Made by a program: the position numbers and the translations under genes. A stretch of 64,000 nt of DNA from a virus, in IMG/VR virus record IMGVR_UViG_3300047476_001402, positions 26,384 to 90,383 of that record; one strand, 5' to 3'. This document shows positions 1-64,000 of the stretch, piece by piece (position 1 is the first letter of the stretch; each line of letters starts with the position of its first letter). The notes below the pieces were generated by a model. The model did not search any database. It had not been told where the DNA came from and was given only the letters and a program-made list of their open reading frames with translations.

Positions 1-1
1 A

Positions 2-1312
2 TCTAAATTATTCTACGAACGTTGGACCAATGATGAAAATATTACATTATTTTCATATCACGAAGTTCCTGAAGTTTTTGATTCATTTGGAATGCCAGAA
101 TTTGATGATCTATATATTAAGGCCGAAAATAATCCAAATCTCAAATTTAAAAAGAGTGTTCCTGCAAATGAATTATTTGATTCTCTTATCAAAGAAAGAA
201 TTGAAACAAATAGAATTTATATTTTAAATATAGACCTTGCTAATGAATTTTCTCCTTGGATGGATAGAGTATCTATGACAAACCTTTGTGTTGAAGTTTT
301 GCATCCTACTATTCCGTGTCAATATCTTAATGATCCTAATGGGGAGATTGGAACCTGTCTATTAGCAGCGACTAACATGGTTAATATAAAATCCGACGAA
401 GATCATCGAAAGGTTTGCCATTTAGCAGTTAGGATGTTGGATGACATGATCGAACGTCAAATTTATTTTGCTCCTGCTGCTGAGAGATTTACAAAGAATA
501 AACGGTCATTAGGAATTGGTATTACAAACCTTGCTGGATGGCTTGCAACTAAAGGATTAAACCACGATTCTCCAGAATCTCCGAATGTAATTGATGAGTT
601 CATGGAAAAACAGCAATATTATCTTATGGAAGCATCTTGGATGCTTGCAAAGGAGAAAGGGAAAGCACCTGATTGGAATCGTAGTAAATACGCCCATGGT
701 TATTCTAAATTAGACTTATATAAGAAGGATATTGATGAAGTGGTCACTAGAAAACCTACATTAGATTGGAAAACTCTTATGGAAAATATCTGGAAAGACG
801 GTATGCGTAATATGACTCTTTCTTGTGCAATGCCTTGTGAGAAATCATCTCTTATGCAAAATTCTACAAATGGTATGGAACCTATTATTCAATTGTTTCA
901 ATTTAAAGATGATAGACAAGGATCTGCCGCATGGATTGCTCCTGGTGCTAAGAAATATGGGAAATATTACAAATCAGCATACGATTGTTCTAATGAGAAT
1001 ATTATTAAATGCGTTGCCGCAGTGATGAAATGGCTATGTATGAGTGCTTCTGGGAATCATTATTATAACTATGGTAACTATGAGGATAATAAACTTGAAT
1101 CTACGGATGTTGCATATGATATTCTTCTATCTTATAAATACGGATGGAAAACATTGTATTATGCTAAAAACAAACAGGTTGTGAATAAAGACACCACTCT
1201 AGATGAAAACCCCAAGTTCAACGTAACTAAATATGATCCTAATACTAAAGATGTTCGAGAAGAAGCGCCCAATTGGGATTTAGGATGTGCTGGGGGTGCA
1301 TGTTCTCTTTAA
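2..1312 (+). CDS. nrdA: Ribonucleotide reductase class Ia alpha subunit (5'-truncated by window edge)
   Basis: Frame is open from base 2 (SKLFYERWTN...). Motifs MTNLCVE, SLGIGITNL, MPCEKSS, NSTNGMEP, GWKTLYY and C-terminal CxxGAC. Confidence 0.95.
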   Translation, partial: SKLFYERWTNDENITLFSYHEVPEVFDSFGMPEFDDLYIKAENNPNLKFKKSVPANELFDSLIKERIETNRIYILNIDLANEFSPWMDRVSMTNLCVEVLHPTIPCQYLNDPNGEIGTCLLAATNMVNIKSDEDHRKVCHLAVRMLDDMIERQIYFAPAAERFTKNKRSLGIGITNLAGWLATKGLNHDSPESPNVIDEFMEKQQYYLMEASWMLAKEKGKAPDWNRSKYAHGYSKLDLYKKDIDEVVTRKPTLDWKTLMENIWKDGMRNMTLSCAMPCEKSSLMQNSTNGMEPIIQLFQFKDDRQGSAAWIAPGAKKYGKYYKSAYDCSNENIIKCVAAVMKWLCMSASGNHYYNYGNYEDNKLESTDVAYDILLSYKYGWKTLYYAKNKQVVNKDTTLDENPKFNVTKYDPNTKDVREEAPNWDLGCAGGACSL

Positions 1313-1323
1313 TTTTTTAAAAT

Positions 1324-2385
1324 ATGAAAAGTGTATATAATAAAACAATCGTTCCTGTAAATGAACGCAGAATGTTCCTTGGACCTGAATTAAATCTACA
1401 AAGGTTTGATGTATTCAAATATAAGAAATTTTATGACTTATATCAGGAACAAAAATCTGCATTCTGGAATCCAGAGGAAATCGATTTCTCTGGGGAAGCT
1501 GCGAAAATAGAATCTATGACTCCAACAGAGAAATGGATATTTGAAAATAATTTAATGTGGCAAACTGCAACAGATTCTGTGCTGAGTCGGGGTATTAATG
1601 AAATTACAAAATATATTACATTACCAGAATTAGAGGCAGCGTGTTCATATTGGCAATTTTGTGAAGTTCTCCATAGTGAATCTTATACCCATGCATTAAA
1701 GGGTATGACTAAGAATCCACAGGAGTTTTTCGATTCTATTATCGTTAATGAGGAGATCAACAAGCGTTCTACGGAAGTAACTAATGCATTTGATAATTTA
1801 CTAGGGGTTTCTGATAAGAATTTACCTGAACAAATTTTCAAAACTATTATCTCAACACAGATCGCAGAAGGTTTAAATTTTCATGTATCATTTTTGTTCT
1901 CTTTCTGGTTTGGAAAACAGGGTAAAGCGCCACAGATGGCAAAGATTATTCGTCTTATTAATAAGGACGAAAGCTTACATGTGGCGATAACACAGAACAT
2001 TATAAAAAACTGGAGAACAAATCCAGAGGAAGGTTTTAAAGATATAATAGATAAAAATACGGATCTTATCTATGGAATGTTCGAGACTGGAGTACAATGT
2101 GAAAAGGATTGGGCTAGTTATCTATTTTCTAAGGGTAGCTTAATCGGATTTAATGAATCTAATGTTCATGATTATATTGAATGGTTAGCAAATAATCGTC
2201 TTTCAAGTCTTGGATATGATAAAATATTTGAATGTAAAAAGAATCCTATCGGAACTTGGTTGCTAGAGTATCTCGATCCCACATTAGCACAATCGGCACC
2301 ACAGGAACAGAATCTTACCACGTACCAAATTGGTAGTAGGAATAATACATTAGATAAATCAAAGCTTAAAAGAATTACTTTATGA
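1324..2385 (+). CDS. nrdB: Ribonucleotide reductase class Ia beta subunit
   Basis: FWNPEEI, EVLHSESY, EGLNF, DESLH di-iron motifs, APQE tail; adjacent to nrdA. Confidence 0.95.
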   Translation: MKSVYNKTIVPVNERRMFLGPELNLQRFDVFKYKKFYDLYQEQKSAFWNPEEIDFSGEAAKIESMTPTEKWIFENNLMWQTATDSVLSRGINEITKYITLPELEAACSYWQFCEVLHSESYTHALKGMTKNPQEFFDSIIVNEEINKRSTEVTNAFDNLLGVSDKNLPEQIFKTIISTQIAEGLNFHVSFLFSFWFGKQGKAPQMAKIIRLINKDESLHVAITQNIIKNWRTNPEEGFKDIIDKNTDLIYGMFETGVQCEKDWASYLFSKGSLIGFNESNVHDYIEWLANNRLSSLGYDKIFECKKNPIGTWLLEYLDPTLAQSAPQEQNLTTYQIGSRNNTLDKSKLKRITL

Positions 2386-2513
2386 AATATAAAGAAACTT
2401 GGGCAGAAAAGGTTTGTAGGGAAACCCGTTCGATTTGTAATAAATTAACTGATAAAGAACGGGCAGATTTACTTCGAAAAGCAAAGTCTATAATAAACTC
2501 CAAAGGTTAAAAT

Positions 2514-2549
2514 AAAAAAGAGAGTACTTGACGGGTACTCTCTTTTTTT
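2514..2549. terminator. Bidirectional intrinsic terminator
   Basis: aaaaaagagagtac-ttgacgg-gtactctctttttt inverted repeat with A/T tails. Confidence 0.75.
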
Positions 2550-2556
2550 GTATAGT
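2528..2556 (+). promoter_or_regulatory. sigma70-like promoter overlapping the terminator
   Basis: TTGACG-17 nt-TATAGT, ATG at 2566. Confidence 0.6.
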
Positions 2557-2565
2557 GATACACCT

Positions 2566-2877
2566 ATGAGTCGAACAATTACAATTCCAGTCGTAACACG
2601 AACACAAGATAATGGTGATGGTGGATATACTACTTATGTTTATAATAACAATGATGAACTTATCAAAGATCACCCCAAATCGACTAAATCTGTATTTATC
2701 GGTAATTCTAGACAATATGTTGATGTGCATCTGACTCAAAAAGAAATTGACGATATCTTAAACGAGGACGATCCTTATAAAAATGGTTATATCGGAAAAT
2801 CTACCATTTCTATTGAGATTGATGAAAACGGAGTTGCGAAACTTGCCAAATCTTGTAGTTTTCATGCAGGACAATAA
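2566..2877 (+). CDS. Hypothetical phage protein
   Basis: ORF; ATG at 2566 preferred because it follows the promoter. Confidence 0.65.
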   Translation: MSRTITIPVVTRTQDNGDGGYTTYVYNNNDELIKDHPKSTKSVFIGNSRQYVDVHLTQKEIDDILNEDDPYKNGYIGKSTISIEIDENGVAKLAKSCSFHAGQ

Positions 2878-2879
2878 TT

Positions 2880-3074
2880 ATGTGGCCTTTTAAATCAAAA
2901 AAGAAACCAATTCTTCGAGTTATTTCCAGAGAATATCTAGGAAGAATTATAGAACCTGCTGATTATGGTTACGGGATGGGAACCGATCTTGATGTATATG
3001 ATAAATATGCCGTGACTTATCAAGATGTGGAAACTGGAGAAACATTTGTAACAGAAGAATTGAGTCTAGGGTGA
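2880..3074 (+). CDS. Hypothetical protein
   Basis: Tightly packed ORF in a co-oriented run. Confidence 0.6.
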   Translation: MWPFKSKKKPILRVISREYLGRIIEPADYGYGMGTDLDVYDKYAVTYQDVETGETFVTEELSLG

Positions 3075-3478
3075 AATTTCTAACTTGGCGACAAAAATTA
3101 GGTCGAACTGAGTGCCCATACATGGAAAGATGGGTTTTAAATTTTGGTCTATTTTCTATACGTCTTCATCATTGGTTTTACGGAGATGATCCGAGACATT
3201 TTCATGATCATCCATGGAACTTTATCGTATGTGTTTTAAAAGGACAATATTGGGATGTGAATCCTGTTGGTCGGGAATTGATGAATGTAGGACGAATTGT
3301 ATTTCGAAAAGCGGAACATCGCCACACAGTCGAAACGCAAGGCGTGTGGACGTTATTATTAACTGGTCCTGAAAAAAGAGAATGGGGATTCTGGTTAAAG
3401 AATAAAACTGGAAAAGATATTTGGTTTAAAGCAAAAAGATACTTCATTAAAAAAGGTCATCATCCATGTGAAAAGTGA
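3071..3478 (+). CDS. Cupin-like metal-binding phage protein
   Basis: HFHDHPW...LKGQYW...AEHRHTV pattern; similar to 47386..47883. Confidence 0.6.
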   Translation: MKFLTWRQKLGRTECPYMERWVLNFGLFSIRLHHWFYGDDPRHFHDHPWNFIVCVLKGQYWDVNPVGRELMNVGRIVFRKAEHRHTVETQGVWTLLLTGPEKREWGFWLKNKTGKDIWFKAKRYFIKKGHHPCEK

Positions 3479-3507
3479 TTGACACACAGCGAAAATCACA
3501 CCATACT
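3479..3507 (+). promoter_or_regulatory. sigma70-like promoter
   Basis: TTGACA-17 nt-CATACT, ATG at 3513. Confidence 0.55.
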
Positions 3508-3512
3508 ATACA

Positions 3513-4487
3513 ATGACTTTTCATCAAATTGCACAAAGCATTCGAAACGGTAAAATGACACTTGAACACCAAGGACATTGGGGATGTTCAGACGTAAAAC
3601 AATATGAGAAAGTTAAAACAGATATCTTTGAACGTATTTTAGAAAAATACGATGATGATCTTGAAAAATCAAAGGGTTCATATGATGGCAAATGGTCATC
3701 ACAACCAAATGAAAAAAGGGCACAGAAAGATATTGATAAAGATATGCGCGATTTCTATTCACGCGATCTTGATAGAGATTATAGCATAGAGTTTCGAGGC
3801 GATTTATCACATATTCGTTATGAATATACATGCTTTCATTGCGGAGAGAGAATATTCTTCTATGCTCCTGAACCCGATAAATTGGTAGCTTTTACAAGTT
3901 ATAAAGGATATACAAATGGAGTGCAGAAACCTTGTATTCTCCCTCGTCACGATCCTTATGAAGGTACTATTAAGGTCGATAGTGACATGATATTCACAAA
4001 TTATTTTGGAGATGGTAATGCCCCTCATCTCAGTGCAGACACGCCTAGTGAACTCGAAACAGGGAAACGTGACTGGAGTGAAGAATATTCATTAAATGCT
4101 AGTATTGGTCGTATCCGAATTGCTGATTTTAAATCAAAAATTTTAAATGTTGCATATGGACAGATGGGAAATATGTCTATAGGAGTTTATGTAAATGATA
4201 CTGGAACTAAGATCATTCTCGATAATCCGTGGGATAATGAGATTGAAGGATTTACGAAAATTGGAGATAATATTTCTCTATCAGTGTGGCGATACGAAGC
4301 CACTGATATGACTACATTAAAATTAGACAATTCTAATTATGATGAATTTATCAAGAAAAGTGATGAACGTTATCTTGATATTATTAGAGTACCTGTAAAA
4401 CATGGTATTTGGAAATTTACACATTATTATGATGCGTGTGAAGATTCGAAGCATTATGCGGTTTTTGAGCTTGACATTAAGAAGTAA
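3513..4487 (+). CDS. Hypothetical protein (324 aa, CxxC)
   Basis: Long ORF; no family recognised. Confidence 0.7.
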   Translation: MTFHQIAQSIRNGKMTLEHQGHWGCSDVKQYEKVKTDIFERILEKYDDDLEKSKGSYDGKWSSQPNEKRAQKDIDKDMRDFYSRDLDRDYSIEFRGDLSHIRYEYTCFHCGERIFFYAPEPDKLVAFTSYKGYTNGVQKPCILPRHDPYEGTIKVDSDMIFTNYFGDGNAPHLSADTPSELETGKRDWSEEYSLNASIGRIRIADFKSKILNVAYGQMGNMSIGVYVNDTGTKIILDNPWDNEIEGFTKIGDNISLSVWRYEATDMTTLKLDNSNYDEFIKKSDERYLDIIRVPVKHGIWKFTHYYDACEDSKHYAVFELDIKK

Positions 4488-4509
4488 AAGGGTTAATGTA
4501 AAGGATAAT

Positions 4510-4682
4510 GCGGGGGTAGCTCAGTGGTAGAGCGCATACCGAAAGGTATCCAAAACAAAGGCGATAAAAACATTGAACGAAAGTGGGTAACAAGTTGGCG
4601 GATTGGTCACATCTTCTAAATTTTCGAAATAAGAAGATAACATGTGAGAGGTCGGAGGTTCAATCCCTTCCCCTTCGCACCA
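4510..4682 (+). ncRNA. tRNA-like RNA with about 100-nt structured insertion replacing the anticodon arm
   Basis: 5' GCGGGGG-TA-GCTC-AGTGGTA-GAGC; 3' AGGTC-GGAGG-TTCAATC-CCTTC-CCCTTCGC-A-CCA; upstream TTGACA...TAATGT promoter. Confidence 0.75.
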
Positions 4683-4702
4683 AATTTTAAAAATAAAAAG
4701 AA

Positions 4703-4957
4703 ATGCCAGTTAAAATAAACAGAAATCTTAAAGAAACTGAATGTTCTCTGTACGGCCCTGATGGTTCCTTTATAGGAATCATAGATTCAGAAATTATTCT
4801 GAATGATGTTCGTCTTCAAATTAAAAGACAACAATTAGAAGGATATTACATTATTTTCGAGAATAATAAAATTACCATTCATCTCAATGGTAAATTAAAC
4901 CACTGGCCTAATGGTTTTTTTAGAACTTGGACGGATCAACTTTTCGAATTACTTTGA
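4703..4957 (+). CDS. Hypothetical protein
   Basis: ORF in co-oriented run. Confidence 0.6.
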   Translation: MPVKINRNLKETECSLYGPDGSFIGIIDSEIILNDVRLQIKRQQLEGYYIIFENNKITIHLNGKLNHWPNGFFRTWTDQLFELL

Positions 4958-4958
4958 T

Positions 4959-5360
4959 ATGAAATTAAAAGATAGTATAGCCATTCCTCTCCTTCCTGCA
5001 TTTCCGCCTAATAGAGCGGATAATTTCAACGAAGAGAAGATGGAACAATACGTGAATGCTGTAATCGAATCCGAATTGGAGGAACTTCGAAAAATACGAG
5101 GTGTTATACTAGATAGTGGAATTCGATTTTCTGGCGAATATAGAAGTGCTAGTGAACGAATTAAATTCATTCTAGAAAAATATAAAAGCCTCGAAACAGA
5201 ATTAAATTCTATTAAAGACGGTATTAAACGTAATAGTATGACAACTGTCGTGGACGGTAATGATATGTGTGATTGGGGGTGGACAAATATCGAAGGTTTA
5301 CATGCTAATTTGCGAAGTGGTCGATACGATTATATTATAAATTCCAAAAAAGACTCTTAA
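4959..5360 (+). CDS. Hypothetical protein
   Basis: ORF; ATG 4959 directly follows the upstream stop. Confidence 0.6.
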   Translation: MKLKDSIAIPLLPAFPPNRADNFNEEKMEQYVNAVIESELEELRKIRGVILDSGIRFSGEYRSASERIKFILEKYKSLETELNSIKDGIKRNSMTTVVDGNDMCDWGWTNIEGLHANLRSGRYDYIINSKKDS

Positions 5361-5557
5361 TGAACTGTTTACTATTTTATAATGGAAAAGATCCTGCATT
5401 TTCTATCTGGGATGACAATATGGATGCATGTATGACGTTGGTTCGTGCAATGAAACGTATTGGATGGAAATTCGTATGGACTGTCCACACCTCTACCGGT
5501 TCTTGGCCTTTGCCAAGATATGAGAAAGAATACGAAGAATGGAAGAAATTGGAATAA
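5360..5557 (+). CDS. Hypothetical protein
   Basis: Stop/start coupling with the upstream ORF. Confidence 0.5.
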   Translation: MNCLLFYNGKDPAFSIWDDNMDACMTLVRAMKRIGWKFVWTVHTSTGSWPLPRYEKEYEEWKKLE

Positions 5558-5831
5558 TTAACAGACAACGGACCAGAAACTATATATTTGCATCAATTTA
5601 TCAAAAAAGTAACAGACGATGAATTGTCAAATATCCGTTTTCTCTGATACGGAAATTGGAATTTTATGAGAATAATACCCATTGATGTAATTAAATCTAC
5701 TCGTAAACGCGCACGTATCATTTATTATATCGGTCGTAAAAATAATAATAAAAAGATGTTAGATTTTAGTTACATATTATTTCAACATGTTGATAGTATG
5801 ATTCAAACTAATAGGTGGCTGACGAAAAAAT

Positions 5832-6281
5832 ATGAAAACGCTGGTAACGGGGCACCGACTACATAAACTCCAACAGTATGATATGGATTGGATTCGTTAT
5901 GTCGGAATTATTGCAGCATTATCAGACACGTTTCTAAGAAATACTACATACGGTCTTTCAGGAATGGCGAGTGGTGTAGATTTGTGGTTTTGTGAGGAAC
6001 TTATATATAGGAAGATTCCATATACTGCGTGTATACCATTTGATGGGCAAGAGGATACCATGGACGAGGGTTCCAAGAAAGACCGTGAATTTCTAATTGA
6101 AAGTGCCTCTAAAATTTTGAAGTGTAAGAATTCAGCAATGGTTGAAAAAGCGGATGCAGCATTAGTGGTTTTCGACGGAAATAAAGGCGGTACCCATAAT
6201 GTATTTCAACAATTGATTGAACATAAAAAACCCTTTGTATGGATTAATCCAGTTGGTCAAAAAGTCTGGGAAATGACTTGA
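5832..6281 (+). CDS. SLOG-superfamily (YspA/DUF1273-like) protein
   Basis: VTGHR, SGMASGVDLW, N.AMVE..D, FDG..GGT motifs. Confidence 0.75.
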   Translation: MKTLVTGHRLHKLQQYDMDWIRYVGIIAALSDTFLRNTTYGLSGMASGVDLWFCEELIYRKIPYTACIPFDGQEDTMDEGSKKDREFLIESASKILKCKNSAMVEKADAALVVFDGNKGGTHNVFQQLIEHKKPFVWINPVGQKVWEMT

Positions 6282-6301
6282 CTAACAAATAACAACATGT
6301 A

Positions 6302-6670
6302 ATGTCTCTTATGACTGGACCACTTATCTTCTTTATCATTGCAATTATTGCACTACCGTTTTCGATCTATTTAACATTTAAAACAGATCATCCATTTTTT
6401 GTACTTGGATCAATGATCCTCGGTGCATCATTTATATGTTGCGTTTTCTTTCCTGTAAAAACGGCATATGAACCGATTGTATATAAAGCAGAATCTACAT
6501 CGTTCAAAGTTTTTGCTATTACTGATGAAAAAGTTTTCGAATCAGATAAGAAAATCGATTTTCATAATTGGACTTCGGGGAAGGAAGGATACTTATATGT
6601 CGAATATAATAGCTTTGGTAGTATAATAACAAAAAGTTTCACAACAGAAAAACCAGAAAATGAAAAATAA
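6302..6670 (+). CDS. Membrane protein, hypothetical
   Basis: Two hydrophobic N-terminal segments. Confidence 0.6.
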   Translation: MSLMTGPLIFFIIAIIALPFSIYLTFKTDHPFFVLGSMILGASFICCVFFPVKTAYEPIVYKAESTSFKVFAITDEKVFESDKKIDFHNWTSGKEGYLYVEYNSFGSIITKSFTTEKPENEK

Positions 6671-6986
6671 TATTCAAAAACTCATTCAGATATTCAGTAC
6701 ACCAGGAAACCGTTGCAAAGGTTCATATGAACGCGGAGGAAGGTATTGCCTCCTCGGTGCCATGAGCAATCTTTTAACTGTTGAAGATAATTATGAACTC
6801 AAAAAATACCTTGAAGGTAAATTAGGAGAATTTGTGTTACAATTTAACAGTTATAATGTTAATAAAATCAATATTGATAAGGAGAACACTGGAAAGGTGA
6901 ATCTTAATCTTGCAACATTTAATGATAATGTCGAAGATAAAACCCTCATTGAGTTCTTGACTTTCTGCAAAAAAACTCTACCTTAA
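6660..6986 (+). CDS. Hypothetical phage protein
   Basis: YCLLGA...FND pattern, loosely like 36212..36553. Confidence 0.55.
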   Translation: MKNNIQKLIQIFSTPGNRCKGSYERGGRYCLLGAMSNLLTVEDNYELKKYLEGKLGEFVLQFNSYNVNKINIDKENTGKVNLNLATFNDNVEDKTLIEFLTFCKKTLP

Positions 6987-7129
6987 TACACCAATGGAGA
7001 CACTTATTAATATCATTCAAGAATTACTAGCCATGTACGGATTCCTAGGAATCATGGCATTATCGGCACTAATCCCGATCACTATCGGAGTGTTTATCAT
7101 CAAAATGACCGAGGAAAAGAAATAATTAT

Positions 7130-8092
7130 ATGAAACCTGTAGAAAAAAAGAGAGAAGTTGGAGTAATTATTGGGCGCTTCCAAGTCCATGAACTTCATGA
7201 TGCACATAAAGATTTGATTCAAAGTGTGTTGAATCGTCATGCACGGGTTATCATCTTCCTTGGATGTTCGCCAATTAAGAATACCCTAAATAATCCGATT
7301 GATTTTAAACATCGTGCGGCAATGATTAAAGAAGTATTTCCTGATGTGGAAATCTTTAAAGTTGATGATAACCGTAGTAATGAAGTATGGTCGAAGAATC
7401 TTGATAAAATGGTTCGGGATTTACTTCCCCCTGGACAAACCGCGACTCTTTACGGAAGCCGTGATAGCTTTCTGAATGCATATAGCGGAAAGATTCATAC
7501 CTGTGAATTGGAATCTGAAATCTTTGTTTCTGCAACACAAGTACGGAAACAAATCATGGTGAATTATCCTTCGAGTAAGGATTATCGTGCAGGATTGATT
7601 GCTGCGACTGGTATGCATTATCCTACTGCATTCCAAACTGTGGATTGTGCAATTATTAACTTTGATACGAATGAGCTTCTACTTGTTCGTAAACCTGGAG
7701 AGACTAAATGGCGTTTTGTAGGGGGTTTTAGTGATCCTACTAGTGAAAGCCTAGAGCAAGATGCAAAGCGCGAGGTAATGGAAGAAACAGGCGTAGAAGT
7801 AGACGATATTAAGTATATTGGTAGTACTAAAATTAAAGATTGGAGATTTCGTTCGGGTAAAGATTGTATTAAAACTGCATTCTTTTCTGCGAAATATATA
7901 TTTGGTCAACCTGAAGGTGCCGATGATGTCGAAGCTGCAAAATGGGTTAGTATCGCTAAACCGTTGGATAAAAATGATATTGTTGAAGAGCATCACGTTC
8001 TAGTTGATATGTTCAATAAAAGTTTTAAATATCGGATGAATGATCATCTGAATGACCTTGTTCAGAAATTGGTGGCTAGTGAATCGAAATAG
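7130..8092 (+). CDS. Bifunctional NMN adenylyltransferase / Nudix hydrolase (NadM-Nudix, NatV-like)
   Basis: IGRFQ...H.AH nucleotidyltransferase motif, SATQVR, Nudix box GGF...E...AKREVMEETG. Confidence 0.9.
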   Translation: MKPVEKKREVGVIIGRFQVHELHDAHKDLIQSVLNRHARVIIFLGCSPIKNTLNNPIDFKHRAAMIKEVFPDVEIFKVDDNRSNEVWSKNLDKMVRDLLPPGQTATLYGSRDSFLNAYSGKIHTCELESEIFVSATQVRKQIMVNYPSSKDYRAGLIAATGMHYPTAFQTVDCAIINFDTNELLLVRKPGETKWRFVGGFSDPTSESLEQDAKREVMEETGVEVDDIKYIGSTKIKDWRFRSGKDCIKTAFFSAKYIFGQPEGADDVEAAKWVSIAKPLDKNDIVEEHHVLVDMFNKSFKYRMNDHLNDLVQKLVASESK

Positions 8093-8503
8093 ATGAACAA
8101 ACTAACTAAAATCAAAGAATTCTGTAAAGAGACTATTCGACTTGCAAATAATGCAACGGCAGAGCCGTGGTATGGCGCATATGCGGGTATTTTCACATCA
8201 AATGTTGAAAGAAACTCAAAGGATGATGTAACGGAAAATGGTGAATATCCTGTAGGAGATTTCATGTATGTGGTGGGGAGTGTAGAAGTTGCGGCGGGAG
8301 ATACCCCTACAACAGAAGGCGCACATAACAGTCATTTTATTTGTTATTCTCGAACATTTTCCCCTCTTGCCGCACAATCGTTACTAATTCTGATTGAATA
8401 TTTAGAGGATGCAGTAAAGCACTGCAATGTTCCTGAAGGTCAAAGAGCAATAGCAGCATTAAAATCTCTCGAAAATCTTTGGCCTGATAGAATTGAACAT
8501 TAG
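8093..8503 (+). CDS. Hypothetical phage protein
   Basis: ORF with ATAEPW motif. Confidence 0.55.
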   Translation: MNKLTKIKEFCKETIRLANNATAEPWYGAYAGIFTSNVERNSKDDVTENGEYPVGDFMYVVGSVEVAAGDTPTTEGAHNSHFICYSRTFSPLAAQSLLILIEYLEDAVKHCNVPEGQRAIAALKSLENLWPDRIEH

Positions 8504-8858
8504 AAATATGTATCATATAGTATTTTTGATATTACTTGCATTAATATTTCCTATATTATCTCCATTTTCAGAGTTCGTCCTGATTGCATTAAGTGTTTTC
8601 GAAATCATAATATTCTCAACATTTTTAATTTTGAGTAGTATGTTTCCTTTACAAACTGCGGTGCTAGTGCGTAATAATTTCGAAGATGTGGATGAAGAGC
8701 CACCTGATATATGGGGTGATAATATGATTTGTGTACTTTTACTCGGAGTCTTGTATTTCTTCAACCGTGAAACACTTCTATACTATATGGTTGTTCAGAT
8801 GTTTGCACAGAATCTATATCATCAAACAGTCTTATTTATAAATAACATACGAAAATGA
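8493..8858 (+). CDS. Membrane protein, hypothetical
   Basis: Multiple hydrophobic segments. Confidence 0.55.
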   Translation: MNIRNMYHIVFLILLALIFPILSPFSEFVLIALSVFEIIIFSTFLILSSMFPLQTAVLVRNNFEDVDEEPPDIWGDNMICVLLLGVLYFFNRETLLYYMVVQMFAQNLYHQTVLFINNIRK

Positions 8859-9286
8859 CAAAACATCATATTGTTGATCATAATACCGAACTGAAACATG
8901 GTGACTTTGTTATCGTGAAGGGTGAATGGGCTGAAATTTACCTTATAACAGAAGAGAACGGAATCAACACGTCTCGTGGATGGATTTGTCGTACTGAGTT
9001 ACAGAACTGGCAACCTAACCCAGATATTCCTGTTTGGATTGTCTGTGCTGCCTGCAAACATAAGGAAACTGGTATTATTTTTTGTGGTGCAAGACATTTT
9101 GACGATGTAATGCGTTCCCAGATCAAGGCTACTGGATTCAAATTTACAGGGTATGATCAAGGATTTATCGATCAATATGGAAGATTTTATAACCGAAAAG
9201 ATGCATGGATTATTGCCGAAAAGAATAACCAAATCAAAAGAAATGTATCAACCTCTGGCACTTTAAAAAGCGAAAATCTATATTAA
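8855..9286 (+). CDS. Phage protein of unknown function
   Basis: VCAAC...GARH...QGFIDQ.G.F..R..AW.IA...SENLY pattern recalled from phage proteins. Confidence 0.6.
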   Translation: MTKHHIVDHNTELKHGDFVIVKGEWAEIYLITEENGINTSRGWICRTELQNWQPNPDIPVWIVCAACKHKETGIIFCGARHFDDVMRSQIKATGFKFTGYDQGFIDQYGRFYNRKDAWIIAEKNNQIKRNVSTSGTLKSENLY

Positions 9287-9419
9287 TTATGAAAGTTAGA
9301 CTTGCTGAAAAAATATTAACTATGAAATCTTCTTTATATAAGAAGCCTCATAAATTAGAAGAAGCACGTAAAACTATGAAAAATAAGCATAATTGGATGA
9401 TACTCCCCTTAGTTAAACC

Positions 9420-9447
9420 TTGACAACCTTCAGACCTTTGCTATACT
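9420..9447 (+). promoter_or_regulatory. sigma70-like promoter
   Basis: TTGACA-16 nt-TATACT, ATG at 9456. Confidence 0.6.
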
Positions 9448-9455
9448 AAAGACCT

Positions 9456-10880
9456 ATGAGAGCACCTACCGACATCGACCTTAATAATATTTGCCTACTT
9501 ACCGATTCCTATAAATTAGGACACTTTGATATGGTAACTGATGATACCCAAAACGGATATGCATATTTCGAATCCCGAAATGGTGCAAAATACCCATTTA
9601 CTAATTTCTATGGTCTTCAGATTATCCTTAAGAAACACCTCGAAGGTCCGGTAGTAACTAAAGATCGTATTGATGAGGCAGAAGAGTTTTCCCATGCGCA
9701 TTTTGGTGTTGAAAAATATAATCGCCAAATGTGGGAGTATATTGTTAATAAACATGGTGGTTATCTTCCAATTAAAATTAGAGCGGTCCCAGAAGGTGCA
9801 GTAGTACCTATTAGTCATCCTCTTATGGCTATCACTCTCACTGATGATAATATCCCCAAAGGTGGCGTACTTTATAATCATTTCGAAACAATTTTAACTC
9901 ACGTATGGTATCCTTCAAATATCGCGACTATCGGTTTTGATATGAAGCAGTTTATGAAAGATAAACTGGAAATTGGCGCTGATAATATGGATGTATTGGC
10001 ATTTCTTTTGCATTGCTTTGGATACCGGGCTGCAACATGTGTAGATGCGGCTGGTATTGGTGGTTCAGCTCATTTAGTAAATTTTATGGGCACTGATACT
10101 ATCCAGGGTGTTCAATTTGCACGAAAATATTATAACACCCGTGAAATGCTCGGTTTTTCTGTTTTTGCGAACGAACATAATGTAAAAACTTCATTAGGTC
10201 GGGAAGGAGAACATCTTATCACACGGAGATTTTTGGAAAAATATCCAAATGGTATTATTAGTGATGTTCAAGACAGTTATAGTATTGAAGATTCGATTAA
10301 TTATATTGGTACCAATCTAAACAATGAGATTCTTGCTCGTAATGGAAAATATGTCTTCCGTCCCGATAGTCCTCGTTTTAAAGGTGATACTCCTAAGGAT
10401 CAAATTCTTTGGATTGCGCAAACGCTCAAACATTATTTTGGTGAATTCTTCAATAAGAAGGGATTCAAAACCCTTAATCCAAAGGTTGGGACTATCTACG
10501 GTGACGGACTTTCTACTGAAGAAATTAAGGATTCTATTGTCAATCTTATGGATAATGGTTATAGTCCTGATACATCTGTTTATGGGCAAGGTGGAGGGTT
10601 GATGCAAAAGCATAACCGCGACACTCAGCGCAATGCATTCAAAGGTTCTGCCCATAAACGTGATGGAGTGTGGTACGATGTCTATAAAGATCCTACAGAT
10701 AAGAGTAAAGCTAGTAAACGTGGTAGAGTCGAAACTTTCCGTGATAAAGATGGTAATTTCTTTGTTGGACTCGAAGGTGAATACGAGCCTTATATGAATA
10801 CCGTCTTTGAAAATGGTGTTATTACCAAAGAATATACATTCCAAGAAGTTCGTGAAACCGCAGCATCTTTCCTAAAATAA
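9456..10880 (+). CDS. nadV: Nicotinamide phosphoribosyltransferase (NAMPT/NadV)
   Basis: TDSYK, YFESR, LHCFGYR, AHLVNFMGTDT, RPDS, YGDG, KASKRG motifs. Confidence 0.9.
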   Translation: MRAPTDIDLNNICLLTDSYKLGHFDMVTDDTQNGYAYFESRNGAKYPFTNFYGLQIILKKHLEGPVVTKDRIDEAEEFSHAHFGVEKYNRQMWEYIVNKHGGYLPIKIRAVPEGAVVPISHPLMAITLTDDNIPKGGVLYNHFETILTHVWYPSNIATIGFDMKQFMKDKLEIGADNMDVLAFLLHCFGYRAATCVDAAGIGGSAHLVNFMGTDTIQGVQFARKYYNTREMLGFSVFANEHNVKTSLGREGEHLITRRFLEKYPNGIISDVQDSYSIEDSINYIGTNLNNEILARNGKYVFRPDSPRFKGDTPKDQILWIAQTLKHYFGEFFNKKGFKTLNPKVGTIYGDGLSTEEIKDSIVNLMDNGYSPDTSVYGQGGGLMQKHNRDTQRNAFKGSAHKRDGVWYDVYKDPTDKSKASKRGRVETFRDKDGNFFVGLEGEYEPYMNTVFENGVITKEYTFQEVRETAASFLK

Positions 10881-10886
10881 AAACAT

Positions 10887-11519
10887 ATGTTAAAATATAT
10901 TAAAACCGCATGGCTAAAGCATAAGATTGATCGTGTCAATCTTCTTCTATCAGATGAAAATGATTATAATTTCAAATTGTCTTTTAGAAAAAAACATCCT
11001 GAACATACTGGCATTCTTTCAAGTCTTATTGAGGATTATAAGAATTTCATGTTCCTTGCTGCCTCCTCTGACGAGGAGTGTACTCCTTCAAAAGCAGTAG
11101 ATGATATTTGGCACCATCACATTCTACATACTAAGGATTATTTCGATCATTGGTGTAAAAATGTTATCGGAAAAACCATCCATCATAATCCTGAAAAACC
11201 TGAAGATAATAAGGATTATTCTAAACAATTCAAAGAAACCAATAAAAAATTAGGGGCCATTAAAAATAACAATCTATCTAAAAATTCTGATCTAAGTGAT
11301 ACTCCTCTGGATACTTTCACAGATGTTAACATGCTACTAATTGACAGTCTTTTAGATGCTAAATCACATTCTCATGATAATAGTGAGAATGCCGATAACA
11401 GTGGTAGTTCATCATCCAGTTATGATAGTGGTAGTTCATCATCCAGCTTCAGTAGCTGCTCAAGTAGTAGTTCATCAAGCTGCTCAAGTAGTAGTTGTGG
11501 GGGCGGAGGTGGAGACTGA
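10887..11519 (+). CDS. Glycine-rich-domain (GRDP/DUF1399-like) protein with Ser/Cys/Gly tail
   Basis: PSKAVDDIWHHHILHTKDY...IHHNP; C-terminal SSCSSSSCGGGGGD. Confidence 0.75.
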   Translation: MLKYIKTAWLKHKIDRVNLLLSDENDYNFKLSFRKKHPEHTGILSSLIEDYKNFMFLAASSDEECTPSKAVDDIWHHHILHTKDYFDHWCKNVIGKTIHHNPEKPEDNKDYSKQFKETNKKLGAIKNNNLSKNSDLSDTPLDTFTDVNMLLIDSLLDAKSHSHDNSENADNSGSSSSSYDSGSSSSSFSSCSSSSSSSCSSSSCGGGGGD

Positions 11520-11556
11520 TGCTGTAAATTCGTATCTATCTGATAAATAGATATGA

Positions 11557-12237
11557 ATGTCTCAAATTAAAACTTCTGAATTATCCAGTGTAGACGCACT
11601 CACCCTGAGTAGCGTCTACTTTGTTGTTTTAGATGAACAAAACACTGTTCAAACATCCTCTGGATCTACTGTCAAAATAAACGGAAACGATGTTGCTTTG
11701 TCGTTTTGGGGACTTTCTTCGGATTATATTCCTAATATAAATTATAGCAGTAGTCTTTCTGCTTCATGGCAAAACACAACAACAGTTGTGAATAGTAATA
11801 GTAGTTCGTGGGCAACTAGTGTACCATCAGGAGGTTCAACAAATCAGATTCTTCAAAAAAATAGTTCGACCGATAATGATGCTTCTTGGAAAAATAAAAG
11901 AACTACAGTCACTTTACCTACACTAAGCGGTTCTGGTCTTAGAAGTATAAGTTCTAATGCACTATCGGCGGATCAATTCGTAGTTCTGCTTAGTGGTGCT
12001 TCACTATCTGCCGCAATTGAAGCACCGACAAATCCGTATGATTCTCAGATTATAATGTGGAATCTAAGATATGTAACAAATATCTTAGGCGTTTCGGCAG
12101 CACCTAACTTTAGATTACCGATCACCACACTTCAGTGGTCAATATCCTCTTCCCGAATGGATATAATGACAGCTAAATATAACCTTTTAGATAACAAATG
12201 GGATGTTATCGGATTTTCACCTGGATATATAATTTAA
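11557..12237 (+). CDS. Probable virion/tail-associated protein
   Basis: Ser-rich, PSGG.TNQIL.K.S.TD motif typical of fibre proteins; TAAATA upstream. Confidence 0.55.
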   Translation: MSQIKTSELSSVDALTLSSVYFVVLDEQNTVQTSSGSTVKINGNDVALSFWGLSSDYIPNINYSSSLSASWQNTTTVVNSNSSSWATSVPSGGSTNQILQKNSSTDNDASWKNKRTTVTLPTLSGSGLRSISSNALSADQFVVLLSGASLSAAIEAPTNPYDSQIIMWNLRYVTNILGVSAAPNFRLPITTLQWSISSSRMDIMTAKYNLLDNKWDVIGFSPGYII

Positions 12238-12239
12238 TT

Positions 12240-13160
12240 ATGGCTGATGCATATTTTTCTGTTTTTGTAGATACTGATATAAACAATTCTTTGAATTGGT
12301 TCGCGGATGAAAGTCTTACCACACCATATGGTAGTGTTCCTAATTTTGATGCTGCGGGACTGGAAATTCAAATAGGAAATGGTTCTGAATTGGTTACTTG
12401 TAATATGACTAGTGAGACCTTTGGTGCCAATCTTACCGTGGCACTAAATGCAGTATTAAATGCTAGTGGTGATATTACTAATAACGGAATATGCACTGTT
12501 CATGGAGAAATGACTATGAACGGAGTATTCACAAATAATGCCACCTTCTACAACCACGGAACATATAATAGCTCGGGTAATTTTATTAATTATAGCAATA
12601 GCAATTTTTCTAATTATGGCATTTTTAATAACTATGCTGCATTAAGTATGAGTGATGGTAGTAGCACTTGCAACAATTCGGGTACCTTGAACAACTATTC
12701 TTCTTTTATTCTTTTTGAAGATTTTACAAACACAGGAACGGTAAACAGTACGTCGTCCATACTATTGTCTGCCATATTCAACAATCAATCTGTTTTATAT
12801 CTGTCATCAGGTACTCTTACAAACAATTCAAGCCTTAACAACGGTAGTAGTGGTATTATTACTGTTGGCGAGGGGGCCACCATAACATCCTCCGCAGAAA
12901 TAATAAACTCAGGATCTATAATAAACTCAGGTTCCATTCTAATCACTAATGGAATATTTGATAACAGATATCAAAGCTCTGTGGTTAATAACAATATCTT
13001 ATCTATATCGTTTGGGGCTCGTCTTTCGATCACTTCAGGAACAAGCTCTATATTTACAAACAACGGCGCATTTACATTCCACTCTGAGACCAACAGATTC
13101 AAAGGACGTGTGTATCCACAAATTCCTTCTTCCGCATCATGGGGTAATATTTTCATTTAA
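12240..13160 (+). CDS. Beta-helix-like adhesin/fibre protein
   Basis: Repeated N-x-G-T/x-F-x-N-N motifs; ATG 12240 follows the upstream stop. Confidence 0.55.
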   Translation: MADAYFSVFVDTDINNSLNWFADESLTTPYGSVPNFDAAGLEIQIGNGSELVTCNMTSETFGANLTVALNAVLNASGDITNNGICTVHGEMTMNGVFTNNATFYNHGTYNSSGNFINYSNSNFSNYGIFNNYAALSMSDGSSTCNNSGTLNNYSSFILFEDFTNTGTVNSTSSILLSAIFNNQSVLYLSSGTLTNNSSLNNGSSGIITVGEGATITSSAEIINSGSIINSGSILITNGIFDNRYQSSVVNNNILSISFGARLSITSGTSSIFTNNGAFTFHSETNRFKGRVYPQIPSSASWGNIFI

Positions 13161-13195
13161 TTTGACAAGGCGATAATACCATGGTATTATCGCCT

Positions 13196-13966
13196 ATGAA
13201 AGTCGTCGTTATTGGAGATAATTATATAGGAACCGCATTTTCTTCTTATGAAGTACTGGATCATCATGATTTGGTTCTTTGTGATAGTTTTAGAGAGCGT
13301 TTTTCGGACGTTGATATTTTTATATATGCAGTAGATAATAAAGTTAATAGAATAGAAATTAACAGCAAAGATAATTTTCTTTTGTTGTATAGATTTACAG
13401 AATTCTGTAAAAAATTTGGAAAAAAATTAGTTCTAATATCTACTGCCGATTTGTATGGAAATAATTGGGATTGGGAGCATCAAACCACTGAAGATTCTAC
13501 GGCGTTAGACATGAACACAGACTATCGCTTATCTAAGAGAGTAGCTGAGAGAATGATGAGACCTCATGATATTATCATAAGAATTAAAAATCCTTTCGAT
13601 TGTAGATTACACGATGAAAATACATTACTCAAAATATACAAAAAAACCGATCTTTGTAATTGGCAAGATTCATTTACATATCTTCCCGACTTAACTAAAA
13701 GTGTTGAGTATCTATTGAATAATAATATGTCTGGTATATACAATGTAGCACAATTCGAATGCGCATCTATGGTATACATTTCTAATCTATTACAAATGTC
13801 CCACAGTGATACAAATACTGGAGACATACTCGATTTGGTTAACGTCTGTGCAGATGTGAACTGTTCAAAAATCAAACAGTTTGTAGATCTAACATCTTTA
13901 GATGCTGCACTGTCGGTATCTTGGCAAAAACTGCTTGCTAAAATGACATTACGTGCTAATATGTAA
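13196..13966 (+). CDS. NAD-dependent epimerase / RmlD-like sugar-nucleotide enzyme
   Basis: VVVIG..YIG Rossmann start, ISTADLY, YRLSK (YxxxK). Confidence 0.7.
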   Translation: MKVVVIGDNYIGTAFSSYEVLDHHDLVLCDSFRERFSDVDIFIYAVDNKVNRIEINSKDNFLLLYRFTEFCKKFGKKLVLISTADLYGNNWDWEHQTTEDSTALDMNTDYRLSKRVAERMMRPHDIIIRIKNPFDCRLHDENTLLKIYKKTDLCNWQDSFTYLPDLTKSVEYLLNNNMSGIYNVAQFECASMVYISNLLQMSHSDTNTGDILDLVNVCADVNCSKIKQFVDLTSLDAALSVSWQKLLAKMTLRANM

Positions 13967-13967
13967 C

Positions 13968-14336
13968 ATGGAAGAACAATACACCTCTGATATGATTGAG
14001 CCTTATTACGACGATTTTTATAAAAATCCGTTTCGAAGAACATATGAGAATTTAATATTTCGAATACTTGTCAAAATTGATCTGTATATACAGTATTATA
14101 CAAGCGATGGCTATTTCCAGAGATTCGTAGAAAAACTAATCATCAAAAGAGAAGCCAGTCTACACAAACAAAGAAAAATCCAAGAGATAAGAAATACTGT
14201 ACATTCCTATAGAACAGCATTTCAGAGATTCAACACTCCTAGCCGACCTACTTGTTTTGATCAAACTCCTGCGGGAGATCTTATCAGGGCTCGTATCAAT
14301 TGCAAAACAAATAGGGATATCGTAATAAAGAACTGA
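13968..14336 (+). CDS. Hypothetical protein
   Basis: ORF between coupled neighbours. Confidence 0.55.
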   Translation: MEEQYTSDMIEPYYDDFYKNPFRRTYENLIFRILVKIDLYIQYYTSDGYFQRFVEKLIIKREASLHKQRKIQEIRNTVHSYRTAFQRFNTPSRPTCFDQTPAGDLIRARINCKTNRDIVIKN

Positions 14337-14686
14337 TGACTAAATATAAATTTATATACATTGCTGGCCCGATGACAGGATATGAGAGTTTCAATTATCC
14401 TGCATTTGAAAAAATGGAAAAACAATTGATTGATGCATTTTGGTGTAAGCCAGACAATATTCTGAATCCAATAAGAATTGCGGACGGTGATACGACAAAG
14501 CCCTATAGTTTTTACATTCGCGAATCTATCAAGATGATTGAGAATGCAACAGATGTAGTGTTTCTCGACGGATGGGAGAAAAGTAAAGGCGCTGTATTAG
14601 AATACCATATTGCAAAGACTATGGGTCTTAATATGCTTGATCAGAACCTTTATCCACTACCAGAAAACTTAACATTTACAATTTAA
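14336..14686 (+). CDS. DUF4406 / nucleoside 2-deoxyribosyltransferase-like protein
   Basis: IYIAGPMTG..FN.PAF, LNP, GWEKSKGA.LE. Confidence 0.8.
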   Translation: MTKYKFIYIAGPMTGYESFNYPAFEKMEKQLIDAFWCKPDNILNPIRIADGDTTKPYSFYIRESIKMIENATDVVFLDGWEKSKGAVLEYHIAKTMGLNMLDQNLYPLPENLTFTI

Positions 14687-14695
14687 CAATTTAAT

Positions 14696-15106
14696 ATGTC
14701 TGATGTAAAACAAGTAATTGTAATTCGTGCTGATTTGAATATGCGAAAAGGCAAAATCGCATCTCAAGCAGCACATGCATCCATGGGTATATTTTTTAAA
14801 GCATTGATCCCATCACATACCTTCCACCGAGAAGAAAAATATATAGATCATTGGGAATTGCCCAATGACAAGTATTTTGAAGATTTTATTAATGGACGAT
14901 TCAAGAAAATCGTGGTTTATGTGAATTCTGAAGAAGAACTTCTTGCTATTCATAAACAAGCATTCGACAAACAAATTCATTGTAGTCTTATTAAGGATGC
15001 AGGTCTTACTGAATTCGGCGGAATTCCTACATATACTGCTGTTGGAATTGGTCCTTGGGACTCGAAAGAAATTGACGAAATTACTGGACATCTCAAACTT
15101 CTATAG
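14696..15106 (+). CDS. pth2: Peptidyl-tRNA hydrolase Pth2
   Basis: KQVIVIRADL.MRKGK.ASQAAHAS, KKIV, DAGLTEF, T..GIGP, ITGHLKLL. Confidence 0.92.
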   Translation: MSDVKQVIVIRADLNMRKGKIASQAAHASMGIFFKALIPSHTFHREEKYIDHWELPNDKYFEDFINGRFKKIVVYVNSEEELLAIHKQAFDKQIHCSLIKDAGLTEFGGIPTYTAVGIGPWDSKEIDEITGHLKLL

Positions 15107-15117
15107 TAGGGTCTAAC

Positions 15118-16020
15118 ATGGTTTATAAAACACGCATTGCTCCATCACCCACAGGATTTATTCATCTCGGAAATATCCGAACAGCATATCATAATTGGCT
15201 TGCTGCTCGTTCCACTGGCGGAAAATTCATTCTCCGTATTGACGACACTGATAAAGAGCGTAATAAAGAAGAATATGTGGATAAAATTTTCGAGACATTT
15301 GAATGGCTTGGTTTGGATTTTGATGAAACATTTCGTCAGAGCGAAACAGAGGCCAACCATTTAGCTATTGCACAGCAACTAGTACATGATGGTCTAGCAG
15401 AGATGATTGAAGGCGGAGCTATCCGTTTGACTAACATTCCTCATATTCCTGATTTTTGGAACGATGTTGTTGCAGGAGAGATCAAAGTATCTGATAAAGA
15501 TCGGGAGGTTCTGAATAATATTATCATCGTTCGTAGTAACGGCTCCCCTACATACAACTTCTCTAGTATTTTAGACGATATGTTTTCAGATGTTAATTTA
15601 ATCATTCGTGGAACGGATCATATTTCTAATACTATTAAGCAATTAGTAATCCTTCATGCAGTTGCGAATCTTAAAAATAATCAACGTGCCTGTGAATTTG
15701 CTCGTAAATCTTTGGACAATACTAAATTTGCCCATGTTGGGTTAGTTTTCGAAAAAGGGAAGAAACTTTCGAAGCGTGACGGATCAAGCAATTTTGATAT
15801 CCATAGAGAAAGTGGCTCACATCCTGATGCAATCCTAAATTGGATTCTTCGACTCGGATGGAGTCCGTCTGATGCAAATTTTGATAAAAATCATCCAATC
15901 ATCACTAAAGATCATGCAAAGGAGATCTTTTGGAGTGCTGGTGCATTGAGAAATTCTTCTGCATCATTAGATTTACAAAAATTAGCATACTATAACAAGA
16001 AATATAAAAACCTAAAATAA
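15118..16020 (+). CDS. Truncated glutamyl-tRNA synthetase-like protein (catalytic core only; GluQ-RS-like size)
   Basis: TRIAPSPTG.IHLGN (HIGH), LRIDDTD, IRGTDHISNT, KLSKR (KMSKS); ends at 300 aa without anticodon-binding domains. Confidence 0.85.
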   Translation: MVYKTRIAPSPTGFIHLGNIRTAYHNWLAARSTGGKFILRIDDTDKERNKEEYVDKIFETFEWLGLDFDETFRQSETEANHLAIAQQLVHDGLAEMIEGGAIRLTNIPHIPDFWNDVVAGEIKVSDKDREVLNNIIIVRSNGSPTYNFSSILDDMFSDVNLIIRGTDHISNTIKQLVILHAVANLKNNQRACEFARKSLDNTKFAHVGLVFEKGKKLSKRDGSSNFDIHRESGSHPDAILNWILRLGWSPSDANFDKNHPIITKDHAKEIFWSAGALRNSSASLDLQKLAYYNKKYKNLK

Positions 16021-17285
16021 TGAAAACAGAAGAACTACAAGAATATATAAATATATTGGAATTGGGAAACACCACATTCCAAGCAATTAAAAATCATCCT
16101 CTGATCGTTGAAATTAAAAAAGATGCCAATCTTAGATACATAATTCCAAAAAAAGAAGAAAAACCAGTAGATGATTCTGCACTGGAAATCATGTGGACTA
16201 CTAATAGATCTGCAAAAAACATTGCAGCATATCTTCGATTGAATGGCTATACCATAGATTATAAAACCTCCACCGTTACTAAAGACGGCGGGAAGAATAA
16301 TACAAAAGTTGGGCGAGTTTTAAATACATTAAATCCTAAATTGTTAGAAAATTGGAAGAAAATAACAAACGAGGGTTTCTCTACCAAGAAAAGTGAAGAT
16401 AAAATTTGGATTATTTCTGCTAATCCAGAAGATCTCTGTGGTTCATCATACAAAAGGAAGTGGACATCTTGTACTTCAGATGGTCATCATATGAGTGGGC
16501 TAGGCAATAATAGATTTTCTCTTATTGCCTATCTTTGTGACAAAGAGGATACGACCATTAAAAATCCACACTGTAGGTATTTTATTCATATCGGCATTCC
16601 TCGTAGTACGCAGACTAAAAATGTTACATTTAAGCTAACGGGGGATAATATTCCACCTGAAATGATCAATCTTAGATTAAATTCTCCTAAAGAAGGCACA
16701 ATAGGATCATTGTTCATAGATACTAAATATGGCAACTGTTCTAGTACTGAATATCAAAATCTAGTATCATTCGTAAATACTATGAATGATACTGTGCTAG
16801 ATATGAACGGTGTTAAACGGATGGCTATTGTTGTGACTGGTCTATATGTTAATGCCTACCCTACTCCTAAAGAAGTGGTTCGTTCCAACTCAAAGAGTGT
16901 GAAGAAAACAGTTAAAACTAAGGCTAATAGTGAAACACTGGCGATGCGCGCAAAAGCGTATAGTAAATGGTCGAATCGCCCCTCCTATGAGTTAGTCGAG
17001 TATATCATAAAGAATAATTATTTCTCTAATTCTGCTCTGACAGATTTCATTATCTCTGATAAAGAATTCTCTCAATTTATTAATGACGATGCTATTGGCG
17101 ATGCATTAAAAAGAGTGCAAGATGTTATTGAAGAAAATAAACAACAATTGATAGATTTAAAGGATTATACTGAAATCGTGCAAATCACTGATAAAATAAC
17201 AATCAATGTTAAAAATTATGATGCTATTGTTAAATTCCGAGAAAAAATCCAGACAGCACAGAATAGCAAAAAGGTTAAAATTTAA
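16020..17285 (+). CDS. Hypothetical protein (421 aa)
   Basis: Long ORF with WTSC motif; no confident family. Confidence 0.65.
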   Translation: MKTEELQEYINILELGNTTFQAIKNHPLIVEIKKDANLRYIIPKKEEKPVDDSALEIMWTTNRSAKNIAAYLRLNGYTIDYKTSTVTKDGGKNNTKVGRVLNTLNPKLLENWKKITNEGFSTKKSEDKIWIISANPEDLCGSSYKRKWTSCTSDGHHMSGLGNNRFSLIAYLCDKEDTTIKNPHCRYFIHIGIPRSTQTKNVTFKLTGDNIPPEMINLRLNSPKEGTIGSLFIDTKYGNCSSTEYQNLVSFVNTMNDTVLDMNGVKRMAIVVTGLYVNAYPTPKEVVRSNSKSVKKTVKTKANSETLAMRAKAYSKWSNRPSYELVEYIIKNNYFSNSALTDFIISDKEFSQFINDDAIGDALKRVQDVIEENKQQLIDLKDYTEIVQITDKITINVKNYDAIVKFREKIQTAQNSKKVKI

Positions 17286-17311
17286 AAAACTTCTAATAGT
17301 ATAAAATAATT

Positions 17312-17344
17312 AACACCGAGGATAATATTATCCTCGGTGTTTTT
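17312..17344 (+). terminator. Intrinsic terminator / palindrome
   Basis: aacaccgaggataatattatcctcggtgtt followed by ttt. Confidence 0.75.
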
Positions 17345-17377
17345 ATGTTATGCGGTTTCTTCATAGTAAATAATTGA

Positions 17378-18355
17378 ATGTCCGATTGTTTTATTCCTCC
17401 ATACAAAATACACGATATTGGTGATATTGAAACGCTGTCTCAAATCTATCCATCACATATAAGAGAACTTAAAATTCCCGCTCTTTGGAGTAAAACAAAA
17501 GGCAGAGGAATCACAGTGGCAGTCTTAGATACTGGAATACAAACACATCCCGATTTAATCAAAAATGTTGACATATCTAAATGCAGATCATTCATAGATG
17601 GGGAAGACATATTTGATAATTCCGCAGGACACGGTATTCACGTTAACGGAATTATTGCAGCATCAAACGATGAGTTTGGTATAGTGGGTGTAGCACCTGA
17701 AGTTACACTAGTATCTGTTAAAGTTTTGAACAAAAATGGTAGAAGTCAGAATGATAGTATATTAAAAGGACTCAAGTACTGTCTGAATTTGAACCCTGAT
17801 CTTATTAATATGTCATTGGGCGGTCCACTTCCCATGCCTGAAGTTCATGAAGTAATAAAAGAGCTTACATTGCGAGGAATACCAGTCGTATGTAGCGTTG
17901 GGAACAATGCGAATGAAAAAAATCAGGTTCTTTATCCTGCACAATATGATGAATGTATAGCCGTTGGTAGTTATTCTAATTCATCCATGCGGGACCGTTC
18001 TATATTTTCTAGTTACGGTGACACTGTTGACATTTTGGCACCTGGAGAAGAGATATTCTCTACGTTCCTCAACGGTTCGTATGCTGTTCTATCAGGGAGT
18101 TCGATGGCAGCACCAATGGTTACTGGTGTTATTGCCCTTCTTCTATCCTATTGTAAGAAACAAAATAAGAGTATCACCGTTTCGGAAATAAAAAAGGTAA
18201 TATTTGAAACTGCAATAGATACTGAGAAAAAGGGTCGCGACGAAGAAAGTGGATGGGGTATAATAAATCCTGAAGGTATTTTATTCAGAATAACCGGGAA
18301 TGTTGTTAAAAAACAGAGTATTTGGGAAAAATTTCTAAGTATATTCAAAAAATAA
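17378..18355 (+). CDS. Subtilisin-family (S8) serine protease
   Basis: VAVLDTG, HGIHVNGIIA, GSSMAAP catalytic-triad motifs. Confidence 0.92.
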   Translation: MSDCFIPPYKIHDIGDIETLSQIYPSHIRELKIPALWSKTKGRGITVAVLDTGIQTHPDLIKNVDISKCRSFIDGEDIFDNSAGHGIHVNGIIAASNDEFGIVGVAPEVTLVSVKVLNKNGRSQNDSILKGLKYCLNLNPDLINMSLGGPLPMPEVHEVIKELTLRGIPVVCSVGNNANEKNQVLYPAQYDECIAVGSYSNSSMRDRSIFSSYGDTVDILAPGEEIFSTFLNGSYAVLSGSSMAAPMVTGVIALLLSYCKKQNKSITVSEIKKVIFETAIDTEKKGRDEESGWGIINPEGILFRITGNVVKKQSIWEKFLSIFKK

Positions 18356-18356
18356 T

Positions 18357-18656
18357 ATGGATATTATAATTCTATTTCTTGCTATCTTTGGTGCAACATT
18401 CATATTCGTTCATGCGAAGATAATGGATATTTTAAAAATACGCCCTTTTCTAAACCAGTTCGAATTTACTCGGGAATTACAAAAGTGCTCCCTTTGCTCT
18501 GGAATATATATAAGCGCATTATTTGGTATATTTTATATGCCCATAAATATGCTAATCCCTTTTATATTTGCAGGAGCCGGAGTTGCTCTTTATTTAGAAC
18601 GAATAGTTATTTTATTCGATGAATTGATTATAAAATTAGAGAAAGAAAGACGTTGA
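18357..18656 (+). CDS. Small membrane protein with CxxC (DUF1360-like)
   Basis: Hydrophobic, CSLCSG. Confidence 0.55.
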   Translation: MDIIILFLAIFGATFIFVHAKIMDILKIRPFLNQFEFTRELQKCSLCSGIYISALFGIFYMPINMLIPFIFAGAGVALYLERIVILFDELIIKLEKERR

Positions 18657-18685
18657 TAATAGTCTCGTCCGTGTTATAATAACAA

Positions 18686-18934
18686 ATGCGTTACCCAGAA
18701 AAACATAGAATCGTTCTTGATAATTGTGATGGATACTCTCAGTTAGATGATGAGGAACTGAAGGATAGTTATAAAAAAGCCTATCACTGGATCGAGCGAG
18801 AGGGTAAACTACTGCTCCCGTTTATCTACATTATAACTCAAAAAACTGAAAACGGGTTTATTGAAAAGTGTATAGTCAATATTCCTCGAAAGAAATACAT
18901 CGAAGTAGTCGATGGTAAAAAAACTATTAAATAA
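18686..18934 (+). CDS. Hypothetical protein
   Basis: Preceded by TTGATA...TATAAT. Confidence 0.55.
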   Translation: MRYPEKHRIVLDNCDGYSQLDDEELKDSYKKAYHWIEREGKLLLPFIYIITQKTENGFIEKCIVNIPRKKYIEVVDGKKTIK

Positions 18935-19142
18935 TATGAACAATTTAGATAATGCTATAACTGAATTTATTAAGGCATATGAGGCACTCCAAGTAGTCGA
19001 AATTCAACTATGTGATGCTGTTAGGCCGGAATTGGTAAAATGTAAAAACGCTGAAGATTATTATAAACTAATCGACAAACTTCCGAAGAGTTATCGTATT
19101 GGTATAAGACGTATTTACGAACTTATCGAACGTCTCGGATGA
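18912..19142 (+). CDS. Hypothetical protein
   Basis: ORF; start uncertain. Confidence 0.5.
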   Translation: MVKKLLNNMNNLDNAITEFIKAYEALQVVEIQLCDAVRPELVKCKNAEDYYKLIDKLPKSYRIGIRRIYELIERLG

Positions 19143-19520
19143 TTACGTATTCACAAGATCTTCAGGAATGAATTTCTTATACTGATAAGCAATACCCGTT
19201 CCTGATCCTAGTGTTATACTAGTGATAGGGGCTGTCCATGTATAGCCCGCAGGAAACGAAAATGAATTAAATGCACTAGGAGTTGCAGAATATATGGTTC
19301 CTGTGTGTTGACCATCGCTGTGTTGTGTTCGCATACCTACAGATGCTACTACTGAATTAGTTAAAAAATCTATTCTATAGAATACATAATCTGAGGATGT
19401 CGGTACAAATGTTCCTGCACCAGTCAGAGGTATTTGGCCGTGTCCACCAAATGAGAGTTCCCATGCGAAAAGCTCTCTACGGTCATTATACATAAAACTA
19501 GTACTTGGTTGTAAATTCAT
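19143..19520 (-). CDS. Hypothetical late (probable virion) protein
   Basis: TAAGTA motif just upstream; beta-rich composition. Confidence 0.55.
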   Translation of the reverse strand: MNLQPSTSFMYNDRRELFAWELSFGGHGQIPLTGAGTFVPTSSDYVFYRIDFLTNSVVASVGMRTQHSDGQHTGTIYSATPSAFNSFSFPAGYTWTAPITSITLGSGTGIAYQYKKFIPEDLVNT

Positions 19521-19541
19521 ACTATTACTTATTCATAACGC

Positions 19542-19575
19542 AAAAAAACCCCAAAGAATATTCTTTGGGGTTTTT
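19542..19575. terminator. Bidirectional terminator
   Basis: aaaaaaccccaaagaatattctttggggttttt palindrome. Confidence 0.8.
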
Positions 19576-19591
19576 AATATTATTCCGTATT

Positions 19592-20851
19592 TTAAATAGT
19601 TATAAGTTCTTTAATAGGAGCCTCTTTGTTTCCTATGCTCATGGGTCTGCCAGGGGCTGAACTATCGGATGGAGTTGTCCAAACCTTATCATAAGGTATT
19701 CCTAGAAAATGACCAATGGTTGCATTAAGCATCCCAGGTGTCACTGGATTTTCTTCCACTCTCTCTGCATTTGCAGTCGTTTTACCGATAGGTCTTCCTC
19801 CAAGAGCGAGTCCACCTACAAGCATAGAGAATGCTTGCGGGTGATGGTCCTTACCCTCATTGACATTATATTTAGGAGTTCTTCCGAAATCTGTTGCAAC
19901 AACTACTAAAGTATCTTTTAATAATCCTTCATTAGTTAAATCTTCGAAAAGTGATGCAAGGGCTTTATCAAGTTCTCCGCCGCGATTTGTCATATTGGTT
20001 TCGATATCGTTGTGCATATCCCAGCCTCCTACGGTAACTTCACAATAACGAACACCACTCTTAATGAGTCTTTTTGCAAGGAGTAATCCGCTACCGATCT
20101 GAGTCTTTCCGTATTTATTACGGACATCTTCTGTCTCTTTATTAAGATCGAAAACGTTTAAATCTTCGCTCTTCAAGAGTTTCAATGCTTCGTCATAGAT
20201 AGATGAATATGATGTCACATCACTGTTAGTGATATTTTTCATAAACCCTTTATTTAACGAATCGAGAACTTGGATACGATTATTGAACTGCGTTTCTGCC
20301 CCGAGTATACGACTATAGCGCAAACCCTCATTAGGATTTATAATAGATAAAGGATAAAATTTCTTACTAAAATATCCACCTCCAGGATTATCAGTATCTG
20401 GAGATATCGAGATATAATCTGGAATGGATTCGTGTTGTTTCCCTAAAAGATTATATGATATAGACCCTAATGTTGGATGAACAATAAGACTACTCTTATT
20501 ATAAGAGGTCTTCACTGTATATTTCGACATGGCGTGTGCTCCTGATTTAGATGTCATACTTCTAATAGGAATAAACTTATTTCCATGTTTTGCGAGATTA
20601 GGAAAATAACTAGAAATATAAAAATCACCGGTAGTCTTTATAGCTGATGCATTTCCTTTAATAAGAGGATCATCTTTAGGATCGAGGAAATCTGTATGAG
20701 ATATACCTCCATCCAAGTAAACATAGATTACATGTTTAGCTTTACCTGCTGTCTTGAGTGGTAGTGTGTCACCTAGAGCAGTGAAACTTACTCCTAGTGT
20801 TGTGTATGCTAAGGACTGAACAAATCCTCTTCTTGTAATATCAGTATTCAT
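19592..20851 (-). CDS. DUF1501-family protein with Tat signal
   Basis: ITRRGFV Tat motif, GGISHTDFLDPK, GWDMH, TDFGRTP, GKDHHP. The start at 20851 overlaps the stop of an upstream 56-aa ORF (ATGA). Confidence 0.88.
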   Translation of the reverse strand: MNTDITRRGFVQSLAYTTLGVSFTALGDTLPLKTAGKAKHVIYVYLDGGISHTDFLDPKDDPLIKGNASAIKTTGDFYISSYFPNLAKHGNKFIPIRSMTSKSGAHAMSKYTVKTSYNKSSLIVHPTLGSISYNLLGKQHESIPDYISISPDTDNPGGGYFSKKFYPLSIINPNEGLRYSRILGAETQFNNRIQVLDSLNKGFMKNITNSDVTSYSSIYDEALKLLKSEDLNVFDLNKETEDVRNKYGKTQIGSGLLLAKRLIKSGVRYCEVTVGGWDMHNDIETNMTNRGGELDKALASLFEDLTNEGLLKDTLVVVATDFGRTPKYNVNEGKDHHPQAFSMLVGGLALGGRPIGKTTANAERVEENPVTPGMLNATIGHFLGIPYDKVWTTPSDSSAPGRPMSIGNKEAPIKELITI

Positions 20852-21018
20852 ATTTTTTGTTTTTCTATATCGTTTAACTCTGTACGCCATTTTAATTTTT
20901 TAGCATAAAAGTCTTTATCGTCGTCGGGTAAGTTTATCAAAAGTTTCATGTTATAGATTCTTTCTGCAAGTTTCTTTAATTTATTCTCTTGATCACATTG
21001 TAAAATTAGTAGATCCAT
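20848..21018 (-). CDS. Unannotated 56-aa protein (MDLLILQCDQENKL...)
   Basis: Fills the gap between DUF1549 and DUF1501 genes, abutting one and overlapping the other. Confidence 0.55.
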   Translation of the reverse strand: MDLLILQCDQENKLKKLAERIYNMKLLINLPDDDKDFYAKKLKWRTELNDIEKQKI

Positions 21019-21019
21019 A

Positions 21020-22726
21020 TTATTTCTTAAACAAAAATTCTCTCGAATTTATCAATGCCCAAATCAGGTCATTTTTTTCTGTTTTATTAATTATTGCACG
21101 TTCCTCGATATTAGGATTCCGAGTTAAAACGGTAGAAAAAATTTCTTCCTTAGACATGGAAGAAATAATAGACTCTTTACTTGTCACCAATTCGAATAAA
21201 GGAGAATTCATCAACATAAGAATTTGTGTTATACTTCCTTTGTTATCAGTAGAATCTATTAGTATTCTATCGGAGCTACCATACTCACGTAAAAACTGAC
21301 CGACAAAACTATTTCGGTTTACTATAAATGCAGATCGTATCAAATCTATGTTCTTATATTTTAGAGTATTCTTAGTGATATTACTATCATATGCTCGTAT
21401 GGTTTCCATCTTTTCTAAAAGACCTTTCCCACTAACATTATTCCAATCTATTTCAATTAAATTAGAATATTCATCGAAAACGATTTTAGAATAATTTGTA
21501 TCAGGGATTACCAGAGTTAATATATTATCCCATATCTGATATGATGGTAGTCTTTGTATCTGTACAGACTGAAAATTATACAATGTCGTTGGTCCTGTGT
21601 ATGCCACTCTATTGTAGAAATCAGATTCTATTATATGTCTGATAAGTTCTTTGATACTATAGCCATGCGCCTTGAGATAATCACCTAAATACTTTAAAAC
21701 CGAACCTGTATTATAATCTGTTAATACAAAACTAGTCTCTGGACTAATTAAAGGGGTGCCGACGATTAATCCCCAAATACGATTAGATACTGCAAGTGAA
21801 AAATTCTCATGTTCTACTATCCATTTAGACAATTCTTCTCTTTTATTAGAATCAACTACCTTCAATTTACTATCAAGGGTTAACGGTTTAACGACATCAA
21901 AAGGCTTTGCATCTGAATATTTATAGTCATGAGGAAGCTTCATTTCTTTTGCATCATTATCTTTTAAATTGAAAAGATTTGCAGAAAGAAGTTGTCTAAC
22001 ATTATTATCTATACGATCTTGTTTCGTAATCTCTTTAATTTCTTGATCGACCTTTTTTAAAATATCACCATACTCTTTTCTCGACTCTCTATTATCTAAT
22101 GTGTTGAAAAATGCTGCCATCTCAAAAAACTGTCTTTGTGTGTATTCCTGAAATGGGTCATCATGGCATTGGGCACAACTTAAATCGGTGGCAATGAACA
22201 GTTGTAAAGTGGTGGCTAGGTTATCTAAAGGCATACCCGTATCACGGAGCATATATCCTGTGGCACCATTATCACTGTATTTCCCTGTTGCAGTGAGAAG
22301 ATCGAATATAAATTTATCATATGGCTTATCAGCACGAATAGAATCACGCACATAATCCATATAAGGATATGCCTTAAGAATACCAGTACCATCAGAAAGT
22401 CTTTCTGGACGAATTCTAAATATATCAGCCCAGAAATTATACAAATTATTCACATAGTCTTCTGAATGTAAAAGTTTCTCAACAATTTTATTTTTCTTAA
22501 CGGGCTCCTTATTTTTTATAAATTCTTGTGTTTCGGAAAGAGTAGGTATTCTTCCTGCAACAGTTAAATAGGTTCGTTTGAGCCATGTATGATCGTCCAC
22601 TTTCGTAGGGTCGCCTTTTACTTTGTTTTCGACATAAAATTTTTGTAAATGTCTGTCTAAATCATTATAGGCATTTCCACTAAAAGGAAAAAAGCATATG
22701 AGTAAAGATAAAATGAGAGTTTTCAT
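21020..22726 (-). CDS. DUF1549/DUF1553 (PSCyt2/PSD1) protein, secreted, CxxCH
   Basis: Signal peptide, WLKR.YL...GRIPT, WADIFR, DKPYD.F..DLLTATG, CAQCHDDPF, NRIW, DLIWALINSREF. Confidence 0.88.
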   Translation of the reverse strand: MKTLILSLLICFFPFSGNAYNDLDRHLQKFYVENKVKGDPTKVDDHTWLKRTYLTVAGRIPTLSETQEFIKNKEPVKKNKIVEKLLHSEDYVNNLYNFWADIFRIRPERLSDGTGILKAYPYMDYVRDSIRADKPYDKFIFDLLTATGKYSDNGATGYMLRDTGMPLDNLATTLQLFIATDLSCAQCHDDPFQEYTQRQFFEMAAFFNTLDNRESRKEYGDILKKVDQEIKEITKQDRIDNNVRQLLSANLFNLKDNDAKEMKLPHDYKYSDAKPFDVVKPLTLDSKLKVVDSNKREELSKWIVEHENFSLAVSNRIWGLIVGTPLISPETSFVLTDYNTGSVLKYLGDYLKAHGYSIKELIRHIIESDFYNRVAYTGPTTLYNFQSVQIQRLPSYQIWDNILTLVIPDTNYSKIVFDEYSNLIEIDWNNVSGKGLLEKMETIRAYDSNITKNTLKYKNIDLIRSAFIVNRNSFVGQFLREYGSSDRILIDSTDNKGSITQILMLMNSPLFELVTSKESIISSMSKEEIFSTVLTRNPNIEERAIINKTEKNDLIWALINSREFLFKK

Positions 22727-22762
22727 ACTGCTGAGATATACTTATCGTTAATGTCTTTTCTT

Positions 22763-23518
22763 TCAGACTTTCTTATTAATAATCACTTTTTTCAATTTTT
22801 TATCGCTTTGAATAAAATAACAGAAAGATTTAGTGGTATTGGGATTTATGAAGATTTTATACATATTAACTCCGTTCGGTTTTATTGGTTCCATGAGCGA
22901 ATCCTTATAATGTAACAACCCAAACGATAAATGCCCACCATATAAGTTAGTATCTAAACCCAGAGAAAATGTTTCAAATCCGTTGCTTATAGCATATTCT
23001 ATACTTTTTAAGATACATGCCGTGCTGCCACCATTCTTCTTAAACTCATCAGAATACCATGCATATGAATAAGATAATTTCTCGTCAAGATTTTTAAGAA
23101 TACTTCCACCACGTATTGATCCAAGCGAATCTCTACCAATAACTAGTAGATATTCGCCTATATTATTTTTTATTCTTTGTACATCCACACGATCAATGCC
23201 GTGTGCGATACTATGTAAGAAATTTTTATATCCAATATACCATTCATCCAACAAGGTATGGGTTAATGGAACAACCTCTAGATTATATTCGTCGAGCCTT
23301 TTTGCAATTTTATTCAAATCACAACGTATTTTACTAGGTTTCTTACTGATCCAACTGATTAAACTATCAGGAACTGTCATCGAAAATGTAACTTTCTCTG
23401 GGTAAGTCCCGGTAATAGCCTTCCTCATTAGTGCAAAATCCAAATTAGGATTTTTATCAAAAAAATCAGGAGTATAAGATTTTATAAAATCATAATTTAT
23501 ATTACCAGATATTTCCAT
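22763..23518 (-). CDS. GNAT-fold (FemAB-related) protein
   Basis: C-terminal IEYAISNGFETFSLG...GLLHYK resembles Fem/Acetyltransf_6 proteins. Confidence 0.5.
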   Translation of the reverse strand: MEISGNINYDFIKSYTPDFFDKNPNLDFALMRKAITGTYPEKVTFSMTVPDSLISWISKKPSKIRCDLNKIAKRLDEYNLEVVPLTHTLLDEWYIGYKNFLHSIAHGIDRVDVQRIKNNIGEYLLVIGRDSLGSIRGGSILKNLDEKLSYSYAWYSDEFKKNGGSTACILKSIEYAISNGFETFSLGLDTNLYGGHLSFGLLHYKDSLMEPIKPNGVNMYKIFINPNTTKSFCYFIQSDKKLKKVIINKKV

Positions 23519-23519
23519 A

Positions 23520-24671
23520 TTACATTAAAATTTTATGACTACGATCCTTGCCAAAAGAATAACCAAATAAAGGCAGCTTCAATTCTATTGCGATACCGAA
23601 TGCACGACTGAGATAAAACTCATCCTTATAAAAGGGATCATTATCCAAACAGGTTACAAATAATTTATCAACCTTAGTAAATGATAATGCATATCTAAGG
23701 GAGTCATAGTCTAGTGTCCCTACACGAAATCCTTTCTGCCATTCATTGTATGTGTTATCTTCGCCTTTTAACACTATACCCTTTACTTCTGTTGGAAGTG
23801 GTCCATTTCCATGTCTCGTTGCATAAGACCGTGTGATACCTATACGAAGAATATGCCCGTCATAATCGATCCTCTTTAGGAAATCTTCTGCTAATTGTGT
23901 CGTTGTATCGGTAGCAGAGACATGAGGTAAAAATCCACGATCTTTATCAAGAAGTGCTCCTTGTGCTCCCTCAAATACCACGATTTCTGAATTATTAATC
24001 AATTTCTTACAATCTTCATCATTCACAATTGTGATGAAGGCTTCAATATTTTTATATATAGAAATTAAATCTTGCTCTTCTTCATGATCATCAACAAACA
24101 ATCCTTCCCAATTTTCATCCTTCTCATAATCTTTAGGACCAATCTCGTCCCTGAAATTAGAAATAATATCAAATATATGTATATCTAAAAAAGAATTCCT
24201 TATACTGGATAAGTCACCTATTTTAAGTGGATTATATTTTTGTGCATATTCGACGGTTTTATAAATCCCAAGACCTACAGACCCATGATTATTAACCTTC
24301 TCTTCAATGCGATTTGCATAGATATGATAAGGAGTAGTAACTAATGCATTTTCATGAACATAAACTTTTGGAAGAAATCCGAATTTGCTTTCAAAATCTC
24401 GCATCTCATGAATAAGAAGAATAGGATTTACGATTACACTATCTAATAAAAGTGTATCCGCACCTGCAAAAGTTCCTGCGGATAGCTGTTTAAAACAAAA
24501 ATGTTTATTTCTAACGTGAACATTATGGGCGCATTGTGCCCCGCCAGAAAATCTAACAACCAATGAACTCTTGGTAACTGATGTTATATAGTCAGTCACT
24601 GTTCCCTTTCCCTCGTCCCCGTGTCCGATTCCAACAACAATATAAGCTTTTTTATTTTTCATATAATTCAT
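23520..24671 (-). CDS. Adenylosuccinate synthetase-like protein (divergent PurA)
   Basis: GHGDEGKG, VRFSGG.Q.AH, FEGAQG.LLD, TRHGNGPLPTE, TCLD. Confidence 0.85.
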   Translation of the reverse strand: MNYMKNKKAYIVVGIGHGDEGKGTVTDYITSVTKSSLVVRFSGGAQCAHNVHVRNKHFCFKQLSAGTFAGADTLLLDSVIVNPILLIHEMRDFESKFGFLPKVYVHENALVTTPYHIYANRIEEKVNNHGSVGLGIYKTVEYAQKYNPLKIGDLSSIRNSFLDIHIFDIISNFRDEIGPKDYEKDENWEGLFVDDHEEEQDLISIYKNIEAFITIVNDEDCKKLINNSEIVVFEGAQGALLDKDRGFLPHVSATDTTTQLAEDFLKRIDYDGHILRIGITRSYATRHGNGPLPTEVKGIVLKGEDNTYNEWQKGFRVGTLDYDSLRYALSFTKVDKLFVTCLDNDPFYKDEFYLSRAFGIAIELKLPLFGYSFGKDRSHKILM

Positions 24672-25461
24672 TAATTTCTAAATATTTTTTATATTTTCTC
24701 TCTAAACAAAAATTTCCATTATATATATATTTTAATATTTCAACTACTTCGTTTTTACGAAATATTCGTAAAACATATATTGTTTTTTTCTTTACAATTG
24801 TGCCATAGCCAAACATATACTTTTCTTTTAAATCTGTTAAAAAGGATTCTGATGCCGAATATATATTAATCGAAAATTGTGATCCCCCAGATTTAGTTTT
24901 ACCCACATATATGTTACCATCACCATCAACAATTCCTCTCAGGTAATCAGGAATAAATTCTTTTGGAACTTCTACCACAAATTCTTTACCAGTCTTATTT
25001 TTAAAAACGCCCATAGTAGCTATATCTTCAATTATAGCCTTTGAACCAAATTTTAAACTCACTTGTTTAGAGGGGCCAATATTAGTTCTTTTATCAATCC
25101 GCACTCTTTCTGTTATAGGTATTCTAGAATCTAATTGATCCCTTATAAACTCTAAAATCGACCGATCTCTTTCTTGAATATCTACACCTATCCATCTCAC
25201 ACGACCCGTATCTATTACATATCCGTCACATATCAAGAATCCTAGACTATATGCCATATTCGCAGACCATTTTGAAAAATACTGCTCATCATAAGAATAT
25301 TTTAGACGTTTATTTTTTGAATTCCGCTGTATACCGTACTTTCTTATTAGATATGATATACTATGTTCACTTTTACCTAATACCTCTGCGATTTCTTTTT
25401 GTGTTTTTCCTTCAACTACAAATTGTTGAATTATATATTCTTTGAGATTGTCGTAAGCCAT
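24652..25461 (-). CDS. Free-standing LAGLIDADG homing endonuclease with N-terminal HTH
   Basis: YSLGFLICDG and YLRGIVDGDG motifs, LERK; TAAGTA upstream. Confidence 0.85.
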   Translation of the reverse strand: MAYDNLKEYIIQQFVVEGKTQKEIAEVLGKSEHSISYLIRKYGIQRNSKNKRLKYSYDEQYFSKWSANMAYSLGFLICDGYVIDTGRVRWIGVDIQERDRSILEFIRDQLDSRIPITERVRIDKRTNIGPSKQVSLKFGSKAIIEDIATMGVFKNKTGKEFVVEVPKEFIPDYLRGIVDGDGNIYVGKTKSGGSQFSINIYSASESFLTDLKEKYMFGYGTIVKKKTIYVLRIFRKNEVVEILKYIYNGNFCLERKYKKYLEINELYEK

Positions 25462-25505
25462 TATACATATACTTATAACGGTCTGCTTGTTTTTTTGCCA
25501 TAGTT

Positions 25506-25691
25506 TTAATCAATAAGATTTTTGATAAGTGATGAAATTGTTCGATAATCTTTTGTTACGAGGATTTGTTCTTGATTATCCAATGTTATAAGTGTCCAAT
25601 TTCTATCTGGTTCTATTCTTCTAATAGTTTTCAATGCTAATAGTTGATAAACGGACCCCCGCTCTGTGTTTAATGGTAATTCAATCATCAT
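25506..25691 (-). CDS. Small hypothetical protein
   Basis: ORF. Confidence 0.45.
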   Translation of the reverse strand: MMIELPLNTERGSVYQLLALKTIRRIEPDRNWTLITLDNQEQILVTKDYRTISSLIKNLID

Positions 25692-25696
25692 AAAAT

Positions 25697-25730
25697 AAAA
25701 AAGTGGAATAAATTGCTCTATTCCACTTTT
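25697..25730. terminator. Terminator
   Basis: aaaagtggaata...tattccactttt inverted repeat. Confidence 0.65.
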
Positions 25731-25751
25731 AAGTTTAAAATTTCGGATACT

Positions 25752-26624
25752 TTAGAGAATAATCTCTGTTTCTTCAAAATTTTGTTTCTGCTGTGGAGTA
25801 GTCTCTACTCCTGATTCTACACCCTTCTGGACGTTTTTCAACACATATTGTGCGATAATTTCTGGGATTTTTGTATAATCTTGAGTAACAATTAAATGTT
25901 CGCCAAGAAGATCACGCAAACCGTTCTCTGCTGATTGGGATCTATAACCGTGATTGATATGAATATGGATATAATTCCATTTTTCTTCAATCTTTCGAAG
26001 AAGTTCTTCGCTTGTTACTGATCCTTCTGCACCCGCATTTTCATAAGTCGCATTAATGAAAGATGCTGGAATTACTGGATGAATAGGCTCGTCACCAAAA
26101 GTGAAAATAAACCCTTTTTGTTTACGTTTTTCCCATGCATCAGTTACTACAAACCTATCAGCAAAGTCCCATACAAGACTGTAGCTTTCACCACCATTAC
26201 CACCACCATTGCCTTCGAGATATGTCCGAGTTAACCACATATCAAGTTCCTCATCACCAGATTCGAACTGTCCTACTTGGATAGGATAACGATCTGATAT
26301 ATGATCACCAACCGCAATAAAAAGAAGAGCGGCATCAGGAACCCCACCGTTGATGATAGAACTCATCAATTTTGGAAGTCCCTCCTTTACAAGATTATGA
26401 GGAATAATCCCCATAGAACCTGTAACATCCATTCCTAATATAATTGGAACTGTGTTTGGATGAACTGCTGAATCCCTTGCCTCACGAATCTTGATGGCTT
26501 TTGGTTCCATAGATTCGTGGATCATTCGCGTTTTACTTTGTTCGAAAGTATCTGCGAGAGATTTTACTGCATACGTTGCAGACCGTGTGCTTCTTGCACT
26601 AAAATCGTAAGATGAACCACCCAT
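25752..26624 (-). CDS. von Willebrand factor A (VWA) domain protein
   Basis: MIDAS DVTGSM, EG.GGGN.GESY, GDE; start MGGSSY at 26624. Confidence 0.85.
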   Translation of the reverse strand: MGGSSYDFSARSTRSATYAVKSLADTFEQSKTRMIHESMEPKAIKIREARDSAVHPNTVPIILGMDVTGSMGIIPHNLVKEGLPKLMSSIINGGVPDAALLFIAVGDHISDRYPIQVGQFESGDEELDMWLTRTYLEGNGGGNGGESYSLVWDFADRFVVTDAWEKRKQKGFIFTFGDEPIHPVIPASFINATYENAGAEGSVTSEELLRKIEEKWNYIHIHINHGYRSQSAENGLRDLLGEHLIVTQDYTKIPEIIAQYVLKNVQKGVESGVETTPQQKQNFEETEIIL

Positions 26625-26628
26625 GATA

Positions 26629-27012
26629 TTATTCGAAAAGGTTTTTGTAACCAGCTTTAGCCACTTCCAACTTAATCGCAAGATTACGAAGTTTTACACC
26701 AATCTCGATATGTTTAGCAACAAATCCATCAACATCGAAGTCGCTAGCCAACACAAGACTGTTAGCATCCCTCGGAGAAAGGTCCAACATATTGTTTTGA
26801 TCACGTTTCAGGTCTTTTACTTCCTGTTCCATGTCTTCGATCTTGCGCTTATACTTTAGTTGAGCAATCTCAACAATAGAGATCGCACGATCTTTCCTAA
26901 TTTTACTATTAGGACGGGTAAGAGTATTAAAAAACTTCCCCGTCAATTCTGGCTCATCATCTGTGCCAATTACATTATCAATATCACTCACTGTATCTGT
27001 TGTATCACTCAT
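26629..27012 (-). CDS. Coiled-coil phage protein upstream of VWA
   Basis: ORF behind a TTGACA-17-TATAAT promoter. Confidence 0.65.
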   Translation of the reverse strand: MSDTTDTVSDIDNVIGTDDEPELTGKFFNTLTRPNSKIRKDRAISIVEIAQLKYKRKIEDMEQEVKDLKRDQNNMLDLSPRDANSLVLASDFDVDGFVAKHIEIGVKLRNLAIKLEVAKAGYKNLFE

Positions 27013-27054
27013 AGAGGTCTTTATTATAGGTTATGTTGTTATCTTTGTCAATTG

Positions 27055-27687
27055 TTATTCGCTGTATTTTTCCCAATCGTCTTTGAATCTGTCTTTTAAT
27101 TTCTGAAAATATTCATTAGTTTTAATCTTACACATCCAAGTATTGCCACAAAAAGCACCATTAGTTTCAGTACCTTTACATATAACGCCTTCCTTTAAAC
27201 CATATACGTTATCTCGGACACTTTGGATAAATTCATCATTAAGATTTCCTGCATATACAACTTTAGGAATCGGAACCACTTCATCAAGTGTTTTTACAAA
27301 TTCCAAGGGTTTAAGAAATTTTCGCTGTTTATGTCCGACCATAATATCAAAAAATACCAGATCGTGTGGTTCATCTTCATGATGTCCTGCAAAAGAATTT
27401 TCCCCCAAGAATTCCCCAAAAACGACAATCTCTCTATAATCACGCAAAGATTTCTCTTTCTTGAAGACATTTTCTAGGGGTTCCTTGTATTTCGAATTGA
27501 AGATTTCTACCATTTCTTTCCAGAATGGAGTAGTCTCATTAATAAGCTGTGTCCTCGTTCCAAAACAATCGAATCCTCTTTTTTGGGTATATTTTGCTCT
27601 GAAATTGCTGCCATCAAGTTTGTCGAAGGCTATACAATTTTGACGGGGAGCCTTGCTACTGTTTATAATGGAAGGGTACTCAATCAT
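27055..27687 (-). CDS. RNA ligase-like nucleotidyltransferase
   Basis: KLDGSN (motif I), VFGEF, FFDI, EGVICK, KIK. Confidence 0.75.
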   Translation of the reverse strand: MIEYPSIINSSKAPRQNCIAFDKLDGSNFRAKYTQKRGFDCFGTRTQLINETTPFWKEMVEIFNSKYKEPLENVFKKEKSLRDYREIVVFGEFLGENSFAGHHEDEPHDLVFFDIMVGHKQRKFLKPLEFVKTLDEVVPIPKVVYAGNLNDEFIQSVRDNVYGLKEGVICKGTETNGAFCGNTWMCKIKTNEYFQKLKDRFKDDWEKYSE

Positions 27688-27884
27688 ATTTGTAATGTAT
27701 AATCCTCATCAATCTCATATTCATCTAACATAAATCGTTCAACATCTTCTATCTGACCAATAGAAAGATGCACTTCAATTTCTTCATGACAACAGCCTTT
27801 AGAACATATCTTCATCTTTCTAATAACCATAGGTTTTAATGCCTTAATGGTTAAGTCGTCGTATATTGACTGTTCTCCAATCAC
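27684..27884 (-). CDS. Hypothetical protein
   Basis: Coupled ORF. Confidence 0.5.
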   Translation of the reverse strand: MIGEQSIYDDLTIKALKPMVIRKMKICSKGCCHEEIEVHLSIGQIEDVERFMLDEYEIDEDYTLQI

Positions 27885-28786
27885 AATTTCTGTCCTAGGT
27901 TGAATAATAATGCACTAAAGTTGATTTCTGTATCAGCAACAAATGCATCGCGATACATATATTCTGAAATCAATAGCACTGCAACAGTATTACACTCTGC
28001 AACGTATAAGTCAAACAAAGATTTCATCAATTGATGATAATTGTTTGCAAATTTATCAGAATTTTCTACAACAAATTTACGAATAGCAAAAACATCTTCC
28101 TTCGCTTTCAGCTTTGTCTTAATTAACAATGCAACTCCAGTATCTTTTTTGAACTTATATATGAATTTTCCTGTAGAGCAATTCCTTTGTAGTTCGTTAA
28201 TAGTCTTACGAATATCAGGAAAATGAGTCTTTACTAGAAGTCGAACATTTGATATCTGATCCTCTCCAACTACAATATTCTCTGCTTTCAGAATTGTTGC
28301 AACTCTTCGAAGAACATCACCCTCAGGAACATTGAATGTAAATTCTTGACAACGTGACCGAATCGCTTCGATGATTTTCGAACGATAATTACCCGTGAGA
28401 ATGAATTTAACCTCATCCAAATATTCTTCAAGGGTTACGCGCAATGCTTGTTGAAATACCGTGCTTGCACCATCCACCTCATTAAGAATGACTAGCTTAG
28501 GATTACCATCAATACTTGCGATTTCAATATATCCTTGGATTTTCTCTCGTAATACATCAATGGTACCTTGCTCAGATGCATTGATAATCATATAAGAGTT
28601 GGGCGAAAACTTATCAGCAAGAATTTTCGCCATTGAACTTTTTCCCGTTCCCGGACTTCCTGTAAATAGGAGATTATTAGGTATTTCCTTTAAATTGGTG
28701 AAAAAGCTTTTATCTTCCTCATTTAGGAGGATATCTTCTATTGTTTTCGGACTATATTTGATAGTCCATACTTGATTAATTGTCAT
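27881..28786 (-). CDS. Sliding-clamp loader AAA+ subunit (T4 gp44/RFC-like)
   Basis: W..KY.P, GSPGTGKS, NAS, SRC, FPDIRK.IN.LQ. Confidence 0.9.
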   Translation of the reverse strand: MTINQVWTIKYSPKTIEDILLNEEDKSFFTNLKEIPNNLLFTGSPGTGKSSMAKILADKFSPNSYMIINASEQGTIDVLREKIQGYIEIASIDGNPKLVILNEVDGASTVFQQALRVTLEEYLDEVKFILTGNYRSKIIEAIRSRCQEFTFNVPEGDVLRRVATILKAENIVVGEDQISNVRLLVKTHFPDIRKTINELQRNCSTGKFIYKFKKDTGVALLIKTKLKAKEDVFAIRKFVVENSDKFANNYHQLMKSLFDLYVAECNTVAVLLISEYMYRDAFVADTEINFSALLFNLGQKL

Positions 28787-29083
28787 TTTTTTGATATAAA
28801 AATGGTTTGCTTATAACAACTTTTACATTATTATCTTTCATTCTTTGTAGGAAGTCTCTGAGCATTCTTTTAAAATTTTCGCTCGGAGGCGGAGAAGAGG
28901 GCGTAGGGATACTATCACATTCGAGATAAGGAATCCCCTCCTTTGTATATTTCCAATGCATATTAGTAGCATTTACTGTTCGTAGTTCCCCACACGAAAC
29001 AGTGCAATCCTAAAAAGATTAAACTTGCTCCAAATCCGAAACATGTATAAAGACCTGTATAGACAAGTCCTAGTGCTATTAAT

Positions 29084-29332
29084 TTATAATTTTTCTTTAT
29101 TGTGTCTAACATATTTGTAATTTCCTATTGTGAACGGATGTCCCTTTTCTACTTCTCCTTTTGCCCATGAAGTATCTAATTCAAGCTGTTCGTAAACAGA
29201 CCAAAGGTACTCTAAAGTCTCGGATTCGCTTTCACTAGCCTTTTCGAAGAGACTTTTACAATCTCTTATAATTCCCGCACTATCAAGATTTGTTTTTAAA
29301 ACTTTCTCAGCCGTTGATAAGGGTGTTTCCAT
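29084..29332 (-). CDS. Hypothetical protein
   Basis: ORF. Confidence 0.5.
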   Translation of the reverse strand: METPLSTAEKVLKTNLDSAGIIRDCKSLFEKASESESETLEYLWSVYEQLELDTSWAKGEVEKGHPFTIGNYKYVRHNKEKL

Positions 29333-29489
29333 TATATTTCAAAATAGGTGAAGGGTTCTGTTCTGTTACTTGGATGCTCTGTAATTGAGTCAAAAGATTG
29401 ATAACATGGTTGACTTGATCGGTAGGAATAGAAAAGGTTTGATATCCTACTGTTACATTAATACGATTAGTGCTAATTAAATTTGCCAT
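29307..29489 (-). CDS. Hypothetical protein
   Basis: ORF. Confidence 0.5.
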   Translation of the reverse strand: MANLISTNRINVTVGYQTFSIPTDQVNHVINLLTQLQSIQVTEQNPSPILKYNGNTLING

Positions 29490-29519
29490 GTAGTAAGATA
29501 CTAGACGGGTATAATCGAT

Positions 29520-29711
29520 TCAAGACTGTTTTCTGTAAATCTTTGAAAAGTCTGTAATTTGCATATAATACTCTTTTTTAGTATCTTCGTGATATGCAGT
29601 CAAACTTTCACAATCAGTATACGTGAAAATCGTGTAATCTCCATTACGACTCGCATCTTCAGGACATACTAATTTTTTCCGAAATGTTTTAAAATCTGTT
29701 AAAAGTGTCAT
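29520..29711 (-). CDS. Hypothetical protein
   Basis: ORF. Confidence 0.45.
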   Translation of the reverse strand: MTLLTDFKTFRKKLVCPEDASRNGDYTIFTYTDCESLTAYHEDTKKEYYMQITDFSKIYRKQS

Positions 29712-29751
29712 TTGATTATTACTATTATACAGAGTAAACTACATAATCATC

Positions 29752-29997
29752 ATGTCAACTGAAATTAAAAAATACGGATTTTATGCATATATCAAAGGTC
29801 TTGAAAAAGGGCTCGGATTAGTCGTTCTAGATGTCGGTAAGAACATAACAGGTATCAAACTATGTGTTGGTAAAAGTGAACACTTTTCTATTCCTAAAGA
29901 ATCTTTCGAAACCTTGTTAGCATATGATACATTAGAATTCGTGGAAACAGTTCCTAAGTTTGTATGGAAAGAAATGAAAAGAAACCTTGCATCGTAG
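29752..29997 (+). CDS. Hypothetical protein
   Basis: ORF. Confidence 0.55.
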   Translation: MSTEIKKYGFYAYIKGLEKGLGLVVLDVGKNITGIKLCVGKSEHFSIPKESFETLLAYDTLEFVETVPKFVWKEMKRNLAS

Positions 29998-30020
29998 CAA
30001 AGAGGGAATTATAGTCGTCT

Positions 30021-30953
30021 ATGCAATACGGCAAACTTATTATTGATGGAAACAATTTTCTATTTCGTGCATTTTTTACCAAACGACCTGAAAAAATCAT
30101 AGAAGGGGTAAATGCAACAGCCATTCACCAATTCCTTCACATGTTTCGAACTATGGTTACGAGATTCGAGCCGAAAGAAATCTATCTAACCTGGGATAAA
30201 AAATTAAATCCTACTAAACTAAACTTCCGTAAAGAGTTGGTTCCTTATAAGGAACAAAGAACAGAAACCGAACATACCGAAAAGATGTTTGCAACAATCC
30301 CGATCATTCAGGAATTCTTGGATAATTTAGGCGTTGTTACTATATACCCCGTTAATATGGAGGCAGATGACGTTATCCGGTTCTGTGCTATAAATGATAC
30401 AAAATCTACGATCATAGTATCCTCAGATAATGATTTATTTCAATTGGTTACGGAGGAGGTTCATCAGTATATTCCTACTAAAAATATCATTCTTACCTTG
30501 GAAAATTTTGAAGAAGTTGTCTCGGTTAAGCCTGAGCAATATCTAGGATATAAAGCTATCTTAGGTGATAAATCTGATAATATTTCTGGACTCTGTGGGC
30601 ACGGTCCTGTCAAATCGAAAATTCTTACTGAAAGACTGACACAAATTATCGTACAAAATAATTGTACTGTTCAAGAAGCAGTTGCATCTGTATTAAACCC
30701 AGAGGACGCTACAATTATTTGTCGAAATCTTCGTGTTATGGATCTTGGTTATACTGAGACTGAACAGCCAGAAGAATATGGCTTTTATAGAGAACAAGTA
30801 AAAGCTTCTAATACTTCCTTTGATACTGCTAAATTGAAAGAACTGTTTTATAGATTTGAAATGCACCAATTTCTTAGAGAGTTTGGAAATTGGAATAAAC
30901 TATTCAATCCTGATTACGATAATAGTGATTTACTTTCACAGATTGTGATGTAA
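30021..30953 (+). CDS. 5'-3' exonuclease / T4 RNase H-like flap endonuclease
   Basis: IIDGNN..FRAF, YK..R, EADD, SSD.DL.QL, GDKSDNI.G. Confidence 0.9.
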   Translation: MQYGKLIIDGNNFLFRAFFTKRPEKIIEGVNATAIHQFLHMFRTMVTRFEPKEIYLTWDKKLNPTKLNFRKELVPYKEQRTETEHTEKMFATIPIIQEFLDNLGVVTIYPVNMEADDVIRFCAINDTKSTIIVSSDNDLFQLVTEEVHQYIPTKNIILTLENFEEVVSVKPEQYLGYKAILGDKSDNISGLCGHGPVKSKILTERLTQIIVQNNCTVQEAVASVLNPEDATIICRNLRVMDLGYTETEQPEEYGFYREQVKASNTSFDTAKLKELFYRFEMHQFLREFGNWNKLFNPDYDNSDLLSQIVM

Positions 30954-30964
30954 ATATAACTATT

Positions 30965-31150
30965 ATGCAAATATTACAAAATACACCTATCTCATGTCGC
31001 TCTTGTGGACAGATGACCCCTGGTAGGGAGCAACCAGTAAGAAAAACCGATGGCTCTTTAGTTATGGAGTGTAACTGGCGATGTGGTAGATGTGGAACAT
31101 ATCTAAAACATGGTATAACTCGTATAGTCGAACCAGCAAAAACAAAATAA
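30965..31150 (+). CDS. Small zinc-ribbon protein
   Basis: CRSC...CGRC. Confidence 0.6.
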   Translation: MQILQNTPISCRSCGQMTPGREQPVRKTDGSLVMECNWRCGRCGTYLKHGITRIVEPAKTK

Positions 31151-31548
31151 TGAAAACTAGTAAAAAAATACTATATGCTTTATTATCCTTTCTTATTATA
31201 GGTATAATAAGTGGTGGGTTATCTATAGGTTTCGAACTTTTCTTCGGTTTTGCTTTTTGGAAGACGTTCTTTTTTATCTCTGTTGTTCAATTTGTTGGAC
31301 CTATGTTGTGGAACAAATATTACGAATCAGCACAATTAATAAATCTTGCAAAAGAATATGCTGCAAAACCATTTAAAAGATATATGATAAATTTGAACTG
31401 TGCTCATTGCGGACAAATAAATACCGTTGAAATGGATTTAGCAGAAACAGAATTTAAATGTACCAATTGTAAAAAAGATAATGGTATTCATATTGAATTT
31501 ATGACGGCGGCAATAACTGTTCCTGTTAGTGAAACGAACTTCCTATGA
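31150..31548 (+). CDS. Membrane protein with C-terminal zinc ribbon
   Basis: Two TM segments; CAHC...CTNC. Confidence 0.65.
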   Translation: MKTSKKILYALLSFLIIGIISGGLSIGFELFFGFAFWKTFFFISVVQFVGPMLWNKYYESAQLINLAKEYAAKPFKRYMINLNCAHCGQINTVEMDLAETEFKCTNCKKDNGIHIEFMTAAITVPVSETNFL

Positions 31549-31991
31549 GCTTATTGAAGCCTGATATAGAATATGATCCGTCTAAAAGAATAGATATGTA
31601 TATTCCTACGAGGAATACTGCTATCGTCCCCGAGATAGAAAAAACTGCCACTGTTTCTAGCAGGGACGAATTACATTTACATTTACTACAATTCGCCAAT
31701 AACTTCACAGATGCAGAAATTTTACGTTTTTATAAATTGTCCAGTATGACATTTAAAACTAGTGTAAACGTTTTGGATAGTATTTCATTTTTAGAAAAAT
31801 TCTCTGTTCTGTATATAGGTGCCCTTCGCAAAGAATTTCCATCCAAAGATTTCTCCGATATCGAAAAATCTTTATTAACTATAAAAGAATCAATTGCAGA
31901 AATTCTAAAGCATGATAATGTAGAGAACAAGTTTATCATTCCTATGATGTTAGGGATGATCGAAGGACTATTAAATTATGAAAATTATTAA
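31545..31991 (+). CDS. Hypothetical protein
   Basis: Coupled ORF. Confidence 0.6.
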   Translation: MSLLKPDIEYDPSKRIDMYIPTRNTAIVPEIEKTATVSSRDELHLHLLQFANNFTDAEILRFYKLSSMTFKTSVNVLDSISFLEKFSVLYIGALRKEFPSKDFSDIEKSLLTIKESIAEILKHDNVENKFIIPMMLGMIEGLLNYENY

Positions 31992-32550
31992 AAGATTAGG
32001 AAAAGAGTATTATAAACCAAATACTAATGAAGTAGATTGGTCTAAAGTAATAGGAAAAAATTGTGTAATAGATTGCTCCACCTGCACTGGAGAATCAGGC
32101 GCATACTCAGAGTTATTGATTGAGGATTTTGATCATAACACACAACTATTGAAATATAAGTTTGATGGTGATTCGTTTTGGGTTGAAGAAGGCTTTTACG
32201 GAACTTGGGTACTAATGTTCGTCTTCGAGAATGAAGAACCTGTCAAGAAATCCACTCTTTCGGATGAGATGAAGTTGTTACTTGAACACGCAAAAGAGCG
32301 AACAGAGGATAATCAACAACGTCCGTTTTATCCCCCACCATGGCCGACAATTCCAAAACCTTATTATAATAAAGGTATTAGATGTTCTAAATGTGGTATA
32401 GATTTTGGTAATGGGCCAATCGGATATGTATGTCCTAATCATCCATGCCCTTCTGGGCTAGGCGGAGTTTATTGTTATAACAGTATAGTCAAAGAATACC
32501 CCAGCGAATATGATACTGGTTGTGCTACGGGCTCATTATATGCAGATTAA
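31978..32550 (+). CDS. Hypothetical protein with Cys-rich tail
   Basis: CSKC...CPNHPCP. Confidence 0.55.
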   Translation: MKIIKRLGKEYYKPNTNEVDWSKVIGKNCVIDCSTCTGESGAYSELLIEDFDHNTQLLKYKFDGDSFWVEEGFYGTWVLMFVFENEEPVKKSTLSDEMKLLLEHAKERTEDNQQRPFYPPPWPTIPKPYYNKGIRCSKCGIDFGNGPIGYVCPNHPCPSGLGGVYCYNSIVKEYPSEYDTGCATGSLYAD

Positions 32551-32560
32551 TTTAAAATAA

Positions 32561-33100
32561 ATGGAAAATATACAATCCTTCATCCTACCGGATATTAAAA
32601 AACCGGAAAAACCTAAAAAAGCGCCAAAAAAGATTATCGATACCAAAGAACGCCTTGTTCGCATTAATCGAGAAGTCCCCTGTGCATATTGTTCAGAAAT
32701 AAAAATTCTAAATCCAGACCAGTATCAACTATTATTTGATACTTATGGTTCGGATGAAAGAGTATCCGCTGAATACAAATGTAAACCGTGTCAAATGAAA
32801 GAGCGATCCAATCCTGTTGAATTTGGAATTGTTCACGGTGAACTTCTTCATAATCTTTCGAAAGATTTAAAAGAGATGTTTGATCCGTTCAATACATCAT
32901 TCAAAACACAGCAAGACTTCCAAGTTCTCAATAATATTTTAACGGAAAGACTGAAAAAGGAACATATCACTTCCTTCAATATCCTGCTTTCCAGGGACAA
33001 CCTAGCCAAAGGTGTCCAAATTAAAGATTTCCCATTTGTGGGAGTAGTGAATCTAAAAATATATGAAAACCGAAACGAACGTATCCAAATTATCCGATAA
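32561..33100 (+). CDS. Hypothetical zinc-binding protein
   Basis: CAYC...CKPC. Confidence 0.6.
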   Translation: MENIQSFILPDIKKPEKPKKAPKKIIDTKERLVRINREVPCAYCSEIKILNPDQYQLLFDTYGSDERVSAEYKCKPCQMKERSNPVEFGIVHGELLHNLSKDLKEMFDPFNTSFKTQQDFQVLNNILTERLKKEHITSFNILLSRDNLAKGVQIKDFPFVGVVNLKIYENRNERIQIIR

Positions 33101-33386
33101 ATATAAAATTCTACCCGCTGCCGAAATGTCGCTAGATGAAGCCGCAAAATGGGTAGCACTATGTAATGCATTGAAATTCGTTAATAATATGAGTCAATTA
33201 ACAGGGAAAAATATTGAAGAAAAAGATATTTCACATGGTGATTTACTGACTTATATTAATAATGTCAGTGGAGACATCAAGACTTGTATAGAGAAAACTG
33301 GTGGAATTCCTTATAAGTATTCCCTTCGAGGAAGTACAGAAGAATCGAATAATACAGAAGAACTAACATACGAATTCTTAGCATGA
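33063..33386 (+). CDS. Hypothetical protein
   Basis: ORF. Confidence 0.6.
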   Translation: MKTETNVSKLSDKYKILPAAEMSLDEAAKWVALCNALKFVNNMSQLTGKNIEEKDISHGDLLTYINNVSGDIKTCIEKTGGIPYKYSLRGSTEESNNTEELTYEFLA

Positions 33387-33432
33387 AGCAGGACTAGTTT
33401 CTTACAGTATTCGAGAATGGACTGAATAAAAT

Positions 33433-33466
33433 AAAAAACCCGTTAGAAAATTCTAACGGGTTTTTT
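33433..33466. terminator. Bidirectional terminator
   Basis: aaaaaacccgttagaa-aa-ttctaacgggtttttt. Confidence 0.8.
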
Positions 33467-33503
33467 ATTTTATAGATTTGTGTTTTTAGTGATAAATAAT
33501 TAC

Positions 33504-34184
33504 ATGGCACTAGGCAGTATTAAAAACGCAAGAGAAGTTTTCCAACAACATGATTTTTCGAGATCATGGCAGATTCGAATTTTAAACATGAGCAATGTTC
33601 CCGATTATGTGTATCGTGAACTTATTGAAAAACCCGCTGGACTTGGGGGCCATGTTTATGCAAAGACCCTCTCTGTTCCTGGAAGAGAAATTCAGAATAT
33701 CGAAGTGCCTTATCAAGGGTTTCCTATCAACATTCAAGGGATGGCCCGTTACACACCTAACCCGTGGTCTATAACATTCAGAACTCCTGGGGATTATCTT
33801 GTGCGTAATGCTCTTGAACGTTGGAGTTTTGCAACTATTAGTGATGAAACATCATGTGGAACAGGTTTCCCATGCGACAACACAACTATAGACCTTGCCA
33901 TACTTGCTCCTAATTGCGACATTATGCGTGTTTATCGCCTTCATGGTGTCTACCCTCAGAATGTAGGACAAATCACCTACAACATCGAAGGAAACGACCT
34001 TACAGAGTTCGAGGTAGCGTTCCAGTATCAATACTGGAGAGTTGCACATGCATATGAAACTGGTGTTCTTGATTCTAATGCAGGAGCACAACAAGAAATT
34101 GATAATGTGTTCCAAGCATACGAAGCTAAAATTCTCACTGGAACGGGTGGAAGCTGTCCACCTGTTAATATACCACAACGCTAA
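33504..34184 (+). CDS. T4 gp19-like tail tube / tube-initiator protein
   Basis: PGREI..IEVPYQG, WSITF, R.ALERW, L.GVYP..VG.I.Y, F.V.FQYQYW; TAAATA before ATG 33504. Confidence 0.8.
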   Translation: MALGSIKNAREVFQQHDFSRSWQIRILNMSNVPDYVYRELIEKPAGLGGHVYAKTLSVPGREIQNIEVPYQGFPINIQGMARYTPNPWSITFRTPGDYLVRNALERWSFATISDETSCGTGFPCDNTTIDLAILAPNCDIMRVYRLHGVYPQNVGQITYNIEGNDLTEFEVAFQYQYWRVAHAYETGVLDSNAGAQQEIDNVFQAYEAKILTGTGGSCPPVNIPQR

Positions 34185-34195
34185 ATTTAAATAAT

Positions 34196-34229
34196 AAAAA
34201 AACCCGCTAATTTCTTAGCGGGTTTTTTT
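34196..34229. terminator. Bidirectional terminator between convergent genes
   Basis: aaaaaacccgctaa-tttc-ttagcgggttttttt. Confidence 0.85.
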
Positions 34230-34232
34230 ATT

Positions 34233-34460
34233 TTATTCGTCTACATCCCAATTCAAAGTAGGACCACCAAATCTTCGGTCATCAGGATCAAAGAAGAATT
34301 TAGCTTTTCTTTTGACTAATTTTAGATATCGTATCATTGTATAATGATACATCGTAGGATAAAAACTATGTGGACCTTCCCCTTCGTTTTTCTTAGAGTA
34401 TAATTTCGCAGCATCTATTAAACTCTGTAGAGATTCTTCTATAGTTACACAACCTTTCAT
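34233..34460 (-). CDS. Hypothetical protein
   Basis: Coupled ORF. Confidence 0.5.
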   Translation of the reverse strand: MKGCVTIEESLQSLIDAAKLYSKKNEGEGPHSFYPTMYHYTMIRYLKLVKRKAKFFFDPDDRRFGGPTLNWDVDE

Positions 34461-34738
34461 ACTGATAGATCTGATATTAATTTGTTATACTCCCTTAAAC
34501 TAAACTTTACCCGTTCACCATTTTCTACAAATTTTATAGTGAAGATGGTTCTTCTTTTATTCGCTTCTAACACTATATTTGGGACAGTATCTACGAATTT
34601 CTTAAAATCTAACAAATCCTCCCATTCACTATAATCCCAATAGTCCTCATCAAGCTTTTTACAATGTTTATCGAAATATTCTATAATAATATTCTTAATA
34701 GTTTTCTTTAATGTATTTTTCATAACGTTTCTTGACAA
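34457..34738 (-). CDS. Hypothetical protein
   Basis: ORF; start uncertain. Confidence 0.5.
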   Translation of the reverse strand: MSRNVMKNTLKKTIKNIIIEYFDKHCKKLDEDYWDYSEWEDLLDFKKFVDTVPNIVLEANKRRTIFTIKFVENGERVKFSLREYNKLISDLSV

Positions 34739-35360
34739 TAGTTTTTAAATTATATCCCTTCTCGGAAATCTGTGGAATTAAATTATTTCTTAGCCAATTT
34801 CTGCGATAACCTTCATCAGTATTAGTTTCATCTTCTACAACGTATTGTTCCAAATCATAATCTTTTACGAATGCACGAAACTCTTCCTTTTCATTCAGAA
34901 TAAAGGGGCGAATAACAGTAAGATCAAAATCTTTATATTCAGTAACCAACGGAATCGGAAGATATTCAGGAACCCCATTCAAACAATTAAACATATAATT
35001 CTCACATGCATCGTCGATATGATGACCTGTGATTACATATCCCAGACCTGCCATTGCTTTATAGCGCAATGCTCTAAGGGTAGATTCGTCTTTAGGATCG
35101 GTGTCATCGTAATTACCATTTCTATAAGATTCTTCCCACCTAATATTAAAATCTTTACAAAAGGTAAAAACCGAATTAGACATAATCTCATTTTGTTCAC
35201 GAAGATTATGATTGAAATGAAAACATTGTAGATTAATCCTGGGGTAATAAATCTTTAGAAAAGCTGCAATAGCAAGACTATCTATGCCACCGCTACATGC
35301 AACGGTAACTTTATTGTTGGCTAACTTGAGAATCTGTGGAATGAACCGCATATTCCACAC
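34695..35360 (-). CDS. tilS: tRNA(Ile)-lysidine synthetase, catalytic domain only
   Basis: SGGIDS PP-loop, HFNHNLR, R.LRY, TGHH.DD..E, IRPF, D.TN, RNWLRN. Confidence 0.85.
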   Translation of the reverse strand: MWNMRFIPQILKLANNKVTVACSGGIDSLAIAAFLKIYYPRINLQCFHFNHNLREQNEIMSNSVFTFCKDFNIRWEESYRNGNYDDTDPKDESTLRALRYKAMAGLGYVITGHHIDDACENYMFNCLNGVPEYLPIPLVTEYKDFDLTVIRPFILNEKEEFRAFVKDYDLEQYVVEDETNTDEGYRRNWLRNNLIPQISEKGYNLKTIVKKRYEKYIKENY

Positions 35361-35369
35361 TATAGGACT

Positions 35370-36119
35370 TTATTTCGACCTGTCAAGTAACTCCTGTAAA
35401 GAAGTATAGGTTGTTTTTATTAACCACTTTTTATTCTTCTCGTCCAATTCGGCTACCCAAGGCAATTCAGATAACTTACTCAGTAATACTTTTGCAGCAC
35501 GATTTATATGATCAGTTTTAATCCTATCATCTGTCGCATTACGCGCTGCTGACAAATGATATTGTGCTATTTTATTATTTTGAAGTTCTCCTGGGAACCA
35601 CTGCATGAAATATGCATTTACTTCATCATCTGAATTAAAATATCCCTTTCTTGTAGTATTTTGGGTTTGTTTGTACTTTCCTGCATCAGATACTATATCT
35701 TCATATGCATGTGCAATTTCATGTCGCAGAATATCTTTAATATATTTAGGAAGACTCTTATTTATAAAATCTTCAAATTTACGCTCTTTATAATAACTCT
35801 GTGATTTCTTAGAAGAGTTAACATATATTTCAATTCGTCCATTCGATTCATCTGTTGCAGGAAAATACATTGCAGAAGATTCTTCTTCGACTGCTGGACC
35901 GTTATGCTCTGCATCTCTTGCGGCATGGCTTTTTCCTTTATAGAGTTTTATATCTAATTCATATGCATCTGCAATTTTAACAGTGATCTTATCTCCAGAA
36001 CGAATGGACTTTTTCTTTGCTAGTTTCTCTTGAAGTTGGTTGATAATTTCTTCAGATAGAGTGGCAAGGTCTATAAAATATGCACGTTCTTTGAGTAGAT
36101 AATATTCTTTGAGATTCAT
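35370..36119 (-). CDS. HExxH putative metallopeptidase, late gene
   Basis: RHEIAHAYE...EVNAY; TAAGTA upstream. Confidence 0.55.
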   Translation of the reverse strand: MNLKEYYLLKERAYFIDLATLSEEIINQLQEKLAKKKSIRSGDKITVKIADAYELDIKLYKGKSHAARDAEHNGPAVEEESSAMYFPATDESNGRIEIYVNSSKKSQSYYKERKFEDFINKSLPKYIKDILRHEIAHAYEDIVSDAGKYKQTQNTTRKGYFNSDDEVNAYFMQWFPGELQNNKIAQYHLSAARNATDDRIKTDHINRAAKVLLSKLSELPWVAELDEKNKKWLIKTTYTSLQELLDRSK

Positions 36120-36211
36120 AAAAATACTTATCGGCTATTCAGTAAAAACCAAATAGCCGATAAGTGGGTATGACAACGACCCTACAACAGGCCGAAAATA
36201 TTAATTAATAA

Positions 36212-36553
36212 TTACATACAATTTTCAAGATGGGAAGCGATCCACCTAAACGAAAGACCTTTATCATTTAAAGCCATAAGCTTTTGCGTAACTTCTGTAT
36301 CTTTCATAGTAAGAACCTTTGGTAAGAAATTATACTGCTTTCCTTGTGGAGCACCTCTCATCTTAGTAATAGATTGTTTGGGGACTCCTGCAATACGATG
36401 GGCTACACCTAGAACATCATAAGCATTTTCCAATGGATCACGCATCACCCCATTAGTTTGTGTATATCGTCCACTACGGAGTGCTCTTACTAGTTTATTG
36501 CGGAAACGGCGAGGAAGTTTTTGAGTTAGAATATCTGAGTTTTCAATTTTCAT
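36212..36553 (-). CDS. Phage protein of unknown function
   Basis: ALRSGRY.Q..G...LGV...LND.G.SF..IA pattern. Confidence 0.6.
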   Translation of the reverse strand: MKIENSDILTQKLPRRFRNKLVRALRSGRYTQTNGVMRDPLENAYDVLGVAHRIAGVPKQSITKMRGAPQGKQYNFLPKVLTMKDTEVTQKLMALNDKGLSFRWIASHLENCM

Positions 36554-36589
36554 AGGATTAAATATACCCTAAGAAAACTATCGATTCAA

Positions 36590-36805
36590 CTACATTCTTT
36601 TAACAATTCTTCCCCTTTTAACATCTGTAGGTGACATTTCTAGAACAACTTCATCACCTACTTCAGGTCTTATTTTATGCTTTGTCATCTTTCCAGACAA
36701 ATAAGCAAGAACTTCTACATTCACCTTTTTTAGGACAATAAGATAAAAACCGCTAGGAAGAATTTTAGTAACTTCTCCCTTAACCTGAACGCATTCCGTT
36801 TTCAT
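36590..36805 (-). CDS. infA: Translation initiation factor IF-1
   Basis: G.V...LP, A.LSGKM...IR...GD.V..E.SP.D..RGRI. Confidence 0.88.
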   Translation of the reverse strand: MKTECVQVKGEVTKILPSGFYLIVLKKVNVEVLAYLSGKMTKHKIRPEVGDEVVLEMSPTDVKRGRIVKRM

Positions 36806-36822
36806 ACATATTACTTACGTAA

Positions 36823-37059
36823 TTATATGTGGAATTTAAATGTACCGTTGGCAAGATTTACGTTTTCATATAGTTGCATCTCGTCTAACTTGGTAGATTT
36901 ACGACCGTCTTTATATATTATTGATAGTGGTTCACAACTATCAATTGATACATCTAATTTTATTGGAGTTTTTTTGTCTATACTTTTCTGTATAAATGAC
37001 ATCATCACTAATATGGATGAAAGAAACTCTTCACTTCCTTCTAATTCTAATTTCATCAA
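36823..37059 (-). CDS. Hypothetical protein
   Basis: ORF. Confidence 0.45.
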   Translation of the reverse strand: MMKLELEGSEEFLSSILVMMSFIQKSIDKKTPIKLDVSIDSCEPLSIIYKDGRKSTKLDEMQLYENVNLANGTFKFHI

Positions 37060-37067
37060 ATTATATG

Positions 37068-37145
37068 AGGCGACTCAGGGGATCGCACCCTGCCGTTTAA
37101 TAAGAATTTTGCAGATTCTCCGTTTCACTAGCCACGCCAGCCGCC
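37068..37145 (-). tRNA. tRNA-Cys(GCA)
   Basis: GGCGGCT/AGTCGCC acceptor; AGAAT-CTGCAAA-ATTCT. Confidence 0.85.
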
Positions 37146-37239
37146 ATTATATTCCGTGTTTATCGGGTACACGGAAAAAGAAACCATAGCAAAATCATAA
37201 GAGTTTGCGTATCTTTTAGAAGTTTTTAATTTCTAAAAT

Positions 37240-37313
37240 TGGTACGGGGTAAGTGAATCGAACACTTTCTTCTGGAATGTAAAACCAGTTCGCTACCGTT
37301 ACAACAACCCCGC
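37240..37313 (-). tRNA. tRNA-Val(TAC)
   Basis: GCGGGGT/ACCCCGT, loop TTTACAT, encoded CCA. Confidence 0.8.
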
Positions 37314-37333
37314 ATTTATTACTTATAAAAGTT

Positions 37334-37408
37334 TGGTACCTATACAGAGATTCGAACTCTGAACAAAATATTTTTGAGATATTCTCCTCTACCAATTGGG
37401 ATATAGGC
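37334..37408 (-). tRNA. tRNA-Leu(CAA), short variable loop
   Basis: AATAT-CTCAAAA-ATATT; CCA; positions 8-9 appear missing. Confidence 0.75.
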
Positions 37409-37456
37409 GTATAAAATACTTATTCGAAGGATTTCACGAACGTTCTGAATTTAAAT

Positions 37457-37537
37457 GCCTACCAAGGCTAGGGAATCGAACCACATCTAAATTTATCTCT
37501 CTTCTTTCGGTGGTTATAACACACCTAGCCTTGCGGC
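37457..37537 (-). ncRNA. Structured RNA with long terminal stem and T-loop, no anticodon arm
   Basis: CAAGGCTAGG/CCTAGCCTTG 10-bp stem; GGTTCGATTCC. Confidence 0.5.
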
Positions 37538-37541
37538 GATT

Positions 37542-37619
37542 TGGTACCATTGGTGGGAGTCGAACCCACAGATAACATGTTTCTAAGACATGTGTGTTTA
37601 CCAATTACACCACAACGGC
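37542..37619 (-). tRNA. tRNA-Leu(TAG), short variable loop
   Basis: CATGT-CTTAGAA-ACATG; CCA. Confidence 0.88.
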
Positions 37620-37632
37620 ATTTTAAATTATC

Positions 37633-37708
37633 TGGCGGAACCGATGGGTGCTGCCCCCACTAACTCAATCTTGACAGGATTGCGACTCTGCTGTTTGTCT
37701 TCGGCTCC
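37633..37708 (-). tRNA. tRNA-Asp(GTC)
   Basis: CAATC-CTGTCAA-GATTG; G73, CCA; atypical T-loop GGCAGCA. Confidence 0.85.
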
Positions 37709-37768
37709 ATAAAACACCTTAAAAATTGCGCATTGTTAAGAGGCGTTCAAGGTTTGTAAACTACTTAT

Positions 37769-37797
37769 ATCTTACACTACATTTTCGTCTTTGTCAA
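37769..37797 (-). promoter_or_regulatory. sigma70-like promoter of tRNA sub-cluster
   Basis: TTGACA-17-TAAGAT. Confidence 0.7.
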
Positions 37798-37819
37798 TAC
37801 GAAAGATGAAATAATTTGA

Positions 37820-38326
37820 TCAACTCACTAACATATCCCATAGACCTTTATAATAAAATCCATATGCTACCATTATCTGGCGAAATCTCAATGTTGTGAC
37901 TTCTCTTTTAATACCTTCTTTATCTGTGATAGTATGTAATGTATCATCGTTTATAAAATTTAGGTCTAGTGCTTCTTTAACTAGTGCTAACATCTGTGCG
38001 AATATTGCACGGTCTGAATCTCGAAGATTTAATCTGAAATTTTCAGGTTCTACTAAGAATCCTTCTTCTATTTTACTTTCTACAAACATCACTAATTCAG
38101 CTCTTGCATTATTAGCCAATTCTTCAGAAGAGAGTTCGATTACAGAATAATCATTGGTAGATGCATTGTATATTAATTTATGAATGCTCGCATCGTAAGT
38201 CGGAGGATCTGGGGGTTCGGCAACAATAGTCCAACCTTTTCGAATTAAATTATCTATTATAGGAATAGAAGATTCGTACCTATGTTCATTATTAAGTTTT
38301 AAGTGCGTCATTATATTATTTATCAA
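37820..38326 (-). CDS. Tail-fibre assembly-like (DUF4376-like) protein
   Basis: PP.YD...H motif; downstream of a LamG protein. Confidence 0.5.
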   Translation of the reverse strand: MINNIMTHLKLNNEHRYESSIPIIDNLIRKGWTIVAEPPDPPTYDASIHKLIYNASTNDYSVIELSSEELANNARAELVMFVESKIEEGFLVEPENFRLNLRDSDRAIFAQMLALVKEALDLNFINDDTLHTITDKEGIKREVTTLRFRQIMVAYGFYYKGLWDMLVS

Positions 38327-39024
38327 CTATCAGGGAAAGCGGAGATGGGAAGGGAAGCTGCCCTTGCGGTCCCCTTCGTCATTCGAAATTCATCTATTCG
38401 ACCATTAGTAGGAGCAGCTCCATTTCCTGCTATACCTACTAAAAGGGCTAATGCAGAGCTTCCAAATGTTCTCGTAGTTTGGCCTGTGGCCTGTGCATAT
38501 TGTACACCATCTCTGAATATAGTCCATGTTCCTCCTGAACGAATTAACTGTATAAAATACCATTGTGATGTTGTAAATGGTGTGGAACCAGAGTTTATAC
38601 AAAAACTACCTTGACAATACACAAACACATTACCCGAACTTGGAGTTATGGCGATGACACTTGTATTTGCCGCCGCATAATCCATTATATATTGTGTTCC
38701 AGTTCCGGTGAAGTTAACCCAGAATTCGATAGAAAAATCGCCAACACCAAAATCGTATGCAGTATTGGCAGAAGATGATAGGTAATCACCATTTCCATCA
38801 AGTAATAAACACGCCGTTCCGTACTTAGGATTAGTTGTGCTTAGTTGTGCATTACCGAATGCGGTAAATGTTCTCGCCCCTGGCCCAGAGTCTACAATAG
38901 TAGTTGAACCATTGGTTCCATTTAAATGTAAAAGAACCGAAACATTAGCAAAAAAAGGATCAGTGGTACTTTCTACGACACCTTCAACGGGTCTAAATGC
39001 TTTTCTTCTATGAGTCAATAACAT
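38323..39024 (-). CDS. LamG/concanavalin A-like lectin virion protein
   Basis: DP.F.NVS.LLH.NG.NGST, FG.GDF.IEFW, G.IDEFR.TKG.AR. Confidence 0.85.
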   Translation of the reverse strand: MLLTHRRKAFRPVEGVVESTTDPFFANVSVLLHLNGTNGSTTIVDSGPGARTFTAFGNAQLSTTNPKYGTACLLLDGNGDYLSSSANTAYDFGVGDFSIEFWVNFTGTGTQYIMDYAAANTSVIAITPSSGNVFVYCQGSFCINSGSTPFTTSQWYFIQLIRSGGTWTIFRDGVQYAQATGQTTRTFGSSALALLVGIAGNGAAPTNGRIDEFRMTKGTARAASLPISAFPDS

Positions 39025-39046
39025 ATAGTTATTTACCCATAATAAT

Positions 39047-39826
39047 TCAGTCCTTTATAGGAAATTCAAACATAGAAAGATGAAATAATTCATCATCTCC
39101 GAAACCTTCTAGCCATACTGCACACCAAGAAGAATATGCTTCGCATCTACTAACTGTATAAATTTCTCCCATTCGTAGCTTTTCTTTCGCATTTGCAATA
39201 ACATTAGTATAATGCGGAAAGAATCGCCCTTCAGCCGTAAGGAATTTTACCTTATCACCGGTTTTAGGCCAACGGGGATCATCTTTCGGTGGTGCCCGAA
39301 AAAATTCATATAACTCTTCCGAAGTCGCAGTCTCAAAGTTGAGAGAGTTGATAGATTTTCGAGTAGGTACAGGTTTTATCCAATGTTCCTGAGATTCTAC
39401 TAATATTGCCGTTGGTGATTTGCGTCTATCCAAATTTTTCTGGGTTCCTGATTTTTCTTTACCCTTACGAACCCATGCAATATCATAAGTGCTAGCCTGT
39501 GTCATCGCCGCATCACGGGAATCATCGTCCTCAAATCCGCCCATCAACTTTGCAGATGGCACTGTATTTCTAGGAGAAGTGAACATATGATACACTGTTA
39601 TATCAGTAACACCTTTCTCTTCTAGATATTTCTGTGCCATTGCATCTACGCCATTCGCATCACCAATAAGAAATTTATGGTTTTCTACAATAGCTTTATC
39701 TAAGAGAGGAATGTAATGTGTATCAAATTCTTCTTGTGAAATTCTGATATGTCCTGAAACGAATGCGGTTTTTCTCATCCATTCACCTTGACATCCAATA
39801 TTGGTTTCCGTATTTAACTCTTTCAT
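39047..39826 (-). CDS. SLOG-like N-terminal domain fused to unknown domain
   Basis: AFVSGH, F.IGDA.GVD.MAQ.YL, RDAAMT..S, SGT..N. Confidence 0.65.
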   Translation of the reverse strand: MKELNTETNIGCQGEWMRKTAFVSGHIRISQEEFDTHYIPLLDKAIVENHKFLIGDANGVDAMAQKYLEEKGVTDITVYHMFTSPRNTVPSAKLMGGFEDDDSRDAAMTQASTYDIAWVRKGKEKSGTQKNLDRRKSPTAILVESQEHWIKPVPTRKSINSLNFETATSEELYEFFRAPPKDDPRWPKTGDKVKFLTAEGRFFPHYTNVIANAKEKLRMGEIYTVSRCEAYSSWCAVWLEGFGDDELFHLSMFEFPIKD

Positions 39827-40251
39827 TTAAATATATCTATATTCTCGTAAATGTTTCCTATAACTTTGTAACCATAACTACTATAAACAATGGGCAATTC
39901 TTCGTATAATTTTACACCATTAAAAGTTTGCTGAATAGGAGTATAATCGATTTCAGGATTGTCTATTTTTCTGAACAATGCCCATTGTAATTGTTCATAA
40001 ACACTCATTGCAACTACGGCAGGCGAGCAATACTCTTCATAACATACAGTATTCTCGACTATGTCTCCTTCATAGATTTCCTTACCAGTAGAATCTTTTA
40101 TACCGATATATTGATGAAATTCAAATCGTTCATTATCTTCAAATAGAGATTCATAAAAATTGAATGCGATTCTCTTTATATCCATCCCCACACCCTCGTT
40201 CCAAAAATGGGAAAATTGTTTATCCCATACTCTAAATTTTAACTCTCTCAT
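39823..40251 (-). CDS. YopX-family protein
   Basis: MRELKFRVWD, QYIG.KD..GKEIYEGDI, VIGNIYEN. Confidence 0.88.
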   Translation of the reverse strand: MRELKFRVWDKQFSHFWNEGVGMDIKRIAFNFYESLFEDNERFEFHQYIGIKDSTGKEIYEGDIVENTVCYEEYCSPAVVAMSVYEQLQWALFRKIDNPEIDYTPIQQTFNGVKLYEELPIVYSSYGYKVIGNIYENIDIFK

Positions 40252-40466
40252 AATGCTGTTATCTTTAAAATATCTTTTATCAAAGTCTCCAACTTATCTA
40301 TTTCTCTGATATATTCACCACATCCATGATAATCGGTTTGTTCACATTCCCAACATTCATGGGCAGGTTTTACTATATTATTCGTCACGGGACAATCGTT
40401 GTCACCATATTTACAGCCACAAACCTTACAACAATGTGTTCTATGAACTTCGAAATTGTTTATCAT
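40248..40466 (-). CDS. Cys-rich small protein
   Basis: HCC..CGCKYG..DCPV. Confidence 0.55.
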   Translation of the reverse strand: MINNFEVHRTHCCKVCGCKYGDNDCPVTNNIVKPAHECWECEQTDYHGCGEYIREIDKLETLIKDILKITAL

Positions 40467-40746
40467 CAGAGGGATGTTTATAATCGGGTTTTAAATAATC
40501 AGGATTCAATCTGCGGATTTCGTATAATACAGCATGAACTATTTCCATCTTAAACTGTGAAACGTCATTTATAAGATAGACTGAAAGAAATATAGAAATT
40601 GGTTCAGAATTTATAGTCATTTCGATTCTCGGAGCAAAATCGAATGGTCCGATTCTTCGGACATATCCGACTTTACCTACTACATGCTCTTGGATATTTT
40701 GTATAATATCTTCTATAGTTTTATAAGACTGTTCCTTCGGTATCAT
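40441..40746 (-). CDS. Hypothetical protein
   Basis: ORF. Confidence 0.5.
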   Translation of the reverse strand: MIPKEQSYKTIEDIIQNIQEHVVGKVGYVRRIGPFDFAPRIEMTINSEPISIFLSVYLINDVSQFKMEIVHAVLYEIRRLNPDYLKPDYKHPSDDKQFRSS

Positions 40747-40749
40747 TTA

Positions 40750-40828
40750 TGGTACAGACGAAGGGACTTGAACCCCCATATATCCATTACGGTTTTAACT
40801 CGTTAGAAGCGAGAGCCGATACGCCTGC
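40750..40828 (-). tRNA. Non-canonical tRNA-Arg(TCT) lacking a normal D arm
   Basis: GCAGGCG/CGTCTGT, CTCG-CTTCTAA-CGAG, T arm and CCA; only about 8 nt between acceptor and anticodon stem. Confidence 0.75.
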
Positions 40829-40835
40829 ATTTCAC

Positions 40836-40910
40836 TGGTGCCTCCCTTGGGACTCGAACCCAAAATGCGAAATTCGTAGTTTCGCGTGATATCCATTTCA
40901 CTAAAGAGAC
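40836..40910 (-). tRNA. tRNA-Arg(ACG)
   Basis: CGAAA-CTACGAA-TTTCG; CCA. Confidence 0.88.
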
Positions 40911-40918
40911 CTTTTAAA

Positions 40919-41008
40919 TGGCGGAAAGTTAGAGATTCGAACTCTGGACACCTTTTTGAAGTGTATTTGTTTTCCAAACAAACTACTTAGCCAACTAGTT
41001 TACCTTCC
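40919..41008 (-). tRNA. tRNA-Ser(GGA)
   Basis: TTTGT-TTGGAAA-ACAAA, long V arm, G73. Confidence 0.88.
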
Positions 41009-41018
41009 TTTTAAAATT

Positions 41019-41108
41019 TGGTGCGTTAGGTAGAATTCGAATCTACTAAGGTTCTTATGTTTCTGGGTTACAGCCAGACGCGACACACTCCAACTTCGCC
41101 GCTAACGC
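41019..41108 (-). tRNA. tRNA-Tyr(GTA)
   Basis: TCTGG-CTGTAAC-CCAGA, extended V region. Confidence 0.88.
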
Positions 41109-41119
41109 ATTTTAATTAC

Positions 41120-41347
41120 TTACAACACTATATCACGTTTTCCAAAGACTGCAACCATATTTCTTAAAGAAATTTCATCTTTTATCTCTTTTATGCCATC
41201 TGAAATACTTTTATTATGAGCAAAATCCTCCTTTGTTTTTGGAAAATCAATAGTCGAATAGAAAGCAGCTTGTTCTCTAGAATGTAATAATGATTCTAAT
41301 TGTTTTGTATTCAAATTCTTGATATTATTTAGACCTACTGGATTCAT
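41120..41347 (-). CDS. Hypothetical protein
   Basis: ORF within tRNA array. Confidence 0.45.
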   Translation of the reverse strand: MNPVGLNNIKNLNTKQLESLLHSREQAAFYSTIDFPKTKEDFAHNKSISDGIKEIKDEISLRNMVAVFGKRDIVL

Positions 41348-41367
41348 ATTATTGTATAAATATTGTT

Positions 41368-41859
41368 ATGACTTTCAACGAACTATATTCTTTATATATC
41401 ACAGAATCAAGACCATTCATAGGTGAATATGAATTGAATATAGATAATTTACGCAATCTTCTGGATAGAAATGGTTGGATAAAAATAAAAGATAGATCTA
41501 TGGGGAAAAATGTTAATTTTGCGCAAGAGTATATCAAACCTATTATCGATTTTTTAAAAGAAAATGGAGAAGATGTCGATTTTAATTTAAATAGACATTC
41601 TTTGATGGGAACCGAATGGGAATATGTCATAAGAAGAAATATTCAGAAAGAACCGATTCCTGAATTAGAACCTTGGGAGTTGACCAAGAAACGATTAGAA
41701 AAACAAAGAGTTCAGAGAGGGTTTGCACACCCAGGTAAATCAGCTAGTATCATGAACAAAAAGGTAGAAAGACAAAAATCATATGGATATCCTACCGACA
41801 ACACCTTTGGATATGGTCTAAAAGATTCAACTGGTCGTCCCAAACATTTGGGAAAATAA
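41368..41859 (+). CDS. Hypothetical late protein
   Basis: TATAAATA upstream; N-terminus MTFNELY...ITE. Confidence 0.65.
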   Translation: MTFNELYSLYITESRPFIGEYELNIDNLRNLLDRNGWIKIKDRSMGKNVNFAQEYIKPIIDFLKENGEDVDFNLNRHSLMGTEWEYVIRRNIQKEPIPELEPWELTKKRLEKQRVQRGFAHPGKSASIMNKKVERQKSYGYPTDNTFGYGLKDSTGRPKHLGK

Positions 41860-41862
41860 ATT

Positions 41863-41937
41863 TGGTGCTTCTGGATGGAATCGAACCATCTTATAAGGTT
41901 TATCGGACCTTCGCTTTAGCCATTAAGCCACAGAAGC
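41863..41937 (-). tRNA. tRNA-Ile(GAT), C33
   Basis: AAGGT-CCGATAA-ACCTT; CCA. Confidence 0.88.
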
Positions 41938-42126
41938 AATTAATATTCTCTCTTAATTATTTTAAACTTTGTAAGATATGCAAGAATACATCTTAACATA
42001 TGATATAAACAAAGTCCAATAGTTTCTTTAACCTTCTTCATTACCAATTTTTAAAAATTTTATAAAATACACATATAATTAAAAAAGCAAATAATATATT
42101 TAGTTCCATATTTATCTTTCAATTTT

Positions 42127-42381
42127 TTAATCATTATAATACCAGTTCTTGAATTTAGTTATATATTTAGAACAGTGTTTACCCACTCTTGTCGAGAACT
42201 TCTCTATAAGGCAAATATATATTGCACAAAGTATAATTGTAATTGCAGTTATGGGAATGAAACTCATACAGATCGGCGGAGGAGGTACGCCTTCTTCGAT
42301 TTTCGGCCAGCTTTTTCCCACGAACAATGATATAATCGTAAGAAGAATATATGATATAAGAATTATTAAAAATGTTGTCAT
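42127..42381 (-). CDS. Small membrane protein
   Basis: Starts MTTFLIIL just after tRNA-Ser; two hydrophobic segments. Confidence 0.45.
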   Translation of the reverse strand: MTTFLIILISYILLTIISLFVGKSWPKIEEGVPPPPICMSFIPITAITIILCAIYICLIEKFSTRVGKHCSKYITKFKNWYYND

Positions 42382-42389
42382 ATTTTGTT

Positions 42390-42478
42390 TGGAGGAAGAT
42401 TGCGATCCCGACTCGCATACCTTTTCAGGTACATATTGTTTAGCAAACAATTCTAGTGCCCCGACTAGTTAATCTTCC
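42390..42478 (-). tRNA. tRNA-Ser(GCT)
   Basis: ATTGT-TTGCTAA-ACAAT, long V arm; atypical T-loop GTCGGGA, U73. Confidence 0.82.
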
Positions 42479-42748
42479 AATTTTTAATCTGTTATCAATG
42501 TTATCAAAAACCCTAATAAAATAAAGGGGATTGCTAATAGAAAAGCTGTTGCGACCGTTGTCTTCAACAGCCCTCCTATAATAATTCCGAATATAGCATA
42601 TCTCCAGGCATCAGTCAATAAATATTGTATCATTTCTTTTTAATTATAACCATTCCCGAATCTTTCAGCCCCCACACTCGTAATACTCTATCAGATATAA
42701 ATGCAGGAGGACGTTCCGCAATTATTATTCTTTCTCTTAAAGGTTTCA

Positions 42749-43039
42749 TTATCCTATCCATTCTATAAATGTTGAAGAATTAGCTATAGTATTCATATGC
42801 TTTAAAGAAGTCTCTCTGTCATCTAAATTGATTGGATACTTCTCAACTATTACAGATTCGTCTATAGGATCATCTTCACTATGTATTTTAAATCCTAGAA
42901 AATCTTCTATATCTTCCAATGCTATATAAGAAAATATAGGATCATCACCTTCTACTCTTTTCCTTTTATAAAAAATAAGTGCCACACCTTCTTTATAATA
43001 ATTTTTGTTCTTATCAAAGAACTCTTCTGTATTATTCAT
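42749..43039 (-). CDS. Hypothetical protein
   Basis: ORF. Confidence 0.5.
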   Translation of the reverse strand: MNNTEEFFDKNKNYYKEGVALIFYKRKRVEGDDPIFSYIALEDIEDFLGFKIHSEDDPIDESVIVEKYPINLDDRETSLKHMNTIANSSTFIEWIG

Positions 43040-43121
43040 ATGGAGGTCAATTTACCACACATAGACTTATAATGCAACTTATATGTCAGAGTTTATTAAA
43101 CGATTCGAATAAGTATCTTAT

Positions 43122-43838
43122 ATGAATATCCAAATATCCCAAAACGACATAAAACTCTATAAAAATAACATACCATGTAAATGTGAATACTGTTCGGAGA
43201 TATTTCATATATCAAATTCCGACGCATATCGATCATTTAAAGGAACTATAAATCGATTATTCTGTTCGAGAAAATGCCAAGGTGCGTACAAAACATTAAT
43301 CAACACCAAAGCATGTGTATGTGCAAACTGTAATATAGAGATTAGAAAGAGGAATTCTGCATCCAAAACCATTAATAATTTCTGTTCACAGTCTTGTGCG
43401 GCCATTTTTAATAATAAAAATCGAACACCTGTAAAATATTGCAAAAATTGTCCCAACATATTACATTCAAATAGCATCCAATATTGTTCATTACAATGTC
43501 AACACGAATATAGATATACAAGAGATATTGAAATGTGGAAAAATGGAGATATTACAGGGATTGGATGTGAAAAATATTTAACCATAAAACCCTCTATAAG
43601 AAGATATCTTCTTGAATGTGCGGATAATAAATGCTCGAAATGCGGTTGGGGTACCGTTCATCCTTCGACAGGTAGAATTCCTCTTCAAATAAATCATATT
43701 GACGGAAATGCGGCAAATAGCAGTCCGAATAATTTAGAAGTGGTGTGCCCTAACTGCCATTCTCTTACATCTAACTTTGGCTCATTAAATAAAAATAGTG
43801 CTAGAAAATATAGATATAATACCGACCAGTCTAACTAA
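43122..43838 (+). CDS. HNH homing endonuclease with repeated Zn modules
   Basis: Three CxxC...(F/Y)CS..C repeats; LQINHIDGN..N....NL...CPNCHS. Confidence 0.88.
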   Translation: MNIQISQNDIKLYKNNIPCKCEYCSEIFHISNSDAYRSFKGTINRLFCSRKCQGAYKTLINTKACVCANCNIEIRKRNSASKTINNFCSQSCAAIFNNKNRTPVKYCKNCPNILHSNSIQYCSLQCQHEYRYTRDIEMWKNGDITGIGCEKYLTIKPSIRRYLLECADNKCSKCGWGTVHPSTGRIPLQINHIDGNAANSSPNNLEVVCPNCHSLTSNFGSLNKNSARKYRYNTDQSN

Positions 43839-43843
43839 TTGTA

Positions 43844-43922
43844 TGGTGGAGCTATAGGGATTTGAACCCTACTGATATTTTCATTGCAAGTGAAACGACC
43901 ACGCCAAGCAGTCCCTAGCCCC
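43844..43922 (-). tRNA. tRNA-Ala(TGC)
   Basis: GGGGCTA/TAGCTCC (G3:U70), TTTCA-CTTGCAA-TGAAA. Confidence 0.9.
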
Positions 43923-44086
43923 TTTTATTTTTACTTACTTATATTCCCCAATCATCTCTTATAGAAAAAACTAAACCATTTGCCAAAAGATCTTTGCCTT
44001 CTTTTCTAAGCTCTGCAACCTCTTTCCATCGAATATCTTCATAATATCCAGAAGATTGTGCTTTTTCATGTTTTTCAAAAATATCA

Positions 44087-44320
44087 TCAGGGTCTTTCAT
44101 TCCATCTTTCTCTTTCTAAATAATGTCTTTTTGATAAATGTGTAAACTTTCCGTAACAGCTTCTACCAAAATCTTTCTTAAGATCATTTGTTTGTTTGAC
44201 TTTTACTGGTGTTCCTGCCATCAGTGCTCTTAATGTTGCATCAGGAACAGGGTCTTCCCAACCTAATCTTTTCGCAAGATTATAGGCTTTCCTTTTGTGA
44301 AAATCTTTTTGCTTTTTCAT
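44087..44320 (-). CDS. Hypothetical basic protein
   Basis: ORF. Confidence 0.45.
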   Translation of the reverse strand: MKKQKDFHKRKAYNLAKRLGWEDPVPDATLRALMAGTPVKVKQTNDLKKDFGRSCYGKFTHLSKRHYLERERWNERP

Positions 44321-44747
44321 TATAAGCTTCTACTAACAGATCATACAACAACATGTTCGGTAATGCAAGCTTTTTTCCAAACTCTATCCACTTATATTCC
44401 AACACATCCTCTAAAAATTTACAAACCGCACCACTTCTAGACACTCCTGCCGCACAATTTACTATAATGTTCTTATCTTTATTATCAAGTATAAACCTTA
44501 CAATTTTATGTGCAATTTTTCGTGTAGGTGGGAATAACCCATTTGCTTTATCATCTTCATGAACCTCTTTCAAATCGTGAAAACATATTTTAAGTTTTGC
44601 ACATTTATCAAGTGTTTCATTTTGAATATGTTGAAAACTTTTTTCCGGTTCCCCTATAGAAATCCATGCAACTTCGGTTTTAAAACTTTTCCAATCTAAT
44701 TTAGATTCCTTTACGGCAATCCTAGGCAGATTTAGAGTTTTTTTCAT
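44280..44747 (-). CDS. Tyrosine/dual-specificity phosphatase-like protein
   Basis: CAAGVSRS (Cx5R) loop, F.D, PN motif. Confidence 0.8.
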   Translation of the reverse strand: MKKTLNLPRIAVKESKLDWKSFKTEVAWISIGEPEKSFQHIQNETLDKCAKLKICFHDLKEVHEDDKANGLFPPTRKIAHKIVRFILDNKDKNIIVNCAAGVSRSGAVCKFLEDVLEYKWIEFGKKLALPNMLLYDLLVEAYNEKAKRFSQKESL

Positions 44748-44760
44748 ATTTTATTTTTAA

Positions 44761-44846
44761 TGGCGGTTCCTAATCGCATCGAACAATTAACCTTTCAGTC
44801 ACCGTGCTTTTCAAGAGCACTTGAGGAGCCAACCTCGGTAGGAACC
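44761..44846 (-). tRNA. tRNA-Ser(TGA)
   Basis: GTGCT-CTTGAAA-AGCAC, long V arm, G73 CCA. Confidence 0.85.
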
Positions 44847-45020
44847 ATATCTTCTATTTACACTCTTCTTTTTTCTTCTGAAAATATTCAACTATATTAT
44901 TTTCCAACTGTCGTTGTTCTTCTTGTTCTACAATATCCTGTGCATTAAGAAAAGTAGCAAAAGAATTTGGTGGAAGATTAAAATATTCTGATAATGTTTT
45001 CATTTTTTCTCCATAATTTT

Positions 45021-45127
45021 TGGTGGACTATATGAGATTCGAACTCACTCGGGGTTGCGCACTCCCTTTCCGATTGCATCATCAGAATCCCCTCTGATTA
45101 ATAACCTCGATGTTAATTAGCTAGCCC
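45021..45127 (-). ncRNA. tRNA-like RNA with G3:U70, no D stem and no anticodon (tmRNA-TLD-like)
   Basis: GGGCTAG/ATAGTCC-A-CCA; GTGAG-TTCGAAT-CTCAT; TCGAGGTT/AACCCCGA helix enclosing two hairpins. Confidence 0.7.
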
Positions 45128-45132
45128 ATTTA

Positions 45133-45729
45133 TTACTTTTTCTTTAAATCGTTCACAAGAACATTCCATTGCCGAGTTAATTCAAATGAACTACATAAAC
45201 CATGTGATCTATGCTGTTCTGCGAGTTTACTGCTCATATTATTTCCAATCTTTATAAGAGTATTAATTTTTTCTAAATATTCGGAGAAATCTTTAATCGA
45301 TAATTCTGTTTTCATTTTCTATCTTTTTTGCAACACATTTACCTTTATTATCAAATACAGAAACTTTAAATCCATGTGCAATCGCATATTCCCATGCTTG
45401 CAGTAGATATTCTCGATACTCCACGCTCATTTCTATGAGTTCATCTCGGTGCCTATCTCTAAGGGTATCGGTATTTATGTCTTTAAAATATTTCATAATT
45501 GTTTATACCAGACACTTAATTTCCAATCAATAGGACTATCGTTAATAGTCTCGATAATTTTCAAATATTTTTGATTACCCATTGCGACACCACGCTTAAC
45601 TGGATATTCATAGACATTGACTTCTACAACATCCATTCGCCACTGTAAACCGTTGTATTGTTTTACAACATAAATTCCAGTATTACGTATATGTCCTATA
45701 CAATAATTGTCCGTATCCTCGATTTTCAT
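45133..45729 (-). other. Three small hypothetical ORFs (45133-45315, 45293-45496, 45493-45729)
   Basis: Overlapping co-oriented ORFs. Confidence 0.5.
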
Positions 45730-45732
45730 TCT

Positions 45733-46455
45733 TCAAATTACTCTAGATTGTGCTATTGTCAAGAACTGTCTCACTTTTTGTAGGTCAAATTTATCTTCTG
45801 TCCTCAACCAAGTCTCTGCATCAATCCAAATCGGAACCTCGATAATCTCGTCCAATTTTTGCAACTGACTCTCTAGGTTCTCAACTGATAAACCTCCTGC
45901 ATAACCCGTGTAAACACCATCCAAAGGCAAATCCCATTCAGAAGGTAGAACCCCCGCACCATGAGATAGATCATAAAGAGCAGAAATGTTACTAATACCC
46001 ATAAGATCAAGTTCATGAATATAGTTATTCACTTTATCATACTGTGCAATAAATTGGATATTCTGGTTATATCCGATGTTTTGTATCAAAACATCTAAAT
46101 CAACTTTATGTTTCTCACCATGAGTATTAATTTGAATACGATCAAACCATTCAGGTTCAAGGTACTCTACAAATGTTAGGCCATGTAACCAATTCTTCTG
46201 TAAGATTTCATTTACATATTCTCCACATAAATGTCCAGATAATTTTAAACTTGCTCCTCCTTCAGTAAGGCGACATTTTTCGAGCTTATATAGCCAATCT
46301 CTAGATGGAAACCTATTCGATTTTCCTGCCTGTCTTTTAGACAGAAGAATGCCCCATTCAACAAATGGAAACTCTTTTTGAATTTCCGCCATTTCCTCAA
46401 TAGAAGTATCATCAGATGCTCCTGTTACTGTTACAGTTTTTAAATATTTTTTCAT
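45733..46455 (-). CDS. TrpF (PRAI)-like TIM-barrel phage protein
   Basis: VTVTGA.D, VEWGILLS, SGHLCG, RIQIN, LYD.S.G.G, GYAGGL, WIDAE. Confidence 0.65.
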   Translation of the reverse strand: MKKYLKTVTVTGASDDTSIEEMAEIQKEFPFVEWGILLSKRQAGKSNRFPSRDWLYKLEKCRLTEGGASLKLSGHLCGEYVNEILQKNWLHGLTFVEYLEPEWFDRIQINTHGEKHKVDLDVLIQNIGYNQNIQFIAQYDKVNNYIHELDLMGISNISALYDLSHGAGVLPSEWDLPLDGVYTGYAGGLSVENLESQLQKLDEIIEVPIWIDAETWLRTEDKFDLQKVRQFLTIAQSRVI

Positions 46456-46677
46456 TGTTTAAATTCTTCCAAAGAAAATATCAATATTATCGGGATATTT
46501 TCTCCATTGTGTTGTTCTCACTGTTCGTTTTGTTTTACACCATTTACACTCTTCATAATCGTCATGACATTTACTGGTTTGTTTAATTAACTTAATTGGT
46601 GAATAACACCTTTCACAAACCCATGCAGGCCATCTCTTTAAGATTTGAGTATCGTGTAAAACATCTCTCATTAAATT

Positions 46678-46752
46678 TGGTTCCCTTGGACGGTAATGCT
46701 CCGTCTTAGATAGCGTCACAAGCTATGAAATTACTTTTATTATACGAAGGGA
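46678..46752 (-). tRNA. tRNA-His(GTG)
   Basis: ATAGC-TTGTGAC-GCTAT; T-loop AGCATTA; acceptor register irregular. Confidence 0.75.
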
Positions 46753-46762
46753 TTTTTAAATT

Positions 46763-46838
46763 TGGTAGGCTCTACAAGATTCGAACTTGTACTTTGAAAT
46801 CCAAAATTTCAAGTGCTAGACCATTACACCAAGAGCCT
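46763..46838 (-). tRNA. tRNA-Gln(TTG)
   Basis: TGAAA-TTTTGGA-TTTCA; CCA. Confidence 0.88.
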
Positions 46839-46846
46839 ATTTAATG

Positions 46847-46917
46847 CATGTCCCAAACGAATTGAACGCTTGATTACAAGGTTGGAACTTGTCGTGTTAC
46901 CTCTACACTAGGGACAT
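46847..46917 (-). tRNA. tRNA-Trp(CCA)
   Basis: ACAAG-TTCCAAC-CTTGT; G73; CCA not encoded. Confidence 0.85.
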
Positions 46918-46926
46918 ATTTAAATC

Positions 46927-46955
46927 ACTTTACACCATCTACTTATCGTTGTCAA
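46927..46955 (-). promoter_or_regulatory. sigma70-like promoter of tRNA sub-cluster
   Basis: TTGACA-17-TAAAGT. Confidence 0.65.
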
Positions 46956-47319
46956 ACTCTTTTAACAAGATATTTCTCATATACTCAATTATCTTATGCC
47001 GATTTTCTTTAAACTTTTTAAGAGTTTGCTCCGCCTGTTCTTTTGTTACAGAGTGATCTATATCAGACGGAAAATATGGAACAGCCCTTATTATCTTATT
47101 TTTCATCTAATATAACTTGTCCAAGTTTTCGGATTTCATCTTTTAAATTATTGCCGGTTGTTGTCGCCTCTATGAGGGCATTTGGTCCAGCTTCTACATC
47201 AATATCATATATAATAATATTTCCTTCGGCGCGAACACTCTCACTGTCGAAAATTTTAAAACATATCTCCGTATGAAAAGGATGTTTTATTTTAGATGAT
47301 ATTTCTGTTTTCACTATTT

Positions 47320-47394
47320 TGGAGGTCAATTACGGACTTGCGCCGTACTATTCGGAGTACAAAACCGAAACATCGCTATCTATGCTTATTGACC
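47320..47394 (-). tRNA. tRNA-Thr(TGT)
   Basis: TCGG...TTTGTAC...CCGA; T-loop CGCAAGT. Confidence 0.82.
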
Positions 47395-47883
47395 ATTTTC
47401 AACTTGATGGATACTATGTCTAGTTTCCCTCTCTGCTACATCTTTATTTACATTACCAATATACCAAATTCCATTTTTTCTCTTATTCCATAATCTTTTT
47501 TCATTAATAATACGCTCAAATATTCCATCATCGGAATCACTGATAACAGGATTTATTGCATTCCATGCATATTTCCCATATGCAATAAACAATGTAATTG
47601 TTTCTCCATGTAACTTATCTATTCTATGATATGTCTTATTACTTCTTAATATAAGATCTCCCGCTGTATATCTCCTCTGTGATAAAACATCATTGTCTAA
47701 TATCATTTCGGTGTATCCACCTCTCAAAATTATACTAATATAATGAAAAGGATGATTATGAAATAAACTAGTCTTGTCTTCACTTGTTATCTTATGTATA
47801 CGAATATGTAATTTTCCAATTTTTAATATCGTAAAACGATGTAAAAAATCTTTAATATTACTATAAGGTTTGAATAACTTCAT
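47386..47883 (-). CDS. Cupin-like protein
   Basis: LFHNHPF..ISIILRGGY.E...YHRI. Confidence 0.6.
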   Translation of the reverse strand: MKLFKPYSNIKDFLHRFTILKIGKLHIRIHKITSEDKTSLFHNHPFHYISIILRGGYTEMILDNDVLSQRRYTAGDLILRSNKTYHRIDKLHGETITLFIAYGKYAWNAINPVISDSDDGIFERIINEKRLWNKRKNGIWYIGNVNKDVAERETRHSIHQVENGQ

Positions 47884-47903
47884 ACAATATTATTATTAAT
47901 ATT

Positions 47904-47982
47904 TGGTGCGGTATGTCGGAATCGAACCGACTAAATCCTTCGCATTGGAAGTGCGACGTGCGACCATTTACACCTATACCGC
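47904..47982 (-). tRNA. tRNA-Gly(TCC)
   Basis: TCGCA-CTTCCAA-TGCGA; CCA. Confidence 0.88.
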
Positions 47983-47990
47983 AATATAAT

Positions 47991-48052
47991 TATCAAAGAT
48001 AGGATTTTAAACCTATATAGCCCGAGGGCATCTTCCATTAGATCACTCTGAT
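47991..48052 (-). ncRNA. Anticodon-less mini tRNA-like RNA
   Basis: ATCAGAG-TG-ATCT-AATGGA-AGAT-GCCCTCGGGC-TAT-ATAGG-TTTAAAAT-CCTAT-CTTTGAT-A. Confidence 0.65.
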
Positions 48053-48060
48053 ATATCTAC

Positions 48061-48669
48061 TTACTCAAACTTTCCTCCATCTACAAACTGTTGCCACTCT
48101 TCTCTCATAAATTTCATAGAATATGAATTTTTCGGTTTTTCTGGCTTCTTCAAAAGTTTCAGACCACATTCCTTTGGAGTTCTATCGCCCTTCCAGATAT
48201 TTAGAGCCTTCTGACATGTTGCAAGGTTTTCCCAAGTGTTTTGCCCACCTCTAGAAACTGGAAGAATATGATCAATGGAAATGTTATCCCTTGTGAGCTT
48301 TTCACCAGTATATAAACAAGTCCAATTATCGCGATCCCAAATATTACTCTTAGTAGGAAATACCGCCTTCTTGTTGACAATCTTATTAAATTTAGAACAC
48401 ACCACGATACTTGGCATACGGATACTTCCTTTAGAAGTTTTCACGTATTCATCATAATCTCTAAGCGGTAACTGTTTCCAAGATTCAAAATCTTTAACAA
48501 CTTCCATACTTACGATTTTTTTACGATCTACATTTCCCGCCTCATCAACATCGTACCAAACATCTAAAGGATGAACCGCACCAGAAAAGATATTAGTCAT
48601 AGTATCTTTCCAAGATTCTGTTCCGATAGGATAAAATCCCCTATTTAATTTTAATACTTCTTGTTTCAT
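48061..48669 (-). CDS. HNH endonuclease (McrA-like)
   Basis: VL.LN..F.P, NIWDRD.WTC.YTG, IDHILP.SRGG.NTWENL.TC...N..KGDRTP. Confidence 0.88.
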   Translation of the reverse strand: MKQEVLKLNRGFYPIGTESWKDTMTNIFSGAVHPLDVWYDVDEAGNVDRKKIVSMEVVKDFESWKQLPLRDYDEYVKTSKGSIRMPSIVVCSKFNKIVNKKAVFPTKSNIWDRDNWTCLYTGEKLTRDNISIDHILPVSRGGQNTWENLATCQKALNIWKGDRTPKECGLKLLKKPEKPKNSYSMKFMREEWQQFVDGGKFE

Positions 48670-48722
48670 TCAATATTCTACAACACTCCTTTCTTTTTGT
48701 CAATCATCTTCTGTAATTTAAC

Positions 48723-48866
48723 ATCCCCGCCTATCAGTTTCCATCCCTGATTTGGTTATTTTTTGCGTCTGATAAAACGCTTTCCTCCTTCCAGACTAGC
48801 GAGTATCAATTCGCACGGCTTTCTTCATCTGGTTTATTTGACGGGATTTTTAGACTTGCGTCCTAG
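48723..48866 (-). ncRNA. Putative multi-stem ncRNA
   Basis: ATCCCGTC/GGCGGGGAT closing stem around three hairpins; GC-rich intergenic island. Confidence 0.5.
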
Positions 48867-48875
48867 TTAAACAAA

Positions 48876-49100
48876 TTACGAACACATACATGTTCCATAG
48901 TCACAACAACAATTCGATGACCACACCTCGCAAAGGGAACACCAAGACATCTGACCGCCACACATATAACACGTTTCTGGGTAATTATATTTTCTATCGG
49001 CTTCCCGAGCTTTTATTCGTGCAGCATCTTTCCGACGTTTATTCTCACGTCTTCCTACGATGGGATTTTTCAAATAAAATCTGGTTAATGTTCTGTTCAT
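48876..49100 (-). CDS. Small Cys-rich protein
   Basis: CYMC...WCSLC...CCCDYGTCMCS. Confidence 0.55.
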   Translation of the reverse strand: MNRTLTRFYLKNPIVGRRENKRRKDAARIKAREADRKYNYPETCYMCGGQMSWCSLCEVWSSNCCCDYGTCMCS

Positions 49101-49107
49101 AATAAAT

Positions 49108-49169
49108 TGATGGACACGATGAGACTCGAACTCACAGTTGGAAACGCACTACCATTATGCTACATGCCC
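49108..49169 (-). ncRNA. Anticodon-less tRNA-like RNA with G3:U70 and A73
   Basis: GGGCATG-TA-GCAT-AATGGTA-GTGC-GTTTCCAACT-GTGAG-TTCGAGT-CTCAT-CGTGTCC-A-TCA. Confidence 0.75.
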
Positions 49170-49207
49170 ATATAACCATACTACCGAAACTGAAAAGGTC
49201 AACAACA

Positions 49208-50051
49208 TTAATCTTTAATCGGTTTCAATTCTAATCCATACAGCACTTCATCAAGTACAAGAAAATCAACATGTGCAGCAAATGCAAAATTTAATAATTG
49301 CATTCTAATATCTGCCAATTCTTCGGGAGTATAACCCCAAGTGGCTTGTAAATCATTTAAAATTTTATCAAGTGTAGGTGTTTTCATTTCCAAACTTTTT
49401 TATATGTTGTAACTTTCATTTCAATACTAGGCGAATCGCTTTCATAAAAACAACCACCATAATCAATTTCTGCTGATACTACGACTTGAATATCATCATT
49501 TTCAAAAACTGTATGACCCCAACGATCAACTTGTACTTCACTTAAAAGTTCTAAATGTAGTTTAGGTGGAATTCTCGCTGCCTTTTTCTTTGCCATATTA
49601 TTCGTATCTAGTCGATTTAAATCCACAAGAAGGGCAATGAACATTATATTGTCCTGGACATGATAGTAACATCATACCGGGACATGTGAACACCATTTCA
49701 ACCTCTCTATTTTCGGGCGGAAGAATACATTTAGGACAAGCAACTCTTGCTCCATTCCTAGAACTAAGCCTTCCGAAATGTTTATTATATTCATCAAGCG
49801 TTAACATGTTCTGAATTCCAATTCGTTATATAATTCCCATTATATTCTATTCCTATAAAATCCTCTGAAACGAATCTGCCCCACGGTCCAGACGGTCCTG
49901 AATTTTTCCATTCAATGTTTATAAACTTTTGAATTATATGAAAATATAACACATTCTCGAAAATTATGTCTTTTTCGGACGGACTTTCACTTTGTAGATA
50001 TAATATTCCTCCGTCGAATTTTCCACTGGTTATTTTAGGACAAACAAACAT
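49208..50051 (-). other. Run of four small hypothetical ORFs
   Basis: Co-oriented ORFs 49208-49393, 49384-about 49596, 49598-49807 (Zn ribbon), 49794-50051. Confidence 0.5.
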
Positions 50052-50052
50052 A

Positions 50053-50505
50053 TTATTGTAATTTCTGTCCTACTAATGTAGAAATTGTCTTATTATCAGT
50101 TGCACCGTTTGCGAGTTCCACGACACGTTTAATAACTTTACCCATGTCGCGTTTAGATGTAGCACCAAGCTCTGCAATTGCAGAATCAACCATATCACTC
50201 ACCTGATCATTTGTAAGAGCCGCAGGAAGGTATTCCTTGAGAATTGCCATCTCATTATACTCTCTGATAGCAAGGTCTGCCCTATTTGCCTTATCATAGG
50301 CATCAAAGGAATCCTCCCGTTGTGCAACCTGTTTACGCACAATTCCTAGAGCCTCTACATCGTCCAAAGGATTGTTCACGTTCCCCTTAATAATAGCAGC
50401 ATTCGTGAATGCATTCTTAAGTTGGCGTAATACTGCAAGTCTTCCTGAATCGGAATTCTTCATTGCAATTTTAATATCTTCGTTAATTTTTTCTTGTAGT
50501 TTCAT
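50053..50505 (-). CDS. yqeY: GatB/YqeY domain protein
   Basis: D.K.AMK, RKQV.QREDS...Y..A.R.DLA..E..E..IL..YLP, GATS.RDMGKV. Confidence 0.9.
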   Translation of the reverse strand: MKLQEKINEDIKIAMKNSDSGRLAVLRQLKNAFTNAAIIKGNVNNPLDDVEALGIVRKQVAQREDSFDAYDKANRADLAIREYNEMAILKEYLPAALTNDQVSDMVDSAIAELGATSKRDMGKVIKRVVELANGATDNKTISTLVGQKLQ

Positions 50506-50845
50506 CTTTTATTGTATTTAAAATTTTTTTAAATCGTTGTTGTTGTTTTTCCCAATGAAGGTTTTCTAATTTTCGGAATTCAATACCATCTTCTATCTCT
50601 TTTATCTGAATTGTTGTTTGCTTTATATATTTTTCGAGAGCCTGTTCAGGAGTATAGCTTATAATCTGTATAGGAATGTCGTTCCCATCATCTAACAATG
50701 CCCACACATATTCTATTCCTTTTGAATATATTTCTTTTCTTATTCCAATTACAGTTTTCTCTAGTAATTTATGACACTGAGTATCTTCGCCATAATCAGC
50801 CGTGACATATTGATAACACTGAAATGGAATTTGTTTGTCGATCAT
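50483..50845 (-). CDS. Hypothetical protein
   Basis: ORF. Confidence 0.5.
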   Translation of the reverse strand: MIDKQIPFQCYQYVTADYGEDTQCHKLLEKTVIGIRKEIYSKGIEYVWALLDDGNDIPIQIISYTPEQALEKYIKQTTIQIKEIEDGIEFRKLENLHWEKQQQRFKKILNTIKDETTRKN

Positions 50846-50981
50846 AGGGTATTATATATTCACCATTCTTCAAATACGGCATCCCAATCCACCGATTCAA
50901 CTTCTTCATCTGTGAAGAAAAGACTCGGCGTTATCGCGGGTTCATGTTTAGATTCTATCTTTGTTGTTTCTTCTTCCATTT

Positions 50982-51067
50982 TGGTGCCTCTGGTGGGACT
51001 CGAACCCACATAGGAATTTATTCCACAGATTAAGACTCTGTTGGTCGGCCAATTGACCCACAAAGGC
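50982..51067 (-). tRNA. tRNA with CTT (Lys) anticodon and a long variable arm
   Basis: ACAGA-GTCTTAA-TCTGT; V arm GGAAT-AA-ATTCC; A73 CCA. Confidence 0.8.
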
Positions 51068-51186
51068 ATATTAACCCTTATTTCGAAGAAAGGAAAGAAT
51101 TCGCTTTCCTGCCTCTTTTCCAAGAATTTTTAAATTTTTCCGAAGAACTTCAGAAAACGGATTTTGTTTTTTATTTTCTATAATTT

Positions 51187-51591
51187 TCATTTTACCACTT
51201 TAACTTCGTGCTCAACGCCATCAGCATTAAAATATGTAATTGTATAACGATCAAACGATGCTTGACAACAACTTTCAGGTTCATAAGGCCAACCAAAACA
51301 TAGAGCATTCAAATCATGGTCATTATCGGAAAAATCCTCACCACAAAAGACGTTCCACTCTGGAACAACTCTTTGATAATTATCGCGATCACCGCCACCA
51401 CGACCATAAGGATAAGCCTTTTCACAATCATCTAGAAATGTAATAAATCTTTCGATATGTTTATTATCTGGTGATACATATAGTGTTTCATATAACCAGC
51501 CATCTGCATCACCGATCATAAACCTTAGATAGAATTTATAAACATTGTTATATTTTGGCTTTTGAATTACTTTTCCGTGTTCTAGTTTCAT
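51187..51591 (-). CDS. Hypothetical protein
   Basis: ORF. Confidence 0.55.
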   Translation of the reverse strand: MKLEHGKVIQKPKYNNVYKFYLRFMIGDADGWLYETLYVSPDNKHIERFITFLDDCEKAYPYGRGGGDRDNYQRVVPEWNVFCGEDFSDNDHDLNALCFGWPYEPESCCQASFDRYTITYFNADGVEHEVKVVK

Positions 51592-51932
51592 AAGTTTTTG
51601 AAAGAACCGTCAAGGAATTTCTCAAATTCTCTTAACTTCCAAATCATATTCAATGCATATTTCATTTTAAGTTCTTCAACGGAATACACACCACCATTTA
51701 AGCCATTATCAGTTTTTACTAAACGATATTGATTTGTATAATTACAATACACGCTCCACGGTATTCTTATAATTTTAACAGAGGGATCATCGAAATTATA
51801 AGAAATACTTGGGTATGCATTATAGATATAATAAGGCTCTATGCCAACTTTCACATCACATTCTTGATGTGAAAGCATATCATCTTTAGTGGCACGTGCA
51901 GCAAAATATGCCAATAGCATCTTTTCGTTCAT
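51588..51932 (-). CDS. Hypothetical protein
   Basis: Coupled ORF. Confidence 0.55.
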   Translation of the reverse strand: MNEKMLLAYFAARATKDDMLSHQECDVKVGIEPYYIYNAYPSISYNFDDPSVKIIRIPWSVYCNYTNQYRLVKTDNGLNGGVYSVEELKMKYALNMIWKLREFEKFLDGSFKNL

Positions 51933-52100
51933 ATATTAAAACTTTTTTAATTTCCTCCGAGGATTTTTACTTTTACAGACGGAACACTTTCCGTATTGAC
52001 CAATATGATTCAAATCACATCTACACCAAAATAATTCTTTCTTTGCAGTTAGACTTTTCTCTCTATTGGTTTTTAGATATTCTTCCATAAGAAAAAACGC

Positions 52101-52176
52101 AAAGAGACGGGGACTCGAACCCCTCCTTATAACCCCCTTTCGGGCCAATTATAAAGAAATCCGCATACATCTCTTC
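52101..52176 (-). ncRNA. tRNA-like RNA with GAAA-capped long stem in place of anticodon arm
   Basis: GAAGAGAT/GTCTCTTT; CTTTATAATT..CCC-GAAA-GGG-GGTTATAAGG; GGGG-TTCGAGT-CCCC. Confidence 0.6.
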
Positions 52177-52183
52177 ATTTAAA

Positions 52184-52259
52184 TGGTCAAAATGGTGGGT
52201 AACGCTCCCACATCTACTGAATCCCAAATCCAGTGCAATTACTTGTCTGCCACATTCTG
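52184..52259 (-). tRNA. tRNA-Pro(TGG)
   Basis: CTGGA-TTTGGGA-TTCAG; C1:G72; T-loop AGCGTTA. Confidence 0.85.
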
Positions 52260-52268
52260 ATTAAAAAC

Positions 52269-52385
52269 TTTTCAATTACAGGATTTGCACCTGTTCCTAC
52301 ACATGTATATCTAATACTCTAAGACGGAATTGCACCGTTCTCACCCCTAGACGGGGGTTATGCTACTCTTACACTAAATTGAAAA
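52269..52385 (-). ncRNA. tRNA-like RNA with two T arms in one acceptor-like stem
   Basis: TTTTCAATT/AATTGAAAA; D arm; ACCCC-CGTCTA-GGGGT; ACGG-TGCAATT-CCGT; ACAGG-TGCAAAT-CCTGT. Confidence 0.62.
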
Positions 52386-52386
52386 C

Positions 52387-52460
52387 TGGTCCCTCCGTTT
52401 GGTAACTCTCCAAATTCACATGGTTAAAAGCCATATGCTTCAATTTAAAGCTTCGGAGGG
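52387..52460 (-). tRNA. tRNA-Lys(TTT)
   Basis: TATGG-CTTTTAA-CCATG; T-loop AGAGTTA. Confidence 0.82.
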
Positions 52461-52473
52461 ATTTTAAAATATT

Positions 52474-52548
52474 TGGTAACGCCTACGGGAGTCGAACCCG
52501 CATGATCTATCTTGAAAGGATAGTGTTCTACCGTTAAACTAAAGCGTC
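52474..52548 (-). tRNA. tRNA-Glu(TTC)
   Basis: CTATC-CTTTCAA-GATAG; CCA. Confidence 0.85.
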
Positions 52549-52705
52549 ATTTGAAAAATTTGTCAAGTTACTATATATTGACCACCCTTTTATAGAACAC
52601 CAATCTATCCATTCCCATTGTAATAATAGCGCGCACTCTTATTACGAGTTTGTGACTTTCGGAGTTGTTTATAAGCTTCCCCTAGATTCGTAAGGTATTT
52701 TTAAC

Positions 52706-52780
52706 TGGTATCCCCTGTTGGAATTGAACCAACGTTTATAGTCTGAGAAACTATTGTCCTAACCACTAGACGAAGGGGAC
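52706..52780 (-). tRNA. tRNA-Glu(CTC)
   Basis: ATAGT-TTCTCAG-ACTAT; CCA. Confidence 0.88.
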
Positions 52781-52795
52781 ATTTTTTACTACTCA

Positions 52796-53026
52796 CTAAG
52801 CTACACCATCATTTTCTTTTGTCAAGACCTTTTGTAAACTTTTCAGCATCTTAAAGTCATCACTTTCTTTCTCCATTTCTTCTGCTATACATTCCAGAAA
52901 AACACTCATTAATTCATCTTCAAACTCTTCTGCTTCTTGTGGATTGAGCGTTTTTAAATGTTTTTCAATTATTGGGTGCATTCTTAACTTTACATCAGGT
53001 TTCAGAAGAGTCAAAGGGTTTCTCAT
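52796..53026 (-). CDS. Hypothetical protein
   Basis: ORF. Confidence 0.5.
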   Translation of the reverse strand: MRNPLTLLKPDVKLRMHPIIEKHLKTLNPQEAEEFEDELMSVFLECIAEEMEKESDDFKMLKSLQKVLTKENDGVA

Positions 53027-53175
53027 CTTTTTCTACCTAAACAATAAAATGTTAACAATTCCTTCGCTTCTTCTGAAATATGTCGTCTATCTGCATTCCT
53101 CACCACTCTTTTTATATTACCCAAACGAATGGCTAAATCTTCATAAAGCTCTTTATAATCTTGTTCTTGCATTCG

Positions 53176-53376
53176 CTAACCTAGACTATCTTTATCTGAT
53201 GTCAAGAAGGTTTGAAGACTTTTTAACAATCCCAAACTCATTTGAAAACTTTCTAATATTTTACCATTTTTATACAAAGTACATCTATATCTTTCATTCC
53301 ATAAAAGCTCAAATCCTTTAGATTCTGCTTCTTGTTTGGCATTTGACCATACTTCTAATAAATCAGGTGTTATCAT
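53176..53376 (-). CDS. Hypothetical protein
   Basis: ORF. Confidence 0.45.
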   Translation of the reverse strand: MITPDLLEVWSNAKQEAESKGFELLWNERYRCTLYKNGKILESFQMSLGLLKSLQTFLTSDKDSLG

Positions 53377-53386
53377 TTTTTATAAT

Positions 53387-53464
53387 TGGCTCCTACCCGT
53401 GGTTACGATCCACGCTTATCGAGATTAACAGTCTCGCGCTTAACACCAAGCCAGCCCGATAGGA
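53387..53464 (-). tRNA. tRNA-Asn(GTT)
   Basis: CGAGA-CTGTTAA-TCTCG; G73 CCA; T-loop ATCGTAA. Confidence 0.88.
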
Positions 53465-53521
53465 TTTTTATTTTTTTGTTCGAATATGTTGATATATAAT
53501 CGAACGCTAATAAGTATTGTT

Positions 53522-54079
53522 ATGAAAGAACAAATACTCAAATTACGCTCAGAAGGACTCACATATAAAGAAATTTGTGATATTTTAAATTGTAGCAAAT
53601 CTACTGTATCATACTATTGCAATGATGTCTATCGAAAAAATGCTATCGAAAGAATTAAGATGAATAAGGAAAAGAATCCTTTAATAAAAAAGACAGAAAG
53701 CTTCAAAAAAGAAAAACGCCGTCTTAGAGTCAAATGTGAACACTTTCAATTACGAGACAACACATATAAAGGAAAACGATTACCGTTTGATTCAGAAAAA
53801 TTAAAATTTAACTGGAGAGACGTTATGGCTCTCTTAGAGGAAAATCCTCGTTGTTATTTGACGGGTGATATTTTGGATTTAGAAAACTTGAATACAATTT
53901 CTCTTGACCATAAAGTGCCAGTATCTAGGGGCGGAGATAATACTATCAACAATATGGGATTATGTACTAAAGATGCAAACCAATCAAAAGCGGCACTTAC
54001 TGTAGACGAATACATCGAACTATGTAAAAAGGTACTAACAAACTTCGGATACACTATTATCTCGCCGCTTCCCAATTAG
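53522..54079 (+). CDS. HTH-HNH homing endonuclease
   Basis: G.TY.EI...L.CSKSTV HTH; CYLTG...SLDH.VP.SRGG.N...N....N..K; TAAGTA before ATG 53522. Confidence 0.85.
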   Translation: MKEQILKLRSEGLTYKEICDILNCSKSTVSYYCNDVYRKNAIERIKMNKEKNPLIKKTESFKKEKRRLRVKCEHFQLRDNTYKGKRLPFDSEKLKFNWRDVMALLEENPRCYLTGDILDLENLNTISLDHKVPVSRGGDNTINNMGLCTKDANQSKAALTVDEYIELCKKVLTNFGYTIISPLPN

Positions 54080-54156
54080 CGTACAACACTTTGTTTTAGT
54101 GGTTAGCTACCGGGATTGATCGGCTCATTTATACTTTCCAAAATTCTTAAATTATC

Positions 54157-54231
54157 TGGCCGCTGTTACTGGTAACGATCCAGTCTTCGAAACTTTTCAG
54201 GCTTCGCGTTATCCATCCAACTTCAACAGCG
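54157..54231 (-). tRNA. tRNA-Phe(GAA)
   Basis: GAAGC-CTGAAAA-GTTTC; T-loop ATCGTTA; G73. Confidence 0.82.
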
Positions 54232-54349
54232 TGGTGCAGTGTTTTTACATAGAGATTATTCGGATTCCCGAAACTGCGATCTATGAGAACTTGATTAAGT
54301 TTGGTAACTCTATACGTGGTCCTTAGTCACGCTTAAATCTTGCCACCAC
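54231..54349 (-). ncRNA. Putative multi-stem ncRNA abutting tRNA-Phe
   Basis: GTGGTG(G)CA/TGCACCAC closing stem around three hairpins. Confidence 0.5.
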
Positions 54350-54417
54350 ACTTTTAATTGTCGTCCTCGATCTATGCTTGTATCGCTCGCTATGTTTATC
54401 TTTTTTCGGAAAACGTT

Positions 54418-54449
54418 GAAAACCCTGTTAGAACACTCTAACGGGTTTC
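54418..54449 (-). terminator. Conditional (attenuator-type) terminator upstream of tRNA array
   Basis: GAAACCC-GTTAGA-GTGT-TCTAAC-A-GGGTTTTC then AACGTTTT; its 5' strand can alternatively pair with ACTCTAA at the leader stop. Confidence 0.6.
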
Positions 54450-54461
54450 CCTCAATTAGAG

Positions 54462-54563
54462 TTATGAAATCTTTGTATTTCGTTCCCATTTGGGACTAAA
54501 CGAAACACTCCCTGCCGTTTTCGGCTCGGAGCTAATATTAAATTGTTTCGTATGAGATTTCAT
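54462..54563 (-). CDS. Putative leader peptide (33 aa) MKSHTKQFNISSEPKTAGSVSFSPKWERNTKIS
   Basis: Unannotated ORF with TAAGTA 11 nt upstream, diverse codons and a terminator hairpin 12 nt after the stop. Confidence 0.6.
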   Translation of the reverse strand: MKSHTKQFNISSEPKTAGSVSFSPKWERNTKIS

Positions 54564-54587
54564 ATCTGTTATTTTACTTACTCTATT

Positions 54588-54881
54588 TTAACACATTTTG
54601 TTTTGATTGCAAGAAGATTCTTCATATGTTTTAAAAAGTCCTTCAAACATATCTTCTAATATTACAATTTCAGCCTCGATCTTCGACTTTTCCAAAGTTG
54701 ATCCACCACAAGAAAATCGTTCATCTTCATTTCCATATGAATTATAGAACGTTGCATTGAAAAATCGACGTTCTTCGTCTTCATTGTTCGTGATTCGGAA
54801 ATATCCCATCTTTCCTATTCTAAGGTATGAACATTTACCATCAAGTTCGTTCTTCCAATTAAATTTAAATTGATTTGTCAT
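54588..54881 (-). CDS. Hypothetical protein
   Basis: ORF. Confidence 0.5.
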   Translation of the reverse strand: MTNQFKFNWKNELDGKCSYLRIGKMGYFRITNNEDEERRFFNATFYNSYGNEDERFSCGGSTLEKSKIEAEIVILEDMFEGLFKTYEESSCNQNKMC

Positions 54882-54974
54882 TTTATATATTTCTTAGTTT
54901 TCCGGTCATATCCGATATTTTTAAAGAAACTCCATAACATACAGTAAGAATTACTTATTTCAATAAATATAATC

Positions 54975-55532
54975 ATGCAACACAAAGAAGAATACGTCTA
55001 TAATGCACATAAAGGCTGGCAGTTAGTTCAAGAACAGGGTTATATATCCCAATCTAAAATTGGGCATATAAATTCGCCAGTAGAAAAAACTAAAAATAAA
55101 TTGAATTACTCTCCAGATTTTGGCGAAAAGGTAAAAATACAAAAGGATAGTGGACCAAAAATAAAAAAAGATTATACACCTTTATCAAAGGAAACTTCTA
55201 ATGATGCAGTGTATGTCGCCTATAACTCTTTGAAGAATTTTAGAGATGAAATTGGTAATAATCCTATCAACAGGGATTTATCAACAATTATGAGAGTAAC
55301 TGGAATGATAAACACTTTTATAAGGGAAAATTTTAATAACAAATACCAGGGTAAAAATCCTTCTACTATACCTGCCGCATTATCCAATCTATACAATTCA
55401 TTTCGTGAATTGACTGTTATTTTATCTGAAAAAGGGGATAGTGGACAATCAGGTTCTCTGTTTCGAAGTATAGCTGCACTTATGAACAATCATATTCAAA
55501 ATACAAAGGCTATTCGTCACAGTATTAAATAA
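54975..55532 (+). CDS. Hypothetical late protein
   Basis: TAAATA upstream. Confidence 0.6.
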   Translation: MQHKEEYVYNAHKGWQLVQEQGYISQSKIGHINSPVEKTKNKLNYSPDFGEKVKIQKDSGPKIKKDYTPLSKETSNDAVYVAYNSLKNFRDEIGNNPINRDLSTIMRVTGMINTFIRENFNNKYQGKNPSTIPAALSNLYNSFRELTVILSEKGDSGQSGSLFRSIAALMNNHIQNTKAIRHSIK

Positions 55533-55533
55533 T

Positions 55534-55608
55534 TGGTGCCTCGTCGGAGTTTCGAACTCCGTTTAAAATCCTTATGAAAGATTCTCGATGCCAAACCGAC
55601 CAAGAGGC
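55534..55608 (-). tRNA. tRNA-CAT (elongator Met or Ile2)
   Basis: AATCT-TTCATAA-GGATT; CCA. Confidence 0.8.
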
Positions 55609-55613
55609 AATAA

Positions 55614-55689
55614 TGGTTCCAGTCTGGGGATTTGCGCCGCCACTCTCAAACTTATGAGGCTTGAATGGTCACTAGACCACTTGACTGAA
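55614..55689 (-). tRNA. tRNA-CAT (Met or Ile2)
   Basis: CAAGC-CTCATAA-GTTTG; CCA. Confidence 0.78.
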
Positions 55690-55695
55690 TATCTT

Positions 55696-55724
55696 ATATT
55701 ACACTACTTATCATATGATGTCAA
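55696..55724 (-). promoter_or_regulatory. sigma70-like promoter at the head of the tRNA region
   Basis: TTGACA-17-TAATAT. Confidence 0.72.
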
Positions 55725-55936
55725 TCTTTTTTTGAAAAAGCTTCAAAAAAAGCCCAAATTGTTGAAATCAATATAATTATTATGCTTATTCCTCCGCAAA
55801 TAAGTGATACTATGTAAAATTTCCAAATAGATCCATCAAATGGTAATCTATTCATTTGGTAACATTTCTTGGTATAATCTCGTAAGAAATGAAAACCAAT
55901 AAGAGAATATACTATATACAGAAGGATACATATCAT
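55721..55936 (-). CDS. Small membrane protein
   Basis: Two hydrophobic segments. Confidence 0.45.
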   Translation of the reverse strand: MICILLYIVYSLIGFHFLRDYTKKCYQMNRLPFDGSIWKFYIVSLICGGISIIIILISTIWAFFEAFSKKD

Positions 55937-55984
55937 ATCATATTATAATAGAACGACTACTACTATTCAATAAATAAATACACA

Positions 55985-58900
55985 ATGATTTTAAATAATG
56001 TAGTATCTTCCGTGGCATTTCCCGCAGAACGCTTGGTAATTTCTATAAATGAACCAGATGTTCGCCTAGATAATGCACGATTAGGTCTTAGGGCTGCTAA
56101 TTATTACTACTATAATGAAAAATATTCTCCAAGTACATCTGTAGTTGTGTGGAATTCTAATACAGGAACCCCTACTGTTCTATCTCAACCTACGAATTCT
56201 GCATCAGTTCCTGCGGACTTCCCTATGACGTGGATCAATGATATTGTGGCTACTGCGGATAGAAACCATAACTATTTATACATGTCTATGTTAGGTGGAT
56301 TGTCTGGATTAACTATATATCCTACACAGCCTTACCCTATAATAATAAAAGTATCTAACAATCAGTGTACTATATCTGCGGGTATACTACCATTCCAATA
56401 TTTCGGATATGACGACCCCGTAACTCCTATTGAATTTAGAAAACAATTACCACTCTCCGCAGTAAAAAATGCAACACCCTTCGGAATAACATTTTCCAGT
56501 GCTTCGACTCCATATATATCTAAAACACGTAGAAACTATATCCAATCAACTACAAAGAACTATGCAAGAACATTTAATACTATACTAGGTAAAAAAATAA
56601 TAGATTCTAGTTTTAGCATAACATTACCAGTGGTATCATCAAATTTAGTAACTGATGAGGAAAATGTATGGAATGTAACATTGTACAAAGATGGTTCTCC
56701 GAATGTATCGACCATAGATACCACCAACGTTCTAACATATATTCCATCCGAGGAAATAACTGATGCATCAGGATTAGCCCCTGCAAATTATTTTACAGTA
56801 AAAACCTTAAATTGTGATACTGGTTTGTTACAAACAACCTTAGCGGCTCCTTTATATTTTGCAAAAAATCAAGAAGTTACCGTAACATATGAAACTTCTT
56901 CTCTTCTTACTGTAGGAAGATACTCCTTAACAAATCCATCTACTGACTATTATATATTATCCACTATTGATCCTATATATTTCTTTAATCAACGATTTTC
57001 TTATATGGGAGGGTCACTAGCGACCAACAGGGATGCATTCACTATAAGTTATTACCCATCAGCAGGAATAACCAATACACATACAGGTGATTATGGTATT
57101 TCATCAATAGACTCCTCTATAATATTCACGGATAATTTTTATCAAAACACCTTCAATGTAAACGTTAATTCCTCTAAAGCAAAAAAAAGATTTATAGAAC
57201 GTTCCGCAGATTTTAGCCTCAGTGCATATGATGTAGCAACTAATGTTATATATAATGCAAATGGGTGGATGCCTGCATCCGCAACCATGCGCTTTATAAA
57301 CGATGGTCTAGGAAATAGATATGTAGTGGGTATCCAGGTAAGCGCATTTACGGGTGCAATATATGACTGTGTCGATGATCTTGAATTTCTTTTAAATAAC
57401 AAAAATATTGTATTTGAAACATATATTAGCGAATCTAATGATTTATCCGCAACCATAAACACCACTATATTTCCTACACAAGATGAGGAACTGTTAATAA
57501 GATGGGACGCATATCCGCCTGAAAACATAGTATTTAAAAACATAGAAACTGGTGCTATACTAGAACGAAATACTCCATACCCTGCGGGAGAGATGTCTGT
57601 TCAAGTACATAATTTAGGGGTTGATAAAACTAAGATAACGCTATATTCTGAAGAATTTGATCTTTCTGCATCTTCATATTGGTTCCCTACTTCAGCGGTG
57701 CTAGGATCTGCCAGATTACAAATAGAGGGAAGTATATTAGATAACAAGCCTACTAATACCGGAACATTAAGTGCAATGGTAAGCAGAAACGGTCTATTGT
57801 ATCGTGCTCCTGAGAATTGCAGTATAATATGGAACGAATCAGCTTCTCCTAAAAAGGGACATATAGCAATATATACACCATCAAATGAATTACTATCTGA
57901 ATCTACTATATATCCTTCTGATGGTTACTCGGTAATATCACCAGTATTCTCTACTATACCAGTAACTGATAATCCTAATAAGATTACGTTCAATCTCACA
58001 TGTAACATATTCGATGAAGCATATAGTCTAAATGCTAATAAACTTTTCTATATGAGACAATACCCTGATCGAGAATTGTTGACTATTATTGCATCGTCTT
58101 CGGTCGGATTAAGTTCATATTTAAGTAGCAACACAGAAAATATAATAACAAACACTACCGGTATTTGGTACTTGTCTGCCCATTACCCTGATCTCATCAT
58201 ACCAAGTCCTTCGCATATAAAATGGAGTTACAGAACTTTAGGAGGATTGACTAATTATCTTACAGGCGCAACTATAAGTTTGAACATTTCTACGCTATCA
58301 ACAGTTATTAATGTGTCAGCAGGAGGAGTTGAACCATATTATGGGAACTTCCGATCCTATGATTTCTCAGATACTATATCTATACATGCATTATCCACTA
58401 TAAATCCTATAAGCTATATAGGATTTCCTGAAACAAATTATTTCCCATATTCCATAAACACGACAACAGATTATTCCAAATCAGTCGGAATGTCGGCCTT
58501 AAATGCTTGTAAAACCGAATCCTTTTATTTTTCTGCAACTCCTGGTTTTAATAAATATCGTTGGTCAGTTGGAGATCTTACCCAAGAAAGTGATTCTAAT
58601 GTAACAAAGATAGACGTTGCTTATAATAATATATCTTCAACTGGTATAGTTTCTGTTTCAGCTTTTGATAATATTTTTAAAGAAACCAATCAAATTACTA
58701 GATATAATACCGCATCATCTGATGATTCATCCATTTATAGGGAGCCTATTCGTTTCGAAGATTATCCAGCAGCAGCACTAACAATAGAAAGTAGTAATTC
58801 GCTAGTAGATATTAATAGATATTCAAGTTTACCAACCCTATACACAGATATTGGGACCACTGTCGGATTGGAATCTTTCAATTTCAACATAATCCTATCC

Positions 58901-61105
58901 AGTGCAGATTCATTCCAGATTAGAAAAATAGTCGGCGACACTGTTTCTAATAATTATGTTCTACGCTTCGGGCTAAAAGATTCTGATTTTATACTAAATG
59001 AAGATTCATATCAGATTTTTAATGTTGTCGTAAGTGGTGATGCACAATTCAGGTATGATAATACTTTCTGCACAAAATCACAATCCCTAGTGTCTAATAC
59101 ATTAGTTCTTACTGCTTTTAATGGTCCTATATTAGACTTATATACATCTAAGAACATAGTAAGTGCAGGAGAATCTTTAGATATATATAATTTCAGTGGC
59201 AATTCCCTACAGTTTATGCCGTTCTCAGGATTCATCTTTTACAACGGGGAGACTACCACTGTGGAAAATACATCTTCTTTCGCAACATCATTTACTAATG
59301 AAGGAATATATTCTCCTATATTAACAGGTATACTAAGCTCTGGTGAAATATTGGTTAAACAATTTGATAACCTCATAGTAGTTGATAATAAGAGTTACTC
59401 GTACAATTCGGCAATCGAAAACGACTTCTCTGTATTTGAATATCCATATAGTTTAGATGATGTATTAATACCTGCTAATAGTTGGCAATATGCTGATGTG
59501 ATCAATTCTTCTTTCCGAAAACTTCAAACTAATTTTGATTACATAAGTGCAAAATGTAGTATATATGATCCTGTATTCCCTGCATCCAAAGGAGGAATAC
59601 TAGGTAAGATTTTCGGTAATTTCAAATGGCATATTGGAAAATCCCTCACAGACACATCTCCATATTTTGATATGACTTGTGGGGATATTATTGATGATTT
59701 ACTAGTTACTATAAAAGGGGAAACTATTAATTTTTACAATATTTCAGAAACTCTATCACTTTTATATAGTACAGATAATCTAAAAAATCTACCTGCTATT
59801 GTAGATATAAATAAAATAAAAGTAACCAGTAACCATATATATCTATTGGATTCTAAAAATAAAATATTCTATATAGTAAGTTATAATACTAATGATTTTT
59901 CTGCTACAGAACTCATATATTATTGGGGAGGCGCAGGTGAAAAGAACTCTAAAATAAAGTTTGTAAATCCTGTAGATTTCTGTCTCGATTCCGTAGGAAA
60001 TATATACATATTGGATTCTGGCGGAACAATAAAAAAATATGACATAAACTACCAATGGATTACTAACATAGCTATTCCTGATATATCTGATGTATTAGCG
60101 ATATCTACTGATGATACTCTGTTAGCCATAACCACAGAAAACTATATATCTGTAATAGATCAATTGGGAACAGAACAACATATAATAAATATCACAAACT
60201 CTAAATTTGCCTCATTAAATCCCGACTTATTAGGAATTATATACATATCAAACGGTAATTTCTTATTTAAATATCTTTTAAATGGACAGTTATTAGGTAG
60301 TTACGAAATATCGAACCTATTAAATATAGCCTACAGTTCTGACCATATCCTATTAGTACATGATAACTATATAGAAAAAATAACAGATCGAATAAAAATA
60401 CACACCATCATATCAGATACTTCACATATTCCAGAATGGAACGATGTGTTTATTGGTGACGAAGAATTTGTTGCAGATTATGTATATAATGATTCATTCA
60501 AAAAGATACACGATAAAATATATCTTTTAAATGACAGTATAACTGGCCGTATAATCCAGAACAGGGACGAATATGATAAGACAATAAATTATGTCCTGTC
60601 ATCCTCCGTCGTTTCTTCGATTTCACCTATAAATTATCTAGGTCTGAACGAGCCTATATCTTATGACACCATAAATCGTGGAATTATGGACATCATGTAT
60701 AATTTAGATGAGTTAAAACAAAATGTTCAGTACGGTTATACATATCCTAATAACAGTGAGGATCTTCAATGGGTTTGGGCATATCACTATGTTGACAAAA
60801 CACAGCGTCCGTCTCAACTTAAGAATCCAATATCTTGGACTGAACTTATGTCTTCTAAAATACAAAACACCTCATTAAGTTCTATAAGTGCATGGTGGAT
60901 TATTCGAGAAGGTACGGGAGGAAATCATTCTGAAATATGTTGGAATTATATGAATATCCAAAGTAATGGTTATTTCCCCCTCACCTGGGAACAAACAGAA
61001 GCTAATAATCTATCTGGTCACATATTTACATGGGAAGATTTAGAGAGAAATTGCTGTGAAATACCAGAAACTATCTTTGAAGATAGTGTAGACGTTTGTA
61101 AATAA
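55985..61105 (+). CDS. Large virion structural protein (1706 aa; PKD-like and NHL-repeat-like segments)
   Basis: Ser/Thr/Asn-rich beta composition; F.NP.DF..D..GNIY.LD NHL-like motif; TAAATA upstream. Confidence 0.7.
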   Translation: MILNNVVSSVAFPAERLVISINEPDVRLDNARLGLRAANYYYYNEKYSPSTSVVVWNSNTGTPTVLSQPTNSASVPADFPMTWINDIVATADRNHNYLYMSMLGGLSGLTIYPTQPYPIIIKVSNNQCTISAGILPFQYFGYDDPVTPIEFRKQLPLSAVKNATPFGITFSSASTPYISKTRRNYIQSTTKNYARTFNTILGKKIIDSSFSITLPVVSSNLVTDEENVWNVTLYKDGSPNVSTIDTTNVLTYIPSEEITDASGLAPANYFTVKTLNCDTGLLQTTLAAPLYFAKNQEVTVTYETSSLLTVGRYSLTNPSTDYYILSTIDPIYFFNQRFSYMGGSLATNRDAFTISYYPSAGITNTHTGDYGISSIDSSIIFTDNFYQNTFNVNVNSSKAKKRFIERSADFSLSAYDVATNVIYNANGWMPASATMRFINDGLGNRYVVGIQVSAFTGAIYDCVDDLEFLLNNKNIVFETYISESNDLSATINTTIFPTQDEELLIRWDAYPPENIVFKNIETGAILERNTPYPAGEMSVQVHNLGVDKTKITLYSEEFDLSASSYWFPTSAVLGSARLQIEGSILDNKPTNTGTLSAMVSRNGLLYRAPENCSIIWNESASPKKGHIAIYTPSNELLSESTIYPSDGYSVISPVFSTIPVTDNPNKITFNLTCNIFDEAYSLNANKLFYMRQYPDRELLTIIASSSVGLSSYLSSNTENIITNTTGIWYLSAHYPDLIIPSPSHIKWSYRTLGGLTNYLTGATISLNISTLSTVINVSAGGVEPYYGNFRSYDFSDTISIHALSTINPISYIGFPETNYFPYSINTTTDYSKSVGMSALNACKTESFYFSATPGFNKYRWSVGDLTQESDSNVTKIDVAYNNISSTGIVSVSAFDNIFKETNQITRYNTASSDDSSIYREPIRFEDYPAAALTIESSNSLVDINRYSSLPTLYTDIGTTVGLESFNFNIILSSADSFQIRKIVGDTVSNNYVLRFGLKDSDFILNEDSYQIFNVVVSGDAQFRYDNTFCTKSQSLVSNTLVLTAFNGPILDLYTSKNIVSAGESLDIYNFSGNSLQFMPFSGFIFYNGETTTVENTSSFATSFTNEGIYSPILTGILSSGEILVKQFDNLIVVDNKSYSYNSAIENDFSVFEYPYSLDDVLIPANSWQYADVINSSFRKLQTNFDYISAKCSIYDPVFPASKGGILGKIFGNFKWHIGKSLTDTSPYFDMTCGDIIDDLLVTIKGETINFYNISETLSLLYSTDNLKNLPAIVDINKIKVTSNHIYLLDSKNKIFYIVSYNTNDFSATELIYYWGGAGEKNSKIKFVNPVDFCLDSVGNIYILDSGGTIKKYDINYQWITNIAIPDISDVLAISTDDTLLAITTENYISVIDQLGTEQHIINITNSKFASLNPDLLGIIYISNGNFLFKYLLNGQLLGSYEISNLLNIAYSSDHILLVHDNYIEKITDRIKIHTIISDTSHIPEWNDVFIGDEEFVADYVYNDSFKKIHDKIYLLNDSITGRIIQNRDEYDKTINYVLSSSVVSSISPINYLGLNEPISYDTINRGIMDIMYNLDELKQNVQYGYTYPNNSEDLQWVWAYHYVDKTQRPSQLKNPISWTELMSSKIQNTSLSSISAWWIIREGTGGNHSEICWNYMNIQSNGYFPLTWEQTEANNLSGHIFTWEDLERNCCEIPETIFEDSVDVCK

Positions 61106-61110
61106 ATATA

Positions 61111-61812
61111 ATGTCCTATCCTAAAGAGCTTCTAAAAGTAACTGATAATCAACTGGTATTTCCTATCAAAGATTATGAGAATATAGGCGATTCGCTGTCA
61201 TCTATAAACTATAATTTCAATGTCTTGGATATATATACGGGGAATTTCGAATTCAGTGCTAACAATAAATGGAATGCGGCATATAATCTCATTCACTCTA
61301 ATAGCGCACAATGGGTCGATACTATATCAACAATAAAAAGTAATAGTGCTTGTTGGAATGATACGTATACTACAGTATCTACTCTAAGTTCAATATGGCT
61401 TAAACCTATATCACTGATCTATCCATATCCTTTCGAGGAAATAGGAGAAGACGGAAGTATAATAAGCGATATAACCGTATGGTTGAACAACACACTACCT
61501 GTTATGAACGAAAAGTGTGCCAATTTTATTGTCGGCCAAGAATTATATGTTTTCACTCCTCTGTACACTGAAATAAACCGAGTTTTAACACAAACTAAAG
61601 TTGTTGGAGTTAAAACTGTTAAGGTTAAGTTTGTCATCAGTTGCATAGGAAAGGGTCGTAGAACGTACTATCCAAAAGGTTCCATAGATTGCGGTTCTTC
61701 TTCATTGGAAGTAGCAGTTCCTGATAAATATATCAACAAATTCAAAGGTTTGAAATTTGTTATAGATCCCGAAACCAGTACATGGTTATTTGATTCTGCC
61801 CTTTTTGATTAA
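61111..61812 (+). CDS. Probable virion protein
   Basis: ENIGDSL.SIN.NF fibre-type N-terminal motif; similar to the next ORF. Confidence 0.6.
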   Translation: MSYPKELLKVTDNQLVFPIKDYENIGDSLSSINYNFNVLDIYTGNFEFSANNKWNAAYNLIHSNSAQWVDTISTIKSNSACWNDTYTTVSTLSSIWLKPISLIYPYPFEEIGEDGSIISDITVWLNNTLPVMNEKCANFIVGQELYVFTPLYTEINRVLTQTKVVGVKTVKVKFVISCIGKGRRTYYPKGSIDCGSSSLEVAVPDKYINKFKGLKFVIDPETSTWLFDSALFD

Positions 61813-62814
61813 ATGATTAAACTATTGTCGCAATACGAATTCTTAGGCAACAGCATATATAAATTCAATGCTAATATGCATGAATTAAATATTCGTTTCG
61901 ATAGATTATATGAAGATTCTTTAAAATGGAAGTCTCTGTTTAACACTATATCCACGATATCAAGTGACTTAACGACGCTATCAGAAGTGTCTAATCTGTC
62001 CGCAAATTGGAAAAACACTTCCGACCTTGTGTACAATGTCCAGGGATTTTGGGAGGAGCCAATTCTTATAGTATTTCAAAAAACATTCAACATGGTTGCA
62101 AATTTTTTAGAAGTTCGTAGTTGGTTGGATCTAAATTTTCCAGTTTCGGACTTCTCTCCAACACAATTAATTCGCTGTGATTTCTTATGTAAAAATTATA
62201 CACCCGAAAAATTCAAACAATATCCGGTGCTGAAAGAAAACCGCTCTGCATTAGAAATTTATGCAAAGACATATAATGTAAAAATAAACGAAGTGTATGC
62301 ATATCTCAGTCATCTAAACCAATTAAACAGTATAAAGAATATAATAAATTCTATATTAGTTCGCAACAGTCGTAAAGATTTATTTGTCAACTCCTGGGAC
62401 GAATTATCAAACTATACTATATATATTGGTTATAACTATAGAAACCATATTTTTACATCTTCAGAGTTTGCTAATTTTTCTCAAAATGATCTACAATATT
62501 TTTATAGTTATATGATTCAGTATAAAGTGTTGCAAGAAAAAATGAATGTGCTGTTATCTAAAAATATAGATGATATTCCAGAGTTTATATTAAACCAATT
62601 CACTAATAAAAATTTAGAAGTCTATAATGGCGGTAGTTTCTTTTTTAGAAATACTGGAGAATCTTGGGAATTATATCCTTATATAGGAACTGAGTTTTGC
62701 ACAAGTGGCAACTGTTCTGATTGTTACGATATAATTGATGTTAATAAACTATACACTGGTGAGAAACCATGTTTCAATAGTTTCGAGTATGTGTTAGAAG
62801 AATGTTATGAATAA
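61813..62814 (+). CDS. Probable virion protein
   Basis: Shares (L/I)G.S....N.N, S.(N/C)W..T...V and W..PI motifs with 61111..61812. Confidence 0.6.
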   Translation: MIKLLSQYEFLGNSIYKFNANMHELNIRFDRLYEDSLKWKSLFNTISTISSDLTTLSEVSNLSANWKNTSDLVYNVQGFWEEPILIVFQKTFNMVANFLEVRSWLDLNFPVSDFSPTQLIRCDFLCKNYTPEKFKQYPVLKENRSALEIYAKTYNVKINEVYAYLSHLNQLNSIKNIINSILVRNSRKDLFVNSWDELSNYTIYIGYNYRNHIFTSSEFANFSQNDLQYFYSYMIQYKVLQEKMNVLLSKNIDDIPEFILNQFTNKNLEVYNGGSFFFRNTGESWELYPYIGTEFCTSGNCSDCYDIIDVNKLYTGEKPCFNSFEYVLEECYE

Positions 62815-64000
62815 ACTCACCAACTCTCCGATATTATCAAGTATGGTCGGTTCTTATGCCGACATCACTATAGATGGGCAGACTCGCAAATATTTCGTTC
62901 GTCGGGCTGATAAAAATGCCCCTTTTAAGCGTGCTAAATTTATTCAAGATAGCGATATTGATAATGCGGAAATTTCCGATACTCAAATATGTGAACTATG
63001 TTTAAATCCAAATCTAAGTAATGTGTTCTGTTTAAGTCTATATGATTCTTGTCACAGCTCGGGAGGTAGCTGGAATTATCTAACGAGCACAGTGTCACCT
63101 AAAAAACATGAAATTTTGATAAATGGCGTTAAGAGTGGCGAGTTTACAATAGGGCATCTCGAAACAACTGGTGGTTATATGGGGGATTCAATATATTTAG
63201 GAAACTACAACGGTTTTCCTATTTGGGTAAAACATCCAGCAACATATATCCCAGTAGATGTGATATTATTGATATTCTCTACGAACACATCCCTAATATT
63301 CGATCAAACTAATATAGAACCTGATTATATTACATACGGGGGAAAAAATGTCAAAACCGTATTTGTGAACCCATCGGCGCTTATTAGCGGGGATAATACC
63401 ATAACAATACGTACAACATTTTCAGATTGGCCTTATGTTGATCCCCTATATATGTCGGTACCGAGAATTCAATATTTCTTCCGATATGCGGAAGATAATG
63501 TACTGACCTGTCAAAATAATAGAATCTGTAATGATTATTCTCCTTTTTGTGAAGCATCGTTGTTAGATGTAGGTGGTGGGAAACGTGCATTTACATGGAC
63601 ATTTAGTTATAATGGTGATGAATATGTGGAATGTTTCGTAGAACCTACAACAACAGAAGAACCTACAACCACTGCTGAACCTACAACAACAGAAGAACCT
63701 ACAACCACTGCTGAACCTACAACAACAGAAGAACCTACAACCACTGCTGAACCTACAACAACAGAAGAACCTACAACCACTGCTGAACCTACAACAACAG
63801 AAGAACCTACAACCACTGCTGAACCTACAACAACAGAAGAACCTACAACCACTGCTGAACCTACAACAACAGAAGAACCTACAACAACAGAAGAACCTAC
63901 AACCACTGCTGAACCTACAACAACAGAAGAACCTACAACCACTGCTGAACCTACAACAACAGAAGAACCTACAACCACTGCTGAACCTACAACAACAGAA
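62807..64000 (+). CDS. Unannotated ORF running off the window, with mucin-like EPTTT(E/A) repeats
   Basis: ATG 62807 (MNKLTNSPIL...), open frame to window end, in frame with the repeat. Confidence 0.8.
   Translation, partial: MNKLTNSPILSSMVGSYADITIDGQTRKYFVRRADKNAPFKRAKFIQDSDIDNAEISDTQICELCLNPNLSNVFCLSLYDSCHSSGGSWNYLTSTVSPKKHEILINGVKSGEFTIGHLETTGGYMGDSIYLGNYNGFPIWVKHPATYIPVDVILLIFSTNTSLIFDQTNIEPDYITYGGKNVKTVFVNPSALISGDNTITIRTTFSDWPYVDPLYMSVPRIQYFFRYAEDNVLTCQNNRICNDYSPFCEASLLDVGGGKRAFTWTFSYNGDEYVECFVEPTTTEEPTTTAEPTTTEEPTTTAEPTTTEEPTTTAEPTTTEEPTTTAEPTTTEEPTTTAEPTTTEEPTTTAEPTTTEEPTTTEEPTTTAEPTTTEEPTTTAEPTTTEEPTTTAEPTTTE
63641..64000 (+). repeat. 18-bp coding tandem repeat (at least 20 units, two variants)
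   Basis: gaacctacaacaacagaa and gaacctacaaccactgct, mostly alternating. Confidence 0.95.

Follow-up and report, generated by a model that had tools for sequence, protein, structure and literature searches.

The window analysed here is a stretch of 64,000 nt from the 90-kb IMG/VR virus record IMGVR_UViG_3300047476_001402 (positions 26,384 to 90,383 of that record), and all coordinates refer to the window. On its minus strand, a short region lies between a 97-aa gene and a tRNA-Phe gene. An earlier note proposed that this region encodes a leader peptide whose translation senses tRNA supply and gates the tRNA array that follows. The region and its surroundings contain the following features, all placed on the minus strand:

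54585-54612, minus strand: sigma-70-like promoter candidate (TTGCAA, 16 nt, TG-extended TAAAAT) from a consensus scan (9/12 plus TG), located within the last codons of the 97-aa gene
54581-54586, minus strand: TAGAGT, partner of ACTCTA (54462-54457), which lengthens the closing stem only in transcripts starting further upstream
54575-54580, minus strand: TAAGTA, member of the TAA[AG]TA motif, with a distance of 11 nt to the ATG and of 10 nt to the closing stem
54463-54564, minus strand: three-way-junction RNA, recognised by its fold energy, without an Rfam family
54462-54563, minus strand: 33-codon ATG frame from an open reading frame scan, probably incidental
54400-54556, minus strand: 157-nt contig X4 from a freshwater metatranscriptome library, 0 differences
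54435-54462, minus strand: alternative (antiterminator) hairpin, ACTCTAAT paired with GTTAGAGT plus an inner GGG/CCC stem
54418-54450, minus strand: terminator-like hairpin of 14 bp with one bulge, followed by TTTTC AACGTTTT
54232-54349, minus strand: downstream multi-stem RNA from folding, abutting tRNA-Phe
54157-54231, minus strand: tRNA-Phe (GAA), called by ARAGORN

All sequence features listed in the earlier note are present where it had placed them; the "pan-tRNA sensor gating 25 tRNAs" that it derived from them is unsupported. The TAAGTA hexamer at 54580-54575 belongs to a motif, TAA[AG]TA, that is enriched at gene starts of this phage. It occurs ≤20 nt upstream of the ATG in 18 of 86 long ORFs compared to 1.2 expected (~15-fold enrichment), with a spacing of 2-12 nt and a mode of 5 nt. 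The motif is also found 6-9 nt before tRNA-Val, tRNA-Leu(CAA), tRNA-Ala and a tRNA-Tyr from a relaxed call. Its position before tRNA genes suggests that it marks transcript starts and not translation starts, and TAA[AG]TA is likely a -10-type promoter element. Protein genes of this phage bearing the motif 2-12 nt before the ATG have no Shine-Dalgarno sequence. Because these genes share the motif with the 33-codon frame and lack a Shine-Dalgarno sequence, translation of the frame is not implausible. A consensus scan revealed no obvious promoter between the terminator-like hairpin and the non-coding RNA with tRNA-Phe downstream of it.

The two ends of the frame region are complementary, as had been observed before: TATGAAATCT (54564-54555) is the perfect 10-bp complement of AGATTTCATA (54472-54463). 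In the predicted fold, this closing stem is connected by a 24-nt single-stranded joiner to hairpin 1 (54530-54509), which is followed by hairpin 2 (54508-54475). The junction folds with -33.7 kcal/mol (z -5.39). None of 200 shuffles is equally stable, and only 11 of 10,622 windows of 102 nt in the 90-kb record reach this energy (top 0.1%), two of which are this locus. Pairing of the upstream TAGAGT (54586-54581) adds 4.5 kcal/mol to the junction (-38.2 vs. -33.7 kcal/mol). TAGAGT occurs at three sites within 274 nt (P 4.7e-5 per window, ~0.016 genome-wide). No Rfam family matches the locus, neither at the gathering score in a search of the window nor at E ≤10 in searches of 1.1 kb, 4.2 kb and 376 bases, and the same holds for riboswitch aptamer and T-box models. 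An rRNA-like match (a mimic of the 23S GTPase-associated centre) was not found in 51500-55700. Within the record, the only sequence paralogue is that of a hairpin core at 33435-33463.

Directly downstream of the junction, two hairpins share one strand. ACTCTAA (54462-54456) is the exact complement of TTAGAGT (54441-54435), and folding of the alternatives bears out the proposed mutual exclusivity, with -9.4 kcal/mol for the antiterminator and -15.8 kcal/mol for the terminator-like hairpin. The antiterminator consists of 8 bp plus the inner GGG/CCC stem and occupies the entire 5' strand of the terminator-like hairpin. Its strength is matched by 1.9% of 5,000 shuffles (upstream 25 nt; p 0.019) and by 6.3% of 2,443 genomic 25-mers (p 0.063). 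In nascent RNA modelled to 54433, the antiterminator forms whether or not the closing stem is present. The terminator hairpin proposed at 54449(50)-54418 does have a strong stem, but only 4 U precede a C, and a simple terminator scan did not list the hairpin owing to this short T run. The core of the stem recurs at 33435-33463, where it is part of a canonical terminator with a full T run. A separate search with the hairpin-core pattern AACCCGTTAGA-4-TCTAAC returned six loci, namely two ordinary terminators and four unrelated sites, of which three appear to be coding. These six loci and the phage have no proteins in common, save for one weak match to L005.

We give an about even chance to the reading that the locus is a structured RNA unit that does not code for protein and in which a leaky terminator competes with a second hairpin. 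TAAGTA, possibly aided by TTGCAA/TAAAAT upstream, would start transcription a few bases before the 102-nt junction RNA, the two ends of which would be locked by the 10-bp stem. The element directly 3' of this stem might adopt two states: an 11-bp hairpin would form first and sequester the 5' strand of the stabler terminator-like hairpin. If the terminator-like fold wins, the polymerase would stop soon after the hairpin, leaving a stable RNA of ~150-170 nt. If the antiterminator fold wins, the polymerase would read through into the next structured RNA, presumably the first element reached in this way, and into tRNA-Phe, which could then be freed by RNase P. Selection would act on the RNA folds and not on a peptide, and a ribosome would not be required. 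The 33-codon frame is probably a coincidence or a by-product of a stem that begins with ATG. The non-coding reading is favoured because the rare GC-rich codons of the frame coincide with stem positions and because its ATG is buried in the stem.

Several points count against an RNA-only reading. It is not apparent what a plain RNA gene would do with an antiterminator, the geometry of stop codon and antiterminator is that needed by an attenuator, and the antiterminator hairpin beats 98% of shuffles. Moreover, the U run is weak, and the X4 contig may represent DNA carry-over. If the RNA-only reading is true, the unit would represent a small structured RNA that is new and uncatalogued, with its own start signal and a stop/go element, standing at the entry to part of the tRNA cluster of a jumbo phage. 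It would thereby add to the view of phage tRNA clusters as dense in non-coding RNAs besides tRNAs.

The X4 contig covers 54400-54556 exactly and runs 18 nt beyond the hairpin; RNA libraries can contain DNA, and contigs reveal neither ends nor strand. No conclusion follows from the lack of cover on tRNA-Phe, the next RNA and the 97-aa gene. X4 covers only 54400-54556 of 2,301 bases, and a 157-nt contig would fall within 54400-54580 in 25 of 745 placements (3.4%) in 901 search bases; neither observation is counted as evidence. Sequencing runs with small shares are uninformative on the habitat.

Natural variation is available from contigs of related phages, of which only X7, a 12,282-nt contig of a wastewater phage, has diverged; it is known from a difference table and described here by the listed differences only. 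X7 keeps the 97-aa gene and the first 87 nt of the junction, and 54106-54232 including tRNA-Phe is identical. In between, X7 has 800 different bases in place of 54233-54476, the stretch that holds the closing stem's 3' strand, the switch and the next RNA. Thus, the unit is not conserved as a whole. Within the retained part, hairpin 1 carries 8 differences in or beside it and still folds with -10.4 kcal/mol, which is matched by 5.4% of 6,561 alternative letter sets (P 0.054). Hairpin 2 (54477-54508) is unchanged among the differences listed. A 175-nt X7 contig keeps 54465-54375 and is unlike the locus upstream. The lake-water contig X5 is ~99% identical from 54439 to 54616 and unlike past 54616. 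X6 is ~99% identical as well, and at this level both contigs are uninformative on conservation. Both contigs end at 54438/54439 inside the hairpin, probably at an assembly break caused by a repeat.

The main alternative, which we regard as rather unlikely, is a ribosome-gated leader-peptide attenuator. Here, the nearly leaderless 33-codon frame would be translated co-transcriptionally and would sense general translation speed and not particular tRNAs. A ribosome arriving at the stop codon in time would cover ACTCTAA and thereby allow the terminator to form, whereas a late or stalled ribosome would leave the antiterminator to form and permit read-through to the structured RNA and tRNA-Phe. The arrangement of the locus suits this logic in several respects. 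The frame starts 11 nt behind the start-associated motif, a spacing seen for real genes. The stop codon occupies 54464-54462 and the antiterminator helix begins at 54462. Helix and stop codon thus share one base, and a ribosome terminating there would be predicted to cover the antiterminator strand, in agreement with the stop-masking geometry suggested by the earlier note. Masking of 54479-54452 during folding leaves the terminator only, while masking of the 5' region leaves the antiterminator in the nascent RNA, as expected for an attenuator. In addition, the hairpins are fully exclusive, and no clear promoter separates the hairpin from tRNA-Phe.

The trp/his-type logic that had been invoked is only partly present, however. 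The pair of competing 2:3 and 3:4 hairpins exists, but the 1:2 step that would pre-empt 2:3 does not. The 10-bp closing stem and the antiterminator form together in nascent RNA and do not compete, and the sole competitor of the antiterminator is the 6-bp extension from 54586-54581, upstream of the likely start. As the closing stem is no competitor, a trp-type 1:2 hairpin is missing unless transcripts start upstream of 54586, and the default of an attenuator not occupied by a ribosome would be read-through. Furthermore, the start codon is locked in the 10-bp closing stem in the predicted fold, the frame crosses the apparently conserved -33.7 kcal/mol junction, and the stem is followed by 4 U only. 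X7 has an identical tRNA-Phe but lacks the switch or has another sequence in its place.

Nothing observed points to translation of the frame itself or to selective constraint on its peptide. The ATG ORF of 33 codons (54563-54462, minus strand) does encode 16 amino acids, with both Lys codons, both Glu codons and, across 7 Ser residues, all six Ser codons. An ATG followed by 32 sense codons is expected by chance with P 0.14, and the tRNA-Val gene, used as an internal control, shows the same accident: TAAGTA, 4 nt and an ATG open a 29-codon frame across the tRNA. The idea that the frame was designed to sample all codons is not supported, as its codon and amino-acid diversity are statistically ordinary (24 distinct codons out of 32, P 0.31-0.53; 15 amino acids over 32 codons, or 16 including the start Met, P 0.58-0.64). 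The occurrence of six Ser codons among 7 Ser has P 0.019 based on coding usage and 0.040 based on base composition, for a feature chosen post hoc. The GC-rich codons described as unexpected are present as well, but their positions are those of the stems of the two inner hairpins. A regulatory run of any codon is absent from the frame. Colinearity of the peptide with the downstream tRNAs (F, N, E, P, K, G, W ...) was also considered and rejected (longest common subsequence 9 vs. 7.66 +/- 1.05, P 0.20).

The coding score of the frame is 0.107 per codon, compared to 0.254 for genes and -0.043 for random small ORFs; 10% of the 33-codon windows of genes score below it, and the frame contains many rare codons. 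Among 1.84 billion protein representatives, the peptide has no true homologue and one spurious match to a repeat protein. The listed differences of X7 comprise 11 changes in the frame, distributed 5/3/3 over the codon positions; of the 7 codons affected, 6 are altered non-synonymously. In the adjacent 97-aa gene, the 26 listed changes are distributed 6/5/15 and 9 of 20 changed codons are non-synonymous. The two contrasts between frame and gene have Fisher P values of 0.15 and 0.09, neither significant alone. In total, 6 of 29 aligned residues are replaced at ~87% DNA identity, and the frame remains open over those 29 codons. Moreover, a second cassette of such design was not found in the 90-kb record: none of the 13 other sites with a motif and a short ORF (0/13) has a comparable body and hairpin. 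A frame of 30 codons over a structured RNA is expected by chance if the genome is AT-rich and has no Shine-Dalgarno sites. Hence, the frame and its "codon sampling" carry little weight unless joined by comparative or ribosome data.

It is unlikely in our view that a lake jumbo phage couples an accessory RNA and tRNA-Phe to host translation via a mini-frame over an apparently conserved junction, with slowed or damaged translation turning the genes on. If the attenuator is real, viral tRNA supply would be controlled by a sensor of translation status. Among the papers listed by a literature search, none describes a leader-peptide attenuator before phage tRNA genes. The locus resembles the trpL, hisL, pheL, thrL and leuL attenuators in its short promoter-proximal frame, its stop codon at the edge of the antiterminator and its exclusive hairpins. 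In contrast to trpL-type leaders, it has no regulatory codon run, 1:2 does not compete with 2:3 and the U run is short. Furthermore, the body of the frame is an apparently conserved three-way junction of very high stability, RNA genes lie downstream, and the frame is a candidate only. The closest logic to a general sensor is that of the mycobacterial whiB7 uORF attenuator, in which stalling in a uORF of variable sequence leads to antitermination, making it a sensor of general translation (PMC10274678). The whiB7 uORF is described there as having a conserved alanine bias and experimental support (PMC10274678), whereas the frame at this locus is predicted and of ordinary composition.

The locus can also be compared with riboswitch and T-box leaders, with which it shares a domain closed by a terminal stem and, directly thereafter, a competing hairpin pair. 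In contrast to these leaders, its terminal stem does not overlap the antiterminator, and no ligand-binding or tRNA-binding features were found. In longer transcripts, the upstream TAGAGT could act as an anti-antiterminator.

An improbable explanation for the antiterminator is a decayed or captured piece of a group I intron. The hairpin would then derive from the P3-J3/4-P4-J4/5-P5 core, accompanied by a trace of the R element, and would either have persisted by chance within a mosaic tRNA region or have been put to new use as a hairpin. Within 54461-54435, which resembles the P3-P5 segment of the group I core (RF00028), the run AATTG.GGGAAACCC.TTAGAG keeps 20 of 22 consensus bases. It is followed by TTCAACG (54420-54414), which matches the beginning of the R element in 4 of the 6 introns compared and lies in the right order. 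A 16-mer of the Rfam consensus matches the window only at 54457-54442 (2 mismatches), and any match was obtained in 2 of 100 shuffles. The 20-mer core occurs at at least 114 viral loci, and the locus keeps 18 of its 20 bases. A pattern derived from 54461-54436 matched 3 IMG/VR contigs, with L009 and L010 lying in Rfam-scored group I introns (79 and 60.7 bits), but L011 carries the pattern motif without an Rfam match, and 21 of the 26 matching bases were forced by the search pattern. Similarly, the best match of a profile of 82 viral cores in the window is 54461-54435, but this match extends over 27 nt only and has an E value of 0.16. An HNH gene lies nearby. Unlike group I introns, however, the locus lacks both a full-model score and the remaining core elements. 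Even at E ≤10, a search of 376 bases with RF00028 gave no match at the locus, and the highest score of this model anywhere in the record is 7.5 bits, at a different place. Neither Q and S elements nor P7 or a guanosine before the tRNA could be placed.

It is quite improbable that the junction and hairpin form the 3' UTR tail and terminator of the 97-aa gene, stabilising its mRNA. The unit does start 24 nt past the stop codon of this gene on the same strand, without an intervening hairpin. In a 201-nt fold (54600-54400), sequence upstream of the motif pairs with bases downstream of the hairpin, and X7 retains both the 97-aa gene and the initial 87 nt of the junction. However, X5 keeps the element (~99% from 54616 downstream) next to an unlike gene body, and the start motif and the sigma-70-like promoter lie between gene and junction. 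An ordinary gene for a 33-residue small protein with its own terminator is very improbable, for although a start motif is present, the frame outscores 10% of gene windows of its length and ORFs of similar kind occur between the tRNAs of the array, 6 of 29 residues are replaced without a third-position bias, no homologue exists among the proteins searched, rare codons are many and the RNA structure is extreme.

The proposed structured-RNA unit with its stop/go element would be followed, after read-through, by a second structured RNA and a tRNA. Stable RNAs within phage tRNA clusters are known from T4, whose cluster contains two of them, so that structured RNAs likewise lie among phage tRNA genes there. 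Another is the GOLLD RNA, reported from phage tRNA arrays in a paper citing Morgado 2020 (PMC12286853). Similar to GOLLD as described there, the RNA at this locus is a structured RNA among the tRNA genes of a lake-water phage; unlike GOLLD, it is far smaller, lacks sequence or Rfam similarity to it, and has its own promoter motif and a terminator-like end.

Sequence searches returned few relatives of the region. In blastn of 53400-56000 against 50,697 phage records, no relative was found, and searches with the 97-aa protein, a 1,706-aa protein and a 2-sequence alignment identified no related loci in viral or metagenome contigs. Exact and degenerate DNA patterns for hairpin 2 and tRNA-Phe had no match in viral or metagenome contigs. 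An overlapping 59-aa frame is absent from the protein collection searched. For the 97-aa gene, one homologue was found (P0002, 62% identity, on a 3,328-bp Logan contig).

Anabaena reportedly has a stress-induced tRNA array. Its repressor is TrcR (PMC10272220). Both that array and the phage locus would thus combine extra tRNA genes with transcription tied to the translation state, which is putative here; the link in Anabaena is a protein repressor in a bacterium (PMC10272220), whereas any link at this locus would be a putative RNA switch in a phage.

As for the tRNAs downstream of the locus, the 25 counted in the earlier note are hand calls; with default settings, ARAGORN finds 17 on the minus strand, and its relaxed mode adds a few. 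Gating of the entire array is unlikely, because an HNH gene on the plus strand begins 78 bases past tRNA-Phe and several later tRNAs have their own TAAGTA motifs. Between its tRNAs, the array also contains small ORFs of 49, 66 and 76 aa. The region between the terminator-like hairpin and tRNA-Phe (54420-54232) folds with -38.9 kcal/mol (z -1.79), and a lake-water contig spans 54233-54381 with 8 differences.

As judged from its predicted folds, the locus is a structured RNA unit that is real and absent from the catalogues, and the two-state element at its 3′ side is genuine. The 33-codon ATG frame at 54563-54462 (minus strand), taken in the earlier note for a tRNA-sensing leader peptide that gates the tRNA array, lies on a three-way-junction RNA followed by two alternative hairpins. 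The elements and their neighbours are:

54881-54588, minus strand: 97-aa gene, 5′ neighbour of the unit
54612-54585, minus strand: sigma-70-like TTGCAA-16-TG-TAAAAT, just upstream of TAAGTA (consensus scan)
54564-54463, minus strand: junction RNA, closed by a 10-bp stem from the frame's first and last bases, with a 24-nt single strand between closing stem and hairpin 1 (predicted fold)
54530-54509, minus strand: hairpin 1 (predicted fold)
54508-54475, minus strand: hairpin 2 (predicted fold)
54462-54435, minus strand: antiterminator hairpin
54450-54418, minus strand: terminator-like hairpin
54349-54232, minus strand: multi-stem RNA, the next RNA downstream
54231-54157, minus strand: tRNA-Phe, 3′ neighbour of the unit

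The 102 bases of the junction fold at -33.7 kcal/mol (z -5.39). This stability is equalled by 0 of 200 shuffles; of the record's 10,622 windows of equal length 11 reach it, two of them at this locus. No Rfam family matched the junction at any threshold tried. Other most stable 102-nt windows (-35 to -37.5 kcal/mol) lie at 34138-34301 (both strands), 36205-36222 (minus) and 26430 (minus). Within the junction, ACGAAAC in the single-stranded joiner (54545-54552) duplicates the 3′ strand of hairpin 2 (54476-54483) and is thereby an alternative partner for GTTTCGT (54499-54506, minus strand); this alternative fold arose on masking the stop region.

Natural variants were taken from difference tables of contigs from two lake-water runs and a wastewater run. 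In the 12,282-nt wastewater contig, a single variant for which only listed differences are counted, the frame carries 11 differences (5/3/3 over codon positions) and the residue is altered in six of seven changed codons, whereas the 97-aa gene has 6/5/15, with synonymous change in 11 of its 20 altered codons; Fisher's test gives P 0.15 and 0.09 for the two contrasts. Eight differences fall in or beside hairpin 1; a double change turns G-C into A-U, and the helix is re-registered and capped by a GAAA loop. The variant hairpin still folds at -10.4 kcal/mol, which 5.4% of 6,561 alternative letter sets at the same places equal. None of the listed differences touches hairpin 2. For this one variant and its listed differences, the pattern points to constraint on the RNA folds and not on the peptide. 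The same contig, from a related wastewater phage, shows no difference over 54106-54232 (tRNA-Phe); 800 different bases then replace 54233-54476. It realigns over 54477-54929 with 54 differences, after which 1,257 different bases replace 54930-55533 (a plus-strand 185-aa gene), and aligns once more over tRNA-Met. A 175-nt wastewater contig keeps 54465-54375 downstream of 83 unlike bases. Over 54438/9-54616/54589 the two lake-water contigs show one substitution and lack 1 nt at 54572, and one of them is unlike past 54616, within the 3′ end of the 97-aa gene. The tRNA-cluster region is thus a mosaic in which junction, switch and next RNA are separable.

All literal features described in the earlier note are present: TAAGTA, the frame with its six Ser codons, the ACTCTAA/TTAGAGT complementarity, the hairpin, and ends of the frame that pair perfectly over 10 bp. 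They do not weigh equally. The probability that 32 sense codons follow an ATG in this genome is 0.14, and ATG frames of 28-44 codons number 231 across the record. At the tRNA-Val gene, TAAGTA, 4 nt and an ATG open a 29-codon frame that spans the whole tRNA (37313-37325, minus strand), an in-genome case of an accidental frame across a structured RNA. Coding usage and base composition each predict the codon diversity (24 distinct codons out of 32) and the amino-acid diversity (P 0.31-0.64); all six Ser codons among seven Ser have P 0.019 or 0.040, a feature noticed post hoc. The rare GC-rich codons are stem bases of the two hairpins. The frame's coding score per codon is 0.107, an intermediate value: 33-codon windows of genes score 0.254 (sd 0.116) and random small frames -0.043 (sd 0.121). 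A full HMMER pass for peptide homologues over 1.84 billion representative proteins returned a single hit. This is a repeat protein of 347 aa, matched at nine short stretches, and is regarded as spurious.

The phage lacks Shine-Dalgarno sites, GGAG and GAGG each occurring in three of 86 upstream regions. Among 86 long ORFs, 18 carry TAA[AG]TA in the 20 nt ahead of their ATG against 1.2 expected, the commonest spacing being 5 nt (examples from the whole-record count: 36130, 43110, 53511, 54964, 55971). tRNA-Val, tRNA-Leu(CAA), tRNA-Ala and a relaxed-call tRNA-Tyr likewise have it 6-9 nt ahead of their mature 5′ ends. Standing before both ORF ATGs and tRNA 5′ ends, the motif therefore marks transcript starts. 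Its distribution suggests a phage -10-type promoter element, with many to most genes leaderless or nearly so. At this locus TAAGTA ends 10 nt ahead of the closing stem, which would place the RNA start a few bases 5′ of its terminal helix. Such a start is typical of stable RNA, and the spacing is equally compatible with a short-leader mini-gene.

The mutual exclusion of the two 3′ folds, also proposed earlier, is real and modestly beyond chance. The antiterminator hairpin (-9.4 kcal/mol against -15.8 kcal/mol for the terminator-like hairpin) consists of 8 bp and an inner GGG/CCC stem and so sequesters the entire 5′ strand of its rival. Set against shuffled versions of the upstream 25 nt it is better in 98.1% of cases, and against 25-mers from the genome in 93.7%. 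In modelled nascent RNA, closing stem and antiterminator form side by side, and the predicted default without a ribosome is antitermination. The sole competitor for the antiterminator would be a 6-bp closing-stem extension by TAGAGT 54586-54581, upstream of the likely start. The terminator-like hairpin is followed by a U run of four, and the consensus terminator scan did not list it; at 33435-33463 its stem core (AACCCGTTAGA ... TCTAAC) recurs in a canonical A/T-flanked, T-rich bidirectional terminator. A freshwater metatranscriptome library contains a 157-nt contig that agrees with 54400-54556 at 0 differences, which counts as presence only, since DNA can occur in such libraries and contigs give no ends; the contig reaches 18 nt beyond the hairpin, and at least some molecules therefore do not end there. 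TAGAGTT (54312-54306) is the exact complement of AACTCTA (54463-54457), and the downstream RNA could therefore pair with the antiterminator strand. TAGAGT occurs three times in 274 nt (54312, 54440, 54585, minus strand) and at 22 sites in 90 kb (approximately P 0.016 genome-wide).

A structured RNA that has a start motif of its own and a 3′ hairpin accounts for the extreme fold and the rare "codons", for an ATG buried in a stem, for the changes seen in the variant and for the missing peptide homologues. We give a non-coding structured RNA unit, with or without an RNA-level switch, about an even chance of being the correct reading. It needs an incidental frame (about 0.14, with the in-genome precedent) and perhaps an antiterminator (0.02-0.06) that is incidental or serves an RNA-only switch. 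A ribosome-gated attenuator of leader-peptide type, which we consider possible but rather doubtful, accounts for the stop/antiterminator geometry and for the frame. It leaves unexplained that the frame is a conserved junction of -33.7 kcal/mol in which the start codon is paired, and no sign of frame translation was seen. Leader-peptide attenuators have the closest logic among known systems, yet the element here fails both on regulatory codons and on 1:2 pairing. For a general sensor, the nearest logic is that of the whiB7 uORF system (PMC10274678). Closest in kind are the non-coding RNAs of phage tRNA clusters (GOLLD, PMC12286853), to which the element shows no similarity. The literature searches found no published attenuator preceding phage tRNA genes.

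A leader-peptide sensor is a possible but unsupported reading, and likewise unsupported is its extension to all tRNAs or to tRNA damage: codon diversity is ordinary and residue order does not correspond to tRNA order (P 0.20). Nor is the suggested gating of 25 tRNAs supported, as an HNH gene lies on the plus strand 78 bases past tRNA-Phe and later tRNAs have their own TAA[AG]TA motifs; any gating would reach the next RNA and tRNA-Phe at most.

The remaining weight falls on three other readings, namely a relic of a group I intron, a 3′ UTR and a small protein. The first is a minor rival: the locus may hold a captured group I intron fragment, or the likeness may be coincidence. An antiterminator-derived pattern matched three viral contigs, two of the hits lying within the P3-J3/4-P4-J4/5-P5 core of Rfam-scored group I introns. 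The viral intron class whose P3-P5 core the antiterminator hairpin resembles is abundant, the core 20-mer being carried by at least 114 IMG/VR viral loci, some in giant-virus MAG records. The Rfam consensus 16-mer has its sole window match here (2 mismatches; any match in 2 of 100 shuffles). A profile of 82 core loci matched the window best at 54461-54435 (minus strand), over 27 nt only and at E 0.16, and RF00028 has no match at the locus. TTCAACG at 54420-54414 (minus strand) equals the start of the R element of group I introns.

The source virus record (90,383 bp, of which the window is bases 26384-90383) is approximately 34% complete by CheckV, has a GC content of 34% and carries genes for ribonucleotide reductase, NAMPT, DUF1501/DUF1549/DUF1553 proteins and a match to the PurZ-like adenylosuccinate synthetase family. 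Its long minus-strand tRNA cluster (approximately 37,000-55,600), interspersed with small ORFs, holds 18 tRNAs by ARAGORN default and a few more at relaxed settings; sequencing runs containing the stretch are freshwater, lake and wastewater metagenomes. A 20-codon frame at 54878-54940 (minus strand) starts 11 nt after TAAGTA (54952-54957), and its TGA overlaps the ATG of the 97-aa gene (ATGA); it could be an upstream coupled mini-frame or an accident. The 383-aa protein at 23520-24671 (minus strand) matches a PHROG family annotated 2-aminooxy adenylosuccinate synthetase (PurZ-like; E 8.8e-57), which hints at modified adenine in the phage DNA. Phage-borne DUF1501 and DUF1549/DUF1553 (PSCyt2/PSD1) genes lie at 19592-22726 (minus strand); Planctomycetes and Verrucomicrobia typically carry these families, which may be a clue to the host.
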